Assembly: GCA_002433055.1 (NCBI GenBank)
Contig: DJHJ01000014.1
Span: 191,414 to 255,413, forward strand
Length of the DNA: 64,000 nt
Direction: 5' to 3'
Source: Acidobacteriia bacterium UBA6623
GTDB lineage: Bacteria; Acidobacteriota; Terriglobia; Bryobacterales; UBA6623
In this document: positions 1 through 64,000 of the stretch, piece by piece
How the letters are laid out: every line of letters begins with the position of its first letter
Position numbering within the stretch: the first letter of the stretch is position 1
The notes under the pieces: model-generated
Told to the model about the DNA's origin: nothing
Database searches by the model: none
What the model saw: only the letters and a program-made list of their open reading frames with translations
Translations under genes and position numbers: made by a program

Positions 1-91
1 CAGCTGCTCTATATTTAGTTTCGTTGTAAGATTAGTCCCCGGTGGAAGTTTTTGGAATACTCAGGTTTAATGGTTCTTGCGAACACCCTGA

Positions 92-166
92 GCGGGAGTA
101 GTTCAGCGGTAGAACGTCAGCTTCCCAAGCTGAATGTCGCGGGTTCGATCCCCGTCTCCCGCTCCA
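92..166 (+). tRNA. tRNA-Gly (anticodon CCC) with encoded CCA
   Basis: 75-nt cloverleaf read by eye. Acceptor GCGGGAG/CUCCCGC; D-arm GUUC-AGCGGUA-GAAC; anticodon arm UCAGC-UUCCCAA-GCUGA (anticodon CCC). It has a 5-nt variable loop, T-arm GCGGG-UUCGAUC-CCCGU, discriminator U and a genomic CCA. Confidence 0.93.
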
Positions 167-235
167 GCCCCTTTGTTTTTTATTTCGGCTTGCGTTTTCC
201 TACGAATGGAACGCACTCTTCAATTGCTAAACTAG

Positions 236-970
236 TTGCAGTTATTCGGTGGAAGTAGAACAAACGTGGTGGCCTATTCAGCTCAAAGAAATGCGGAAAC
301 TGTTTCTCTGGTGGGGGTGGTTTGCACAGCGGCCATGCTGACAGCTGCACTGTATCTGATATTTGTCTGGGCACCTAATGAACTAACAATGGGCGTGGTG
401 CAGCGCATCTTTTATTTCCATGTTCCTTCGGCATTTACTGCTTTTCTAGCATTTACTATCGGTGGAATTGCAAGTATTCAATATCTTCATAGACGAGAAA
501 ATCGATACGATAGCCTTTCAGTTGCTTGTAACGAGGTCGGGTTGGTTTTTGCTGTGGTCAATCTACTTACTGGCATGCTGTGGGCCAAACCAGTATGGGG
601 AGTCTACTGGGCTTGGGATGCTCGTTTGACGACGATGTTGTTGTTAGCCCTGATTTACGGTGGATATCTGATATTGCGCAGCTCCATTGACGATGATAAT
701 CGACGGGCTATTTGTTGTGCAGTGGTGTCGATTTTTGGCATGGTAGACATCCCTATCGTATACATGGCCAACAGATGGTGGCGAACGCAACACCCTCAAC
801 CGGTGATGTTTGATTCTGCGGGAGGTCTGGATGTCAACATGCGTGTTGTTCTCTACTGTACTTTCGTGGCGATGTGTGCTCTGCTGTGGGTCATGGTGCG
901 TTCACGCAGTAGACTGGAAGATCTACGGAGAGAGAGTGACGCTCTTAGGCGCGAAGTATACGCGAGATAA
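236..970 (+). CDS. ccmC: Heme exporter protein C (cytochrome c maturation system I, CcmC)
   Basis: Translation carries the Trp-rich WGxxWxWD signature (KPVWGVYWAWDARLTT) and flanking conserved His contexts (FYFHVP, WWRTQHP). Several TM segments are present. The true start may lie downstream of 236. Confidence 0.88.
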   Translation: MQLFGGSRTNVVAYSAQRNAETVSLVGVVCTAAMLTAALYLIFVWAPNELTMGVVQRIFYFHVPSAFTAFLAFTIGGIASIQYLHRRENRYDSLSVACNEVGLVFAVVNLLTGMLWAKPVWGVYWAWDARLTTMLLLALIYGGYLILRSSIDDDNRRAICCAVVSIFGMVDIPIVYMANRWWRTQHPQPVMFDSAGGLDVNMRVVLYCTFVAMCALLWVMVRSRSRLEDLRRESDALRREVYAR

Positions 971-1039
971 CGCTGGTCGAAATTATGTTCGTCGATTTTC
1001 ACAACAGAATGTATTCCTGAAAGAAAGAGCGAGTCTGAC

Positions 1040-1195
1040 ATGGAAGAGAACTTAAAGTGGCTTTGGTATGCTTTCGGAACAGCTTGGGTTTTGCACGTCC
1101 TATACCTGGGTTCATTGTTGATTCGCACAAAAAAACTAGAACAACAGCTGCAGAACCTGAAGGCGTTGATAGAAGAAAACGACCGAAAAACTTAA
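1040..1195 (+). CDS. ccmD: CcmD-like small membrane protein (51 aa, below ORF-track cut-off)
   Basis: ATG at 1040, TAA at 1193-1195. Translation: MEENLKWLWYAFGTAWVLHVLYLGSLLIRTKKLEQQLQNLKALIEENDRKT. It has one TM helix plus a charged tail and lies directly after ccmC, where CcmD normally sits. Confidence 0.6.
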   Translation: MEENLKWLWYAFGTAWVLHVLYLGSLLIRTKKLEQQLQNLKALIEENDRKT

Positions 1196-1309
1196 CCCTC
1201 TTTTCACCAACTCTACATTTTCCTGAGTGTTTCCTTGGTGTTCCTAGACCGATTTGGAGCCCACCATCATAGGCGTTTTGCAGAGCGAGCTGTGCTAGAG
1301 GTGTCTTAA

Positions 1310-2389
1310 TTACGGCAGGGTTGGTGCTTCAATTGGGTAATTGACATTTAACTCTTGCAAAAAAACGACAATGTCCGCTTTTTCTTCGTCGCTGAGGTTC
1401 GCATCTTTAGCATCCTTCAGATTTTTTTCGTCAAGCCATTTGTTAGCTTTGCCTCCACTTGCCATCAGATCGACCGCTTCTTCTAGAGTTGCGATACTGC
1501 CATCGTGAAAATACGGTGCTGATCTACCGACATCGAGCAGTGTCGGAGTTTTGAAGGCTCCTGTATCTTTTTCATCACCACTAACTTTGGAACGTCCTAT
1601 GTCGGGATTCTTCTTATCCATACCAATGCCCACGTTGTGATATTGCAGGTCGGTTAGCAGGAGACCATCATGACAGTTGGTGCATTTTGCCTTCTCAGTG
1701 AAGATTTTCCACCCATTTTGAGCCCTTGTACTTAGTGCCGACTGGTCTCCATTGTTAAAACGTTCCCACGCTGAATCAGTGGCAACGATGGTTCGCATGA
1801 AGGAGGCCACAGCTTGCGCTACAGTGTCAGGCGTGGCTGGTCCCCCAAATACTGATTGAAACTGCTCATGATAGCCAGGAATTTCATTGAGGCTTTCACA
1901 GATTTGATCCATGTTTGGTGCACCATTCTTACCAGAGGCACCCATGTTACCGCCACTCCATGCACCTTTGACTTGTTTTTCCAGTGCACCACTGCGGCCG
2001 TCCCAGTAGAGCTCAGAGTGGTATCCGACATTCCACAACGACGGACTTGATCGCGTCAGTGTTTTTTCAAATGCACCGATGGCAACAGGTTTGCCGTCCG
2101 TGAGTCCATATTCCTTGAGATGGCAGCTGTAGCAAGAGCGGCTTCCGTCACCACTAAGTCGCTGATCGTAATAAAGTTGTTTTCCGAGTGCAACTTTTTC
2201 CTCAGTCATAGGATTGTCCAGCGGTACTGGCATAGCTTCATAACCTTGCAGCTGTGGCCACGCTGGCTTTTCTGAGGAATGTTTTTCAGTGGGTGGGTTT
2301 CCACAACCAACAAAAACTACTGAGAAAATTGCAACAACCATTAAGATCCAAAAGTGACTTTTCACTTCAAAAAAGTTGCAGAGTGTCAT
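1310..2389 (-). CDS. Di-heme cytochrome c peroxidase (CCP/MauG family)
   Basis: Signal/TM N-terminus and two CXXCH motifs (CYSCH, CTNCH). Also has the family-typical FKTPTLLDVGRSAPYFHDGS block. Confidence 0.88.
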   Translation of the reverse strand: MTLCNFFEVKSHFWILMVVAIFSVVFVGCGNPPTEKHSSEKPAWPQLQGYEAMPVPLDNPMTEEKVALGKQLYYDQRLSGDGSRSCYSCHLKEYGLTDGKPVAIGAFEKTLTRSSPSLWNVGYHSELYWDGRSGALEKQVKGAWSGGNMGASGKNGAPNMDQICESLNEIPGYHEQFQSVFGGPATPDTVAQAVASFMRTIVATDSAWERFNNGDQSALSTRAQNGWKIFTEKAKCTNCHDGLLLTDLQYHNVGIGMDKKNPDIGRSKVSGDEKDTGAFKTPTLLDVGRSAPYFHDGSIATLEEAVDLMASGGKANKWLDEKNLKDAKDANLSDEEKADIVVFLQELNVNYPIEAPTLP

Positions 2390-2583
2390 TTGATGTTTCC
2401 CCCAAGACTGCAGTTTGTACGAAACTACCTAAGGTATTGCCGTCAATTGTAGCTTTCAGATTATAGAGTGGCAAGGGGTTTAATTTGTGATACTGCTGTG
2501 TCATCGCAACAAGAGTCTTTGTGATGACCCCAGCTATTTCGGACGGGAGATACGTGTGAGTAAGCACTACAATAGGCTTAGCT

Positions 2584-4374
2584 ATGTGGCTTAGAAGTTT
2601 GATCCTATTTGTTGGTTTGTCCAATTTTGGATTGGCAGTACTCCTTGCCGAGGAACTTTTTCCCTTGGAGGCAGTGAAGACTGGAATGATGGGTACGGGC
2701 CAAACCGTATTTCAAGGACGTAAGGTAGAAGAATTTCAAGTGGAGATCCTTGGTGTGCTTAGGAATGTTGGACCGAAACAGTCCATGATCTTAGCTCGAC
2801 TCAAAGGGGAACCACTAGACAAGACCGGTGTAATTGCAGGGATGAGCGGAAGCCCCATTTATCTTGACGGCAAACTAGCCGGAGCCGTAGCCTTCACTTT
2901 TCCATTTTCAAAAGAGCCGATTGCAGGCATCCGTCCAATCGTGGAAATGATCAACCAGGACAAAAAAGGGCTGCACCAGTCAACACCCGATGAAACTACA
3001 CTAGCGGTATTTGCGAGCAGCCTAATAGGAGAAGGCTCTGAGCTTCTTGGTGCTGATTTACCTACGTCGCCTCCACCTGTTTTTTCTGGCGAGGCAAAGT
3101 TGATTCCTATCGTAACACCAGTCAATCTTGCTGGATTTTCTAGCCGGACTCTCGACGTTTTCGGGTCTCGTTTGCAAGAGTTGGGATTGGAGCCAGTACA
3201 AGGAATAGCAGGTGGTCGACTAGGAGAATCGCATCCTGACGAAGAGAAACTGAGACCCGGGTCGATGATTTCAGTCGCTCTGATCCGTGGCGACTTCGAG
3301 ATGAGTGCCGCAGGCACGGTGACCTATATAAGTGGCCGGCGTTTGTATGCTTTCGGTCATCCCTTCCTGTCAAGTGGTTCTGTTGAGCTCCCCTTTTCTG
3401 CAGCAGAAGTAGTGACGCTTGTGCCCAATTTGAGCAATTCATTTAAGATCTCAGAAAGTGGTTCTCTCCTGGGAACGATTGTCAATGATCACGCAGGTGG
3501 ATTGACTGGCATCGTTGGACAAATGCCTAGTCTTACATCCGTGCGGTTGCGTCTGAAATGGAACCGCGGGATAGAAGATTATTCCTTTGAATTGGTGCAA
3601 GATCGCCTGCTTACGCCTTACTTGCTACAGATGGCTCTCTTTTCTTCTATTGATGCAACTCATCGGCGGATCGGTGCCTCCACGTTACGTATACGTGGAA
3701 AAGCTCGTTTTGGTGAGGGTCTCCCCCCTCTGTTACTCGATAATGTTTTTTCTGAACCAACAAACACAGCTCTTTCGGCTGCTACATCTACTTCCTCGGT
3801 GCTGTACCATGTCTTACTCAACAAAAACATCACCCTAGAGGAGATAGATCTTGCTATTGAGGCTGATGACCACGAGAAATGGGCTGAGATTGACCGTGTC
3901 TGGACGGATAAGGTGAGTGCGCGAATTGGTGAAACTGTTGAATTGTTTGTTGCGCTGAGGGGTGCTGATGGAAAGGAATACATAGAAAGTCTTCAGTATC
4001 GTATTCCAAAAGGCATTCTGCCCGGTGTGTATTATCTGACTTTTACTAATGCGGAAGTGGTCAATCGTATGGAACGAAAAAACTTTCTCGGGCTTCGGCG
4101 CACCAAGGAGCCTGCGCAGCTGATTAACGCCCTTAACCGTTCGCGACAGAACGACCGATTGTATATTCGCATGTGGCGGCCTGAAGCTGCTTTTCGCGTA
4201 AACACCGAAGCGCTGCCGTCCTTGCCAGCTTCGGTAGCCACAATACTGGCGTCTGCGGCGTCCGGTGGATCTTTGTCACAGGATTGGCGTTCAGTACCGG
4301 TAGAACTGAAGCTACATCCTGGACTAGGAGTAATCCGCGGGAATGTTACTACACAAGTAAATATACAACCATGA
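2584..4374 (+). CDS. Secreted SpoIVB-like serine peptidase (S55 family) with long C-terminal extension
   Basis: Signal peptide, then a GMSGSPIYLDGKLAGAV serine block (codons 2839-2856). A later AAGTVTYISGRRLYAFGHPF block has its His codon at 3358-3360. Both resemble SpoIVB blocks as I recall them. Confidence 0.7.
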   Translation: MWLRSLILFVGLSNFGLAVLLAEELFPLEAVKTGMMGTGQTVFQGRKVEEFQVEILGVLRNVGPKQSMILARLKGEPLDKTGVIAGMSGSPIYLDGKLAGAVAFTFPFSKEPIAGIRPIVEMINQDKKGLHQSTPDETTLAVFASSLIGEGSELLGADLPTSPPPVFSGEAKLIPIVTPVNLAGFSSRTLDVFGSRLQELGLEPVQGIAGGRLGESHPDEEKLRPGSMISVALIRGDFEMSAAGTVTYISGRRLYAFGHPFLSSGSVELPFSAAEVVTLVPNLSNSFKISESGSLLGTIVNDHAGGLTGIVGQMPSLTSVRLRLKWNRGIEDYSFELVQDRLLTPYLLQMALFSSIDATHRRIGASTLRIRGKARFGEGLPPLLLDNVFSEPTNTALSAATSTSSVLYHVLLNKNITLEEIDLAIEADDHEKWAEIDRVWTDKVSARIGETVELFVALRGADGKEYIESLQYRIPKGILPGVYYLTFTNAEVVNRMERKNFLGLRRTKEPAQLINALNRSRQNDRLYIRMWRPEAAFRVNTEALPSLPASVATILASAASGGSLSQDWRSVPVELKLHPGLGVIRGNVTTQVNIQP

Positions 4375-6755
4375 CCACTGCGTTCATCCCCACTTTTCAT
4401 CTGAGATCTCTTGCCATATATGGCATGGTGTTTGGGTTGATTGTTTTTCTCCCTGTGCCGGTAGTGGGTTCTTCTACACAGATTTGGGAACTCAACGAGT
4501 ATGAAGACTTTCTATTAGGAGAGTTTGAGAACGTTTCACTTCTTCAGTCGGGTGCATTATCACCAGTACCACAACTTACTTCTCTTTTTGATTCTGACCA
4601 GCCAGTAATTTGGACAGTAGCGGCAAGTGTTGATGGAACTACCTATATTGGCACCGGCCATCAAGGCAAGATATATCGATTGGGCAGGGACGGCAAAGTT
4701 AATTTGTTTTGGACTGCCCCGGAGATTGAAATCTTTGCTCTGGCTGCGGGTCCTGACGGGGAAGTCTATGCCGGAACTTCTCCGAACGGTAAACTGTACC
4801 GGATTACTAGCCAGGGATTGGCGAAGGAGATTTTTGACCCTGAGCAAACATATATTTGGTCACTCGTGGTTGTTCCTGCCCCGACCTCTGAAAGACATAA
4901 TGGACCAACAGTCTATATGGCTACTGGCAGCGAAGGGAAAATATACAAAGTAAAGGCATCTGGACAGGGGCGGGTTTTTGCCGAAACCAAACAACGACAT
5001 GTTGTCAGCCTAGCTCTTGATGCTAGCGGTCAGTTACTGGCCGGCACGGATCCGAATGGGATCGTTTACCGAATCGATCCTAAAGGAAAGATATTTGCAC
5101 TGCATGATGCGGATCAACCAGAAGTACGTTCTTTGCAGGTTGCTCCCAATGGCGACATCTACGCGGCTGCGATGGGAAGCATCGTCTCTCAGATCAACCA
5201 AAGAGTCTCATCTTTTGCATCTACTTCAGTCGGTGCTACGGCCACAATTGCAGTGAACACAGAATCGACAGGTCCAACACCTCCGAAAATTTCTCCTGAC
5301 GTCCAATCGGCGCTCAACGTTGTCCAGCCTGTGGTTGCTTACCCAGGAATGGAACGTTCGGTTTTGCTTCGAATTCGATTGAATCAAGGTGTTGAGAAGC
5401 TTTGGTCTTCGAGTGAAGAGAATATTCTAGCAGTCGGCATTCTGACCGATGAGACTGTTGTAGGTTTTGATAATACGAATGATTTAACTACTAGGACACG
5501 GATTCTTTTTGCTACTGATCAGAAAGGGAGAATCTATGAACTGGGCAAATCGCGCCGTGGTACTCAAAGACAAGTACACTTGGTGACCGAGAGTGGGCAT
5601 CAACAAATCACACAACTGGCGAGAGATGGAGAAGGTTTGCTTGTTGCCTCTGCCCATTCGGCTGGTCTAAGTCGCTTCAAAAAACATGGAAAGATTGTGG
5701 GAGTCTATAAAAGTGCCATTCACGATGCCAAGGCTTTTGCCCGTTGGGGGCGATTGACATGGGAAGGAAAGGACGCCGATTTGGAGCGTGTGGCGATCGT
5801 AACTCGTAGTGGAAATTCCGCAGTTCCAGATGCGAGCTGGAGCGAGTGGTCTGAGGAAATTAGAGGTGCAATTGATTTGGAAGGCGCAGGAACCTTTGCA
5901 GGCAATGTAAAATCACCGCCAGCACGTTATATACAGTGGAAGGTTACCCTTGCAAGCAAAAATCAAATTACTCCTCTGCTGCGCAGGGTGCGTTTGGTTT
6001 ATTTGCCTCGCAACTCTCCACCACACATTACCGATCTGAAGGTTACGGCATCACAGGAAAGAAGTACTGTGCCTTCTGTGAGCTCAACAACCTCGATGTC
6101 TTCCGGCTCCAAAACTGATTCAGCATATAGCATTACGGTAGCCGCATCAGGTTCATCTGCTCCTACTACTGCAAAAGCAACCCCACAAACTGTTTTGGGT
6201 GGAGATTCTCGAAAAAACATGAAAATCTCTTGGGAGGCAGGAGACCCTGACGGAGACAAGCTAACTTCAGTAGTTTCTTTTCGTGAAATTGAGGACTCAG
6301 CATGGAAAGTCATAAAAAAGGATATCGAAGGTAGCTACGTTTTTCTCGATAGTGAAACGCTGGCAGATGGGGTATACCGATTTCAAGTTGTGGTTTCTGA
6401 TCGGACTGAAAATCCCACCTCAGTTTCGTATGAAGCCAAGGAGATTAGTGAGCCGGTTTTGGTTGATCATACGCCACCCAGTATTGGACGGATAGAGATC
6501 AACAGGCATAATGCAGTAGCCTTTGAAGCAATAGATAGGGATTCAGCCTTGGTCATTGCCGAGTATGCCATTGATGCTGGAGAGTGGATCCCAATTTATC
6601 CCGTGGATGGGATTCTTGATTCCCGTCGTGAAAGCTTCTTGATCCGATTAGAAGACCTGCCAAGTACTGAACATTTACTGACAGTACGTGTACGTGACCG
6701 ATCAGGTAATTCGGGGTTGGGCAAAGTGTCGATCCCAAATTCAGATCAGCAATAG
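4371..6755 (+). CDS. Secreted/membrane-anchored beta-propeller-like repeat protein with C-terminal Ig/Fn3-like domains (function unknown)
   Basis: ATG at 4371 overlaps the upstream stop (ATGA) and is followed by a hydrophobic signal/anchor (LAIYGMVFGLIVFLPVPVVG). Repeated units of about 40 aa follow: GTGHQGKIYRLGRDG, GTSPNGKLYRITSQG, ATGSEGKIYKVKASG, GTDPNGIVYRIDPKG. The C-terminal part has WEAGDPDGD and DGVYRFQVVVSD type Ig-like signatures. The longer ORF from 4284 is probably not used. Confidence 0.6.
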   Translation: MTTAFIPTFHLRSLAIYGMVFGLIVFLPVPVVGSSTQIWELNEYEDFLLGEFENVSLLQSGALSPVPQLTSLFDSDQPVIWTVAASVDGTTYIGTGHQGKIYRLGRDGKVNLFWTAPEIEIFALAAGPDGEVYAGTSPNGKLYRITSQGLAKEIFDPEQTYIWSLVVVPAPTSERHNGPTVYMATGSEGKIYKVKASGQGRVFAETKQRHVVSLALDASGQLLAGTDPNGIVYRIDPKGKIFALHDADQPEVRSLQVAPNGDIYAAAMGSIVSQINQRVSSFASTSVGATATIAVNTESTGPTPPKISPDVQSALNVVQPVVAYPGMERSVLLRIRLNQGVEKLWSSSEENILAVGILTDETVVGFDNTNDLTTRTRILFATDQKGRIYELGKSRRGTQRQVHLVTESGHQQITQLARDGEGLLVASAHSAGLSRFKKHGKIVGVYKSAIHDAKAFARWGRLTWEGKDADLERVAIVTRSGNSAVPDASWSEWSEEIRGAIDLEGAGTFAGNVKSPPARYIQWKVTLASKNQITPLLRRVRLVYLPRNSPPHITDLKVTASQERSTVPSVSSTTSMSSGSKTDSAYSITVAASGSSAPTTAKATPQTVLGGDSRKNMKISWEAGDPDGDKLTSVVSFREIEDSAWKVIKKDIEGSYVFLDSETLADGVYRFQVVVSDRTENPTSVSYEAKEISEPVLVDHTPPSIGRIEINRHNAVAFEAIDRDSALVIAEYAIDAGEWIPIYPVDGILDSRRESFLIRLEDLPSTEHLLTVRVRDRSGNSGLGKVSIPNSDQQ

Positions 6756-6787
6756 TTGGTCACTTCCCTAACCCTGATGCTATCTTA

Positions 6788-8497
6788 GTGCGCATGCGAA
6801 ACCCAAAGACACTACGCAGTTACCAGTGGTTTGCTGGCGAGGAATATGAAAACTTTGCTCGGCGAGCAGCTCTTCGATCAGAAGGGCTCACCCCAGAGAT
6901 ATTTTCCGGCAAGCCTGTCATAGGTATATGTAATTCGTGGAGTGAGTTGACCAACTGCAACGCTCATCTGCGCCAAGTAGCTGAATCTGTTAAGCGTGGT
7001 GTTTGGTCGGCGGGTGGCGTGCCGCTGGAATTTCCTACGATTTCCCTGGGTGAACTCTTCATGAAGCCGACTACGATGCTATTTCGTAATCTCATGTCAA
7101 TGGATGTCGAGGAATCAATCTCTGCTAACCCTATAGACGGGGTAGTCCTTCTTTCAGGTTGCGACAAGACGACACCTGCACAACTGATGGGGGCTGCTAG
7201 TGCTGATCTTCCCGCCATTATGGTAACGGGGGGGCCGATGTTGAGCGGACGCTGGGGCTCAAAAGCATTGGGGTCGGGAACTGATGGGCGGCGTGTGTTT
7301 GAAGAGCTCAAGGCAGGAAACCTTACGGAGGAACAAATTTGCGAGATTGAAAGTTGTATTACGCGTAGTGTCGGTCACTGCACTGTTATGGGTACAGCTT
7401 CGACGATGGCGTCCATGGCTGAAGCCTTGGGGATGACGTTGCCTGGCAACGCTGCGATTCCTGCTCCTGATTCTCGGCGCTATCAACTTGCCGAAGCCAG
7501 TGGCCGACGAATTGTTGAGATGGTCTTTGAAGACCTTCGTCCTTCAGCACTTTTAACGAAAGATGCCTTTGAGAACGCTATACGGGCTGATATGGCTATT
7601 GGCGGATCAACCAATGCAGTAGTTCATTTAATAGCTATTGCGGGACGGCTAGGCGTAAATTTGACCCTCGATGATTTTGACCGTCTTTCACGTGATACCC
7701 CATTTATTAGTAACGTAAAGCCATCTGGGGAGTACCTAATGGAAGATTTTTATTACGCTGGTGGATTGCCCGCCGTTATGAAAGAGATTCTTCCGCTACT
7801 GCATGACCTACCGACTGCAAATGGCAAGACGGTCGTTGACAATTTCAGCGGGGCGAAATGTTCGAACCCTGATGTAATAAGTACTCTTGAGAACCCTCTC
7901 GGCACAGAAGGTGGCACGGCCATCCTTTATGGGAACTTGGCTCCTTCGGGTGCAGTTATCAAACAAACGGCAGCTTCATCACATCTGCTAACTCATCGAG
8001 GCAAAGCCGTGGTGTTCGATGACTACAGAAAACTCAAGACTCACATAGACGACGATGATTTGGACATTGATGAGAATTCTGTATTAGTGCTTCAAAATGC
8101 AGGACCAAAGGGTGGTCCAGGGTTTCCTGAATGGGGACACTTACCCATCCCTGCCAAATTGTTGAAACGCGGCGTGCGAGATATAGTCCGAATCAGCGAT
8201 GCTCGTATGAGTGGTACGAGTTTTGGAACAGATGTTCTACATGTGTCTCCTGAATCGGCCGTAGGAGGCCCTTTGGGAGCTGTGCAGACAGGTGATGAGA
8301 TCGAGCTTGATGTCCCGAATCGAAAACTGGAGTTGCGAGTTGACGACAACGAGATCAAGAGGCGACTGGCTGACAGAAGAGCAGTTCCTGTGCACTATGA
8401 ACGTGGCTACGGCAAGCTTTTTCTTGATCAAGTAACGCAAGCCCATGAAGGATGTGACTTTGGGTTTTTGCGCTCCATAGATAAGGGAAGACGATAG
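6788..8497 (+). CDS. IlvD/Edd-family dehydratase (sugar-acid dehydratase-like branch)
   Basis: 569 aa with typical IlvD/Edd blocks: GICNSWSELTNCNAH, LLSGCDKTTPAQLMGA, GHCTVMGTASTM, AIGGSTNAVVHL, SDARMSGTSFG. The N-terminus LRSYQWF resembles the arabinonate/xylonate dehydratase type. Confidence 0.85.
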   Translation: MRMRNPKTLRSYQWFAGEEYENFARRAALRSEGLTPEIFSGKPVIGICNSWSELTNCNAHLRQVAESVKRGVWSAGGVPLEFPTISLGELFMKPTTMLFRNLMSMDVEESISANPIDGVVLLSGCDKTTPAQLMGAASADLPAIMVTGGPMLSGRWGSKALGSGTDGRRVFEELKAGNLTEEQICEIESCITRSVGHCTVMGTASTMASMAEALGMTLPGNAAIPAPDSRRYQLAEASGRRIVEMVFEDLRPSALLTKDAFENAIRADMAIGGSTNAVVHLIAIAGRLGVNLTLDDFDRLSRDTPFISNVKPSGEYLMEDFYYAGGLPAVMKEILPLLHDLPTANGKTVVDNFSGAKCSNPDVISTLENPLGTEGGTAILYGNLAPSGAVIKQTAASSHLLTHRGKAVVFDDYRKLKTHIDDDDLDIDENSVLVLQNAGPKGGPGFPEWGHLPIPAKLLKRGVRDIVRISDARMSGTSFGTDVLHVSPESAVGGPLGAVQTGDEIELDVPNRKLELRVDDNEIKRRLADRRAVPVHYERGYGKLFLDQVTQAHEGCDFGFLRSIDKGRR

Positions 8498-8510
8498 ACA
8501 TCCGTTTCTC

Positions 8511-9758
8511 ATGACAAAAGCGCCCCTTTTCAATAATCTAAAAACCTTCTTTTCCTCAATTGCTCCAGGTATTTTTTTGGTTGGCTATGTCATCGGTACA
8601 GGTAGCGTCACGACAATGGCTGCTGCCGGAGCAAAGTACGGCTTGTCACTGATATGGACTAGCGTAGTAGCTTCACTTTTTACCTACGTCATGTTTGTGG
8701 CGATTAGCAAGGTGACAATTGTTACCGGTAAAACATTGCTGCAAAATTTCCGTGTGCATTTCGGAGCTGCCCCCGCAATCTTCATCATGTTGGGGTTAAT
8801 GACCACCCAGATTGCTTCCATCATAGGAGTCATGGGCATTGTCTCGGATGTGGTGCAGGAGGCGACCATATTCTTCACGCCGAACGGTATAGGTATTCCA
8901 CCTTTCTATTCAGCATTGTTTTTTTCACTGCTGCTGTATGGGCTTTTTTGGATTGGTCGCCACCAAGTATTTTTGAAGGTCTTAGCAGTTCTGGTCACCA
9001 TGATGGCGTTTTCGTTTATAGCAACCATGCTAGTGGTGATACCTGATCTGACATCATTTCTGAGTGGCTTGATTCCCTCAGTCCCTGCGGAAGGGAATTC
9101 ACAACTCCTGATCGCGAGCATGGTAGGGACAACGATGGCTGGAGTGTGTCTTATTACGCGAAGTACCCTCGTGATTGAGAAAGGCTGGACACAGGCGGAC
9201 TTTAAAACTGAGCATAGAGATGCGTTTTTTGCAGTTACAGTTATGCTCTTTATCAACATAGCTATTATGGCTGCGGCCGCTGGAACTCTTTTTGTACAAG
9301 GCATGGAGGTGCGTCATGCGGTTGATATGATCAGGGCATTGGAGCCTTTCGCTGGTCCACTGGCTGCGACGTTGTTTGTGGTGGGAATCATTTCGGCCGG
9401 ACTCTCATCTCTGTTCCCCAACTATTTGCTGGGCATGTGGTTGATTTCAGATTATCTAAACCTTCCCAGGAATCCGCGTCTCCTGGCTTATAGAGGTCTC
9501 GTGGCTGTATGTGTTCTGACCGGTCTAGTGATCCCAGTTTTTGGTGGTAGCCCAATTGCGATTATGATCGCTTCGCAAGCGATTAGCCCAGTTGTTATGC
9601 CTGCCATGGTAGTTCTCACAACTCTACTGCTGTTAAAAAAAGATGTTGCGGATTTCAAAAACTCACGACTGATGAAAGTAGGTTTATTTGCCACTGTTTT
9701 GTTTGCGTTTTACATGCTCTACACTGCTGTGTTGGGATTTGTAGAATTGACACGATGA
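8511..9758 (+). CDS. Nramp-fold (COG1914-like) permease lacking the canonical DPGN metal site
   Basis: 415 aa polytopic membrane protein. The N-terminal block APGIFLVGYVIGTGSVTTMAAAGAKYG aligns by eye to Nramp TM1 (GPGFLVAVGYIDPGNxAT), but Asp and Asn are replaced. Confidence 0.6.
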   Translation: MTKAPLFNNLKTFFSSIAPGIFLVGYVIGTGSVTTMAAAGAKYGLSLIWTSVVASLFTYVMFVAISKVTIVTGKTLLQNFRVHFGAAPAIFIMLGLMTTQIASIIGVMGIVSDVVQEATIFFTPNGIGIPPFYSALFFSLLLYGLFWIGRHQVFLKVLAVLVTMMAFSFIATMLVVIPDLTSFLSGLIPSVPAEGNSQLLIASMVGTTMAGVCLITRSTLVIEKGWTQADFKTEHRDAFFAVTVMLFINIAIMAAAAGTLFVQGMEVRHAVDMIRALEPFAGPLAATLFVVGIISAGLSSLFPNYLLGMWLISDYLNLPRNPRLLAYRGLVAVCVLTGLVIPVFGGSPIAIMIASQAISPVVMPAMVVLTTLLLLKKDVADFKNSRLMKVGLFATVLFAFYMLYTAVLGFVELTR

Positions 9759-9871
9759 ATACTACTGACCTACGCCCTGATTTAGCTATCCTAAGAAAAC
9801 TCTGTGCCGTTGATGGATTGTCGACTCAGTGCTCTGGGGGAGTTTGATATCGCAAGTTAGGTGGGTTTTGG

Positions 9872-10660
9872 ATGATGTCGAAGGATTATTTAGATTCACT
9901 TTTTAGTCTTAGAGGCCAAGTGGCCGTCGTTATTGGGGGAACGGGTGTTTTAGGAGGTGCTCTGTGTGAAGGTTTTGCACGCGCTGGGGCGTTTGTCGTT
10001 GTTGCTGGCCGTTCCGTAGAGCGTGGAGATGCTTGTGTTGAGACAATCCAGATGTTCGAAGGTACGGCAGGTTTTCTGAGTGTTGATGTCACGTCACGTG
10101 AATCTATCCAGAAGCTGCATGACGTTACTATTTCAAAACATGGACAAGTCGACATTTTGGTGAACTGTGCGGGTGTTAACTCTGCCGCACCCTACAAAGA
10201 CACTAGAGATGAAGATTGGCAGAGGGTTCTTGAGGCTAACCTTACAGCGACTCACTGGGGTTGTCAGATTTTCGGTTCTTCCATGAGTTCACAGGCAGAA
10301 GGTGGATCTATATTGAATATAGGCAGCGTGACGTCACACTTGCCGCTATCAAGAGTTTTTGCTTACTCAGCTTCTAAAGCGGCCGTTGTTAATTTGACAC
10401 AGAATGTTGCGAGAGAATTTGCCTCTCATGGTGTCCGGGTTAATGCACTTTGCCCTGGGTTTTTCCCTGCCGAACAGAACCGCAAAATTCTCGACTCAGA
10501 CCGAGTTGGCAGCATTATGGAACAAACACCGATGGCACGTTTTGGTGAGCCGAAAGAGCTAGTTGGCGCGGCATTATTGCTCACATCGAGAGTTGCAGGG
10601 AGTTTCATCACAGGAGCTTCGGTGTATGTAGACGGTGGTTTTACGGGGATGCGATTCTAG
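9872..10660 (+). CDS. Short-chain dehydrogenase/reductase (KduD / gluconate 5-dehydrogenase-like)
   Basis: Rossmann motif VIGGTGVLGGAL and catalytic YSASK. The C-terminal GASVYVDGGF is typical of classical SDRs. Confidence 0.82.
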   Translation: MMSKDYLDSLFSLRGQVAVVIGGTGVLGGALCEGFARAGAFVVVAGRSVERGDACVETIQMFEGTAGFLSVDVTSRESIQKLHDVTISKHGQVDILVNCAGVNSAAPYKDTRDEDWQRVLEANLTATHWGCQIFGSSMSSQAEGGSILNIGSVTSHLPLSRVFAYSASKAAVVNLTQNVAREFASHGVRVNALCPGFFPAEQNRKILDSDRVGSIMEQTPMARFGEPKELVGAALLLTSRVAGSFITGASVYVDGGFTGMRF

Positions 10661-10763
10661 GCGACTCTTCCCAATTGAGTGCGAGAATTGACCACTCTCC
10701 AATCTGTAACTAGAATGATAGCCTGCGACTTCTGGTTCTTTACCGCTTTTCTAGCTGTTATAT

Positions 10764-13562
10764 ATGCTCGACCGTATTATTGTCCGAGGTGCACGGCAGC
10801 ACAATTTACGTGATGTCAACGTGGAGATTCCTCGCGACCAGCTCATTGTTGTAACAGGATTAAGCGGTTCGGGAAAATCCTCTCTTGCGTTTGATACGAT
10901 TTACGCTGAAGGACAGCGACGATACGTAGAAACTCTTTCTCCTTACGCTCGGCAATTTCTTGATCAACTCGAACGTCCTGATGTTGATTCGATCGATGGA
11001 TTGAGTCCCGCTCTCTCGATCGCACAAAAAACCACCAGCCGTAGTCCACGTTCAACGATGGGTACAGTAACTGAGGTATATGACTACCTTCGACTGCTTT
11101 ATTCAGCTATTGGTGCACCACACTGTCCGGACTGCAATATTTCGATTAGTCGTCAAACGGCTGAGCAGATCGTTGCACAGGTGGTCGAGCGGCGAATAGA
11201 ACAACGCGTAACAGTACTCGCTCCCATCGTCCGTGGGCGAAAGGGTGAATTCAAGCAGGAATTGAATCGTTTGAGTCAGCTCGGATTTTTGAAGGCTCGT
11301 GTCGATGGGCAGATCGTTCAGCTTGATGATGATTTACAACTTGATCGCCGGCGCAATCATACGATTGAATTAATCATTGACCGCCTAACAATTCGTAAAG
11401 ACATTCAGAAGCGTTTGGAAAATTCAATTCGCACCGCCTTGAAAATGGCTAAGGGGCTGGTCATTGTTGCTGGAGTTGAGGGAGATGAGAAGCTTTATTC
11501 CGAAATCTTATCCTGTACAAAATGTGGTCGTAGTGCCCCTACGATCGAGCCACGGTCATTTTCCTTCAATAGTTCCTACGGTGCCTGTCCAAGATGTAAC
11601 GGACTGGGCAACTTGTGGAATTTTGATCCATCAAAAGTTGTTGTGGAATCATCCAAACCTTTGCTTTCGGGAGGAATTGCCCCCGCTCTGCTTTCAGTTC
11701 GGATCGAACGTGCGATCGAACGTGCTGCCAAGAAGTACCGTATTCCACTGAAGAAACCCTTTGAGGATCTTTCGGATGTACATCAGAACGCTCTCCTTTG
11801 GGGTGATTGTGTTGAGCTGGAGCCTAAAAGAAAGAGTTCGTTTCCGGGATTGATGGGCCTTCTCAGTCAAAATGGAGTGGAGCAATATCTGGAATCTTGT
11901 CGTGATTGGCCCGCACAATTTCTTTCTCCGAGTCCCTGTGAAGATTGCAATGGTTATCGTTTGCGCCAAGAAAGCTTGGCTGTTCGAGTTGGTAGCCGCT
12001 CCATCGGTGAGCTCTGTGCACTGCCTATTACCGACACTCTTGAATTCATCGAAAATATTTCTCTCAACCCGAGGGAAAAACAGGTTACAGATAGACTTAC
12101 TGGCGAACTAAAAACACGCTTACGTTTTTTAACTACCGTTGGTCTGGGCTATCTCAGTCTTGATCGCTCGTCAGCAACTCTTTCGGGAGGTGAGGCACAA
12201 CGTGTACGTTTAGCCACACAAATTGGGTCTCACTTGCGAGGTGTTCTTTACGTTCTTGATGAACCCTCGATAGGTTTACACGCTCGTGACAATAAACAGC
12301 TGCTAGATACACTTGGTCAGCTACGAGATCTTGGGAACACGGTCGTTGTTGTGGAACACGATCAAGACACAATTGAGCGTGCTGATTACGTAGTTGATCT
12401 TGGACCAGCTGCTGGTCGACTGGGGGGTGAAGTAGTTGCAATAGGTTCCCCTAAGGATGTGGCCCAATCCAAAAAGTCTTTGACGGGAGATTATCTGAGC
12501 GGCCGAAAAAAAATTTCCAAACCAGAGGTTAGAAGATCTCCCAAAGGACAATCCATTGTGATCAAAGGTGCTCGTCAACACAACCTGAGAGACATCACTG
12601 TGGAGTTTCCATTGGGAATGCTGATTGTAGTAACGGGAGTTTCAGGCAGTGGCAAATCGACACTTGTAAATGAAATTTTGTATCCGGTCTTGGCTAAACA
12701 TGTATACCAGTCAAGACTTGAGCCAGGCCGATATGCCGAAATCGAAGGAATTGATCATATAGACAAGGTTGTACGTATTGATCAAGCTCCAATTGGTCGC
12801 ACACCGCGTTCAAACCCCGCTACCTACACAGGGTTATTTGCCCCTATCCGGGCGTTGTATGCCATGCTGCCAGAGTCACGAGTTCGGGGATACAAGCCCG
12901 GCCGGTTTAGCTTCAATGTGAAGGGTGGAAGATGTGAAGCCTGCCGTGGTGATGGGCAACGCCGCATTGAAATGAACTTTCTGCCTGACATATTTGTCAC
13001 TTGCGAAGTTTGTAGCGCTCGTCGTTACAATCAGGAGACCCTGCAGGTTAAGTATCGAGGCGTTTCCATTGCTGATTTGCTCGAATGCACAGTGGAAGAA
13101 GCTTTGCCAATGATGGAGAATCTTCCTCAAATTCTGCCCAAACTTCAGACTCTCCAAGATGTTGGATTAGGGTATCTACGTTTGGGACAGCCATCGCCTA
13201 CACTGTCGGGAGGTGAAGCACAGCGAATAAAGTTGGCACGTGAACTCAGCAAACGTCAAACTGGGCGGACTTTATATCTTCTCGACGAGCCCACCACGGG
13301 TCTCCATTTCGATGATGTTAGGAAACTTTTGGAGGTTCTCCATCGACTTGTGTCCTATGGTAATACCGTGATTGTTGTTGAGCACAATTTGGATATAGTG
13401 AAGTCAGCTGATTGGATTGTTGATCTCGGTCCAGAGGGTGGAGAAGGCGGAGGCCAAGTTGTCGTTGCTGGCAATCCCGAGCAAGTTGCTGCCTGTAAGC
13501 GTAGTTACACCGGTCAGGCGTTAGCGCGCATGTGGCGTAAAGAGTGTTTGGCAACGGTTTGA
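10764..13562 (+). CDS. uvrA: Excinuclease ABC subunit A
   Basis: 932 aa starting [56 protein letters not shown]. It has two Walker A sites ([16 protein letters not shown]), zinc-finger Cys pairs and LSGGEAQR signatures. Confidence 0.97.
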
Positions 13563-13656
13563 CCACTTTTCAAGGTGATTGATACACTAGTGGTTTGTTT
13601 CGTTAGCGTGACTGAGGGCTGAGAGATTGAGCCGGGCAGGTCACGGATGAGGTCAG

Positions 13657-13806
13657 ATGCCGAAAAGAACTTTTCAGCCAAACCGCCGCCGTAGGGCCAA
13701 GAAGCACGGGTTTAGGTCTCGTATGAAGAGCCCTGCAGGCCGACGGATACTTTCTGCCCGGAGGGCCAAGGGTAGGCATGTGCTCACAGTTAGTTCGGAG
13801 AAATAA
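13657..13806 (+). CDS. rpmH: 50S ribosomal protein L34 (49 aa, below ORF-track cut-off)
   Basis: Translation [49 protein letters not shown] is the canonical L34 sequence pattern. rnpA follows it. Confidence 0.93.
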
Positions 13807-14191
13807 TCGGTCCAGCCTGGGTTCGACGCGTGATCGGAGTTTTTCGAAGTCGCGACGTCTCTTGAAGCGAAGCGAGTTTGACCGTGTCTATAGGGACGGT
13901 GCTCGCTCGGCGAATGCTTTTTTTTCGGCGGTCTGCTGTGAAGTGGAGGGCCCCACACGTGTTGGCCTGGCAGTGGGTCGCTCAGTGGGAGGTGCGGTTG
14001 TCCGCAATCGCGTGAAGAGGCTTTTACGAGAGGCAGTTAGAAACCGCTTAGATAGATTACCTGACGGTTGGGATGTAGTTTTACAAGCTCGAAAGAGCAT
14101 CACTGATGCATCCGCATACGCACTCGATGCTGAAATACAACTCATTTTCCATTCATTGGCGGCCAGCGCCCCTTCGACAGAGTCTCGCTAG
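13778..14191 (+). CDS. rnpA: Ribonuclease P protein component
   Basis: The block [21 protein letters not shown]...[25 protein letters not shown] is the RnpA pattern, and the gene lies between rpmH and yidD. The start is uncertain. The ATG at 13778 overlaps rpmH by 29 nt, and an alternative non-ATG start is possible near 13817. Confidence 0.82.
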
Positions 14192-14432
14192 AGCCCTAGA
14201 TCTTCTTAACTGGACTGCGAAGAAGCTGGTGGTGTTGACCTTGTTGTTTTACAAAGGGGCTGTATCGCCCTTGTTGCCTTCTTTTTGCAAATTTCACCCT
14301 ACTTGCTCAATCTATGCGATGGAAGCGGTTGAGCGGTATGGAGTCAAGAAAGGTCTCTGGCTAACCACCAAGCGCGTTTGTAGGTGTCGTCCATTTTCTC
14401 CGGGCGGCTATGATCCTGTACCTCATGCCTAA
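14106..14432 (+). CDS. yidD: Membrane protein insertion efficiency factor YidD
   Basis: The C-terminal 68 aa (LVVLTLLFYKGAVSPLLPSFCKFHPTCSIYAMEAVERYGVKKGLWLTTKRVCRCRPFSPGGYDPVP) match the YidD pattern. The real start is probably downstream of 14106, with GTG/TTG candidates around 14226-14235. Confidence 0.8.
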   Translation: MHPHTHSMLKYNSFSIHWRPAPLRQSLARALDLLNWTAKKLVVLTLLFYKGAVSPLLPSFCKFHPTCSIYAMEAVERYGVKKGLWLTTKRVCRCRPFSPGGYDPVPHA

Positions 14433-16146
14433 CTCAAACGACGAACAATTCGTACAGCAGCGTTTACTGTTGGCGTGTGTCCTCTCCGCTTTGGCAGTGG
14501 GAGGGTATTTCTACGTTGTCGGCCCTACGGTACCTCCATCTTCGACAACTGTGGCAACCTCAGAATTACAAAACCAAGCTCCGGACCGCTCTTCTGTACC
14601 TGTCAAAAAAGACTCGAAAAATCAACCTGCTGCAATGACTAGAGCCAGAAGTGACGACCTGAATCTACAAGTGGCGAAGCGTGAACAAGAGATCGTAGTT
14701 GAGACTGAGACATATCGTGTGACGTTTAGTAATCGTGGTGCAACGGTTACAAGCTGGATCCTCAAAAACTATAATTCTGCGGACGGTCAAGAAATGGATT
14801 TGTTATCTCACGGCACCGATAAATCCCGTGCCTTTACTTTGGTTCGTTCGGGTGGGGAGGCCATTACAGCCCTCGATGATGCTCTATTTAAAATCAATTC
14901 TGGGTCTCACATGAGAGCTGGTCCCACATCTGTGGTATTCGTTTACGATGATGGCCGGTACTCAGCAAGCAAGACTTTCCGGTTCGAGTCTCAAGGCTAT
15001 GTGGTGGAAATCGAGAGTGCAGTCACTTTGGATGATATTCCTCAGGAGCATTTACTGACTTGGGCCAATGGCTTTGGTGACACAAGACGAGAAAGCGCTA
15101 GTTTGTACTCGACAACGTTCTATTATGACCGTTCTGAGAACTCATTGATTCGAAATGTGGCCGGCGATTTGGGCGAAGATTCATCTACAGTCAGTACTGG
15201 TCCATTTCGTTACGTCGGTGTGGATGATCTGTATTTTACAGCTGTCTTTATGCCACTGGAATCGGGTGAAGAAATCCGCATTGAAACGGGTGAAACTTCA
15301 TTGCCAACATACGATGAAGAGTACGCGAACTTTGTAACTTTAGCTGCGGGTGGAGCTGAAACAAACCGGTTCCAGTGTTTTATTGGCCCTAAGATATTTC
15401 CGTCGTTGGGTTCGATCCGTCCAGAGTTACAGGAAGTTGTTGATTTTGGGTGGGCTGGGTTCATTGCAAAACCACTTTACTGGATGTTGCTTTGGACTCA
15501 TGACAATGTGGTTGCCAATTATGGATGGTCGATTGTACTACTTACGGTGTTTATCAACATAGTCCTGTTTCCTGTCAAATGGAAATCCTCTGGATCGATG
15601 AAAAGGATGCAGGCCGTTGCCCCACTGATGAAACAGATTAACGATAAGTATAAGGGCCTAAAATTCAATGATCCGAAGAAGCAACAACAACAGAAAGAGA
15701 TGCAGGCTCTGTATAAGAAGTATCAAGTCAACCCTTTGGGAGGATGCCTTCCGATGCTTATCCAGATGCCATTCTTTTTTGCTTTCTATGGTGTCTTGAG
15801 CGTAGCGATAGAAATCAGGCAAGCTGATTGGCTCTGGGTAGCTGATCTGTCTCAACCAGAACAGCTGAGCATTAGGATTTTGCCCATTGCAATGATGGCT
15901 TCACAATTTTGGATTCAATCACTTACGCCAACGCCATCGACCGATGCCGCACAGGCTCGGATTATGAAATTTATGCCGCTGATGTTCGGCTTCTTGTTCT
16001 ACAGCTTTCAAAGTGGTCTCGTGTTATACTGGCTGACTAGTAATTTGGCAGGGATTCTACAGCAGGTGTTTATAAACCGCATGCCTGCTCCTGCTGATCT
16101 GCCGAAAATAGAACAGCCACGACGGCACAAGAAGAAGAAAAGGTAG
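14410..16146 (+). CDS. yidC: Membrane protein insertase YidC
   Basis: 578 aa with an N-terminal TM and a large periplasmic domain. The C-terminal Oxa1 core reads GWSIVLLTVFINIVLFPV, NPLGGCLPMLIQMPFFFAFY and SGLVLYWLTSNLAGILQQ, followed by a basic tail. Confidence 0.94.
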   Translation: MILYLMPNSNDEQFVQQRLLLACVLSALAVGGYFYVVGPTVPPSSTTVATSELQNQAPDRSSVPVKKDSKNQPAAMTRARSDDLNLQVAKREQEIVVETETYRVTFSNRGATVTSWILKNYNSADGQEMDLLSHGTDKSRAFTLVRSGGEAITALDDALFKINSGSHMRAGPTSVVFVYDDGRYSASKTFRFESQGYVVEIESAVTLDDIPQEHLLTWANGFGDTRRESASLYSTTFYYDRSENSLIRNVAGDLGEDSSTVSTGPFRYVGVDDLYFTAVFMPLESGEEIRIETGETSLPTYDEEYANFVTLAAGGAETNRFQCFIGPKIFPSLGSIRPELQEVVDFGWAGFIAKPLYWMLLWTHDNVVANYGWSIVLLTVFINIVLFPVKWKSSGSMKRMQAVAPLMKQINDKYKGLKFNDPKKQQQQKEMQALYKKYQVNPLGGCLPMLIQMPFFFAFYGVLSVAIEIRQADWLWVADLSQPEQLSIRILPIAMMASQFWIQSLTPTPSTDAAQARIMKFMPLMFGFLFYSFQSGLVLYWLTSNLAGILQQVFINRMPAPADLPKIEQPRRHKKKKR

Positions 16147-16177
16147 TTGGTTAACAACACCACCTATCCCTCAATAT

Positions 16178-16687
16178 ATGTCAGCTTGGGCGAGCAGCGA
16201 CGTCCGGTCCAGAGTAGACGAGTTCTTGGGTCCCTTATTGAGAGCCGCCCAGCTCGATGTGGGCTATACCATCGATTCGGCTGAAACACTTGAAAACCGG
16301 GATCTTTTTTCTCCTGACCTTTTGATTGAGTTCTCAGGTCCAGACGTGGAGTTGCTATTGCTTTACCGCGCGGAGTTATTGTTGGCCCTTGAACATCTAA
16401 CGCTGGAAGCATTACAAATTTCCCACCAAGATCGTTACCGGTTAATTTTTGATGCAAATGGATATCGCGTAACGCGGATCCAAGAATTACGACTGAGCGC
16501 CCAGGTAGCTGCAGAGAAGGTCAAGCGCACGGGTAGCCCATTTCATTTTCAGCCGATGAGCTCGCGAGAAAGGCGCGTGCTGCACTTAGCGTTGCGTGAC
16601 GAGCACGAGGTTCGTACGGTGTCGGAAGGTATCGTACCGAGACGTCACACTGTCATCTATTCTGTTCAAGATAAGAAGGAAGACTAG
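16178..16687 (+). CDS. jag: Jag/KhpB-like RNA-binding protein (R3H domain)
   Basis: The C-terminal SPFHFQPMSSRERRVLHLALRDEHEVRTVSEG is an R3H-type motif. The position after yidC is conserved. Confidence 0.75.
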   Translation: MSAWASSDVRSRVDEFLGPLLRAAQLDVGYTIDSAETLENRDLFSPDLLIEFSGPDVELLLLYRAELLLALEHLTLEALQISHQDRYRLIFDANGYRVTRIQELRLSAQVAAEKVKRTGSPFHFQPMSSRERRVLHLALRDEHEVRTVSEGIVPRRHTVIYSVQDKKED

Positions 16688-16737
16688 ATCCAAGTGGCAC
16701 AACATCGTGCCTTTGTGTCACCCCAACGAATGCCGTT

Positions 16738-18111
16738 TTGTCCCTAGCTAACAATTTGCTCCATACAGACGATACGATCGTTGCGTTGTCCACACCACCT
16801 GGTGTTGGAGCTATTGGCGTAGTGCGCCTGTCCGGTCCTGAAGCGCTGGCAATTAGCAAGCAACTAGTGGCTCTCACGAATCGAAAAGAACTCGGGCACA
16901 GGTGCGCATCAATCGGTTCGCTGATTGATGACAAAGGGGAAGTGGTCGATCAAGTGATCCTCACATATTTCCCCAAGCCAAAATCTTACAGTGGCGAAGA
17001 TATCGTGGAAATTTCGTGCCACGGCTCACCAGTGATTCTTTCCTTTGCAGTTGAGAGAGCAATTTTTTTAGGAGCCCGTCTGGCCGAACCTGGTGAATTC
17101 ACACAACGTGCTTTTTGCAATGGGCGAATTGATCTTGCTCAAGCAGAAGCAGTGCGTGATCTTGTTGAAGCTACTACTTTGCACCAAGCGCGAGTAGCGA
17201 TACAGCAAGTGGAAGGAGCACTCTCTCGCCGAGTGGGGCCTCTCAAAAAGAAGCTTTGCGACTTGATTGCTCTACTTGAAGCAGGTATCGACTTTGCGGA
17301 GGACGATGTCACTGTTCCAAGTGCCGTTACACTGCTCGACCGGTTAGAACCTTTAATTTTGGGCGTGACTTCTCTGACAGATAGTTTCCGTTTTGGCAAG
17401 GTGGTGCGCTCCGGTTTGACAATTTCAATTCTCGGGAGGCCCAATACTGGTAAATCAAGCTTATTCAATAAGTTGCTCGAAAAAGATCGCTCCATTATTA
17501 GCGAAGCTGCGGGTACCACACGTGATCAGGTTAGTGAGATGTTATCCATAGAAGGGTTGCCAGTCAAATTAATAGACACGGCGGGTATCAGAATGACATC
17601 TGATGTTGTCGAAGCCAAGGGAGTAGAAAAAAGCTACGAAGCACTTGCCGACTCAGATCTTATTCTTATTGTCGTCGACTTATCCGAGGAGCTTCAAGCG
17701 GCCGATCATGAGTTATTAGCGAAATCTACCGATGATGAACGTTGTCTGCTCGTCGGCAACAAGGCGGATTTGCAGTCTAAGGTAAAACTGCAAGGTGATT
17801 TTGCTATTGTTTCTGCACTTACTGGTGAAGGGGTTGACGAACTTCGGCAAGCTATACGTTTCAAGGCACTACCCGAGGTAACAGGATTGGGTGAAGGAAC
17901 GTTTGTTACTAATTTGCGCCATCAAGGATTGCTGTGCGATGCACTTGAGTATTTAAGGAAAGCAGAGGGGGCGATTTCAGATGATGTACCTCAAGAAATG
18001 CTATTACTGGACCTATATGGGGCTCTTTCGTCCATTGATCGAATCACTGGCGCTACCAGTGTTGATGACATACTAGAGAATATCTTTTCAGCTTTTTGTA
18101 TCGGAAAGTGA
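16738..18111 (+). CDS. mnmE: tRNA modification GTPase MnmE (TrmE)
   Basis: N-terminal DTIVALSTPPGVGAIGVVRLSG, G-domain GRPNTGKSSLFN and DTAGIR, and the terminal CIGK motif. Confidence 0.95.
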   Translation: MSLANNLLHTDDTIVALSTPPGVGAIGVVRLSGPEALAISKQLVALTNRKELGHRCASIGSLIDDKGEVVDQVILTYFPKPKSYSGEDIVEISCHGSPVILSFAVERAIFLGARLAEPGEFTQRAFCNGRIDLAQAEAVRDLVEATTLHQARVAIQQVEGALSRRVGPLKKKLCDLIALLEAGIDFAEDDVTVPSAVTLLDRLEPLILGVTSLTDSFRFGKVVRSGLTISILGRPNTGKSSLFNKLLEKDRSIISEAAGTTRDQVSEMLSIEGLPVKLIDTAGIRMTSDVVEAKGVEKSYEALADSDLILIVVDLSEELQAADHELLAKSTDDERCLLVGNKADLQSKVKLQGDFAIVSALTGEGVDELRQAIRFKALPEVTGLGEGTFVTNLRHQGLLCDALEYLRKAEGAISDDVPQEMLLLDLYGALSSIDRITGATSVDDILENIFSAFCIGK

Positions 18112-18124
18112 TGATAATGAAAGA

Positions 18125-18370
18125 ATGCAAGCTGTAGTTCATGTAGCTTTTAAAAAAACGGTTCTTGATCCTCAAGGCCGCACCATTTGTTCGACTTTGA
18201 ATAACCTAGGACACAAAAATGTTCTCGACGTGCGACAAGGCAAGTTTTTCGAAATTGAAATTGACCCGGATATTTCCCAAGAACAAGCGCGCGAACAGAT
18301 TGAAAAGGTTGCTCGTGAAGTTTTAGCCAACCCCGTAATCGAGGATTATAGTATCGATTGGAAAGATTGA
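18125..18370 (+). CDS. purS: Phosphoribosylformylglycinamidine synthase subunit PurS
   Basis: 81 aa. VHVAFKKTVLDPQGRTICSTLNNLGHKNVLDVRQGKFFEIEID matches the PurS pattern. Confidence 0.85.
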   Translation: MQAVVHVAFKKTVLDPQGRTICSTLNNLGHKNVLDVRQGKFFEIEIDPDISQEQAREQIEKVAREVLANPVIEDYSIDWKD

Positions 18371-18376
18371 ACGGAT

Positions 18377-20236
18377 ATGTGCGGAATTGTTGGCTACATC
18401 GGTCCTAACGAGGCAGCTCCAATATTGGTCGACAGCCTACGTCGCCTCGAATACAGAGGTTATGACTCTGCGGGGCTTGTAGTTAGTGACAACGGCAACG
18501 AGTTTCAACTGAGGCGCGCTGCCGGAAAATTGCGCAATTTGGAGAAAACGCTGCGAACTAGCCCAGTTGGTGGCAACTATGGGATAGGGCACACTCGCTG
18601 GGCCACGCACGGACGACCGACTGAGGAGAACGCGCACCCTCATCGTGATTCCACCGGTGATATTGTTGTTGTGCACAATGGCATCGTAGAAAACTATCTA
18701 ACACTGAAAGCTGAACTTGAAAAAACTGGATGCAAGTTTGCAACTGAGACTGACACAGAAGTCATTGCTCAGCTTGTTGCTGAACTTAGTGCAGATGGGA
18801 CACCACTCGAGGAAGCTCTACGGTTATCCGTACAAAAGTTGCAAGGTGTATTTGCATTGGCTTTGATCTCGAGTCGAGATCCAAATAAGATTGTCGTTGC
18901 TCGTAGTGGTCCTCCCGCGGTGGTAGGTATTGGGCAAGACGAGTACTTCGTTGCTTCCGATGTCCCAGCGATTCTTCATCACACACGTGACATGTTTTTT
19001 CTTTCTGACGGCGATATCGCAGTGTTGACGTCTCGTGGTGTGCGTGTAACAGACTTTAAAGGCCGCTCCTTGAACCCTTCTGTACAGCATGTGTTGTGGG
19101 ATCCGGTGATGACGGAAAAAGGTGGCTATCGACACTTCATGCTGAAAGAGATCTTCGAACAGCCAAGTTCAGTTAGAGATACGCTACTCGGACGAGTTGC
19201 TCGGTCATCGGGGGAAGTTTTTCTCGATGAGATGGAAATCACCCAAAAGGAATTCGCTGCAATTGAGCATGTGAGAATGGTAGCGTGCGGAACCTCCTGG
19301 CACGCTGCTTTAGCGGCAAAGTTCATCATCGAAAGGTTGGCTGGCATTCCTGTTGAGGTTGACTACGGAAGTGAATTCCGGTACCGTGACCCAATCCTGG
19401 GAGGGGAAACCCTCACCGTCCTGATTAGTCAGTCAGGAGAGACTGCTGATACTTTAGCAGCACAACGCGAAGCGATTGGTAAAGGTTCCAAGACGTTGGC
19501 GATCTGCAATGTCCTAGGTTCAATGTTGACACGAGAGGCAGCAGGAACGATTTACACTCATGCTGGACCTGAAATCGGAGTAGCTTCGACCAAAGCGTTT
19601 ACCTGTCAGTTGACAGCTCTATTCTTGTTGGCTCTTCACCTGAGTCGTGTCAAAGACCAGTGTGCAACACGGGAATTACAACGTATTATTGATGAGTTGC
19701 TCATTATTCCAAGTAAGCTCGAAGCGGTCCTGGCGAACCATGAGCAGTATGAGGCTCTTGCGCGATCTCTTTTTCGTGCTCAAGGCTTTTTGTTTCTCGG
19801 GCGCGGAGTTCATTATCCGATTGCTCTAGAAGGTGCTTTAAAGCTCAAAGAGATATCGTATATTCACGCCGAGGGATATCCGGCGGGTGAGATGAAGCAC
19901 GGCCCCAATGCTCTCCTAGACGAACACCTACCTGTCGTGGCAATTGCTACTCAAGACCCCAACGATGAAAGTAGTCGGATTCGCTATGAAAAAACAGTGG
20001 CAAATATTAAAGAAGTACAAGCACGCCAAGCGCGTGTAATTGCGTTGGCAACTCAAAACAATCATAAACTCAACGACTTCGTCGAAGATGTGATTGAGAT
20101 TCCACCCGCTCCTGAGTTGCTGTCACCTATTCTCGAAATTGTTCCCTTGCAGCTTCTCGCCTATCACATCGGTGTGTTACGTGGTTGTGATGTTGACCAA
20201 CCTCGCAATTTGGCCAAAAGTGTCACTGTCGAATGA
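18377..20236 (+). CDS. glmS: Glutamine--fructose-6-phosphate aminotransferase (isomerising)
   Basis: N-terminal MCGIVGYIG with Cys nucleophile, two SIS domains and the C-terminal NLAKSVTVE. Confidence 0.97.
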   Translation: MCGIVGYIGPNEAAPILVDSLRRLEYRGYDSAGLVVSDNGNEFQLRRAAGKLRNLEKTLRTSPVGGNYGIGHTRWATHGRPTEENAHPHRDSTGDIVVVHNGIVENYLTLKAELEKTGCKFATETDTEVIAQLVAELSADGTPLEEALRLSVQKLQGVFALALISSRDPNKIVVARSGPPAVVGIGQDEYFVASDVPAILHHTRDMFFLSDGDIAVLTSRGVRVTDFKGRSLNPSVQHVLWDPVMTEKGGYRHFMLKEIFEQPSSVRDTLLGRVARSSGEVFLDEMEITQKEFAAIEHVRMVACGTSWHAALAAKFIIERLAGIPVEVDYGSEFRYRDPILGGETLTVLISQSGETADTLAAQREAIGKGSKTLAICNVLGSMLTREAAGTIYTHAGPEIGVASTKAFTCQLTALFLLALHLSRVKDQCATRELQRIIDELLIIPSKLEAVLANHEQYEALARSLFRAQGFLFLGRGVHYPIALEGALKLKEISYIHAEGYPAGEMKHGPNALLDEHLPVVAIATQDPNDESSRIRYEKTVANIKEVQARQARVIALATQNNHKLNDFVEDVIEIPPAPELLSPILEIVPLQLLAYHIGVLRGCDVDQPRNLAKSVTVE

Positions 20237-20258
20237 CTCAACTAGAGGAGTAACAGAA

Positions 20259-20396
20259 ATGGACCTAATCGAGTGGCATAAGAGGCGTGTCGATTGGTGG
20301 CAAAGGAAACTACGAATCAGTGATTATGGAATGCTCTGGTTGTCCTTCCTAAAAGGAGTAATCCTCACTGTGATCGTTATGAAGGTATTCTTCTAA
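20259..20396 (+). CDS. Hypothetical small membrane protein (45 aa)
   Basis: ATG at 20259 is preceded by AGGAG at 20246-20250. Translation: MDLIEWHKRRVDWWQRKLRISDYGMLWLSFLKGVILTVIVMKVFF. It has a basic/Trp-rich head and one TM. No homology recognised. Confidence 0.35.
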   Translation: MDLIEWHKRRVDWWQRKLRISDYGMLWLSFLKGVILTVIVMKVFF

Positions 20397-20505
20397 TTTA
20401 ATCAGTAGTGGTGAAACACTCTCCACCGAGGGTCATTTAGGGCCCAACTTCCTCCGTTGGAACAGATTTCATCACTATGGCTTAGTCTGCTGGTACGGGT
20501 TTTAT

Positions 20506-21369
20506 TTACGAAAATTCTTTATTCGCCCTTATCCAGTTTAGGGTGATTTCCAATACTTCTTCCTCTCGTCCTTTGAAATAGTGAGCATCTGCGTCTAGGT
20601 TTCCATTCCTGGTATCATTCAGGAGAAAATATACCAAATCAGAGTTTGCAGCTTCCAATTTTTCTTGAGATGGTGGCAAGGTAGCAGGATAAGGGTCGGC
20701 AGGATCGCGAACCCCAAGAATTTTTCTGTGGGAAATGTTTTTGAGAATATCAATTGGAACTGCCTTACTTTCCGGGCCGCGTTTGTCTAGAAAAATTGAG
20801 TAAGTTTGAAGCAAAGGTATACCACCTTCCACCATGGGTGGTATTAGAAACACATCAGAACCTTGCCCCGATGCTACTTTCTCCTTGGCCTCTTTGACAA
20901 TTTGTTGATATTTTTCTATTCCGCCACAAATCTTTATTGAGCCTGAACGAAGATCGCCAAGTGGTGCGTAGAGAAGCATTGCAGCTACCCTTAAATCATT
21001 TGTTTCCGCAACATAGAAGGGGACGGTCACCGTTCCATAGCTATGACCTCCTAAAATAATTTTCTCTGCACCCTGTGATACTAGAAAATCGATTCCCAAT
21101 CCGTGATCACCTGCTGAAGCAGCCAAGCTGTGAAAGCCAGATTGGGAACCGTGATCACGTCTGTTTAGAGAAAGAGTCATGTAGCCGGCATCAGCTAATC
21201 TTGGCCCCAAAAATAGAAATAATGAATCAAAAAATTCTCCTCCGGTTCCTGGAAAAAGTGCAATCGCCGTTTTGGAAGTACATTCATCGGGTTTCCAGAG
21301 AACGCCATTCAAACACATTTCTTGTTCTGCATCGATGCAAATAAGTTCAGTAGAAATTCTTTTTGACAT
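20506..21369 (-). CDS. Alpha/beta-fold hydrolase
   Basis: 287 aa with the nucleophile elbow GGHSYG and a general alpha/beta-hydrolase layout. Substrate unknown. Confidence 0.65.
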   Translation of the reverse strand: MSKRISTELICIDAEQEMCLNGVLWKPDECTSKTAIALFPGTGGEFFDSLFLFLGPRLADAGYMTLSLNRRDHGSQSGFHSLAASAGDHGLGIDFLVSQGAEKIILGGHSYGTVTVPFYVAETNDLRVAAMLLYAPLGDLRSGSIKICGGIEKYQQIVKEAKEKVASGQGSDVFLIPPMVEGGIPLLQTYSIFLDKRGPESKAVPIDILKNISHRKILGVRDPADPYPATLPPSQEKLEAANSDLVYFLLNDTRNGNLDADAHYFKGREEEVLEITLNWIRANKEFS

Positions 21370-21448
21370 ATCTAGTACTGTTGCTGATCTATGGAAATTG
21401 CTGCTTTAGTGCAACAAATCTTTTTCCGAAATTCAATAGTTAGTCTGG

Positions 21449-22114
21449 CTAAATCAGTCCGTTGTCGTATATATGCCAACAGAGCATACAGCCTACCGAC
21501 CTATACGGCTTCCATTTTTCAGTTAGTGTGTGAATTTGTGTTGGCACATCATTGATCTCGACATCATACAGCCTGGAAAGAACTTTGTTGATCGTTGCGT
21601 CTCCCTCCACAAGGACATCAGGATGTCCTACATAAAAAAGAGCAATAATTGAGGCGCTCCATGGTCCAACACCTTTAAGTGTTAGAAGCTCCCTGTAACA
21701 TTCTTCTACTTCTCTTTCTTCCAATCTGAAAAAATACTTTGGATCAGATTGGATAACGGTTGCTATAGATCTCAGGTGTTTAATCTTCTGGTTAGATATC
21801 CCACATTTCTGTAAATCTACGGCCGCAGTTTCCAAAAACTGGGTGGGTGTGATTGGGCTATTCAACAGAGCATAGACGCGACGTCGAATAGTATTTGATG
21901 CTTTGTCTGATAGTTGTTGGTTTACAACTACGTTTATGAATGTTTCAAAGCAGAACTTTTTTTTCCGATATCTTATAGCTATGCCGTTAGTAACATAAGT
22001 TTTTAGCCTCTTATCGTGTTTAGCCAGATACTTGATTGCATCGTTTATCGTATTGAGGTGTAGCCTAGGCATACTGGAAGAAGTGGTAATTGATGTCACA
22101 CATCGTACCACCAC
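21449..22114 (-). CDS. DNA-3-methyladenine glycosylase II-like (HhH-GPD family)
   Basis: Helix-hairpin-helix block LLTLKGVGPWSASIIALF followed by the GD region VLVEGDATINKV. The start may be the internal Met at 22072. Confidence 0.72.
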   Translation of the reverse strand: MVVRCVTSITTSSSMPRLHLNTINDAIKYLAKHDKRLKTYVTNGIAIRYRKKKFCFETFINVVVNQQLSDKASNTIRRRVYALLNSPITPTQFLETAAVDLQKCGISNQKIKHLRSIATVIQSDPKYFFRLEEREVEECYRELLTLKGVGPWSASIIALFYVGHPDVLVEGDATINKVLSRLYDVEINDVPTQIHTLTEKWKPYRSVGCMLCWHIYDNGLI

Positions 22115-22184
22115 ATCGATGATCAGATATTTTAACTAGCCCTGATCAGAGATGGTTTTTTATCTTGTCAAAATGTAAAAAGCC

Positions 22185-23411
22185 GTGCAGATATCAAAAC
22201 AGAGTAGTCTTTCCGTCAATATTACGATTACTTTTGTCGGTTTGTTGATCCTGCAACCGGTTATCGGATCGCAGCGAAAATCAACATTGCGAGATGACGA
22301 AAAAGCTCGATCGTTACTTGTAAAGGTTGCAAACACCTATGCTGACCTTAGGCAATTCTATTTTGAAACGCTTGAGACGACAGAGACACTTTCGAAGGGG
22401 TTTACGCGTAGCAGTCAGGTTCGCTATGTTACTGCAGCTGATGCAGAAGACCGTGCCCGATTTTCTGAATCTAGTACCGTTAATAGTGGTCTAGCAGTTT
22501 TCGATGGCGCAATACATTGGAACCTTGCTCCACTCCTCAGGCAGTATACCCGTCGCAATGCAGCCTCTTCTGTTTTCACTGATGATGGACACAGTGATGC
22601 ACGAGTTGTCGATGCTCGAAAAGCGGCTCTCCGGTATAAAAAACGCTACGCTGCAGTAGCCACTAGACTACTGAGTGCTCGATTTATTAATGGCGAAAAC
22701 TCCAAACGGCAAGTTGGTGTCGAAGCCAGCTATAGCATGCCTGCCGGAATGCCTGAGGGTAAGATTTTTCGTAAATATTGGATTGATACTAAGCTCAAGC
22801 TCGTAACACGTGAACTTTCAATTGCTTCTATTGCCAACCCTAATACGGAACATCCTACTCGAGTTGAACAAGTTATTGCTTTCTCTTCAACAGCAATTGG
22901 TAATGATATCCCCGCCGAGATATTTGTTTTTACTCCCTCTTCTGGAACAGAATTGGTTGAACAATTTGGAGTTACATCAAATTCTGTTTCTAGACTCGCA
23001 AACCGACGTGCCCCTCAGTTTGAATTACAGGGTTTTGACGGGACTACCTATCGCTTACAAGAACTGATTGGCAAGGTAGTTTTACTGGACTTTTGGGCTA
23101 CATGGTGCAAGCCGTGTCGTATCGATTTACCTCACATCGAAGCTCTCTACCAGGAGTTTTCCAGCCAAGGTTTAGTTGTGTTGGGAGTGAACACCGAACC
23201 GAGAGATCGGTCGCAGGCCTTTTTTGAGCATCAGGGGTACTCTTTCCCCAGCCTGGTGGATCTAGATGCCTCGGTGTCACGGCTGTATTTAGTTCGGTCG
23301 ATTCCTACTCTAGTCGTTATCGACCGGGAAGGGAAGATTTCCTCCTATCTCGTCGGACTCTACCCGGAAGAACGTCTACGATCTGAGTTGAGCAAGGTGG
23401 GGATCCGTTAG
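22185..23411 (+). CDS. TlpA/ResA-like thiol:disulfide oxidoreductase with N-terminal LolA-like/unknown domain
   Basis: Signal/TM N-terminus and a C-terminal thioredoxin fold with active site WATWCKPC. GKVVLLDFWATWC and IPTLVVIDREGKI are typical of the redoxin/AhpC-TSA family. Confidence 0.75.
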   Translation: MQISKQSSLSVNITITFVGLLILQPVIGSQRKSTLRDDEKARSLLVKVANTYADLRQFYFETLETTETLSKGFTRSSQVRYVTAADAEDRARFSESSTVNSGLAVFDGAIHWNLAPLLRQYTRRNAASSVFTDDGHSDARVVDARKAALRYKKRYAAVATRLLSARFINGENSKRQVGVEASYSMPAGMPEGKIFRKYWIDTKLKLVTRELSIASIANPNTEHPTRVEQVIAFSSTAIGNDIPAEIFVFTPSSGTELVEQFGVTSNSVSRLANRRAPQFELQGFDGTTYRLQELIGKVVLLDFWATWCKPCRIDLPHIEALYQEFSSQGLVVLGVNTEPRDRSQAFFEHQGYSFPSLVDLDASVSRLYLVRSIPTLVVIDREGKISSYLVGLYPEERLRSELSKVGIR

Positions 23412-23428
23412 GAATCAACTATTCCTAT

Positions 23429-24319
23429 CTATCCCTTTACTTCTACGCCAGCCCAGTCTTCGAGTAGTTTGACAGCTGAGCAAAAATCCTCGTCCCCCTG
23501 TCCGCGTGCAATACTGGCACCGAAAAGTTGATGAACTAGCGATGTGGATGGTAGAGGAACATGCAATTCGTGACCCGAATCGAGCATCAGTCCAATATCT
23601 TTGTGCATCCACTTGAGCGGGAAGGCAGCTTCAAAGTCTCTCTTAAAGATGTAGGGAGCTTTAAAGCTAATCAATCCTGCTTTCGCGGCACTTTTATCGA
23701 GAACCTCGAACATCAGCTTGGGATCAACTCCAGCTTTCTTAGCAAGTACCATGCCCTCAATAAAACCTTGCATCATATTACATAGAACTAAGTTCTGAGA
23801 AAGTTTTGCATGTAGTCCCATCCCTTGTCTGCCGCAATAGAACAGGGTTTTGCCCATGGGTAGAAAATTTTCACGTACACTCTGAAATACTTTCTTGCGA
23901 CCTCCGATCATGAAAGTTAAGGTGCCGCCTTCCGCGCCTGGAGTTGAGCCCGTACAGGGAGCATCCAGAAAGAATGCACCTTTCGTTTCAAATTTTTTTG
24001 CGATGCGACGTGCTACTGATGGAGCGATCGTACTACAATCAGCGATCACCTTTCCTTTTCGAACTCCTTTGAAGACTCCATCTACACCAAGGAGCACCTC
24101 TTCGGACATCTCCGAATTACCTACGCACAGGAAAATGCAGTCTGCAAATTTTCCTACTTCTTTTGGCGTTTTACAAAAAACACCCTTGTGGCTCTTTGCC
24201 AGACGGCGAGCCTTTGCAGCAGTATGACTCCACAAGGCTACCTCATGTCCCGCATCTAGTAAATTGCGTGCCATCGGGTAACCCATCAAACCGAGTCCAA
24301 GAAATCCAAGTTTAGCCAT
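23429..24319 (-). CDS. 3-hydroxyisobutyrate-dehydrogenase-family reductase (tartronate semialdehyde reductase / GarR-like)
   Basis: N-terminal MAKLGFLGLGLMGYPMARNL Rossmann motif, DAPCTGSTPGAEGGTLTFMIGG block, 296 aa. Confidence 0.8.
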   Translation of the reverse strand: MAKLGFLGLGLMGYPMARNLLDAGHEVALWSHTAAKARRLAKSHKGVFCKTPKEVGKFADCIFLCVGNSEMSEEVLLGVDGVFKGVRKGKVIADCSTIAPSVARRIAKKFETKGAFFLDAPCTGSTPGAEGGTLTFMIGGRKKVFQSVRENFLPMGKTLFYCGRQGMGLHAKLSQNLVLCNMMQGFIEGMVLAKKAGVDPKLMFEVLDKSAAKAGLISFKAPYIFKRDFEAAFPLKWMHKDIGLMLDSGHELHVPLPSTSLVHQLFGASIARGQGDEDFCSAVKLLEDWAGVEVKG

Positions 24320-24390
24320 ATAAGTTCCTTCTCCCTTAAGTTTTTCAATTGTACGATCTTATAACCCTATGAGACAATGTCGAACGAATC

Positions 24391-25374
24391 ATGGGTAGCA
24401 GGATTCTAGTTTCAAAACGTATTTATCCCGAAGCTGTGGAGTATCTTTGCGAACGGGCTGATGTCGAATATCATGATTCGGACAAGAGCTATCCAGCAGA
24501 GGAATTACTCAGACATCTTTCTGATAAAGAGGGTGTCATTAGTCAATTGACGGATCGATTTTCCGAAGAAGTGGTGGCGGCTTTACCTTCTTTGAAGGTT
24601 ATCGCCAATGTGGCTGTCGGCTTTGACAATATAGATGTGGAAGCGGCGACAAGACATGGTATTGCAGTAACTAATACGCCGGATGTATTGACGCAGACTA
24701 CTGCAGATTTGGCCTTTGCTTTGCTTTTTGCAGCAGCACGGCGAGTGAGTGAATCCGAGCGTTTCTTGCGTGCTGGTCACTGGCAAGGTTGGGGCATCGA
24801 TCAGTTTTGTGGGTCAGACATCCATCACAGCACTCTGGGTATTCTCGGGATGGGTCGAATTGGCCAAGCCCTGGCTCGTCGTGCAAACGGTTTTGATATG
24901 AGAGTGGTGTATCACGATGCTGTTCGCGCACCTGAAGACATTGAACAAGAATTACGACTCACTTTTGTACCTTTTGAAACTCTCCTCTCCGAAGCTGATT
25001 TTGTTAGCCTTCACGTCCCACTTGTGCCTACGACCCGGCACTTGATGAGTACTCCACAATTCGCGCTAATGAAAAAAACGGCTGTCTTAGTCAATACATC
25101 GCGAGGGCCAGTGATTGATGAAGTTGCATTAGCGGAAGCTCTTGCCTGTGAAGAAATTGCGGCAGCAGGTTTGGACGTTTTTGAAAATGAACCGGACATC
25201 CAACCAAAGTTGCTCGAATTAGAAAATGTTGTCTTGACACCTCATATTGCCAGTGCATCGCATACAACGCGCAGCAAGATGTGCATGATGGCAGCTGAGA
25301 ATGCTCTATCGGCTCTAGCGGGCAATCGCCCCCCAAATCTCATAAACCAAGATCTCTTTCCGGATCTTGGATGA
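24391..25374 (+). CDS. Glyoxylate/hydroxypyruvate reductase (D-isomer 2-hydroxyacid dehydrogenase)
   Basis: GILGMGRIGQALARRA NAD motif, VNTSRGPVIDEVAL, and TPHIASAS with the catalytic His. Confidence 0.85.
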   Translation: MGSRILVSKRIYPEAVEYLCERADVEYHDSDKSYPAEELLRHLSDKEGVISQLTDRFSEEVVAALPSLKVIANVAVGFDNIDVEAATRHGIAVTNTPDVLTQTTADLAFALLFAAARRVSESERFLRAGHWQGWGIDQFCGSDIHHSTLGILGMGRIGQALARRANGFDMRVVYHDAVRAPEDIEQELRLTFVPFETLLSEADFVSLHVPLVPTTRHLMSTPQFALMKKTAVLVNTSRGPVIDEVALAEALACEEIAAAGLDVFENEPDIQPKLLELENVVLTPHIASASHTTRSKMCMMAAENALSALAGNRPPNLINQDLFPDLG

Positions 25375-25383
25375 GTAAAACAG

Positions 25384-26691
25384 GTGAGAATTGTGAAAGA
25401 TGACCTGCGACAGATTTTTCTCCATGCGTTGGAAGACCTTTCGCTTGATAAAGTGATGCCGCGACGCATCAAATGCCAAGCCGATCTACTTATTGTTGGT
25501 GAGGTGCGTGTCGACCTTTCCGAATATCAAAAAATTACTTGCATTTCAATCGGCAAGGCCGCGGTGCAGATGGCAGAACAGTTTATCTGCATTGTCAAAC
25601 CACGTGAAGTTGCTGGGATAGTCGTTAGTCCTGATATACCAGAAAAAACAATACCCAACTTTCTCCACTACAACGGTGGACACCCTTATCCAAATGCAGA
25701 AAGTTTGCAGGCTGCATCGACAATTCTCGAATTTGTTAGTGATCTTAACCGTGAGGATTTAGTTGTCTATCTTTTGTCTGGTGGTGGTTCAGCAATTTGT
25801 GAAAAGCCAATTTCGACGGATATTTCACTTAAAGATCTCCAGGAGTTTTTTCACCTGCTGGTCACATGTGGTGCAAACATCGTCGAGATGAATATTTTGC
25901 GTAAGCATTTTTCTGCCATCAAGGGAGGACGTTTAGCCGAAAGAGCCAATCCCGCTGCTCAGGTGACATTTTATGTTTCGGATGTGCCACTCGACCAACC
26001 TTCGACGGTTGCGTCCGGTCCGACTATGCCTGATGAATCGACTGTTGAAGATTGTTATCAATTAAGCCAAAATCTCAAGTTGGCTGGACAGCTCCCATCA
26101 TCGATCCAGCAGATGTTTGACAAAAAGAAAATCCCTGAAACTCCGTCATTGGAGAGCGAAAACTTCAGTCGAAGTAGTTGGCATATGTTACTTGGCAATA
26201 AAGATGGTGTGGATGTGTTGCACGAACAAGTTACCTCTCGAGGATGGATTGTGGAGCAAGATCTTTCCGTTGACGATTGGCCTTATGAGATTGCTGTTCG
26301 CCATCTTCTGGAGCATTTGGAAAACATGCGTCGAAATAACCCAGGTGAGACTGTGGCGTTGCTGACAGGTGGTGAGTTAAGTGTCCCGGTCATCGGTGAT
26401 GGTATGGGTGGTCGAAATCAAGCATTTGTATTGTCCTGTGTTCATCACATAGCAGGACAGAATATTGCGATTCTTAGTGCCGGCACTGATGGCATAGATG
26501 GCAATTCGCCTGCTGCTGGTGCAGTGGCTGATGGTGAAACCCTTGCTAGGGCTAGTACTGCTGGTATGTCTGTCAGCGATTTCGAGCGTCGTTCAGACTC
26601 TTTTCACTTCTTTGAAAAACTGGATGATCTTTTAATTACTGGGCCAACTGGGAATAATATCCGCGATCTGAGAGTGATGGTGGCCTGGTAG
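25384..26691 (+). CDS. Glycerate 2-kinase (DUF4147 + MOFRL, TtuD-like)
   Basis: 435 aa with SIGKAA, LLSGGGSA, LTGGELSV, GGRNQAF and AGTDGIDG blocks typical of the MOFRL glycerate kinase family. Confidence 0.8.
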   Translation: MRIVKDDLRQIFLHALEDLSLDKVMPRRIKCQADLLIVGEVRVDLSEYQKITCISIGKAAVQMAEQFICIVKPREVAGIVVSPDIPEKTIPNFLHYNGGHPYPNAESLQAASTILEFVSDLNREDLVVYLLSGGGSAICEKPISTDISLKDLQEFFHLLVTCGANIVEMNILRKHFSAIKGGRLAERANPAAQVTFYVSDVPLDQPSTVASGPTMPDESTVEDCYQLSQNLKLAGQLPSSIQQMFDKKKIPETPSLESENFSRSSWHMLLGNKDGVDVLHEQVTSRGWIVEQDLSVDDWPYEIAVRHLLEHLENMRRNNPGETVALLTGGELSVPVIGDGMGGRNQAFVLSCVHHIAGQNIAILSAGTDGIDGNSPAAGAVADGETLARASTAGMSVSDFERRSDSFHFFEKLDDLLITGPTGNNIRDLRVMVAW

Positions 26692-26789
26692 CTGAGATGG
26701 ACGTGTATTTTCGGCGTAATGCCACCAGCACCTTTAATTTTGGCTTCTACTCTCACACCAGTAGATAACCGTACTATTACACTGAAGTA

Positions 26790-27692
26790 ATGATTTGCAA
26801 GTCATGGCGTTGTTCCTTACACGGTGGTCATAGCGGTACGTTCTGCGAACATGCAGAAGGAAGTCTCGAAGAAGTCCTTGAGGCTGCTGTGGTTAATGGT
26901 TACCACACTTTTGGTGTTAGCGAACATGTTCCACGAACTGAATCACGGTTTTTGTATTCGACGGAGCAAGAAAAAGGCTTCACTGTCCAACGCCTTGAGA
27001 AGGAATTTCGGAATTATACAAAAGTAATTGGAGAATTAGCTAATCAGTTTGCTGACCGTCTAATAGTACTGAGAGGGTTTGAAACTGAAGTGGTGCCCAC
27101 TAGTGATTACCGCGAGAGGATGATTGCCTATCGTCAATCGGGTGATTTCGACTACATGGTTGGATCAGTGCATCACGTAGAGGAAGTTTTGATTGATGGA
27201 CCAACTGAGGAGTTCCGACTCATATGCGATGGCTTAGGTGGTCTGGAAGCACTCTCGATTCGCTACTACGAAACGGTGGCTGAGATGATAGAGGTGCTCA
27301 GTCCTGAAGTTGTTGGACATCTTGACCTAGTCCGAAAAAATGCTGATCTTGACGTTAGTCTTGACACTCCTAGAATTCGCCGTGCGGCTGACAGAGCACT
27401 CGAAGCTACTCGTAGTTGTGGTGCCATTCTTGATCTAAATACGGCCGGCTATCGCAAGGGGTTAGGTACACCCTATCCTGCACCATGGTTGGTTAAAAGA
27501 GCGAACACTATGGATATCCCATTTTGCTTCGGAGATGACTCTCATGGGCCGTCTCAGGTTGCAGCAGGCATAGAAAATGGTCGTGTTTATTTACTGGAGA
27601 ATGGAGTGAAAGAAATCACTGTGCTAACTCGACCTGAGGGTTCCGATTCGAGTACCCCGGTCGAAAAGAGAGTGGTGTCCCTGTACGGATAA
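26790..27692 (+). CDS. PHP-domain phosphatase, HisJ/HIS2 histidinol-phosphatase family
   Basis: SLHGGHSGTFCEHAEG...HTFGVSEHVPR, GSVHH, VGHLDL and FGDDSHGP metal-ligand blocks of the PHP family. Confidence 0.72.
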   Translation: MICKSWRCSLHGGHSGTFCEHAEGSLEEVLEAAVVNGYHTFGVSEHVPRTESRFLYSTEQEKGFTVQRLEKEFRNYTKVIGELANQFADRLIVLRGFETEVVPTSDYRERMIAYRQSGDFDYMVGSVHHVEEVLIDGPTEEFRLICDGLGGLEALSIRYYETVAEMIEVLSPEVVGHLDLVRKNADLDVSLDTPRIRRAADRALEATRSCGAILDLNTAGYRKGLGTPYPAPWLVKRANTMDIPFCFGDDSHGPSQVAAGIENGRVYLLENGVKEITVLTRPEGSDSSTPVEKRVVSLYG

Positions 27693-27727
27693 GTTCTGAT
27701 GTCGCGGGCTCCTTGGAGAGCCCTCTC

Positions 27728-28510
27728 CTACAACTTTCGTATGGCTTCAGTGTGTGTTTTCAAAGCTGTTGAGTAAACTCCATAGTCCACGTTGTAGGAA
27801 ATAACGTTGAAACCTACACCTATCCAATCGCGAGCTTGTTCCAGTGTGCTCGGCTGAATACCTGCACTTTTGCCGTGACGCTTTGCTGCATCGGCGACTC
27901 TCTGTAGGGTGTCAACAAAAACCGGATTTTCGAGCTGTCCCACGATTCCCATTGATTGGCTTAAATCGTAGTGGCCCACCCACAAGTTATCGACACCTGG
28001 CAGGGAAGCTATGGCGTCTAATTCATTGAGAGCTTCTGTGCTTTCGATCTGACAGAGGAAGATGTTTGATTCATTGGCCGCAGACATGTATTCCATTGGT
28101 TCTGGCCGGACATAGTCATTTTGTGCTCCACCTAATCCGAGGCCGCGATTCCCGTCAGGCATAAAACGTAGGGCTGCAATAACTTGGCGAGCCTGTTCTG
28201 AAGACTTCACATTAGGGACCATCACACCTTGCGCACCTGCGTCCATCACTCTTGCGATGAAATGGTAGTCCGCGCATGGAACACGCACGATCGGAGTTAC
28301 TGGAGTGCTTTTGAACCATGCTAATAAGTCACAAATGTTGGTGAAGCCGAGACCGCTGTGCTCCATATCAAGTAGGGCGAAATCGACTCCTGACGCCTCG
28401 AGAGTTTTTGCTATTCCTCTGGTCCCAAATTCCATAATCATATGGCCCACTGGGATTTTCCCTTCAGCTAACCGCTGACGAATCAAATTAGATTTCATTG
28501 AGACTTCCAT
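27728..28510 (-). CDS. HpcH/HpaI-family 2-keto-3-deoxy-acid aldolase (GarL/HpaI-like)
   Basis: 260 aa with DMEHSG, VRVP, QIES and HYDLS motifs typical of class II pyruvate aldolases. Confidence 0.82.
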   Translation of the reverse strand: MEVSMKSNLIRQRLAEGKIPVGHMIMEFGTRGIAKTLEASGVDFALLDMEHSGLGFTNICDLLAWFKSTPVTPIVRVPCADYHFIARVMDAGAQGVMVPNVKSSEQARQVIAALRFMPDGNRGLGLGGAQNDYVRPEPMEYMSAANESNIFLCQIESTEALNELDAIASLPGVDNLWVGHYDLSQSMGIVGQLENPVFVDTLQRVADAAKRHGKSAGIQPSTLEQARDWIGVGFNVISYNVDYGVYSTALKTHTEAIRKL

Positions 28511-29538
28511 GAAAGCTTAGCTCGAACACCTGGTCGGTCTACGGCATCACGATTTGCCAGACAATCGGGAGCTTTTCCCTCGTAGACATTCCGTACGTTT
28601 CGGCAAGCGTCGAGAGGTATATCACGGATACTTTCTTCACACCATGCTATCGAGTGGGGGGCAACAACTACATTGTCGAGTCGAAGTAGTGGATTGTCTT
28701 TCGGGACAGGTTCTTTTTCAAAAACATCGAGACCTGCGCCTGCAATTTTCTTTTGCTGTAGCACTTCTATCAGTGCTTCTTCATTGACGATTGGCCCACG
28801 TGCAGTGTTGATTAGGAAAGCACTAGGTTTCATCAATGCAAGCTCCTCGGCTCCCACCAAGCCTTCGGTGTGTTTATTTAACGGTGCATTGATTGTCAAG
28901 AAATCGCTTTCTCGCATTAGGGTCGGTAAGTCGACCAACTCTACGCCCATTTTTTCTGCCTGTTCTTTGGTGACGAATGGGTCATAGCCAATCAAGCCAC
29001 CGAAACCAATTCCACGAGCCATGCGCAATAGCTCTCCAGCGATATTGCCAAGCCCTATCGAACCCAGTGTTCGTCCCTCAATGCATATACTTCTGCATTT
29101 ATCTGGACGCCACTGGCCCGCACGCGTTCGGGTATCGAAGGTTCTTATATCCTTAGCGACAGCCAGAATTAGTGCGATAATTCCCTCTGCTACCGGTCTG
29201 CGTACTGCATTAGGTGTGATCGCCAGTAAGACATCAGCTTCGGTACAAGCAGGAACGTTAATGCGATCGAAACCAACTCCCCAACGAGACAGACAGGATA
29301 GTCGTTTGAGACCTCTAAAGCTTTCTGGCGGAAAATGGTACCCAAGAACTATTAAGGCGTCATAATTGTCGATAATCTCCGGATCAGCAATTCCTCCCGT
29401 ATCGGGGAGTACGTCCCACTTTAGGTTAGGCAGTGCCGTAAAGATTTTTGCCGCTGACTTTTCTGCGGCCTCTGTGGTTTGTGGGTTATCGAATACATCG
29501 GCTGTGAATCCAACGTGAAATGTTTTCTGTATTGACAT
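28495..29538 (-). CDS. D-isomer-specific 2-hydroxyacid dehydrogenase family protein
   Basis: GSIGLGNIAGELLRMA NAD motif, INTARGPIVNEEAL and APHSIAW. It overlaps the downstream aldolase gene by 16 nt. Confidence 0.8.
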   Translation of the reverse strand: MSIQKTFHVGFTADVFDNPQTTEAAEKSAAKIFTALPNLKWDVLPDTGGIADPEIIDNYDALIVLGYHFPPESFRGLKRLSCLSRWGVGFDRINVPACTEADVLLAITPNAVRRPVAEGIIALILAVAKDIRTFDTRTRAGQWRPDKCRSICIEGRTLGSIGLGNIAGELLRMARGIGFGGLIGYDPFVTKEQAEKMGVELVDLPTLMRESDFLTINAPLNKHTEGLVGAEELALMKPSAFLINTARGPIVNEEALIEVLQQKKIAGAGLDVFEKEPVPKDNPLLRLDNVVVAPHSIAWCEESIRDIPLDACRNVRNVYEGKAPDCLANRDAVDRPGVRAKLSWKSQ

Positions 29539-29706
29539 AGGTCTATTTGCTTTCAGGCGTGTACCAATCCAACTTGATCCTGATCCGATTGCACTGGTGA
29601 CAGGACACTAATCAGGTAGAGTAGAACTGTGAACATAGCGAGATAGAACACGTCATTGTACACCTTTAACACTAATTCAGGTAAACCTGGTTCCGAGATA
29701 CTATTG

Positions 29707-30390
29707 ATGCAAAGTTCCCATTCAGGTGTCGCACACAATAGCTGTTTTCCAGCTTTCTATCCCATCATTGACACATCGGTGGCCTTGTCGGCTGGAATTA
29801 CCTCAGAGTCTGTTGCAAAAGCACTGGTGCGAGCTGGTGTTAGAGTTGCGCAGTTTCGCCACAAGGGGAATTACGATAGTGAGATCATCCATTTAGCTGA
29901 GAAAGTTGGTAATATTCTGCACGAATTTAACGCTTTGTACATTGTTAACGATCGACCTGATGTTGCACTTTGTGTGGGAGCCGATGGTGTCCATGTCGGG
30001 CAGGACGATCTTCCTCCAGTTGCGGTGCGAACTGTATTCGAAGCCCTGCCAATTCAAAAGACTATGACGATTGGCCTTTCTGTTCACAATGAGCAGCAAC
30101 TGAGACAGGCTGATCTCGCTCCCCTAGACTATTTGGCGATAGGTCCGATTTTTACGACGAACTCAAAGAGAAACCCAGATCCTACGATTGGTCTTGAAGA
30201 ACTACACCGTTTGCGAGCATTGACTTCCAAACATGTTGTCGCTATAGGAGGTATTACTCGTGAAAATGCTCGGGAAGTTTTTGCGGCAGGGGCTGATTCC
30301 GTGGCTGTGATATCAGATTTCATAAGCTCCGATATCGATGATCGTCTTTCCGAGTGGTCACGAGTCGTCAAGTTTAGTACGGCAAGCTAG
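29707..30390 (+). CDS. thiE: Thiamine-phosphate synthase
   Basis: FYPIIDT, VAQFRHKG, LYIVNDRPDVA, DGVHVGQDD, DYLAIGPIFTTNSK and VVAIGGI blocks. The start is taken at the internal ATG 29707; the ORF is open from 29656. Confidence 0.88.
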   Translation: MQSSHSGVAHNSCFPAFYPIIDTSVALSAGITSESVAKALVRAGVRVAQFRHKGNYDSEIIHLAEKVGNILHEFNALYIVNDRPDVALCVGADGVHVGQDDLPPVAVRTVFEALPIQKTMTIGLSVHNEQQLRQADLAPLDYLAIGPIFTTNSKRNPDPTIGLEELHRLRALTSKHVVAIGGITRENAREVFAAGADSVAVISDFISSDIDDRLSEWSRVVKFSTAS

Positions 30391-30463
30391 CGACAGATAG
30401 GTGAGTTTCATTGACAGCAGAGTTTTGATTACACAGAATTGGACGGAGTCACAATAGGAGATC

Positions 30464-30832
30464 ATGTACAACGCCAAGCTGTTAAATCACTTTCAGTATC
30501 CGCGCAATGTTGGTCACCTGGATGGTGCCAATGTAGAGGTAGAGGTATGCAACCCTATTTGCGGCGATATTCTCAGGCTATCCGCATATATTCGAGAAGA
30601 TCACATAGATGCAATTCGATACCTCGCCCGCGGATGTACTGCATCCATCGCGGTGGGTTCAGCACTGACTGAGATACTCTCAGGCCAGAAAGTTGACCGA
30701 CTCGATTTTGTGACTAAGAGACAGGTTGAAGAGATGGTGGGTGGATTGCCACAAGAATCGAAACATGCAGCAGTTTTAGCCATAGATGCAGTGAAGGCTC
30801 TACGACGTAAAGTTTGCGACGAGTTGCGTTGA
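30464..30832 (+). CDS. IscU/SufU-like Fe-S scaffold homologue (NifU N-terminal domain)
   Basis: The protein reads MYNAKLLNHFQYPRNVGHLDG...VCNPICGDILRL...ARGCTASIA. The position of the usual third ligand Cys reads KHAAVLA. Confidence 0.72.
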   Translation: MYNAKLLNHFQYPRNVGHLDGANVEVEVCNPICGDILRLSAYIREDHIDAIRYLARGCTASIAVGSALTEILSGQKVDRLDFVTKRQVEEMVGGLPQESKHAAVLAIDAVKALRRKVCDELR

Positions 30833-30849
30833 GTTAGATTGCTACTTAA

Positions 30850-32064
30850 TCACCAGGGACGGACGCTCTTTAGGGAGATTATTTCCCCTGTTTCTCGTTC
30901 TGTGATATCTATTTTCTCTCCGTGACATTCTATACTCTCTACCCCTTGGTAACCGTCTGGAATTTCTGTTATGAATGCCAGGTACCGTGCAGTTAAACGG
31001 TTGCGACCTTCGATCCAACGGTATTGACGAACACCGTAGAGTTTCCCTTCATCGACTACTTTTTTCATGGAACCTGCAAATGGCGTCGTTCCAAACTCAA
31101 GACCACGGGCGATGACTTTACCGTTCCACGGGAACACATCAATGCTTTGATTTTCTTGCCAATCGGCAATCCAAGGGAAATCTTCCGTTTTCCATATGTA
31201 CCCAATCAACACTCGAAGATCTTTGTTAAAAGCAGTGAAATAGGATTCTTCTCGAGAAGGATCCATGAGTATTCCATAGTATGTACCAGTGTTGGGTGGA
31301 GCTTGCATTTCTCGAAGACTGACTTTTTTACCCTCGCGCGAAGTTCCGATTGGCCAATGGAGTGGGCCAGCTCGCAATGAGTTGTGGTCTTCGATGGGTG
31401 GACGTACCTCTCCTCGAGTCCCCGACATATCCAGCACATTGCGTCCTGGCGTGACAAAAGGAGGCCCGAACGTTACGTGTTGTACCCAGTGTGCTGGTCG
31501 CCCAAACGCGGTCTGACTCTCGACCCACTCTTCAACATAAAGCACTGTTTCATTGGCTGCCAGTGTTAGTGTGCGGCCAACCTTGTACTGTGTTTTAGGT
31601 AGATAAGTGGAATATGAGAATTGAACTTTGTTCGCAGTAGTCTCGACCTTGTCTTTGTTCCATTGCACCATCAAGGCTTCGCCATGCACACCTAGACCAT
31701 TTTTAAATTCCTGATTTGACGGAGCGCCGAAGAGTGGGAAATTAAGTAAATGACCCATATAGCCGGCTGTGAGTATCCGGTCACTGCCCTTTCCGTATAA
31801 CATGTCATGTTTGATCGGGTTGTAGTTTCCCGGGTCAATCGTTTGGTAATGATGGACCAGCATCGGGTTGACGGACTTGCGAGGATCGTCTGATTTCAAG
31901 CGAATCTCTGCGATGTGTCCGGCGCCGCGTAGCGCTCCAATCCGAACCAATTTGTTTTCCAGAATGTAAGCCGAACGGCCATGAATATGATCTTCAGAGA
32001 ATGTCGTTTTTTGTGCTGCAACGACATTGCATCCCGTGAGAAGAATGAGTAGTACCCTAGTCAT
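30850..32064 (-). CDS. Hypothetical lipoprotein (about 400 aa, function unknown)
   Basis: The internal Met at 32064 gives MTRVLLILLTGCNVVAAQ with an L-T-G-C lipobox. The rest is soluble and beta-rich-looking, with no motif I can name. The ORF is open from 32112. Confidence 0.5.
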   Translation of the reverse strand: MTRVLLILLTGCNVVAAQKTTFSEDHIHGRSAYILENKLVRIGALRGAGHIAEIRLKSDDPRKSVNPMLVHHYQTIDPGNYNPIKHDMLYGKGSDRILTAGYMGHLLNFPLFGAPSNQEFKNGLGVHGEALMVQWNKDKVETTANKVQFSYSTYLPKTQYKVGRTLTLAANETVLYVEEWVESQTAFGRPAHWVQHVTFGPPFVTPGRNVLDMSGTRGEVRPPIEDHNSLRAGPLHWPIGTSREGKKVSLREMQAPPNTGTYYGILMDPSREESYFTAFNKDLRVLIGYIWKTEDFPWIADWQENQSIDVFPWNGKVIARGLEFGTTPFAGSMKKVVDEGKLYGVRQYRWIEGRNRLTARYLAFITEIPDGYQGVESIECHGEKIDITERETGEIISLKSVRPW

Positions 32065-32191
32065 ATCGATTGCATTTGATGTTATAGACTCTAATCTGTT
32101 GAAGGTTCCCATTTCATAGTTGCGGCAAAGTGTTCATATTTTGTGGCTATTTGTGAATTGCGGATAGAGGCAAAGTGTTTTTTGTTGTTAA

Positions 32192-33220
32192 CTATTTTGT
32201 GACTTCGATCATGGCTTTGATTACTCCCGACTCAGCTTGTGTATATTTGGAAAAATTCTCTATCACGTTCTCGAGCGGTGTACGGTGAGTGATCCAAGGA
32301 TTCGTGTCGATTACGCCATCTTCTATCAGGTTTATAATGCGCCTAAAGTCCTTGGGTAGGGCATTACGGGAACCCTTGATTGTCATCTCGGGCCGGTGTA
32401 ACGATGGATGGGGGAAGCAAATTTTTTCTGTCGTTATGCCGACATAGACCAGTCTGCCTGTGTGAGCTACATAGTTCAGCGCATTTCCCATCGAATGATG
32501 ACTACCTGTTACATCTGTAACAAGTTCATATAGCTCGCCGTTAGTAATTTCATCCATTTGGCTCTTTTCACTGCCACTACCGTCAAACAGAATGGTGTTT
32601 TTAATATCGTAGGTTTGCTGGCAGAAATCCAACCGCGATTGAACCATGTCCATTACAGTGATGGAGGCTCCACTCAACCGCGTAAATGCGAGTGTAGCCA
32701 GTCCAATAGGACCAGCACCAATAATCAGAACGCTATCATCCTCTTTCGGTGCTCCACGCTCGGTCGCATGACAGCCGATCCCGAGTGTTTCCACCAAGGC
32801 GAGCTGCTCAAACGAAAGCCGGTTTGATGGATGCAATTTGTCTGCGCGGACTACAAATTCTTCACAAAGTCCACCATCGACCATCACTCCTATCACCTTT
32901 AACACTTCACAGCAATTACTATTGCCTTTACGACAGGCATAGCAAGAACCGCAGTTCATGTAGGGTTCAACACTGCAGTGGTCTCCAACCTTGATAATTG
33001 AAACGTCTTCGCCGACCTCAAGGACTTCGACTCCAAGTTCGTGGCCAGGAATCAATGGGTAGCGGAAGAGAGGGTGTTTTCCGAGATATCCGCTGTAATC
33101 AGTGCCACAGATGCCGACACGGTGCGTACGGACCAGAGCCTGTCCAAGGCCGGGAGCGGTTGGCGACTGCAACTCAATGCACTCTAAATGTCTTGGCTTT
33201 TCTAGGCGAATAGCTAACAT
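32192..33220 (-). CDS. Zinc-dependent medium-chain alcohol/polyol dehydrogenase
   Basis: GICGTDYSGY...PGHELG catalytic Zn motif, structural Zn cluster CGSCYACRKGNSNCC, and NAD motif IIGAGPIGL. Confidence 0.85.
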   Translation of the reverse strand: MLAIRLEKPRHLECIELQSPTAPGLGQALVRTHRVGICGTDYSGYLGKHPLFRYPLIPGHELGVEVLEVGEDVSIIKVGDHCSVEPYMNCGSCYACRKGNSNCCEVLKVIGVMVDGGLCEEFVVRADKLHPSNRLSFEQLALVETLGIGCHATERGAPKEDDSVLIIGAGPIGLATLAFTRLSGASITVMDMVQSRLDFCQQTYDIKNTILFDGSGSEKSQMDEITNGELYELVTDVTGSHHSMGNALNYVAHTGRLVYVGITTEKICFPHPSLHRPEMTIKGSRNALPKDFRRIINLIEDGVIDTNPWITHRTPLENVIENFSKYTQAESGVIKAMIEVTK

Positions 33221-33346
33221 AAAACGAGGTCTTCCTAACTCACTCTCATGGCAGACACAACCGCTAGTATAACCGGATTATTCTGCACTGCTTATCTTGT
33301 AGAGCGCTTGCTACAAAGAAGAAAGCACATCTGTACCACTGCTAAG

Positions 33347-34387
33347 ATGAAGGCTGTGGAAGTTCCCAAGGAGCTGCGGATCGGCGAAGTTAACATCGAG
33401 CCAGCGATGGTGCTTGCACCAATGGCAGGTGTTACGGACACAGTATTCCGTCGCTTTATTAGGAATCTGGGAGGTTGTGGACTGATCATGACCGAATTTA
33501 CCAGTTCGCACGGAATTGTTGCTAACAAACGCATTTCTTCTACAACCCAGAAAAAGCGAAAACACAAGTTTAACTATCTCTATTACGAGCCCGACGAACA
33601 TCCAATCTCAGCACAGCTTTTTGGTTCAGACCCTGATATTCTCGCAGACGCCGCCCGAGTTGTTGAAGATCTGGGTTTTGACACTGTAGACATGAATTTT
33701 GGATGTCCCGTCAAAAAGGTAGTTAGGTGCAATGGCGGCTCTGGCCTACTACGGGATATGCCACTCGTCAGAAAAATCTTACAGAAGGTTCGCTCGTCGG
33801 TCAAAATTCCATTTACTTGCAAGTTTCGAACTGGTTGGGATCATGACACTATTGTTGCTGTTGAAATGGGAAAAATTGCTGAAGATTGTGGTTTGCAGGC
33901 AGTCGCGTTGCATGGGCGTACACGTGCACAGGGTTACGCGGGCCATGCGGATTGGGACCTGATCGCAGCTCTCAAACAAGCAGTTAATATTCCGGTTATT
34001 GGGAATGGTGACGTCTTCTCACCAGAAGATGCTGTTCGAATGTTCAAAAAAACAGGTTGTGATGGTGTAATGATTGGTCGTGCTGCTCCAGCAAACCCCT
34101 GGATTTTTCGGCAAACGGCACAGTATCTTTCGACCGGTCATTATGGCAAACCAACTGAACGTGACCGCTACGACATGATTCGAGATTACTACCAGATGCT
34201 TGATGCTGAACACAAAAATATTTCTGGGGACGTATGTGGCAAGATGAAACAATTTGCGAGTCAGTTTACTCGTGGTGTACGCAATGGATCGCAACTGCGC
34301 AAGAAAATTTATCAAGCGACGACACCGAGTGAAGTTCGCCGTCAAGTCGACAGGTTTTTTGAGCACTCCTTGGGGCAGGCTGCGTGA
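33347..34387 (+). CDS. dusB: tRNA-dihydrouridine synthase
   Basis: [20 protein letters not shown] and [12 protein letters not shown] motifs. The start is taken at ATG 33347; the ORF is open from 33248. Confidence 0.88.
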
Positions 34388-34824
34388 AGTCGGTAGTGCT
34401 CATCACGGATGGCTCTTGTCTGGGCAACCCGGGTCGTGGTGGATGGGCTGCTATCCTACGTTTCCGGGGATATGCGAGAGAACTGTGGGGAGCCGAACGA
34501 GAAACGACTAATAATCGAATGGAGTTGATGGCTGTCATAGCTGGCCTCGAAAATCTTAGTGAGTCTTGCCAGGTGCTGATAGAAATTGATTCTCAGTATG
34601 TGAAAAATGGTATCACCACTTGGATCAAAAATTGGAAACAACGTGGATGGGTGACTGCATCCAAGACCCCGGTGAAGAATAAAGATTTATGGCAACGCTT
34701 GGACAAAGTAGTAGTTCAGCATTCCGTCGATTGGAAATGGGTAAAAGGTCACGCTGGTCACCACGACAATAATCGCTGCGATGAACTTGCAAGGATGGCC
34801 GCTGAATCGCAAACTCACTCTTGA
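34384..34824 (+). CDS. rnhA: Ribonuclease HI
   Basis: [37 protein letters not shown] and [17 protein letters not shown]. The GTGA start/stop overlap with dusB suggests coupling. Confidence 0.92.
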
Positions 34825-34916
34825 CCGAGGTGTCATGCGCCCTGGAAACTTTGATCGTCAAGATTCTACATATTAGCTGTCATATTGACTAGTTTTTGAC
34901 CAGCCCGAAATAGAAA

Positions 34917-36314
34917 ATGTCACTTCATCTGTACAACACTCTAACTAGAAATCTCGAAGGATTCGAACCTTCCGATGGCAAGAAGGTTCACATGTATTCC
35001 TGCGGCCCAACGGTTTATGATCATGTCCACATTGGAAACCTACGGACATTTGCCTTTCAAGATGTTCTAAGACGACATTTGCGGTGCTGTGGCTACGATC
35101 TATTACATGTCATGAATATTACTGATGTTGATGACAAGATCATAGCGAATGCGCAAAAAGCTAACCAATCCATATCTGAGTACACTGCCAGATACATCGA
35201 CGCTTTCAAAAAAGATACAAAAATGTTGCGTCTCGAGACACCCGAACATATTACTCTTGCTACTGATCATATCGATGCCATGATCACTCTTATCCAGCGT
35301 CTTGCGGATAAAAACCTTACATACCAATCGGAAGGTTCAACCTACTTTCGGATTGCCCATTTTGAAAACTACGGCAAATTAACAAGACTTGATACTAGTG
35401 GAATGAAAACAGGTGGTCGTGTTGATCAAGATGAGTATGAGAAAGATGATATTCGGGACTTTGCTCTGTGGAAAGCTCCGAAGGATGGCGAACCCTACTG
35501 GGAAAGCCCTTTTGGGCCGGGGCGTCCTGGCTGGCACATTGAATGCTCGGCGATGTCGATGCAATACTTGGGTGCAACCTTCGATATCCACACTGGTGGA
35601 GTCGATTTAGTTTTTCCTCATCACGAAAACGAAATTGCTCAATCTGAAGGTGCTACCGGACAGCAATTTGTACGTTTCTGGGTGCATGCCGAACATTTAC
35701 TGGTCGAGGGTCAGAAAATGTCGAAGTCACTTGGCAATTTCTACACCTTGTACGATCTGCTCGATCAGAATTACTCTCCCGAAGCTATTCGCTACTCGCT
35801 AATTTCTGTTCCCTATCGCAAGCAACTTAATTTCACGTTTGATGGTCTGAAGGCCGCCACAATAGCCATAGAACGGTTACGGAACTTCAAACGTCGATTG
35901 GAAACCGAAACCTTTCCTGAGGGCGAGGCCAGTGAACTTTTGGCTGCGGTTGCTCGAGCAAGAGACCAATTCACCGTCGCAATGGATGATGATCTCAACA
36001 CCGCCCAAGCTCTGGGAGCAATATTTGATTTTGTGCGAGATGCTAATACAAAAATTGATAGCGAAGATTTTTTCGAAGGCAATCGTGAATCGGCAATTGA
36101 CCTGCTTACACTATTCGACTCAATATTTGATGTTCTCACCATGGAAGCTGACTGCAGAATACCTGTCGAAGAGATCGAGCGCTTTATTGAGGAGCGCTCA
36201 CGAGCTCGAAAGAACAGGGACTTTGCTCGTGCCGACGAGATTCGTGTCGAGCTGCAACGACAAGGCGTAGTGCTTGAGGATTCTCGTGATAGTACTCACT
36301 GGAAATATGTTTAA
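34917..36314 (+). CDS. cysS: Cysteine--tRNA ligase
   Basis: Class I HIGN motif (VYDHVHIGNLRTF), KMSKS motif and zinc-binding Cys context. 465 aa. Confidence 0.96.
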   Translation: MSLHLYNTLTRNLEGFEPSDGKKVHMYSCGPTVYDHVHIGNLRTFAFQDVLRRHLRCCGYDLLHVMNITDVDDKIIANAQKANQSISEYTARYIDAFKKDTKMLRLETPEHITLATDHIDAMITLIQRLADKNLTYQSEGSTYFRIAHFENYGKLTRLDTSGMKTGGRVDQDEYEKDDIRDFALWKAPKDGEPYWESPFGPGRPGWHIECSAMSMQYLGATFDIHTGGVDLVFPHHENEIAQSEGATGQQFVRFWVHAEHLLVEGQKMSKSLGNFYTLYDLLDQNYSPEAIRYSLISVPYRKQLNFTFDGLKAATIAIERLRNFKRRLETETFPEGEASELLAAVARARDQFTVAMDDDLNTAQALGAIFDFVRDANTKIDSEDFFEGNRESAIDLLTLFDSIFDVLTMEADCRIPVEEIERFIEERSRARKNRDFARADEIRVELQRQGVVLEDSRDSTHWKYV

Positions 36315-36529
36315 CCCGGCAGTTTTTACCGTCTAGGGCACTCCGGAAAATTTTTGGTGAGATCTCCTAGTTCATACACTTGAAATATTCTGTGGCAACG
36401 TTTCTCGAGCTCGTGTAATTCATATAAAGGATTATTTTTAAGTCCACCCACTTCGGTCTGTCGAGGTAAAATCTAGAGGTCCTTACAAGGCCACCGGAAG
36501 GCAATGTTTATTTAAGAAGAGGTAGCCCT

Positions 36530-37060
36530 TTGATGACTCTTGATCTCGGATGCGGTCGCAATAAATGTTTTGAAGCCTTCGGTGTTGACAACAACCCAGA
36601 CACTGATGCTGATGTTATTGCGGATATTGATAGCGCCAGTCTTCCATTTCTCGACAATAGCTTTGATCGCGTTTTACTTGTTCATACAATTGAACATGTC
36701 GATAATGTGATTAACACAATTGAGGAAGTGCATCGCCTCACACGCCCTGGCGGGACAATCGTCATCGAGACACCCCACTACACAGATTTCAGTTCTTTCT
36801 GTGATCCAACTCACCGGTGGCATCTCAACACTTTTTCATTTCGCTACTTTAGCGATAATCATGGTGGCTTCGGATACTACAGCCGATGCCGTCTGCGCGA
36901 AAAAAAAATTCAGGTCAAACTATTGCGCCTATGGCGTTTCCTCGGATTGGAGTTCGTTATCAATCACTGCCTGATTTTCCGTAAATTCTGGGAACACTAC
37001 CTCTGCTTCGTCATACGTGGCAAAGTGATGGTTCTCGAGTTTGAAGTACTAGATCAGTAG
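36530..37060 (+). CDS. Class I SAM-dependent methyltransferase (Methyltransf_11-like)
   Basis: LDLGCG motif I, an acidic motif II region and FDRVLLVHTIEHV...RLTRPGGTIVIETP. 176 aa. Confidence 0.7.
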   Translation: MMTLDLGCGRNKCFEAFGVDNNPDTDADVIADIDSASLPFLDNSFDRVLLVHTIEHVDNVINTIEEVHRLTRPGGTIVIETPHYTDFSSFCDPTHRWHLNTFSFRYFSDNHGGFGYYSRCRLREKKIQVKLLRLWRFLGLEFVINHCLIFRKFWEHYLCFVIRGKVMVLEFEVLDQ

Positions 37061-37239
37061 TCCTAATGACTTAAGTCTCGTAATTGCCTAGGAATACCCG
37101 TGTCAGATACATTATTGAGTGATGACAATCTGTCCGCACTCTTCCACTGCAGAGCGGGAAATGTTCACATGACGCTAGATTTTTGCATCTTGTTACGTCC
37201 GTGTGGAACACCGACAACTGCCATATTGAAAAATGCAGT

Positions 37240-37255
37240 AGTGTGCTTGCACACT
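37240..37255 (+). promoter_or_regulatory. Candidate operator palindrome upstream of Nramp-fold permease gene
   Basis: AGTGTGC-TT-GCACACT, perfect 7+7 inverted repeat, about 45 nt upstream of ATG 37299. Confidence 0.25.
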
Positions 37256-37298
37256 TTCAGTTCATGAAACATAATTCCCCAATCGTAGCTATTTAGAT

Positions 37299-38927
37299 AT
37301 GGAAACAATAGACCCGTATTCGCGCTCAACCGAAGAAAGTCGAGAGCCACCATCTGGCTTTTTCGCCACCTTGCGCCACCTGGGCCCTGGAATGATTGTC
37401 GTTGGATCGGTGGTTGGGTCGGGCGAATTGATTGTGACGACTAAATTGGGTGCGGTCGCTGGGTTTGTGCTGCTCTGGTTTGTGTTGCTTTCGTGTTTTG
37501 TCAAGGTTGTTATTCAGGCCGAATTGGCTAGATATACCATTGCTAGTGGTGAAACATTCTTACGAGTATTCAACACCTTACCGGGGCCGACGGCTCCACG
37601 GCCAAAATGGCTAACTCTGCCTTGGATGGCCATACTGACAATTGCCTGTGTCGCAGCTATCACAATCTTTGTTCAACTGAGCAAGGAGTTGAGAACTGTC
37701 CCCGTAGCATTGTTTCTGTGTGGCAGTGTTGCTGTTGTTTCACTGGTAGCTGCTTTGGTGCTTGGATCGCGTCAAGACATCATGGAGAACCCCTCACTCG
37801 CAAAGACATCTTTACCACCTATGAACTGGTTTATGTGGCTTTGGTTGGCATCGACACTGCTTGTTTTTGTCAATGCCGGTGCGATTTTAGGTGGAGCAGG
37901 GCAGGTGTTGGAAATGGTGTTCCCAGGTGCGCTTGGTGTGGGAGGGGCGCGTTATTGGTCAATCATTGTTGCAATTCTGTGCGGTGTTCTGTTGCTCGCT
38001 GGTACTTATACTTCTTTGGAAAAACTACTCATCATATTAGTTGCCGTATTCACCCTACTGACTGTAGTTTGCACCGCAATGGTGCAATGGACTGAATTCG
38101 CTGTAGATTGGTCTCAGCTTGCAAGTGGCCTATCTCTGAGTATGCCTGTCGAGATGTCTACAACGCTGGTACTGACAGCACTAGCCATGTATGCGGGGAC
38201 AGGTGTTGCGTTTGGTGAGATGTGGAATTACACGTATTGGTGCCTAGAGAAGGGCTATGCCCGTAATGCTGGTGCTCCGCGACCAGGAGACGCATGGACC
38301 AATCGAGCCAAAGGCTGGATCCGGGTTATGTACACAGATGTTGGTCTCACCATGGTTGTCTACACCACGAGCACTGTCTGTTTTTATCTCCTGGGAGCTG
38401 CGATTCTCTACGTGAACAGACTCAATCCAGATGGACGAGAAACGATAGTAACGCTTAGTTCGATGTATACCGAAAGTTTTGGTGATTGGGCAGCTGCAGT
38501 ATTTCTTTTGGGTGCTTTTATCGTCCTTCTTACAACTGTATTATCTGGAGCAGCTGCAAATAGTCGCCTCTTGGCTGACGCACTAGGTGTTATCGGAATC
38601 ATCGACGAGTCGGACTATTCAGCTCGCTTACGATTTATTCGCCTCTTTGTGATTGTTTCACTAGTGATGTACTCGATTGCATACTGGCTGTTCGAGAATC
38701 CGCCTCAGATGCTACTCATCACTAGTAGTCTAATTGCGGCTCTCATGTACCCCATTCTGGGGCTAGGAACACTATATCTTCGACATCGTAGACTTGACCA
38801 GAGGGTCAAGCCAAGCTCAGTAACGACGGTATGGCTGTGGGTATGCGCTATCGTATTGGCAGTTATTTCACCTGTCGGAATCGTGTTGGCGCTGGCTATT
38901 AATTACGGTTGGGTAAACTTGGGATAA
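37299..38927 (+). CDS. Nramp-fold permease, long form, lacking DPGN metal site
   Basis: 542 aa polytopic protein. The N-terminal LGPGMIVVGSVVGSGELIVTTKLGAVAGF aligns by eye with Nramp TM1 but has no Asp/Asn ligands. Confidence 0.55.
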   Translation: METIDPYSRSTEESREPPSGFFATLRHLGPGMIVVGSVVGSGELIVTTKLGAVAGFVLLWFVLLSCFVKVVIQAELARYTIASGETFLRVFNTLPGPTAPRPKWLTLPWMAILTIACVAAITIFVQLSKELRTVPVALFLCGSVAVVSLVAALVLGSRQDIMENPSLAKTSLPPMNWFMWLWLASTLLVFVNAGAILGGAGQVLEMVFPGALGVGGARYWSIIVAILCGVLLLAGTYTSLEKLLIILVAVFTLLTVVCTAMVQWTEFAVDWSQLASGLSLSMPVEMSTTLVLTALAMYAGTGVAFGEMWNYTYWCLEKGYARNAGAPRPGDAWTNRAKGWIRVMYTDVGLTMVVYTTSTVCFYLLGAAILYVNRLNPDGRETIVTLSSMYTESFGDWAAAVFLLGAFIVLLTTVLSGAAANSRLLADALGVIGIIDESDYSARLRFIRLFVIVSLVMYSIAYWLFENPPQMLLITSSLIAALMYPILGLGTLYLRHRRLDQRVKPSSVTTVWLWVCAIVLAVISPVGIVLALAINYGWVNLG

Positions 38928-38936
38928 CAAACTTGA

Positions 38937-39974
38937 TTACGGTTTGACAGCACTAATTAGTGCCTTGATATAGCCGACGGTCCAGGCTCGTCCTCGGTGA
39001 CACCACTCTGTATCACCGATCATTCGAGGCACGTGGTCAGGTATCAAAAACCCCTGAAACCCCACTTGTTTGAGTGTCCGAATCGTTTCGACTGGGTCAC
39101 AGTTCCCATCACCCAGGTAGCACTCTGTGAAGTCGTCCACAGGACCTTGAACATCACGGAAGTGAACATAGAAAATCTTATTGCGTTCACCGAAATGGCG
39201 AATGGCGTCTGTAACACCATTGCCGCCTTTCATTTCGGACCAGCAACCATGGCAAAAATCCAAGCCATGCATCGGGCTATTAAATGTTTCCATCGCACGG
39301 CTGAAGTTGTCGAAATTGCGAAATACGCGTCCCACGCCTCCAAGTGAAGCGACAGGGGGGTCATCCGGATGTAGTGCCAGACGTAGGCCTACTTCTTCAC
39401 AAATCGGCAGGATGCGCTCTAGATACCAGCAATAGTTTTCCCAAATCTCTTGTTCCGAATAGTCTCTCCCTATGTCAACACCACCCCACGCACCGAAAAG
39501 ATCTCTACCCTGGCTCGATGAAGTTTCAGTAATCGCACTTGCTGCTAGAGCCGTTTTGTAATGGAATCCTGTCGCTAAAGATCCCCCGCGCACGACTTCG
39601 GCCTGAGATGTTCTCCACACACCGGCAGGCATGAAGGCGTATCCCAGAATGGGGATGCCAGCCCGTGCAATGTTCCGAATTGTATAGATCATGTTGTCGA
39701 GTTGATGTTCCCGACCATCTGCTCCTAGCATAATCTGGTCGTAGAACCTGGTCGGTACATTCTCTATTGCCATTAGCCGGATTTGTGCTTCTTTTGCTTG
39801 GTGAACGAGATTCGCAAGGTCTTCGTATTCCCATTTTTCTTGTCCTGGCAGTATCGGCGTATTCAGTTGAAAGTCATCGCAGCCGCACTGTTTGATGAAT
39901 TTCAGTCGTGCGGTCGTCATTTTCTGAAACTGTCCTAAGGCGACGCGCATAGGGAGGGTGTCAATATTGATCAT
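38937..39974 (-). CDS. uxuA: Mannonate dehydratase-like (UxuA family, TIM barrel)
   Basis: Blocks IRNIARAGIPILGYAFMP..VWRT, EIWENYCWYLERILPICEEVGLRLALHPDDPP, YVHFRDV and LIPDHVP follow the UxuA pattern as I recall it. Confidence 0.7.
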   Translation of the reverse strand: MINIDTLPMRVALGQFQKMTTARLKFIKQCGCDDFQLNTPILPGQEKWEYEDLANLVHQAKEAQIRLMAIENVPTRFYDQIMLGADGREHQLDNMIYTIRNIARAGIPILGYAFMPAGVWRTSQAEVVRGGSLATGFHYKTALAASAITETSSSQGRDLFGAWGGVDIGRDYSEQEIWENYCWYLERILPICEEVGLRLALHPDDPPVASLGGVGRVFRNFDNFSRAMETFNSPMHGLDFCHGCWSEMKGGNGVTDAIRHFGERNKIFYVHFRDVQGPVDDFTECYLGDGNCDPVETIRTLKQVGFQGFLIPDHVPRMIGDTEWCHRGRAWTVGYIKALISAVKP

Positions 39975-40070
39975 GATGAGTGAAGATTATTATTTGATTC
40001 TAGGCTGTCTGTTTGAGTAATCGACTGGTCTGTCTTGATAGTGGGCGGTGCTTCGAAATATAACCACTAT

Positions 40071-41336
40071 TTACTTATGCAACGGATTCTCGTACCAAAT
40101 TACACCAAGGTTGCTGGCCTCTTCGCAGGTAATTACATCTAGATCACCATCATCGTCGAGATCTACAAGCCTCACGAGATCGAATTTAACGCCTTCAGGT
40201 CCACTGATAGCGTGATGCGTCCAATCACCCGTCGTAGGTGTTTTGTCATAGGACATCCACATCACTCCAGCCCTAGGCCCATGTGCATTTTCACAAGAAA
40301 AGACAATGTCCGGTTTGCCATCGAGGTTGATGTCTCCGACTTCTACACTTTTACCCGTGCCAGTCATAGGGGGAAGTTTGATTTCATGAGTTTCCCATTT
40401 TGGAGGTGACCACCTTGTGCGTCGAAAATATCGGATAGGGCCCTCACGGACGGCCACCAGAAGGTCATCGAACCAATCACGATCTAGATCCGCGATGGTC
40501 AGAAACATGGCTTCATAATTGCCTATCGAGCCGATGCGGTGTTCGTTCCAAAAGGTTTTCCCGTTGTTGATGGACCGTTCTAACCACAAACAACCCCTTT
40601 TCGGCCCATGACGATCACTTGCAACAATGTCGAGGTCGCCGTCACCATCCATGTCATAACTCTTGAGTGACATGATCCAACCGGCTTTGTACAACTGATA
40701 CCTCTCCCATGTAGTGAGATTACGAGGATCCTGTGGCGTTTCAAACCAACTAATTTGACCACTTTCATTCTTGGAACCTGCCACCAAGTCGGGTCCATTT
40801 TGGCCATCGATCTGAAGTGGTAAAGTGAACATCCACTGCGTCAGAGATTTCGATGTTGCGATTGCGGCAGTTGTCCAAGCTGTTGAATCAAAGTAGTGTT
40901 CTCTTGATCGTGGCGCCCAGTGCACAAAAATCGTTTTTGTCTCACCTTCGGTTGCACTCACTACATCGAAAATACCGTCACCGTCTAGATCAACGAAGGT
41001 GGCATCTTCTGGTTTCTGTACTTTCCCTACGGTTACGGCCGGCCATTTTTGTTTCACCTTTTCTTTTCCTGGGTGAAGATAGACGCGAATCCGACCTCCT
41101 TCTTCCCAGCCTGTCACAATGTCGAGAAGTCCATCGCCATTGACGTCGCCCAAATCTACCCCGTCTGCACCCTGCGAGGAATTGTCGATTGTATGCCGAT
41201 CCCATGGTCGCCCCAGTTCGTTGTCATTACCTGTCACGACGGTTTTTGGTAACAGGCTCAGTAGAACGATGACCATTAAGTTCAATCTAAGATTGATATT
41301 TTTGTGCTGGCGGCCACTATTGTTTCTGTTAACCAT
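40071..41336 (-). CDS. FG-GAP/VCBS repeat (integrin-alpha-like beta-propeller) secreted protein
   Basis: Signal peptide plus repeated Ca-binding-like loops: DVNGDGLLDIV, DLDGDGIFDVV, DMDGDGDLDIV, DINLDGKPDIV and DLDDDGDLDVI. Confidence 0.8.
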   Translation of the reverse strand: MVNRNNSGRQHKNINLRLNLMVIVLLSLLPKTVVTGNDNELGRPWDRHTIDNSSQGADGVDLGDVNGDGLLDIVTGWEEGGRIRVYLHPGKEKVKQKWPAVTVGKVQKPEDATFVDLDGDGIFDVVSATEGETKTIFVHWAPRSREHYFDSTAWTTAAIATSKSLTQWMFTLPLQIDGQNGPDLVAGSKNESGQISWFETPQDPRNLTTWERYQLYKAGWIMSLKSYDMDGDGDLDIVASDRHGPKRGCLWLERSINNGKTFWNEHRIGSIGNYEAMFLTIADLDRDWFDDLLVAVREGPIRYFRRTRWSPPKWETHEIKLPPMTGTGKSVEVGDINLDGKPDIVFSCENAHGPRAGVMWMSYDKTPTTGDWTHHAISGPEGVKFDLVRLVDLDDDGDLDVITCEEASNLGVIWYENPLHK

Positions 41337-41566
41337 GCTAGTTCGAAGTCAGAAGGTCAGTCGTTTAGTGTACAAAGGAAATAGCTTTTGAGTTTAAATT
41401 TTAATTTGACACTCATCTTCTTTAATACAACTTTTTGCGTGACTCACAGCTAGCGATGTCAAGCGTAACAATTACCAACAGGTTTTGCGGCCATTGGTAG
41501 TTTTGCAGGGTGTTTGACAAGATAGAACCAACTCATCAGAACATAGATCTAAGCTTTGATGAGGTT

Positions 41567-41597
41567 CGTTACAATGTGATCGTGGCGTTACATTGTG
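41567..41597 (+). promoter_or_regulatory. Candidate operator: two 12-nt repeats CGTTACAWTGTG upstream of bfr
   Basis: CGTTACAATGTG at 41567-41578 and CGTTACATTGTG at 41586-41597, 19 nt start to start. Each contains the palindromic core ACAWTGT. They lie 32-62 nt upstream of the bfr ATG. Confidence 0.3.
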
Positions 41598-41628
41598 CAT
41601 ACAATAAGACTCTAGGGGGGATAGAAGA

Positions 41629-42111
41629 ATGCAAGGTGATGTGAAGGTAATCGAAGATCTTAATGAGGTGCTCAAGGCAGAATTGACTGCGATCAATCAA
41701 TATTTCTGTCACGCGGAGATGTGCGAAAACTGGGGCTACGGGAAATTAGCTACTTACGTCAGAAAGGAAGCCATCGATGAGATGCGGCATGCAGAGGCTC
41801 TGATCGAACGAATCTTATTTCTCGAAGGTATCCCGAATATGTCCGATATGTTCCCGATTAAAATTGGTAAAGATGTCAAGGTACAGCTTGAAAACGATAT
41901 GGCGTTGGAATTGCAGGCAATCCCACGGCTTAACACAGCGATCAATCACGCTGTAGCTGCTAATGACAATGCTTCACGAGAACTTTTTGAAAAAATTCTC
42001 GTGGATGAGGAGCAACACGTCGATTGGTTAGAAGCTCAACTTGGAATGATAGAGGAGATGGGTATTGGTGTTTACTTATCGCAGCAAATTCATGAAGACG
42101 CCCAGGCGTAA
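41629..42111 (+). CDS. bfr: Bacterioferritin
   Basis: MQGDVKVIEDLNEVLKAELTAINQYF...DEMRHAE (heme Met ligand context)...EEQHVDWLEAQL ferroxidase ligands. 160 aa. Confidence 0.93.
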   Translation: MQGDVKVIEDLNEVLKAELTAINQYFCHAEMCENWGYGKLATYVRKEAIDEMRHAEALIERILFLEGIPNMSDMFPIKIGKDVKVQLENDMALELQAIPRLNTAINHAVAANDNASRELFEKILVDEEQHVDWLEAQLGMIEEMGIGVYLSQQIHEDAQA

Positions 42112-42161
42112 AAATCTACCTTGAGGTGTCAATTGTCAAGACAAACCTTGAAGTTCTTGGA

Positions 42162-44114
42162 TTATGCTAGGTAGGTGTAGTCGGCTAGGACTTGGGTGAA
42201 TGTGTCCAGCATTGCACGCTCATCGTTTTCTGATATCACCCCACGAGCCTTTCTGAGTGAAAGCTCCTTAGCTATCACTTTTTGCAAGTGTTCTGTGTCA
42301 TAGTCGCTGCATTCGAGGACTTTACGGACTGAATCTCCGTATGCGATCTCCTCTGTCACAGCCTCGCCATTCGCGTCGACTGTAACAGAAGCTTCAGTGA
42401 CGACCCCAAAAAGATTGTGAAGGTCTCCTAGGGTTTCTTGGTAGGCTCCTATTAGTAAAAACCCCAGATAGTAAGGCTCATTTTCTCGTACGTCATGAAG
42501 CTCGAGAGACTCCTTGGTGTGGCGTATATCAACAAACCTATCAACAACACCATCGGAATCACAGGTAATATCGCATAGTATTCCACGCTCAGTTGGTATT
42601 TCGTCGAGTCGATGAATAGGCAGAACAGGAAACAGTTGATTGAAAGCCCAAGAGTCAGGTAATGATTGGAATGTAGAGAAATTACAAACATACTTGGAGG
42701 AAAGTAGCCGATCGAGCTCCTCGAATTCTTCGGAGCGCTGATCCATTTCTCGCGAAAGACAAGCTGCTCGTCGGCAGATATTCCAAAACAACCATTCACC
42801 CTGTGCTTTATCTTCGAGGCCGAGATAGCCAAGTTCGAAGAGTGAATCGAGATCTTTGCGCTGCTGTATCGCATCGTGATAATACTCATGTAAGTTTTCA
42901 ATGTTGATGTCACGCGCTAGGTCAATTAGTTCGAGTACGGGTTCTGCTTTGGGCTTGGCTGTGTTCTCAATTTGAAGGTCTTCTGATCCGGGCGTTATGA
43001 TTTTCCTGACTTCTGTGACTAGCAATGAGTGGTGAGCCACCATTGCACGGCCACTTTCCGTGACGATAATGGGTGCAATAACGTCTTCGTTTGCACATAC
43101 CTCGCTGATGGTGTAAACGACATCGTTAGCAAACTCTTGCAACGAATAGTTAGTAGAAAACTCTGATGCCGTCCTGCTACCGTCGTAATCCACACCGAGA
43201 CCTCCACCAACGTTAAGATATTCGATTGTGCAACCCATCTTCTGTACTTTCGCATATACGCGAGCTGCCTCTTTGAATGCCTGTTTAGCCTTTTGAATGT
43301 CTGTTATCTGTGAACCGATATGAAAATGCAGCATCTTCAGTGTGTGTGTTTGGCCACGCTGTTTAAGTACACGTAGTGTATTGACCAACTCTGGAGTACT
43401 CATGCCAAATTTGGCGAACTCACCACCCGATTCTTTCCATTTACCACTACCCCGCGAAGAAAGTCTCACTCGGATTCCAAGGTGAGGAGTGACATCGAGT
43501 GCGGCTCCAACTCTAAGAGCAGTGAAGATATCTTCCGTCTCTTCAACAACGATAATTGCCTTTTTCCCAACTTTTTCCGAAAGCACTGCTGCTCGAAAGA
43601 AGAGATCGTCTTTGTAGCCATTGCAAACTATTAGAGCGTTCTGGTCGAGTGGCATGGCGAGAGCCGCTGCTAGTTCGGCCTTGCTGCCAACTTCGAGGCC
43701 GTAGTGATGGGGGCCTCCGCTGCTAACTAAGCGTTTCACAATGCCAGCCTTTTGATTGACCTTCGATGGATAAACCGCTATGTGGTGACTCTCATAATTA
43801 AACTTTCTGATGGCAAGGTTGAATGCTTTGTGTAACGCTGACATGCGATCGTCGAGGATTTGTGGAAAACGTAGCAGGGTTGGAATTGATTGTTTAGTGC
43901 CAGAAAATTTTTGAACGACCCGATAGAGATCAATTGAGCGCGAGGGATCCTTGTCAGGAGCCACAGCTAAGTTGCCATCATCATTGATAAAAAAATACCC
44001 GAGACCCCAGTTCTCGATTCCATACAGCTTGGCCGATGATTCACGAAGGTTTTTTGTCGCGTCATTGGGAGACCAGTTTGAGGGTTGTGAAGGTTCTAAT
44101 TCGGGTGTTTTCAT
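42162..44114 (-). CDS. speA: Biosynthetic arginine decarboxylase
   Basis: 650 aa with an N-terminal YGIENWG..YF block, a PLP-fold type III region (YPSKVN, HFHIGSQ) and GGGLGVDYDG. Confidence 0.93.
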   Translation of the reverse strand: MKTPELEPSQPSNWSPNDATKNLRESSAKLYGIENWGLGYFFINDDGNLAVAPDKDPSRSIDLYRVVQKFSGTKQSIPTLLRFPQILDDRMSALHKAFNLAIRKFNYESHHIAVYPSKVNQKAGIVKRLVSSGGPHHYGLEVGSKAELAAALAMPLDQNALIVCNGYKDDLFFRAAVLSEKVGKKAIIVVEETEDIFTALRVGAALDVTPHLGIRVRLSSRGSGKWKESGGEFAKFGMSTPELVNTLRVLKQRGQTHTLKMLHFHIGSQITDIQKAKQAFKEAARVYAKVQKMGCTIEYLNVGGGLGVDYDGSRTASEFSTNYSLQEFANDVVYTISEVCANEDVIAPIIVTESGRAMVAHHSLLVTEVRKIITPGSEDLQIENTAKPKAEPVLELIDLARDINIENLHEYYHDAIQQRKDLDSLFELGYLGLEDKAQGEWLFWNICRRAACLSREMDQRSEEFEELDRLLSSKYVCNFSTFQSLPDSWAFNQLFPVLPIHRLDEIPTERGILCDITCDSDGVVDRFVDIRHTKESLELHDVRENEPYYLGFLLIGAYQETLGDLHNLFGVVTEASVTVDANGEAVTEEIAYGDSVRKVLECSDYDTEHLQKVIAKELSLRKARGVISENDERAMLDTFTQVLADYTYLA

Positions 44115-44316
44115 CTTGGTTCTGACAACAGGAGGCGTAATGACTTAAAGTAGTCTTCGGCAACCACCTGAGAGCATAGTTCATCATAATTGAGTCATGG
44201 GCCTTCGGGTTCTAATCAGCGTGGTAAACATTTGCTGTGAAGTAATCTAAACTCTGCGAGGACAGATGGCCACTTGAAAGTTGTGTATCCTGCTTAGAAG
44301 ATTGGGGAACATTGTT

Positions 44317-45057
44317 ATGAACGACATGCCTGTTGCAATTGTTACTGGTGCTGGCCGAGGTATTGGCCGGGGTATTGCCAAAGACTTGGCCCAAACTCAC
44401 AAGGTAATCGCAACCTACCTTAGTCGTGAGGATACCGCTCGGTCTCTCCAACGAGAGTCTGGTGCAGAAATTATCCGAGTTGACATGGCCTCGGTCGATG
44501 ATCGCCAGGCTCTTCTCAAATTTTGCCGTGAGAAGTTCGGACGGCTTGACCTCCTTGTCAATAATGCTGGGATGGCACCGCGGCAAAGGGTGGATATACT
44601 CGAGGCTAGTGAAGAGAGCTACGAAGAGGTTTTGGCAGCGAACCTGAAGGGACCGTATTTTTTGACACAGGCTGTGGCGCGCTGGATGATTGAGCAAGGA
44701 GCGGGCCGAATCGTCTTTATTGGATCTATGTCGGCTTACACCTCTTCACCTAGTCGGGGTGAATACTGCATTTCGAAGGCTGGGCTTGCTATGGCGACGA
44801 CCCTCTTTGCACATAGGCTGGCAGCTGACGGTATTACGGTATTTGAAGTGCGTCCAGGCATTATTCACACAGACCTCATTTCTCCAGTGAAGGCAAAGTA
44901 CGACAAACTGATTGCCGAAGGTATGCTCCCTCAACCACGTATGGGAGAGGTGGAAGATGTGGCTAAGGCTGTGCGTGCCATAGCTGATGGGATGCTAGAT
45001 TATTCTACGGGACAAGTCATAGACGTGGATGGAGGATTCCGTATACATACGCTGTGA
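44317..45057 (+). CDS. Short-chain dehydrogenase/reductase (3-oxoacyl-ACP reductase-like)
   Basis: TGAGRGIGRGIA, NNAG, YCISKAG and a GQVIDVDGGF tail. The start is taken at ATG 44317. Confidence 0.8.
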   Translation: MNDMPVAIVTGAGRGIGRGIAKDLAQTHKVIATYLSREDTARSLQRESGAEIIRVDMASVDDRQALLKFCREKFGRLDLLVNNAGMAPRQRVDILEASEESYEEVLAANLKGPYFLTQAVARWMIEQGAGRIVFIGSMSAYTSSPSRGEYCISKAGLAMATTLFAHRLAADGITVFEVRPGIIHTDLISPVKAKYDKLIAEGMLPQPRMGEVEDVAKAVRAIADGMLDYSTGQVIDVDGGFRIHTL

Positions 45058-45121
45058 CCGCCCAATACAATCTTGCGTCTAGCCTCCTTTATAGTTTGCG
45101 GAAGCCGCGTTTCGGATCGAT

Positions 45122-45796
45122 CTACTCCGGATCATCTTTCAGAAACCCATAGACCAGTGCAGCTAGGATGCCGCCGAGTGGGCATGCCACCAAATAAATC
45201 CACAGACTTGACATTGCCGTTGGGGCATTTCCAAAGAGTGCTGGCCCCAATGAGCGTGCGGGGTTCAGTGATGCTCCGGTAAGTGGTCCTCCCATTAGAA
45301 TGCAAAATACGAGTGTTAGTCCGATAGCGATGGGGGCTAAATTGCCTGCTTTGCCACTGACGGCAGTATTGTAAATTACATTTACCAGAAAAAATGTTAA
45401 CAACAATTCGAGAACGAAAGTTTGTGTTGTATTGACTCCTTCTGCAGGAACAGTAGCACCCAATGAGCCTGCTTTTTCACCCAAAACAAAGGCTAATGCA
45501 CCGGCGCCTGCAACACCTCCGGCCAGCTGGGCTATTATGTACCCCACGGCAGTGCCGAGGTCGATCTGACGGCCTGCTAGCAGACCTATTGTCACTGCAG
45601 GGTTGATATGAGTTCCTGAGATGTGACCGTAGGCATAGGCAAACCCTAGTACTACAAATCCGTGTGCCAGTGCCGTAGCGACCAGGCTTCCACTGATGGC
45701 ACCTGCTCCAGCTCCTATGAAGATCAAGGCAAAGGTTCCGATAAATTCTGTGGTCAACGCTTTCGAGTTCATGTTTCCCTCTCTTATTTCGGCCAC
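45122..45796 (-). CDS. aqpZ: Aquaporin / MIP-family channel
   Basis: Two NPA boxes (SGTHINPAVT and GASLNPARS) and six TM segments. 224 aa. Confidence 0.9.
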   Translation of the reverse strand: MAEIREGNMNSKALTTEFIGTFALIFIGAGAGAISGSLVATALAHGFVVLGFAYAYGHISGTHINPAVTIGLLAGRQIDLGTAVGYIIAQLAGGVAGAGALAFVLGEKAGSLGATVPAEGVNTTQTFVLELLLTFFLVNVIYNTAVSGKAGNLAPIAIGLTLVFCILMGGPLTGASLNPARSLGPALFGNAPTAMSSLWIYLVACPLGGILAALVYGFLKDDPE

Positions 45797-46156
45797 TGTC
45801 TCTCTCTAGTATCGGTTTGGATCGACAGCACTACAGGGTCTTTTTGCAGTCAACCCGGATTGATCGAACGACCGGCCGGTAGAAGCAAGACGATAACATT
45901 CGAGGAGAGTGATTTCAACCTTTATGGGTCAAGTTTTGTGGTCTGGTGTAAATGTTGGAGTCGGTGTGACCGAATAGGACATGGTTTGATGTTGTCTACT
46001 GATGTCTCGACAGAAAACGTGAACCCACTGGAATCAACCGTGCGTACTAATTGATCTGCACTCCAAGCGATCCATTGTGGCTTGATAGGAACCACTGAGA
46101 GTAACGTAGGCTTTTGCTGATCCCGTATCATATACTGAACATCTGAAAGGAACAAC

Positions 46157-46723
46157 ATGATTCTTGACCGCACGAAACCAAGGAAGATAGTCGTTCTAAT
46201 GTTTGCAGCGGCTACTTTTTTGATGCAACACATTGGATCTTTAGCAAAGGCGGAAAGCGCTGGTGGCCTACGTTGGGCTTCTCCTTCGGAGTGGACCCAT
46301 CGCGGTTCCACGCGTATGCGCGTGGCCACGTACATAATTCCGTCGATAGCTGGTGATTCAGAGGATGGTGAATGTGTGGTCTATTTTTTTGGACCTGGAC
46401 AAGGTGGCAGTGTGCCAGCAAACCTGCGCCGGTGGCTTGGTCAATTCCGCACTCCCGATGGGGGTCCAGTTGACCAATTGGCTAGAACCGACAAATTAAG
46501 GGTCGGAGAAATAGAGGTCACACGACTTGAGGTAAATGGCACCTATCTTTTCAAGCCAACACCTTTTGCCCCTAAAGCTGTACCAAAGCCGGGTTACCGC
46601 ATGTTTGCTGCGATTGCACAGGGTCCCGTGGGTCCTGTATTCTTCAAACTGACCGCACCAGATAAGACAGCAAGAAGTGCCAAAGACGCTTTTGAATCGA
46701 TGCTCCAGTCACTGACTAGGTAG
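46157..46723 (+). CDS. Hypothetical secreted protein (188 aa)
   Basis: Signal peptide MILDRTKPRKIVVLMFAAATFLMQHIGSLAKAES and a reasonable RBS context. No motif recognised. Confidence 0.45.
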   Translation: MILDRTKPRKIVVLMFAAATFLMQHIGSLAKAESAGGLRWASPSEWTHRGSTRMRVATYIIPSIAGDSEDGECVVYFFGPGQGGSVPANLRRWLGQFRTPDGGPVDQLARTDKLRVGEIEVTRLEVNGTYLFKPTPFAPKAVPKPGYRMFAAIAQGPVGPVFFKLTAPDKTARSAKDAFESMLQSLTR

Positions 46724-46775
46724 ACGCTTGTGTGCCGATCAAGAACACACCTGGTGACTGCCCCGTTTGGCTTTG

Positions 46776-47366
46776 CTATTCCTGGGTGAAGTTGACCTCG
46801 GGCGGTGCTTGACGTGCTTCTTCGCTCGTCTGAAAGTAAGCATCTTCACGCTCGAAGCCACTTAGCGATGCAACTATGCTGTTTGGGAACAACTGAATGT
46901 AGGTATTGTATTGCTGGACCGTTTGGTTGTATTTACGTCTTTCAACTGAGATCCGGTTTTCTGTTCCCGCGAGCTCATCTTGAAGTCGCAGAAAATTTTG
47001 ACTAGATCGCAAGTCAGGATAACGTTCCATGACGACTAAGAGTCGAGACAGCGCACCACCCAATTGGCTGTCAGCATTGATACGCTCGGCAGGTGAGCGT
47101 GCGCCAGCCATCGATGCTCGCGCGTTTGCAATATTTGAAAATACTTCTCTCTCCTGTGCTGCAATGCCTTTGACTGTTGAGACTAGGTTTGGAACTAGAT
47201 CGGCGCGGCGTTGAATTACGGTGTCTACCTGTGCCCAGGCACTGGTAATTGCCTCTTTCTGCTGGACCATAGTGTTACGATGCCCGATAAAGATGCCACC
47301 AAAGACTAACCCTGTTAGTATTAGCAGACCTATAAAAATGCCTCCAATGATCAGCGCTTTTTTCAA
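46776..47366 (-). CDS. lemA: LemA family protein
   Basis: N-terminal TM followed by AWAQVDTVIQRRADLVPNLV...MERYPDLRSSQNF..LQDELAGTENRISVERRKYN..V..YN, the LemA pattern. Confidence 0.88.
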   Translation of the reverse strand: MKKALIIGGIFIGLLILTGLVFGGIFIGHRNTMVQQKEAITSAWAQVDTVIQRRADLVPNLVSTVKGIAAQEREVFSNIANARASMAGARSPAERINADSQLGGALSRLLVVMERYPDLRSSQNFLRLQDELAGTENRISVERRKYNQTVQQYNTYIQLFPNSIVASLSGFEREDAYFQTSEEARQAPPEVNFTQE

Positions 47367-47418
47367 GAGTACCTCCAGTTATCTGTGTATGATCACGATA
47401 GTTTCCCACCAAGGGGAA

Positions 47419-48129
47419 TTATAACCTGTCAACTATTGCGGCAGTTTTGGCGATTTGCGTCAAATAATCGTCAAAGAGGGAGTGAATCTCTCTAGCATTA
47501 AATCGCTCTACACCTTGACGAACTCCCAGAATCAACTCGAAAGACTTCGATGAAATGGCAAACTGTTCTGAGGCTTGCTGAAAAATTTCATATTTTGTGG
47601 CGGGAGGTTGATTACCTGCCAGTATAAGCGCGTGACGAATCAGCGTGGCAAAACTTGGTAGTGATTCGACGAGTAGTCGCATCAGTTTGCGGCGATCACC
47701 CTGAGCTGCTACATAGTGTTCGCGTAGTCGGAGTAGGCGGGATCGCAACTCGTGCTCAACCTGATGCCGGTGATGCAAGGGGTCGACTTGTATATTGGCG
47801 ACGACATCTTCGCCATGAAGAACTCGATACACAGTGCTGATATCTAAAAATTCTATCGCGAAAGCATCATGAGCATTCTTAACTTCTTCACGCGATAGAA
47901 AGATAGGAGTCGATTGTCTTTTCTTTGACCACCAGCGAATGGCTTTGTTAACTTTTCGCAGTTCGCTAGATCCGACACGGTCCAGTACGCATAACACATT
48001 CAAATCTGAAACTTTTTTTTGATGGTCGCCTGCTGCTGTTGACCCGTAAAGGACTACGCTGACCAAATTGGCACCTAATGCTTCGACTAGATGTTCGACA
48101 AGATGTTCGAGAAGTTGATCGTTCGTCAT
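47419..48129 (-). CDS. Pol-beta-superfamily nucleotidyltransferase-domain protein with C-terminal helical domain
   Basis: VVLYGSTAAGDHQKKVSDLNVLCVL fits hG[GS]x9-13Dh[DE]h except that the second acidic position is Asn. About 130 aa of helical C-terminal region follows. Confidence 0.65.
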   Translation of the reverse strand: MTNDQLLEHLVEHLVEALGANLVSVVLYGSTAAGDHQKKVSDLNVLCVLDRVGSSELRKVNKAIRWWSKKRQSTPIFLSREEVKNAHDAFAIEFLDISTVYRVLHGEDVVANIQVDPLHHRHQVEHELRSRLLRLREHYVAAQGDRRKLMRLLVESLPSFATLIRHALILAGNQPPATKYEIFQQASEQFAISSKSFELILGVRQGVERFNAREIHSLFDDYLTQIAKTAAIVDRL

Positions 48130-48155
48130 TTAAATCCTATCCGAGGACTGGAGAC

Positions 48156-48974
48156 TTACCAACTGCCAGAAGCCCCTCCACCTCCAAAACTACCACCACT
48201 GAACCCGCCGAAACCACCGCTACTGAAACCTCCTCCACGGCCACCTCCGAACCCACCACCTAGGCCACCACCTAGTATCCCACCCAGTATCCAGGCACTT
48301 GCCATATGGCCTCCGTACCACCCATTGGAAACTCTACGTCTGGCGAACAAGAAAGGCAGGAAAAAGATCATCGGCCAAAGACCGAACATGCTCCGTGGGC
48401 GCCTTCGGCGAGGTGTATGTTGTTCAGATATTGGAGAGCCGGTTAGCGTGACCCCCGCGTCTGTTGCCACTATTTGCGCGATCTGTATAAAGCCGACCGC
48501 AACCGCTCGATCGTAGTCAGCACTCATCAGAGCAGGACGCATTTTTTCTCGGATTTGTCCGGCAAGTCCATCAGGGATGATAGGCTCAAGTCCGTAGCCA
48601 ATCTCGATACGCATCTTACGGTCATCGATAGCTAATAGCATCAATGCACCACGACTCTCTGTGCCTCCTATGCCCCATTTTTCTGCCAATATGTTGGCGT
48701 AGTTTTCTACCGAGTCGCCTTCGAGCGATGTGATGACAGCAACTGCGACTTCTGTCTGTGTCTTGTTTTTCAGTTCGCTAGCAATGATGTCGAGTTGCTG
48801 TATGATTTGTGTGCTAAGTACACCTGCATAATCATTGACAAACCCGGTTGGTTTCGGAAATGACTCTTGAGCAGTCAGTGGTAGATACAACCAGGAAGCA
48901 CAAATCACTGACAGCACGATGCACAGAATCGTCCACTTGATTGAAAACCGCAAATGGGAACAAAAACAATTCAT
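48156..48974 (-). CDS. TPM-domain (YgcG-like) membrane protein with Gly-rich tail
   Basis: The signal/TM is followed by the TPM block GFVNDYAGVLS...EVAVAVITSLEG.S.E.YA....EKWGIG......GALMLLAIDDRKMRIEIGYGLE. A TM segment and a GGGFGGGRGGGFSSGGFGG tail come next. Confidence 0.85.
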   Translation of the reverse strand: MNCFCSHLRFSIKWTILCIVLSVICASWLYLPLTAQESFPKPTGFVNDYAGVLSTQIIQQLDIIASELKNKTQTEVAVAVITSLEGDSVENYANILAEKWGIGGTESRGALMLLAIDDRKMRIEIGYGLEPIIPDGLAGQIREKMRPALMSADYDRAVAVGFIQIAQIVATDAGVTLTGSPISEQHTPRRRRPRSMFGLWPMIFFLPFLFARRRVSNGWYGGHMASAWILGGILGGGLGGGFGGGRGGGFSSGGFGGFSGGSFGGGGASGSW

Positions 48975-49202
48975 CGCAATCTCAGGATACCAATTGATTT
49001 AAGACATTCTCGGATGGAAAGCTGCGTGCTATGTTGACTGCTGACTATTCAGCAGTGGAGTTCGGCACGGTATTCTTAAGATTGGCTGCTCTGATGTTGC
49101 TGATGACTCATGAATGGAAGCTGCTGTAGTTACTAATACAGTTGTCTGTCTTTGTGATGTCCAGATTGATAAACTTGCGAAACCGGGGGTCTAAGTGAGG
49201 GT

Positions 49203-50636
49203 ATGACTGAGTTATTTCGCTGTTCTGCAACCGAGTTGGCTCGTCTCATGCGGAACAAAGTAGTAAGCCCTGTCGACGTTATTAAATCCCATCTCGCCCG
49301 CATTGAACAGGTCAACCCTATCCTCAATGCAATTACTGACTTTCAGGCTGACCGAGCTCTAAAACAAGCCCGGCATGCTGAGAAAAAGATCATGATGAAG
49401 GACTCTGTCGGTCGACTGCAAGGTGTTCCGTTGACGATCAAGAGTTCCATCGAGGTAGAAGGTTTTCGTTGCGAGTGTGGAACGAAAATTCGCAAAGGCA
49501 TTGTTGCCCAAAGAGATGCAACGGTTGTCAGCAGTTTAAAAGATGCTGGTGCGATCATTCTTGGAACCACCAATGTGCCTGAATTTCTTATGGCCTATGA
49601 GAGTGACAATTATCTTTATGGTCGTACCAATAACCCGTGGAATCTCGACTATACCGCTGGTGGTTCGAGTGGTGGTGAGGCGGCCGCCATCGCTTCAGGA
49701 TGTTCTGCAGGTGGTTATGGCAGTGATGGCGGTGGGTCGGTTCGCATTCCAGCCCACTTCACTGGTATTTGCGGCCTGAAGCCGACACCTGGTGTTATCC
49801 CACGCACAGGACACTGGCCGGCCTGTTTGGGGCCTTCCGCTTTCTTAGGTTTGATTGGCCCAATGGCTCGTACTGTGGAAGATGTTCGATTATTACTTGA
49901 AGTTGCTGCAGGAGTCGAATATCACGATCCATCAGCTACACCGGTTGAGATGCACCCTCCGAGCGAGAAAGAGTTACGCACTGTCAAAATTGGGTGGTTT
50001 TCCGACGATGAAACTCATCCCGTCACGCCGGAAACCAGTCTAGCTATTGAAAATGTAGCGAAAGTGCTGAAAAAACAAGGTTTTGCCATTGAACAAATTA
50101 AACTCACAGGCATTGAACAGGCCTCCAAACTCTGGTGGATACTGTTCGGTGTCGTGGCTGCCACAGCACTCAAACCAATTACTGCCGGTCGAGAAGATGA
50201 ATTGCATCCGCTCTCTCAAACTCTTATTGCCACCGAAGAAGAAACCAAACAAATGAGCTACGAAAGTTTCCTAGATGCTTGGGTTAACCGAGATCGCTTG
50301 CGAGCGAAGCTACTCGGACAGATGGAAGAATATAGAGTTTTGATTTGTCCAGCGTCGTCGATTCCAGCGTTTAGGCACGGTGAGCGTTCCTGGCATCTTT
50401 CAGGGCAACAAGTACATTACCCCGAACCCTTTGTCTATTCACAAATCTTTAATCTACTTGGAAACCCTTGTGCAGTTGTTCCTGCGGGGCGCTCCTCTGA
50501 GGGTTTACCTATAGGAGTACAGGTTGTGGGACGTCCATTTGAGGACGAAATGACCCTTTCTATAGCCTCTGTTATCGAGCAGGCCTTGGGAGGGAGCGCT
50601 ATGCCACCTGAAAAATTTCTCACCAGTCTGGTTTAA
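49203..50636 (+). CDS. Amidase-signature family amidase
   Basis: GGSSGGEAAAIASG...GSDGGGSVRIPA amidase-signature sequence. 477 aa. Confidence 0.85.
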   Translation: MTELFRCSATELARLMRNKVVSPVDVIKSHLARIEQVNPILNAITDFQADRALKQARHAEKKIMMKDSVGRLQGVPLTIKSSIEVEGFRCECGTKIRKGIVAQRDATVVSSLKDAGAIILGTTNVPEFLMAYESDNYLYGRTNNPWNLDYTAGGSSGGEAAAIASGCSAGGYGSDGGGSVRIPAHFTGICGLKPTPGVIPRTGHWPACLGPSAFLGLIGPMARTVEDVRLLLEVAAGVEYHDPSATPVEMHPPSEKELRTVKIGWFSDDETHPVTPETSLAIENVAKVLKKQGFAIEQIKLTGIEQASKLWWILFGVVAATALKPITAGREDELHPLSQTLIATEEETKQMSYESFLDAWVNRDRLRAKLLGQMEEYRVLICPASSIPAFRHGERSWHLSGQQVHYPEPFVYSQIFNLLGNPCAVVPAGRSSEGLPIGVQVVGRPFEDEMTLSIASVIEQALGGSAMPPEKFLTSLV

Positions 50637-50727
50637 GCCGGGTTGCTAGATCAGCCTACCCATGTTGGATAGCCGCCTCCTGGCCATCTCTATACCAAAA
50701 GGCAGAAACAGATTCAGCCAAAACGCA

Positions 50728-50754
50728 ACATGCACCTCCGGAGAAGGTGCATGT
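50728..50754 (-). terminator. Possible intrinsic terminator hairpin between convergent genes
   Basis: Perfect 10-bp inverted repeat ACATGCACCT / AGGTGCATGT with a 7-nt loop. On the minus strand it is followed by TGCGTTTTGG, a short U-run, downstream of the 50832-51140 gene. Confidence 0.4.
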
Positions 50755-50831
50755 CACATCTAAAGCTGTCATCACACTGGTCATAAATGGCACGAAAGAA
50801 TGTATCGCGCTTTTCTCCAGTGGAGAGAAAT

Positions 50832-51140
50832 CTACATCTTCAGAGAATCTATGTGAATGCTATCTCCGTCGATTTTGCCGGTCACGGTAACCTTATGTCC
50901 TGCATGTCCCTTCGCGGCATCTTGATTGTGGATCTTGTAGACGCTCTTATCTGAATCATTAACGAAGACCAGAGGTTGTCCGCTATCTGCACAACCCTTG
51001 GCGCAGCCAGCATGACTTTCTTTTGCACCATTAGCTCCGCATTTCGCATCTACTATCCAACCAACCTTTGCGTGATGGCCTGCCAACGCAACGCCCGCAA
51101 CTAGGGCTACTAACATCACTAAAACTGAGATTTTCTTCAT
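50832..51140 (-). CDS. Small secreted Cys/His-rich protein (102 aa), function unknown
   Basis: Signal peptide MKKISVLVMLVALVAGVALA. The mature part has a C-X11-C-X3-C pattern (KCGANGAKESHAGCAKGCADSG) and seven His. Confidence 0.6.
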   Translation of the reverse strand: MKKISVLVMLVALVAGVALAGHHAKVGWIVDAKCGANGAKESHAGCAKGCADSGQPLVFVNDSDKSVYKIHNQDAAKGHAGHKVTVTGKIDGDSIHIDSLKM

Positions 51141-51253
51141 TTCTTTTCTCCTAAAAATTCAGGTCACAGCGGTCTCAAAAAACTCCAATAATGGGATTAT
51201 TATAGCCATACCAAGGCTGAAGAGCAACCGTGCAGACTCGAGGGTATTGTTCT

Positions 51254-52222
<969 letters not shown>

Positions 52223-52258
52223 TCATGACCATGCAGGATCGCCCGAAAACGGCAGCAG

Positions 52259-53494
52259 TTAATCTGTCATGTGGTTAATAATCTCTTCTGCAAATTCACT
52301 AGTCTTCACTTTAGTTGCACCTTCCATCAAGCGATGTAAATCGTACGTGACGGTTTTAGCAGCAATAGCTTCTGTGATACCCCTTTCGATGTGTTCGGCA
52401 GCATCTTGCCATCCCATGAAACGAAACATCATCGCACCTGATAGGATCACACTGCTAGGGTTGATAACATCTTTGTCGGCATATTTGGGCGCAGTTCCAT
52501 GTGTTGCTTCAAAAACACCATATTCGTCACCAATATTGGCCCCTGGCGCCATGCCTAGTCCGCCGACTTGGGCAGCACAAGCATCGGACAGGTAGTCGCC
52601 ATTGAGGTTTGTCGTGGCGATGACGTCGTATTCAGCCGGTCGCAGAAGAAGTTGCTGAAACATCGAATCGGCAATACGGTCTTTAATTAGGATTTTCCCC
52701 TCGGGGATGTCACCGTCGAGATCATTTTCTGCGACGATGAGATCTGCGAATTCATCTCGGGCCAGTTCATAACCCCAATCACAAAACGCACCTTCTGTGA
52801 ATTTCTGAATATTGCCTTTATGTACAAGAGTTACACTCTTTCTCTTGTTGTCGATAGCGTACTGAATAGCGCGGCGCACCAGGCGTTTCGAACCCGTGAT
52901 GCTGATGGGTTTGATACCAACACCGGAATCCTCACGGATGCTTTTCCCCATTTCATTGTTCAGAAAATCAATCAACTTAGTAACTTCATTTGTTCCTTGG
53001 CTCCATTCGATACCAGCATAGACATCCTCTGTATTTTCACGGAATATGACGACGTCAAGCTTTTCAGGTTCTTTTACGGGAGAAGGTACTCCTGCAAAGT
53101 AACGTACCGGCCTCATGCATACATATAGGGTTAACAGCTGACGCAGCGCAACGTTAAGGCTCCGAATGCCACCGCCAACTGGTGTCGTTAGCGGTCCTTT
53201 AATGGCTATGTGGAAATGTTTGATCGCAGCTAATGTGTCTTCGGGCAGCCAGCTTTGAAACTGGTTGTAGGCCTTTTCGCCTGCAAAGATTTCATACCAG
53301 GTGATCTTTTTTCTGCCACTGTAGGCCGCTTCGACGGCTGCATTAAATACCTTTCGTGAGGCCTTCCAGATATCACGGCCTGTGCCGTCACCCTCAATAA
53401 ACGGAATGATCGGGTTGTTGGGGATGACAAACTTACCGTTGAGTACTTCAATCGTTTCGCCATCTGAAGGTATAGGAAGATTATTGAACGTCAT
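52259..53494 (-). CDS. icd: NADP-dependent isocitrate dehydrogenase
   Basis: [32 protein letters not shown] and HGTAPKYA blocks. 411 aa. Confidence 0.94.
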
Positions 53495-53855
53495 ACAGTT
53501 GCCCTACTCGCTCATTCCAAACAATTCTGTTTGTTGACACGAAGTTTCTTTTGGTTACGCGGACCGAGCACGATTCGCGGGTAAGGCTGGTAGTGCTGAC
53601 ACCACAATCGCACTCCCCAAGAGGAGCTCCCACGCCTTAATAAAACCAACTATGAATGTAGCAAGCTGTCGTCGAGCCGGCAATGTGTGCATTCATTGAC
53701 TAGGCTCTGATTGCCTAGCTGAGGAATTCCACAAGTGATGATGTCTAGTGGGTAGTAGAACTGATAGCTAGCGTCTTTAGGGTGAGAAGTTGCCAGAAAA
53801 CTCTGGCGTTTGTGTTACCTGGGGCTTGATGTCGGCGAGGATCAGCGTGCCATTT

Positions 53856-55064
53856 TCAGTTGATCGAAGGTTCACCGTTGGATTTTTCAGGTTGAAAAGC
53901 TTCATGAATCTTTGAGATGGCTCGAGAAATATCGAGGGTGTCTTCACTGCTTCCTGCGAGAGCACGGTGTGAAATCCAAAATGAGTCTTTGGTGGCAAAT
54001 TCAGCTTCCGGACATGGTTCCACTCGATGTAGAGGTGATTCGGGTTCGGTGTAGAGTGAATTCTTATAGAGCGGATGAGGGTAAAACGGACGACAAGGGA
54101 TTCCTTCAGCTTCCATAGCCTTAACGAATTCGTCTCTGTTGACACCAAAGGTTTTTTCGTCGATACGTCCGACCAGTAGGTAGAAGCTGTGTGCGGTTAC
54201 AGAATCGGGTTGCACTTGGAAACTGATGCCCGGTGTGCATACTGTATCGCGTAGAATCTCGACGTTTTCTTCACGTAGGTGTATGCGCTCGGTTAGTTTT
54301 TGAAGTTGTGCCGACAGCAAAGCCGCTTGGAACGCTGTCATGCGGAAGTTGGAGCCGAGTTCAAAATGATTGAACCAACCTTCTGTCTCACGCCGGCCCC
54401 CGTCGTTGACCGAACGCGCCTGGATTGCTAGTTCTTCGCTGTTAGTGGTAAGAATACCCCCTTCTCCTGCTGTCATAGTTTTTGAGTTCTGAAAACTGAA
54501 GGTTCCACAAAGTCCGAAGCTGCCGACTCGTTGTCCGTGCCATTCTGCACCATGAGCATGAGCGGCGTCTTCAATAATCACAAGCTTATGATCTTGGGAT
54601 ATTTTCCCGATACGGTCCATGTCAACCGGCAACCCCCCAAAATGTACAACAATTGCAGCACGGGTGCGGTCAGTGATGGCAAGGTTCATTCTTTCGGCAT
54701 CGATGCCATACGAATTGTGCTCTATGTCGACGAATACGGGAACAGCACGTACGCGGGATACAGCTGTTGCAGTGGCGACAAAACTGTGAGCAGGCACGAT
54801 GACCTCGTCACCTTCTCCAATGCCGGCTGCAGTGAGGGCTAATTCTAGTGCCAACGTACCTGTAGCGGTTGCTATGCCGTACTTGCAATCATGCATGCCC
54901 GCGAACAGAGTTTCGAATTGTGCAACGGTTTTTCCATGACCACCCCATTGTTGAGACGATAGAACCTCGGTGAGTTGATCTCGCTCCAATTGTTCAGCAG
55001 CAGGCCAAGAAGGGTATGGTTTTTCCCGGACTGGTGTCCCTCCATATAGTGCTAGGTTATTCAT
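53856..55064 (-). CDS. DegT/DnrJ/EryC1/StrS-family PLP aminotransferase
   Basis: The protein from Met 55064 reads MNNLALYGGTPVR...ATGTLALELAL...IIEDAAHAHGA...SFQNSKTMTAGEGG, with the PLP Lys in SKTMT. The upstream extension to 55217 is probably untranslated. Confidence 0.85.
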   Translation of the reverse strand: MNNLALYGGTPVREKPYPSWPAAEQLERDQLTEVLSSQQWGGHGKTVAQFETLFAGMHDCKYGIATATGTLALELALTAAGIGEGDEVIVPAHSFVATATAVSRVRAVPVFVDIEHNSYGIDAERMNLAITDRTRAAIVVHFGGLPVDMDRIGKISQDHKLVIIEDAAHAHGAEWHGQRVGSFGLCGTFSFQNSKTMTAGEGGILTTNSEELAIQARSVNDGGRRETEGWFNHFELGSNFRMTAFQAALLSAQLQKLTERIHLREENVEILRDTVCTPGISFQVQPDSVTAHSFYLLVGRIDEKTFGVNRDEFVKAMEAEGIPCRPFYPHPLYKNSLYTEPESPLHRVEPCPEAEFATKDSFWISHRALAGSSEDTLDISRAISKIHEAFQPEKSNGEPSIN

Positions 55065-55257
55065 TGTTTTTGGCCGAAATAAAATTCGCTCGCCTGTCCA
55101 TAGCATAGGCGATTCTAAGCAAACATTACGGAGTGGACTACACAGGGCCATCCAATTTCTACTGGTTTCTGGCAGTTGATCGAATTCTGAAGAAATGATT
55201 TTCAGATTTTTGATCACTCCACTAGCAATTTAGAATTGTGTCGGCTAGAATCTTCAC

Positions 55258-56187
55258 GTGGCGATTGGCAAAGCCGCTGATACATTTACTCGCACGGAGG
55301 TGCGACGCATCCTAAAGATCACCGAGAATCGTCTGAGATCTTGGGAGAGGTTGGGATTTTGTGCGCGTCCCGATAGGTACCAGTTTGTTGATCTGATTGC
55401 TCTCAAAACGCTTCAGAAACTCCGTGAGAATCACATCCCCAATCACCGTATCAAAGCGTCCCTTACGTCACTTACTGAGAAACTTGCTGAAATAAAGCGA
55501 CCACTTTGGGAGCTAAGGATCACTTCGAATGGTCGCAAAGTGGCTGTGGAGCTGCCTGGCGGCAAAATGGAAGCAATGACGGGGCAGATGCTTTTCAATT
55601 TTGATGCTGCGTCCCTGCGTTCCGTATCTGCACTGAGAAAAGATGCCGCAAGGTCTGATGCTGCAAAACTGAGTGAGGCCGAGTATTGGTTTCAGCAGGG
55701 TCTCGAATTGGAAGAAGCCGGCGAGTCCCTGGTTCGAGCCACCGAGACTTATAAGAGAGCACTCGAATTGAATCCAAAGGCCGCTGGCGCTTGGGTCAAC
55801 ATCGGCACAATTTACTATCGTCAAGGATCTATCGAGCAGGCCGAAGGTTGTTATCGTCAAGCACTAAAGATTTGGCCAGATTATGCGCTGGCACATTTTA
55901 ACTTGGGTAATGTTTGTGAAGAACTAGGTAAACTCAACGATGCCATTAAGCACTATGTTTTAGCGTTACAAAGCCAGTCGGATTATGCTGATGCCCACTA
56001 CAATCTGGCATTGGTTTATGAGCGAGCAGGTCAACTTATGCCCGCTGCTAAACAATGGAAATCCTACCTTAAAATAGACCCCACCAGTCCTTGGGCTGGA
56101 ATTGCTCGAGAGCAATTGAAGAGGTTGCTGAAAATAACCCCAGGGGGCCGCTTCACTAGTAACAGTAAGAAGCGGAAGAGTAGATAG
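55258..56187 (+). CDS. MerR-type HTH domain fused to TPR repeats
   Basis: The N-terminal FTRTEVRRILKITENRLRSWERLGF is a MerR-like HTH. The C-terminal half has repeated TPR units: YKRALELNPKAAGAW.N.G, YRQALKIWPDYALAHFNLG, YVLALQSQSDYADAHYNLA. Confidence 0.7.
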   Translation: MAIGKAADTFTRTEVRRILKITENRLRSWERLGFCARPDRYQFVDLIALKTLQKLRENHIPNHRIKASLTSLTEKLAEIKRPLWELRITSNGRKVAVELPGGKMEAMTGQMLFNFDAASLRSVSALRKDAARSDAAKLSEAEYWFQQGLELEEAGESLVRATETYKRALELNPKAAGAWVNIGTIYYRQGSIEQAEGCYRQALKIWPDYALAHFNLGNVCEELGKLNDAIKHYVLALQSQSDYADAHYNLALVYERAGQLMPAAKQWKSYLKIDPTSPWAGIAREQLKRLLKITPGGRFTSNSKKRKSR

Positions 56188-56255
56188 TCGCTTGCCTAGA
56201 CGGGTGCGTTGTATTATGTAGGTGCACGCGCGCTTTCGAGTAGGCCCAATCTCTC

Positions 56256-57518
56256 ATGACGACACGAGTCAAGTTTTCGATAATTTCCTGCTCTGTTCTG
56301 TTAACTGCGGTCCTGGTTATTGGCGGTGTGATGGGACAAGAGCCTGCAGCAGAGGGTGCATATCGCCCCTTGCAGGTGTATTCCGACGTTCTGAGGCATA
56401 TCAAAAGCAACTATGTGGAAAATCCAGATATGAGTAAGGTCACCCTAGGTGCTTTACAGGGACTGGTAGAATACCTCGACCCGCTGTCTAGCTACCTCAC
56501 AGCTGATCAATTTAGGCAAGTTACAAGTGCTCGTGAAAATTCCGATCTAGGCACTGGTCTATCGACTGGACTGGTGGTGCATAAACGTACTGGTCACACT
56601 ACTGTTCTGGCTGTACTGCCCGGATCTTCGGCGGAAGGAGTAGGTGTTTGGCCAGGTGATTTAGTAGAAGCAATTGATGGGCTAAGTACGCGAGTGATGC
56701 CCCCGGCTTATCTACACGCTTTGTTGAGTGGCAAGCCTGGAACGAACGTAAAGGTTTTGCTGCGTTCTCTACGTAATTCCGACGAGCCAAAAGAATATCT
56801 TTTAGTACGCGAACAGGTTAAGTTGCCGAGCGTGTCTCGCAAAATTCTTGAACCGGGAATTGGTTACATAGATCTTGATGTCGTCGATAGGGATCGGGTT
56901 GCAGAGGTTGCTGTTGCGGTTAGAGCACTGCATGCCAAAGGAGCCAGGAAGATCATTCTGGACTTACGTAGCAATTCCGTAGGTCAGGTACAAGCAGGTA
57001 TTCCGCTAGCTAATTTATTCCTTAGTAGTGGTGCAATAGTTTCCCTGAAAGGTCGCCAACACAGTGAGGAAAAGTTTGAGGCGGATGTTGATTCTACAGT
57101 AACCGACATACCTTTGGCTTTGATCTCGGATAGGACCACGGCTGGTTCGGCAGAGCTCGTGGCTGCAGCCTTACTCGACAACGATCGAGCACAGTTGGTT
57201 GGAGAACGCACTTACGGACTAGCAGCGTTTCAAAAGACGATCAAGCTTAAGGATGGAGCAGCGTTGATTTTGTCGGTGGCGAAGTATCATCGCCCTGACG
57301 GTGAGGCTCTTCAAGACGGCGGTGTTACACCCAGTCACCCACTGAGCTCTGCCGAATTACGTCGTTACTATGAGTTGCGCTATCCCGCTGACATGGATCT
57401 CTCGCCTTCGTTGCAGCTGAGTCAGCCAGGAGTAAATTCTGTTGACCAAGACCCTTACATACAGAAAGCTCTGGAAGTTCTCAAGGAATCTACCACTCCA
57501 GTGAAAAAGGCTGCTTGA
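56256..57518 (+). CDS. S41 (C-terminal processing peptidase)-family protein with PDZ domain
   Basis: Signal/TM, a PDZ-like GSSAEGVGVWPGDLVEAIDG, then IILDLRSNSVG and TTAGSAELVAAALLDNDRAQLVGERTYG blocks. Confidence 0.75.
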   Translation: MTTRVKFSIISCSVLLTAVLVIGGVMGQEPAAEGAYRPLQVYSDVLRHIKSNYVENPDMSKVTLGALQGLVEYLDPLSSYLTADQFRQVTSARENSDLGTGLSTGLVVHKRTGHTTVLAVLPGSSAEGVGVWPGDLVEAIDGLSTRVMPPAYLHALLSGKPGTNVKVLLRSLRNSDEPKEYLLVREQVKLPSVSRKILEPGIGYIDLDVVDRDRVAEVAVAVRALHAKGARKIILDLRSNSVGQVQAGIPLANLFLSSGAIVSLKGRQHSEEKFEADVDSTVTDIPLALISDRTTAGSAELVAAALLDNDRAQLVGERTYGLAAFQKTIKLKDGAALILSVAKYHRPDGEALQDGGVTPSHPLSSAELRRYYELRYPADMDLSPSLQLSQPGVNSVDQDPYIQKALEVLKESTTPVKKAA

Positions 57519-57586
57519 TTTTTCTGGTGCAGCTGTGTCATCGAGACGTACCACTCGCTAGTTGCAGGACATGTAGATTTTGCCGC

Positions 57587-58321
57587 CTAATCAAAAAATG
57601 AAGCCCAGGTTTTGAGTGGTTCACGATCTGTCACAAGAGTATTCTCGATAGCCTCATTGTCGATGTACCCTAACGCCATACCGCATACTAGAGTTTCATT
57701 GGCCGGCATCTTTAGAAATGTGCTGATGATGCCATGAAATGGGGTGAAGGCCGCCTGAGGACAAGTGTCGAGGCCACGACCCCGTGCTGCGATCATGATA
57801 TTTTCAAGAAACATGCCGTAGTCTAGCCAACTGCCTTTTTCCAGGAGTCGATCTATTGAGAACATCAGACCAACAGGAGCGTCGAAAAACTTATAATTTC
57901 GACGGTGTTGAGCGTGCATTTTGGCTTTGTCGCCCTTTTTTATGCCGAGCAACCCATAAAGATCCCAGCCCACTTTACGTCGGCGTTCAATGTAGGGAGA
58001 GACCCATTTAGTTGGATAATACTGATACTCGGGCTTATGGCGAGCAGCTTCATCTGGATCGTCATAGGCTGCAAGAATTTTCTCGGAAAGGAGAGCTTTC
58101 GTTCTGCCACGCAATACGTAGACGTGCCATGGCTGAGTGTTAGTGCCTGACGGTGCACGGGCGGCGATCTCGAGTATCTCTCGGATTGTTTCCTCCGGCA
58201 CCTCTTGGTTTGTGAAAGCACGTATGGAACGGCGTGAGAGAATTGCTTCGTCAACTGGATTGCGAGTACGTTCGCACATGTGTGGGTATCCTCTTCTTGA
58301 GTGGACCCTATAGTGTCTCAT
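57587..58321 (-). CDS. Nitroreductase-family oxidoreductase
   Basis: AILSRRSIRAF..., APSGTNTQPW blocks. The start may be the internal Met at 58279. Confidence 0.8.
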   Translation of the reverse strand: MRHYRVHSRRGYPHMCERTRNPVDEAILSRRSIRAFTNQEVPEETIREILEIAARAPSGTNTQPWHVYVLRGRTKALLSEKILAAYDDPDEAARHKPEYQYYPTKWVSPYIERRRKVGWDLYGLLGIKKGDKAKMHAQHRRNYKFFDAPVGLMFSIDRLLEKGSWLDYGMFLENIMIAARGRGLDTCPQAAFTPFHGIISTFLKMPANETLVCGMALGYIDNEAIENTLVTDREPLKTWASFFD

Positions 58322-58378
58322 GGGTTGTCAGGTTAAAATTTTGAATTACAGTCACGTTTCGATGCGGGTAACAAATGT

Positions 58379-59563
58379 ATGAAAATCCAAAAAATAGAGG
58401 TTATTACTCTTCGCTTCGAGTATCCATCGGGTAAAGGGTTCCACTGTGCCGGTGGGTACTGTACAGCCCGAGCATCGTCACTTGTGCGAGTACACACTGA
58501 TGAGGGTATTAGCGGGTTGGGGTCTGTGTACTCGCACCCGGATTTGGTCCGTGTGGTCATTGAAGGCCAGTTGGCTCCTATGCTTTGCGGTCAGGATCCT
58601 CTTTTAATCGAGTCACTTTGGGAACGCAATTATAATTTGACGCGCTGGTACGGTCGCAGAGGAGTAGCTATTTCGGCTATCGGAGGAGTCGACATGGCCC
58701 TTTGGGACATTCGCGGCAAGGTCGAAAGAAAGCCTATCTGTGAACTTCTAGGTATTCGAAGAGGTTGCGTTCCAGCGTACGCCAGTGCCTTGCTTTGGCG
58801 TGATGATCCGGTTGAGCTTGAAGAGGAAGCCAAACGCCATCTAGCCAGTGGTTTTCACGCTATGAAGACTCGGTTGGGGCGAGATTTCAAGTATGATTGC
58901 GACGGGCTGTTCAGCTTGCGCAACGCTCTTGGTGAGAAATATCGTTTAATGGTCGACGCCAATGCACGTTATGGTCTGTCACAGGCCGAACGGATGGCAC
59001 CTCTTTTCAATGAAGCAGGAATTTTTTGGTTAGAAGAACCATTTCCTCCCGAGGATTTGGATAGCTATGCTGCACTAAGGTCCAAACTGAAAGTTCCACT
59101 TGCTGCAGGTGAAAATGAGGTCGCCATGATGGATTTTCGTGACTTAATGGAACGTAACTTGGTCGACATTATTCAACCCGATTGCTGTCGTGCCGGTGGA
59201 ATTACAGAGTGTCTGCGTATTGGCCGACTAGCTGCTGAGCAGGGACGTTTTGTGGCAACTCACACCTGGAGTGATGCGGTTGCACTTACGGCGAATCTTC
59301 ATGTGCTCGCAACGCTTGATACTGATGTAATGCTTGAGATTGACCAAACAGGCAATGCATTAATCGAAGACTTGCTGAATGAGAAATTAGAACTGCGAGA
59401 CGGGGAAGTTATCGTTCCCAGAGGTCCGGGCCTCGGTATTTCGCTCAATGAGGATGCATTAGAGCGTTATAGCTATCCCGCTGAAGAATCTTTCCCGGAC
59501 GGTAATTACGCTGACATGGTGTTTGGCGCCGAATACCTAACACCTCCTAACCCTTACAAATAA
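58379..59563 (+). CDS. Enolase-superfamily enzyme (mandelate racemase/muconate lactonising family, sugar-acid dehydratase-like)
   Basis: AISAIGGVDMALWDIRGK, KTRLG, MVDANARY, WLEEP and GENE metal-ligand pattern, plus DIIQPD. Confidence 0.82.
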   Translation: MKIQKIEVITLRFEYPSGKGFHCAGGYCTARASSLVRVHTDEGISGLGSVYSHPDLVRVVIEGQLAPMLCGQDPLLIESLWERNYNLTRWYGRRGVAISAIGGVDMALWDIRGKVERKPICELLGIRRGCVPAYASALLWRDDPVELEEEAKRHLASGFHAMKTRLGRDFKYDCDGLFSLRNALGEKYRLMVDANARYGLSQAERMAPLFNEAGIFWLEEPFPPEDLDSYAALRSKLKVPLAAGENEVAMMDFRDLMERNLVDIIQPDCCRAGGITECLRIGRLAAEQGRFVATHTWSDAVALTANLHVLATLDTDVMLEIDQTGNALIEDLLNEKLELRDGEVIVPRGPGLGISLNEDALERYSYPAEESFPDGNYADMVFGAEYLTPPNPYK

Positions 59564-59816
59564 AAACGCACTCGAAAAACAATTGACTCAATGCAGCATG
59601 GTGGGTTGTTGATTTAATGTTATTTACGTGTGACGATCTGCAGTGTAAATTAAGATCTGAACCAGAGGGGCAAGAGGCTTCTTTTTGTTTTAACACTGCA
59701 AAGCTGTAGGACTGTGGAGTATGTGCGGTCTACAATATAGTCCTGGGTAACCCATATGAGGTTACTGACGATTAGCTACAGTTGTTGATCTTAAAATACG
59801 CAGTCAGGAGAACCCT

Positions 59817-61529
59817 TTGAAACTTGCTTCTTTTTTGTTATTGACAGTTTGCGTTGTCGCGCTTTTGGTTGTTACTACTGTTCGTGGTGAAGAACCTGTA
59901 TCTGAGCGACTAGTGAATGCTGCGAACGAGCCCGAAAATTGGTTGACTTACAACGGAAGTTATGAGTCTTGGCGCTACAGCAAGCTTGATCAAATAAGCC
60001 GACACAATGTCAAGAAGTTGATTCCCGTCTGGTCGTTCCAGCCAGGTATCGTTGACGGGGGACTTCAGGCAACTCCCATTGTTGTTGATGGTGTGATGTA
60101 TCTCACTAGTTCGTTGAACCGTGTTTTTGCTATCGACGCAGCTACCGGCAAAAAAATATGGCAATACTACCACGAGATTGGAGAGTTTCCGTCACTTTAC
60201 GGAACCTGGAATCGCGGTGTGGCTGTTGGTCATGGTCTGGTCTTCATGGGAACGGCAGACAACTACCTAGTGGCGCTTGATGCGGGGTCAGGACGAGAGG
60301 TGTGGAAGGTTGAAATTGAAAATGGTGGCCAATGTGGTTGTGGCATTACCGGTGCGCCCTTGTTGGTTAAAGATAAGGTAATTATCGGAGTGAATGGTGG
60401 AGACTCAGCACACCGTGGTTACTTGAATGCGTTTGACGCTAAGACGGGTCGTCATGTGTGGAGATTTTGGACGATTCCAGGCCCTGGTGAACCTGGTAAC
60501 GAAAGCTGGAAAGGCGACAGCTGGAAATACGGAGGCGGGTCGACTTGGCTGACGGGTTCTTATGACTCCGACCTCAATTTGCTCTACTGGGGTGTAGGCA
60601 ATCCGGCGGCCGATTTTTATGGGGAGGATCGTGAAGGTGACAATCTTTATACCGAATCTATCATCGCATTAGATCCTGACACTGGCAAATTGATTTGGTA
60701 TTACCAGCAAATTCCACATGATGTTTGGGATTTTGATTCGGGCTATGAGATTGTTCTGTTGGATTTGCCATATGAAGGAAAAAAACGCAAGTTAATAGTC
60801 ACACCACATAAAAGTGGATATGTGTGGGTTCTGGATCGTACTAACGGAGAATTTCTCAATGCTTGGTCGTTGGTCGAGAACACGAATTGGATTGAGGGTA
60901 TCGATCGAAAGGGCAGGCTTATAGGTCGAAACGAACCGGTTGTAGGGGAGTACAAACTGCTATGTCCGGGGATCACGGGTGGCCGTCAATGGAACCATGG
61001 TGCTTATAGCCCTAAGACGGGGTGGTTCTATTCAACAGCTTTAGAGTGGTGTCAGCAGATTAAAGCATTTCCTGAAAAAGCGCGGGAAGGAATGAGTTTT
61101 TTTGGTGGTGAATTTAAGCTCGTTCCACCTCCGAAGGAAGAAGCCCATTCTCATCTCAGCGCCTACGACCCTGTAACAGGAGAGCATTTTTGGCGCTACA
61201 AGTCGAAATACCCATTACTAGCCTCACAGCTTGTGACGGCGGGTGATCTGCTTTTTACTGGTGATGCCGAAGGAGAATTTCTAGCCCTTGATACCGAGAC
61301 GGGACAACGACTCTGGTCTTTTCAGACGGGTTCGGGGCACCGCGGATCACCAATCACATATTCCGTTAATGGTAAGCAATATGTTGCTACACCTAGTGGT
61401 TGGGGATCAGCTGTTGCAGGATTATTGCCACAACTGTGGCCCGAGACAGAATACTTTCAGAGTGGTGCTACTCTGTTCGTATTTTCACTGGCCAACTTTG
61501 GTGTTTCAAATGAGGTGAGATCAGAATAA
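59817..61529 (+). CDS. PQQ-dependent dehydrogenase, methanol/ethanol family (non-canonical active-site signature)
   Basis: Signal peptide followed by 8-blade propeller hallmarks: NWLTYNGSYESWRYS, ATPIVVDGVMYLTS, ALDAGSGREVWK, ITGAPLLVKDKVIIG, YLNAFDAKTGRHVWRF, GGGSTW and PHDVWDFDSG. Confidence 0.82.
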   Translation: MKLASFLLLTVCVVALLVVTTVRGEEPVSERLVNAANEPENWLTYNGSYESWRYSKLDQISRHNVKKLIPVWSFQPGIVDGGLQATPIVVDGVMYLTSSLNRVFAIDAATGKKIWQYYHEIGEFPSLYGTWNRGVAVGHGLVFMGTADNYLVALDAGSGREVWKVEIENGGQCGCGITGAPLLVKDKVIIGVNGGDSAHRGYLNAFDAKTGRHVWRFWTIPGPGEPGNESWKGDSWKYGGGSTWLTGSYDSDLNLLYWGVGNPAADFYGEDREGDNLYTESIIALDPDTGKLIWYYQQIPHDVWDFDSGYEIVLLDLPYEGKKRKLIVTPHKSGYVWVLDRTNGEFLNAWSLVENTNWIEGIDRKGRLIGRNEPVVGEYKLLCPGITGGRQWNHGAYSPKTGWFYSTALEWCQQIKAFPEKAREGMSFFGGEFKLVPPPKEEAHSHLSAYDPVTGEHFWRYKSKYPLLASQLVTAGDLLFTGDAEGEFLALDTETGQRLWSFQTGSGHRGSPITYSVNGKQYVATPSGWGSAVAGLLPQLWPETEYFQSGATLFVFSLANFGVSNEVRSE

Positions 61530-62371
61530 TGAAATTTTCAGGATACTATTGGTCGGTTCTGGTTAGTGTTTTTCTAGCCCTGTTTGGTGCGAAGGATTCA
61601 CTGGCACAGACGAAGATTATTGACTTACGAGATCCTGCGTTTGCCTCACTAGGGGCGCCACTATTCGCCAAGAACTGTGCTGTGGGGTACTGCCATGGAT
61701 CAGAGGGTGCTGCAGGTCAAGGTCCACGTCTACGAGGACGCCATTGGAATTCAACCACACTTTTTGAAGTTATACGCGATGGCATTCCCAATACGACTAT
61801 GCCTGGCTGGAGCGGAGTCTTGAACCAAGAGGGCATTTGGTCAATAACGGCTTACATCATTGGCCTGGGGACGGGTACGTTCGAGCCCGCCTCTGGAAAG
61901 CTGGAAATGGGTGAGCGGATTGCGGCCAAAGAACTTTCTTCCAAAGCCAAAAGAGGACGTGCTCTTTTTTTTGATCTGACAAACGAAAAACGGTGTGCTT
62001 TATGCCACCGCATTCGTTCGCGTGGTTCGACCATTGGCCCAGAATTGACTTCGACAACTTCAACAAAATCAGTGGATGAATTGCATCGTGATATCACAGA
62101 TCCAAGCGCTACGATTGCGAGAGGGTTCGAGCAAACAATTGTACTTGTAGCCGATGGAGAACAGGTCTCTGGCATCAAAAAAGACAGTAACGAAGAACGT
62201 ATCCAACTCTACGATACGGCAGCTTTGCCATCTCCGTTACGAACTTTCTACAGGAATCAGATTAGAGGTGTTAGCGGGAGTTCGGTTAGTTCCATGCCGA
62301 CTAGTTACGGTGAGATGTATTCCCCTAGTGAACTCGCTGACATTATCGCCTTCATTAAGTCGGGTGAATGA
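61529..62371 (+). CDS. Two-domain c-type cytochrome (class I-like domain + Pirellula/Verrucomicrobium-type heme-binding domain)
   Basis: Signal peptide. The first domain is FAKNCAVGYCHGSEGAAGQGPRL...TTMPGW. The second domain has CALCH followed by GPELT...DPSA...VADGEQVSGIKK...SSMP...ELADIIAFIKS. The start overlaps the upstream stop (TAATG). Confidence 0.78.
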   Translation: MKFSGYYWSVLVSVFLALFGAKDSLAQTKIIDLRDPAFASLGAPLFAKNCAVGYCHGSEGAAGQGPRLRGRHWNSTTLFEVIRDGIPNTTMPGWSGVLNQEGIWSITAYIIGLGTGTFEPASGKLEMGERIAAKELSSKAKRGRALFFDLTNEKRCALCHRIRSRGSTIGPELTSTTSTKSVDELHRDITDPSATIARGFEQTIVLVADGEQVSGIKKDSNEERIQLYDTAALPSPLRTFYRNQIRGVSGSSVSSMPTSYGEMYSPSELADIIAFIKSGE

Positions 62372-62435
62372 CGACACACTTACATATTCTCGGTAACGCG
62401 TTACATTCACGCCATCGGGGCATTTTTGGACTTAC

Positions 62436-62825
62436 GTGAAAACATCAACACGTTATTGGCTATTTCAACTACCAGGATGGCTATTCAGCGCGTTGGTATT
62501 GTTAGGTTTCTATTGGTGGTTTGAGCTATCAGCGTGGGTTGCATCCACGATTATGGTTCTGTTGCTGGTGAAAGATGTTGTTCTGTTTCCGTTTTTGCGA
62601 GACTCTTATGATGTCCATGTAAAAACTGGAATAGATCAGCTTATTGGCCAAACTGCGACTGTTCAGCGCAGCTTAACACCTGAAGGTTTTGTTCTTATCA
62701 AAGGAGAATTATGGTACGCGCGACTGTGCGGTAGTGCTCGGGTAGCTTCGGCCGGATCTATTGTACAAATACAATCAAATGAAGGATTTACACTACTTGT
62801 TTCCACAATTAAAACCACTCTGTGA
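62436..62825 (+). CDS. NfeD-family membrane protein
   Basis: Two N-terminal TM helices and a C-terminal OB-like block GQTATVQRSLTPEGFVLIKGELWYARL. 129 aa, GTG start. Confidence 0.7.
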   Translation: MKTSTRYWLFQLPGWLFSALVLLGFYWWFELSAWVASTIMVLLLVKDVVLFPFLRDSYDVHVKTGIDQLIGQTATVQRSLTPEGFVLIKGELWYARLCGSARVASAGSIVQIQSNEGFTLLVSTIKTTL

Positions 62826-62849
62826 ATGCGGGATTACAGTGGTTATTTC

Positions 62850-63725
62850 TCATAGCAACTTGACCAGTTTCCTTCTCAATTCTGGGCCGTGTAGGGGATC
62901 GGCAAGGGCGAACTCTAGGAACGTGCTGAAGTAGCTGTCAAAGTTGCCTATGTCATAACGCTTCTCACCAACAGGCAATTTAACCCCCATGACTCGTTCG
63001 CCAGATTTGCACAACATACGAATTGCATCGGTGATCTGAATTTCTTGATTGGCGTCGGCTTCGACTAGGCGTAGCAGATCAAAAATAACTGGAGAAAAGA
63101 CGTAGCGGCCACTGACTACAAAATTGCTGGGAGCTTCTGAAGGGGTTGGCTTTTCGATGACGTCGCTTATTTCAAAGACTTCTTCATCTTCCGTTTCCGG
63201 CTTGACCACTCCATAGGAACTCACCTGATCAGGCTCTACTTGTTCAATAGCAATGACAGCTGCAGCTTGAGTGTCTTTATAGACTTCAGATAGACGGTTG
63301 CAAATGGAGGAGTCTCCTCTGAGGCCGATTATAGAATCACCCAGTGCTACTACAAATGGCTCACGACCTACGAAGGGTTCGCCACACAGTATGGCGTCTC
63401 CGAGGCCTCGTTGTACGGTTTGGCGGGTATACAGGTAGTTGATTTTTATGTTTTCGAAAGATAGCTCGTCTAGTAAGTTATCCTTAGTGGCGCGGCGTAA
63501 TGACTCAGCTAACTCGGGATTGTGGTCAAAATGATTTTCTATTGAATACTTACCGCGACCGGTCACAAAAAGGATTTGTTCGCAACCGGCCCGTGCTAGC
63601 TCCTCAACAACATACTGGACGATAGGCTTTTTGCCAACTGGAAGCATTTCCTTTGGTTGAGATTTTGTAGCCGGCAGTAGGCGGGTTCCATGACCGGCAA
63701 CTGGGACAACTGCATTTTTAATCAA
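62850..63725 (-). CDS. galU: UTP--glucose-1-phosphate uridylyltransferase
   Basis: MIKNAVVPVAGHGTRLLPATKSQPKEMLPVGKKPIVQYVVEE is the canonical GalU N-terminus. 291 aa. Confidence 0.93.
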   Translation of the reverse strand: MIKNAVVPVAGHGTRLLPATKSQPKEMLPVGKKPIVQYVVEELARAGCEQILFVTGRGKYSIENHFDHNPELAESLRRATKDNLLDELSFENIKINYLYTRQTVQRGLGDAILCGEPFVGREPFVVALGDSIIGLRGDSSICNRLSEVYKDTQAAAVIAIEQVEPDQVSSYGVVKPETEDEEVFEISDVIEKPTPSEAPSNFVVSGRYVFSPVIFDLLRLVEADANQEIQITDAIRMLCKSGERVMGVKLPVGEKRYDIGNFDSYFSTFLEFALADPLHGPELRRKLVKLL

Positions 63726-64000
63726 TTGACAAAGCTCCTTATCGGATTGGGAGGCAAAAGGGTAACCATCTCGAAGTCAGCTGTCCCTAAGGGGGTTTCA
63801 CAAGACTCAGTGTTTATTGTGTCAAATTGGCATAAGAAGTACTAAAAATTGCAACATGCACAGTAGGTTGTCGAGGCAAGCGTTTTCTCATATTGACTCG
63901 TTGCATGGAAAGAATTACCGACTCCGTGCTCAAAGGTTTGCAAGACAGTCATAATGTTGGCTAGAGCTTGTAGGTAATCTATCGCCTCTGCCCTTAGGAT

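Follow-up and report, generated by a model that had tools for sequence, protein, structure and literature searches.

To our knowledge, no lanthanide enzymes are well established apart from the PQQ dehydrogenases, and metagenomic surveys assign lanthanide dependence from the D-x-D motif alone. Textbook mechanisms place a vicinal disulfide ring on the electron path of these enzymes. Such a ring is missing from the membrane glucose dehydrogenase and, according to what Rozeboom et al. are said to have reported in 2015, from the Pseudogluconobacter PQQ-ADH 4cvb. As enzymes without Cys-Cys exist, not every member of the superfamily has a disulfide ring. The lanthanide PQQ ethanol dehydrogenases PedH and ExaF ("PQQ-ADH type 2b"; 6zcv, 6zcw) are soluble periplasmic propellers of eight blades with a separate c-type cytochrome as acceptor, and the metal ligands of PedH are Glu199, Asn281, Asp323 and Asp325 (PMC11845868). 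The genes of XoxF are usually accompanied by xoxG and xoxJ (PMC10875860). Marine quinoproteins provide a precedent for the absence of Cys-Cys together with D-x-D, in particular those of thaumarchaea, some of which possess DYD or DXD (PMC7300363).

The locus described here belongs to a very large acidobacterial clade that represents a variant of this known enzyme type: its active site is remodelled, and it has a two-haem cytochrome partner of its own. It lies in a 64-kb window (the whole stretch of DNA that was analysed, to which all coordinates refer; all features given here are on its forward strand). The open reading frame at 59817..61529 is a genuine gene of 570 aa for a PQQ-dependent dehydrogenase of an acidobacterial clade. 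Its product is a member of the PQQ methanol/ethanol family with an eight-bladed beta-propeller fold, in line with the initial annotation, which had recognised the overall blocks of these quinoproteins. A Pfam profile search matched PF01011 (E=2e-94, 317.7 bits against a cut-off of 26.7), and TIGR03075 was matched over residues 28-531 with 547.9 bits, above its curated cut-off of 480.05. The best sequence match among solved structures is PedH 6zcv (E=2e-108, 36-37% identity, 366 bits), which is likewise the top structure match when the Cys-Cys-less relative P0130 is used as query. Compared by score, the solved Cys-Cys-less enzymes 4cvb, 4mh1 and 7wmd are much more distant (220-231 bits versus 366 for PedH). 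The AF2 model of the dehydrogenase has a pTM of 0.82 with confidence being low precisely at the ligand loops 195-197, 263-266 and 387-389, and Foldseek aligned it to PedH, which is also its best fold match, with a TM of 0.84-0.85 and to MDH, XoxF and ExaA with 0.82-0.85. The encoded protein is read as a soluble periplasmic enzyme.

The likeness to PedH and ExaF extends from the propeller, its location and the separate cytochrome acceptor to an identical WDFD and to the conserved GNP Asn, stacking Trp and PQQ-contact Arg and Thr. In contrast to PedH, the dehydrogenase has Tyr128 instead of Cys-Cys; Asp stands where PedH has the Glu ligand, Lys where it has the PQQ-binding Arg and Leu where it has the PQQ-contact Trp. 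The dehydrogenase also possesses an additional CxC pair and a Cys383/Cys412 pair, the latter of which PedH lacks. With XoxF (6dam, 4mae and the acidobacterial XoxF3) it has in common the Cys383/Cys412 pair, the additional Asp at catalytic Asp +2, the periplasmic location and the link to a cytochrome, whereas XoxF, found elsewhere in the tree, has Cys-Cys along with the Glu ligand, Arg and Trp. The type II quinohaemoprotein ADHs (1kb0, 1yiq, 1kv9) form the second-best group by score; they likewise have Lys at the position equivalent to Arg331 and deliver electrons to a c-type haem, but differ in their fused haem domain, Ca-type D-x-T, Cys-Cys ring, Glu ligand and Trp. Membership in this type was rejected because the chain has no C-terminal fused cytochrome c domain and stops at 570 aa without a CXXCH, the cytochrome being a separate gene. 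A Ca-dependent methanol dehydrogenase of the MxaFI type was likewise rejected: Asp307 stands at +2 instead of Ala or another non-Asp residue, and no mxaI-type small-subunit gene was found near the dehydrogenase. The initial annotation had also suggested placing the protein among the PQQ-ADH clades, and a neighbour-joining tree of 129 sequences, crude and with few references, puts it into a separate deep clade together with other Cys-Cys-less proteins; XoxF, PedH and the quinohaemoproteins fall outside it.

Translation of the dehydrogenase starts at a TTG, with a Shine-Dalgarno-like AGGAG (59806..59810) seen 6 nt 5' of it. Residues 1-24 (59817..59888), MKLASFLLLTVCVVALLVVTTVRG, form a predicted Sec signal peptide with an n-h-c layout and presumably a cleavage site after residue 24; equivalent hydrophobic N-termini are also present in homologs. 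The mature protein would retain four Cys only (C173, C175, C383 and C412). A consensus scan found a terminator-like hairpin with a T-run at 59664..59684, between the dehydrogenase gene and the enolase-family gene upstream of it, which suggests that the latter is a separate transcription unit. A promoter scan gave no signal over shuffled background, and nothing in the operon or its leader matched Rfam. We also considered the enolase-family dehydratase as a clue to the substrate, namely aldose oxidation, and rejected it: it occurs within 6 kb in 3 of about 80 related loci, there on the opposite strand, and the hairpin between the two genes likewise counters a link at this locus.

Directly downstream, a gene for a dihaem cytochrome c of 280 aa with a signal peptide (61529..62371; matches to PF13442 and TIGR02603) overlaps the dehydrogenase gene in a TAATG, its ATG having one base in common with the stop codon. 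This overlapping gene, missed in the initial annotation, is the most direct evidence on the destination of the electrons. The N-terminal cytochrome domain carries a CX4CH haem-attachment motif, CAVGYCH (61676..61696), which about 58 of 62 homologs keep in the form CxxGYCH, and the C-terminal domain, which is similar to PDB 7zs0 (E=1e-18), has a CXXCH motif, CALCH (61994..62008). A homolog of the cytochrome adjoins the dehydrogenase in 56 of 68 related loci and lies 2.4-2.8 kb downstream in 3 more; no cytochrome was found within 6 kb in the other 9. We interpret the adjacency in 56 loci as an indication that the dihaem cytochrome c is probably the electron acceptor of the dehydrogenase. The partner differs from the one of PedH, as it is dihaem with CX4CH and not a PedF-type c550 (score 37 bits, cut-off 122). 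It also differs from the XoxF system, in which the neighbour is a monohaem, cytochrome cL-like xoxG, and no periplasmic binding-protein (xoxJ-like) gene was found within 10 kb.

Conservation was assessed in 120 cluster representatives with at least 64% identity, here called the relatives. R133, W244, N262, D305, D307, K332, C383 and C412 are invariant in all 120; features conserved across so many representatives are more than chance and not the quirks of one gene. WDFD (60726..60737) contains the catalytic Asp305 and the lanthanide-type Asp307. HMMER alignment to 6zcv and 6dam places D-F-D exactly on the catalytic Asp and its +2 position, D305/D307 corresponding to D323/D325 of PedH and to the WDYD of XoxF, as initially annotated. 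The Ca-type quinohaemoproteins 1kb0 and 1yiq read WDYT, with Thr at the position equivalent to Asp307. GGDSA (60396..60410) is aligned by HMMER with the GGE of PedH, so that the Glu ligand (PedH Glu199) is replaced by Asp196, kept in 119 of the relatives and still a carboxylate; here, too, the initial reading was right. It had erred on the Asn ligand, which it placed in GGTNW and regarded as altered to GGSTW. Alignment and residue counting identify the true ligand as Asn262 of GNPAADF (60597..60617; PedH Asn281), which is unaltered. As read from the alignments, the metal would be held by Asp196, Asn262, the catalytic Asp305 and Asp307. Because the lanthanide-dependent XoxF, ExaF and PedH are distinguished by an extra Asp equivalent to Asp307, a light lanthanide rather than Ca2+ is predicted at this site. 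The site is non-canonical, however, as a shorter Asp stands in for the Glu, and the D-x-D rule, calibrated on Glu enzymes, may therefore not transfer. Of the proposal of an uncharacterised PQQ-ADH clade with an altered metal site, the clade, the D-x-D and the Asp for Glu are retained, while the alteration of the Asn is not. Neither are the deviations rare among environmental relatives, given that Asp occupies the Glu-ligand site in 45 of 150 diverse relatives and the vicinal Cys-Cys is absent from about half of them.

The loop that bears Cys-Cys in MxaF, XoxF and PedH reads SLYGTWNRG (60192..60218) in HMMER alignments to PedH, 1kb0, 1yiq and XoxF. Taking the conserved NRG as anchor and counting backwards, we find the Cys-Cys register at L127-Y128 rather than at Y128-G129, with Tyr128 in the position of the second Cys. 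The loop is free of Cys, none occurs between residues 13 and 172, and the alignment revealed no disulfide equivalent at the canonical site, which bears out the initially noted lack of a vicinal Cys-Cys. Tyr128 is kept in 113 of the 120 relatives and is Phe in 5. Its register in the sequence suggests that it probably stands where the vicinal disulfide ring would be and covers PQQ on the side opposite to Trp244.

Further changes are found in the PQQ pocket. GGSTW (60534..60548) contains Trp244, which is present in 120/120 relatives and corresponds in the alignment to the Trp of GGxxW in PedH, XoxF and the quinohaemoprotein ADHs; it is the residue predicted to stack on PQQ and not a metal ligand. 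The stacking of the corresponding Trp on PQQ is known from established MDH structures. Of the PQQ-contact residues, which we take to be Arg109, Thr159, Trp243, Arg331, Asn394 and Trp476 in MxaF numbering, the first three are kept in the alignment as R133 (the PQQ-binding Arg, 120/120 relatives), T178 and W244. The other three are changed. Lys332 of HKSG (60807..60818) aligns with the PQQ-binding Arg position in 120/120 relatives, and quinohaemoprotein ADHs likewise have Lys there; the Asn is Gln391 in the dehydrogenase and Ser in the clade; and Leu468 of PLLAS (61212..61226), kept in 119 of the 120, aligns where PedH, XoxF and MxaF have the PQQ-contact Trp. Cys383 and Cys412 (60963..61052), both Cys in 120/120 relatives, fall on the Cys pair of 6dam (XoxF) in the alignment and probably form a second disulfide, common to XoxF and MDH. 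A Pfam scan of 40 large ORFs of the window detected no genes for pqq biosynthesis, and tblastn found no further PQQ dehydrogenase paralogs in the window.

An additional Cys pair is located close to this pocket. In GGQCGCGITGAP (60324..60359), C173-x-C175 lies in the loop entering the next blade and is followed by the PQQ-contact Thr178, as aligned in the 120 relatives; the CGC stands directly before ITGAP, just where the initial annotation had seen it. In 112 of the relatives both positions hold Cys; the remaining 8, which belong to one subclade, have Gly at both. This Gly/Gly subclade of 8 cluster representatives keeps Y128, D196, the DxD and all other active-site residues, and has the same CX4CH/CXXCH cytochrome partner 5 nt downstream. 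As a subclade without both Cys still has the cytochrome, the CxC is probably not an obligatory electron relay, and the likeliest role of Cys173-Cys175 would be that of a small CxC disulfide lending rigidity to the neighbouring loop at the active-site mouth.

The pattern of the two Cys nevertheless has to be weighed against a more demanding role, in which a strained Cys173-Gly-Cys175 disulfide in the loop of the neighbouring blade replaces the vicinal ring and is required for electron transfer from PQQH2 to the cytochrome. It is established chemistry that a CXC disulfide is small and strained and that it is redox-active. C173 and C175 are always present or absent together (112 versus 8) and no other Cys of the mature protein is unpaired; the motif precedes Thr178 by three residues and would, by inferred geometry, lie on the side where the Cys-Cys loop is; and CxC or CxxC is confined to the Cys-Cys-less clade round the dehydrogenase (P0121, P0123, P0129, P0175, P0127). 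The joint loss in the Gly/Gly subclade is, however, a single evolutionary event, which leaves the covariation evidence thin, and the 8 representatives concerned retain Y128, D196, the DxD and the cytochrome 5 nt downstream. Moreover, the sister protein P0121, which has a CHC motif, lacks a cytochrome neighbour, and about 60 other Cys-Cys-less relatives lack any Cys pair. We regard such a relay as distinctly doubtful; of the "altered electron exit" postulated in the initial annotation, the lost Cys-Cys and the presence of the CGC stand, while the CGC as the exit itself is weakened by the Gly/Gly subclade. As for the metal, we also have to consider that the enzyme might depend on Ca2+ or another metal, D-x-D being an ancestral state that does not specify lanthanides here, especially with Asp for Glu. 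D-x-D is found in most of the 150 diverse relatives, whichever their clade, and the motif is therefore weakly discriminating in this part of the family; metal motifs are heterogeneous inside families according to an ocean survey (PMC11996626), and the Glu-to-Asp exchange alters the coordination sphere. Yet the extra Asp accompanies lanthanide use, and is needed for it, in every enzyme so far tested (PMC11845868, PMC11996626), the aligned Ca-type structures have Thr at its position, and D307 is invariant among the 120 relatives. We consider a Ca2+ or other metal enzyme unlikely on these grounds, and keep the light lanthanide as the prediction.

Two other readings concern the identity of the protein as a whole. 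An acidobacterial origin, the D-x-D and the Cys383/Cys412 pair in common with XoxF would fit an XoxF3-type methanol dehydrogenase, a lanthanide clade reported as common in Acidobacteria (PMC10875860). This assignment is extremely improbable, and membership was rejected on account of the absent vicinal Cys-Cys, the position in the neighbour-joining tree, in a deep clade apart from XoxF, and the lack of a xoxJ-like gene within 10 kb; in addition, the motif is DFD rather than DYD, PedH scores higher than any XoxF or MxaF, and the cytochrome is dihaem and not XoxG-like. The name of TIGR04528 (acido-empty-quinoprotein group A), an acidobacterial family with full-length homology, suggests for some relatives that the propeller no longer binds PQQ and has a binding or scaffold role. 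Such a role is very unlikely for the dehydrogenase. TIGR04528 is its second-best NCBIfam match (440 bits), pqq genes are absent from the 40 large ORFs scanned in the window, and the canonical PQQ site is changed at Cys-Cys, from Trp to Leu468 and from Asn to Gln or Ser at 391. On the other hand, the dehydrogenase (440.6 bits) and ten relatives (281-449 bits) remain far under the cut-off of 650 while TIGR03075 is passed, and we assign them to a different clade. Invariant residues include the catalytic Asp, three metal ligands, the Trp predicted to stack on PQQ and, among the PQQ contacts, Arg, Thr and Lys. A translationally coupled cytochrome c is sensible only for a redox enzyme. In literature text, neither TIGR04528 nor "empty quinoprotein" gave a match.

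We thus favour, as fairly likely in its entirety, the reading as a periplasmic PQQ-metal dehydrogenase with a predicted light lanthanide, a dihaem cytochrome acceptor, Tyr128 as a lid and a structural CxC. The analysis shows that the protein belongs to the family and has its fold, how its residues map, that they are conserved throughout the clade and that the gene is paired with a cytochrome; the binding of PQQ, the use of a lanthanide, the roles of Tyr128 and the CxC, and the substrate are inferred. An alcohol, aldehyde or sugar hydroxyl would be oxidised at the PQQ-plus-metal centre, and the electrons would pass to the dihaem c-type cytochrome of the translationally coupled downstream gene and on to the respiratory chain. 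A more far-reaching reading, which we put forward as speculative and rather improbable, is that the clade has rebuilt its active site by three linked changes: a Tyr lid and a strained C-x-C on the adjacent blade for Cys-Cys, a shorter all-Asp/Asn cradle, and a dedicated dihaem cytochrome with its first haem attached via CX4CH, all of them for lanthanide-dependent oxidation in seawater and soil that are poor in lanthanides. If true, the shorter Asp cradle would imply a changed lanthanide affinity or selectivity, and the three changes together would be a distinct, co-evolved solution for electron exit and metal binding among PQQ enzymes. The kind of system remains unchanged, as a periplasmic quinoprotein with a c-type cytochrome is already known. 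What the clade couples is a D-x-D with non-canonical ligands (Asp for Glu) and an absent disulfide ring. One characterised member would probe the D-x-D rule beyond the canonical site as well as the real purpose of the vicinal disulfide, and would show the carbon substrates of periplasmic oxidation in the abundant Acidobacteria.

The distribution of the clade is wide. Related genomes were retrieved with the GNPAADF motif; these amount to at least 548 species genomes, with Acidobacteriota (Bryobacterales) making up nearly all of them. A CysRS in the window likewise indicates this taxon. The clade comprises thousands of protein clusters from soil and ocean. The source bacterium of the present sequence is a marine acidobacterium related to Bryobacterales.

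The gene at 59817..61529 (+) is a genuine, well-conserved variant of the periplasmic quinoprotein-plus-cytochrome system, uncharacterised, whose clade has its own active-site signature: a Tyr for the vicinal Cys-Cys, an Asp for the Glu ligand, a Leu for a Trp, and a C-x-C loop. The reading frame begins with TTG, has AGGAG 6 nt upstream, and encodes 570 residues with an N-terminus that on inspection resembles a signal peptide. Its product matches Pfam PF01011 (E=2e-94) and scores 547.9 bits against TIGR03075 (NCBIfam, PQQ-dependent dehydrogenase, methanol/ethanol family), above the curated cut-off of 480. The motifs cited in the initial annotation are all present in this frame where it had placed them, namely SLYGTWNRG (60192-60218), GGQCGCGITGAP (60324-60359), GGDSA (60396-60410), GGSTW (60534-60548) and WDFD (60726-60737), all on the + strand. 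No second PQQ dehydrogenase paralog was found within the 64-kb window.

The closest solved relative is PedH of P. putida, a lanthanide enzyme (6zcv, E=2e-108), followed by the Ca-type quinohaemoprotein alcohol dehydrogenases and then by XoxF/ExaA/MxaF; an AF2 model (pLDDT 75.7, pTM 0.82) has a TM of 0.85 against PedH. Residue equivalences were taken from HMMER alignments to the solved enzymes, in which the 6zcv chain numbering is that of the published PedH ligands (Glu199, Asn281, Asp323 and Asp325; PMC11845868). The suspected lack of Cys-Cys is borne out, as Leu127-Tyr128 lie at the position of the pair, with Tyr in place of the second Cys. The proposed lanthanide-type D-x-D also stands: catalytic Asp305 and Asp307 fall on PedH Asp323 and Asp325, and the corresponding motif is WDYD in XoxF (6dam) and WDYT in the Ca-type 1kb0 and 1yiq. 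Two metal ligands had been thought altered. The Glu is indeed replaced, by Asp196 on PedH Glu199, but the Asn is retained as Asn262, aligned with Asn281 of the PedH GNP motif; GGTNW/GGSTW is instead the stacking-Trp block. Among the PQQ contacts the Arg of NRG (Arg133), the Thr (Thr178) and the stacking Trp (Trp244) are kept. The PQQ-binding Arg is Lys332, a Lys also in the quinohaemoproteins, the contact Trp of PedH and XoxF is Leu468, and the contact Asn is Gln391, where most of the clade has Ser. Cys383 and Cys412 align with a XoxF Cys pair, the one that in methanol dehydrogenase makes up a second disulfide.

A search of protein sequences brought up more than 7,900 relatives. In the best 120 cluster representatives of these, all at least 64% identical, R133, W244, N262, D305, D307, K332, C383 and C412 are invariant (120/120), D196 and L468 each occur in 119/120, and Y128 in 113/120, with Phe in 5; positions 173 and 175 carry Cys together in 112/120 and Gly together in 8/120. 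The named members of this set are MAGs of Acidobacteria, Bryobacterales or Terriglobia, and a genome search with VGNPAADF and P[YH]DVWD[YFW]D recovered relatives in at least 548 species-level genomes, almost all Acidobacteriota and chiefly Bryobacterales. Judged from these alignments, the unusual active-site features are a property of the clade rather than of a single gene. The window is part of a Tara/JGI contig, and its cysteinyl-tRNA synthetase, like the dehydrogenase, has Bryobacterales and Acidobacteria as its top named relatives; the source is therefore a marine acidobacterium, and the dehydrogenase gene is native to that lineage.

Across 150 representatives of a library clustered at 50% identity (36-70% identical to the query over matched stretches), Cys-Cys is present in ~79 and absent in ~72, most carry D-x-D, and 45 have Asp at the Glu-ligand site, with enrichment where Cys-Cys is missing (37 vs 8). 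These counts imply that ring loss, Asp for Glu and D-x-D are recurrent in environmental members. The absence of Cys-Cys together with DYD/DXD was already noted for marine thaumarchaeal quinoproteins (PMC7300363) and restated in a review (PMC11845868), and large D-x-D PQQ dehydrogenase repertoires have been catalogued in marine and soil Acidobacteria (PMC11996626; bioRxiv 10.64898/2026.07.10.737718). The side-by-side occurrence of two or three paralogs, 36-53% identical to our protein, in some acidobacterial genomes (loci L072 3403-10210, L080 3719-7677 and L078) fits such reports. In the literature texts searched we found no mention of a CxC loop, of Asp replacing the Glu ligand or of a cytochrome with CX4CH spacing. 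CxC is confined to the clade and its nearest neighbours (relatives P0121, CHC; P0123, CRC; P0129, CAC; P0175, CGC; P0127 has CxxC in its place). A crude neighbour-joining tree groups them in one deep Cys-Cys-less clade, with PedH, XoxF and the quinohaemoproteins outside it.

The dehydrogenase has a dedicated dihaem cytochrome c. The cytochrome gene (61529..62371, +; 280 aa, secreted) opens with an ATG whose first base is also the last of the stop codon that ends the dehydrogenase (TAATG). Its product has a cbb3-type N-terminal domain and a C-terminal domain that matches TIGR02603; the C-terminal half is similar to PDB 7zs0. A homolog lies immediately downstream in 56 of the 68 related loci with room for such a gene, and 2.4-2.8 kb downstream in 3 further loci. 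The first haem motif, CAVGYCH (61676-61696, +), has CX4CH spacing, and CxxGYCH is conserved in ~58/62 homologs; this seems unusual for a cbb3-type class I domain. CX4CH is a minor variant already known from multihaem cytochromes. The conserved module is the strongest evidence on the electron route, in which electrons would pass from the dehydrogenase to the dihaem cytochrome. As a system the pair is not new in kind; the dehydrogenase is worth moderate attention as a biochemical target. Just upstream on the same strand (58379-59563) lies an enolase-superfamily gene (mandelate racemase / sugar-acid dehydratase-like; top NCBIfam match arabinonate dehydratase, far under cut-off), followed by a terminator-like hairpin (59664-59684); it has no conserved linkage to the pair in related loci, and the remaining neighbourhood consists of housekeeping genes.

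The mature dehydrogenase has four Cys, and since two match the XoxF pair, the likely partner of C173 is C175, given the oxidising conditions of the periplasm. Among the best 120 representatives both are kept or lost jointly, never singly. The motif precedes Thr178 by three residues, and by sequence register its loop enters the blade neighbouring that of the Cys-Cys loop, which makes a location near the active-site mouth plausible. A CxC disulfide could act as an essential electron relay, but the eight Gly-Gly representatives, which read QGGG for QCGC (P0083, P0087, P0089, P0096, P0101, P0102, P0109, P0115; loci L090 and L091, 4001-6503), form a single tight subclade (93-100% identical) that retains every other active-site residue and the same CX4CH/CXXCH cytochrome, 5 nt downstream, and P0121, a sister protein with CHC, lacks a cytochrome gene next to its own. 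The QGGG subclade is a natural 'double mutant' bearing on the role of CxC. Because this evidence opposes an essential relay, we read CxC as a small stabilising disulfide and consider Tyr128 the likelier substitute for the ring over PQQ. P0121 (52% identical, the nearest CHC relative; L086 1-7786, also L087 and L088) has a different genomic setting, with a TonB-dependent receptor, a second PQQ propeller, an NHL-repeat and an LVIVD-repeat protein. AhpC/TSA-redoxin (thiol-disulfide oxidoreductase-like) genes recur a few kb from the pair in several relatives (L002-L004 11435-13048; L090 7267-7836; L091 9067-9669); the nearest in the window (22185-23411) is not close.

The dehydrogenase is probably lanthanide-dependent on the strength of its residues, but it may depend on Ca, as its ligand set is non-canonical and D-x-D occurs in most members of this part of the family. 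It is unlikely to be an 'empty' homolog without PQQ: the query and 10 relatives miss the TIGR04528 cut-off widely, catalytic and ligand residues are invariant in the clade (D196 in all but one of the 120), and the gene is coupled to that of the cytochrome. No pqq biosynthesis genes were found among 40 large ORFs of the 64-kb window; some Acidobacteria lack them and take up PQQ via PqqU (PMC12124388). Identity with XoxF3 is likewise unlikely for a protein that, unlike XoxF3, lacks Cys-Cys, belongs to a clade separate from XoxF and has no xoxJ-like gene within 10 kb. In Acidobacteria NRAMP genes are reported to adjoin XoxF3 (PMC10875860), whereas those of the window, one clear NRAMP metal transporter and a divergent NRAMP-like permease (8511-9758 and 37299-38927), lie 21-50 kb from the PQQ gene.

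Genes of sugar-acid/C3 metabolism are dispersed over the window (6788-8497, 23429-29538, 38937-39974) and include an IlvD/Edd dehydratase, a 3-hydroxyisobutyrate-DH-like gene, two 2-hydroxyacid dehydrogenases, a glycerate-kinase-like gene (DUF4147/MOFRL), an HpcH/HpaI aldolase and a UxuA mannonate dehydratase; a tie to the periplasmic dehydrogenase is speculative. Three ORFs of 823, 287 and 420 aa, at 4284-6755 (+), 20506-21369 (-) and 30850-32112 (-), match nothing in Pfam at E<=1e-5. At 1310-2389 (-) lies a gene of the di-haem cytochrome c peroxidase / MauG family.
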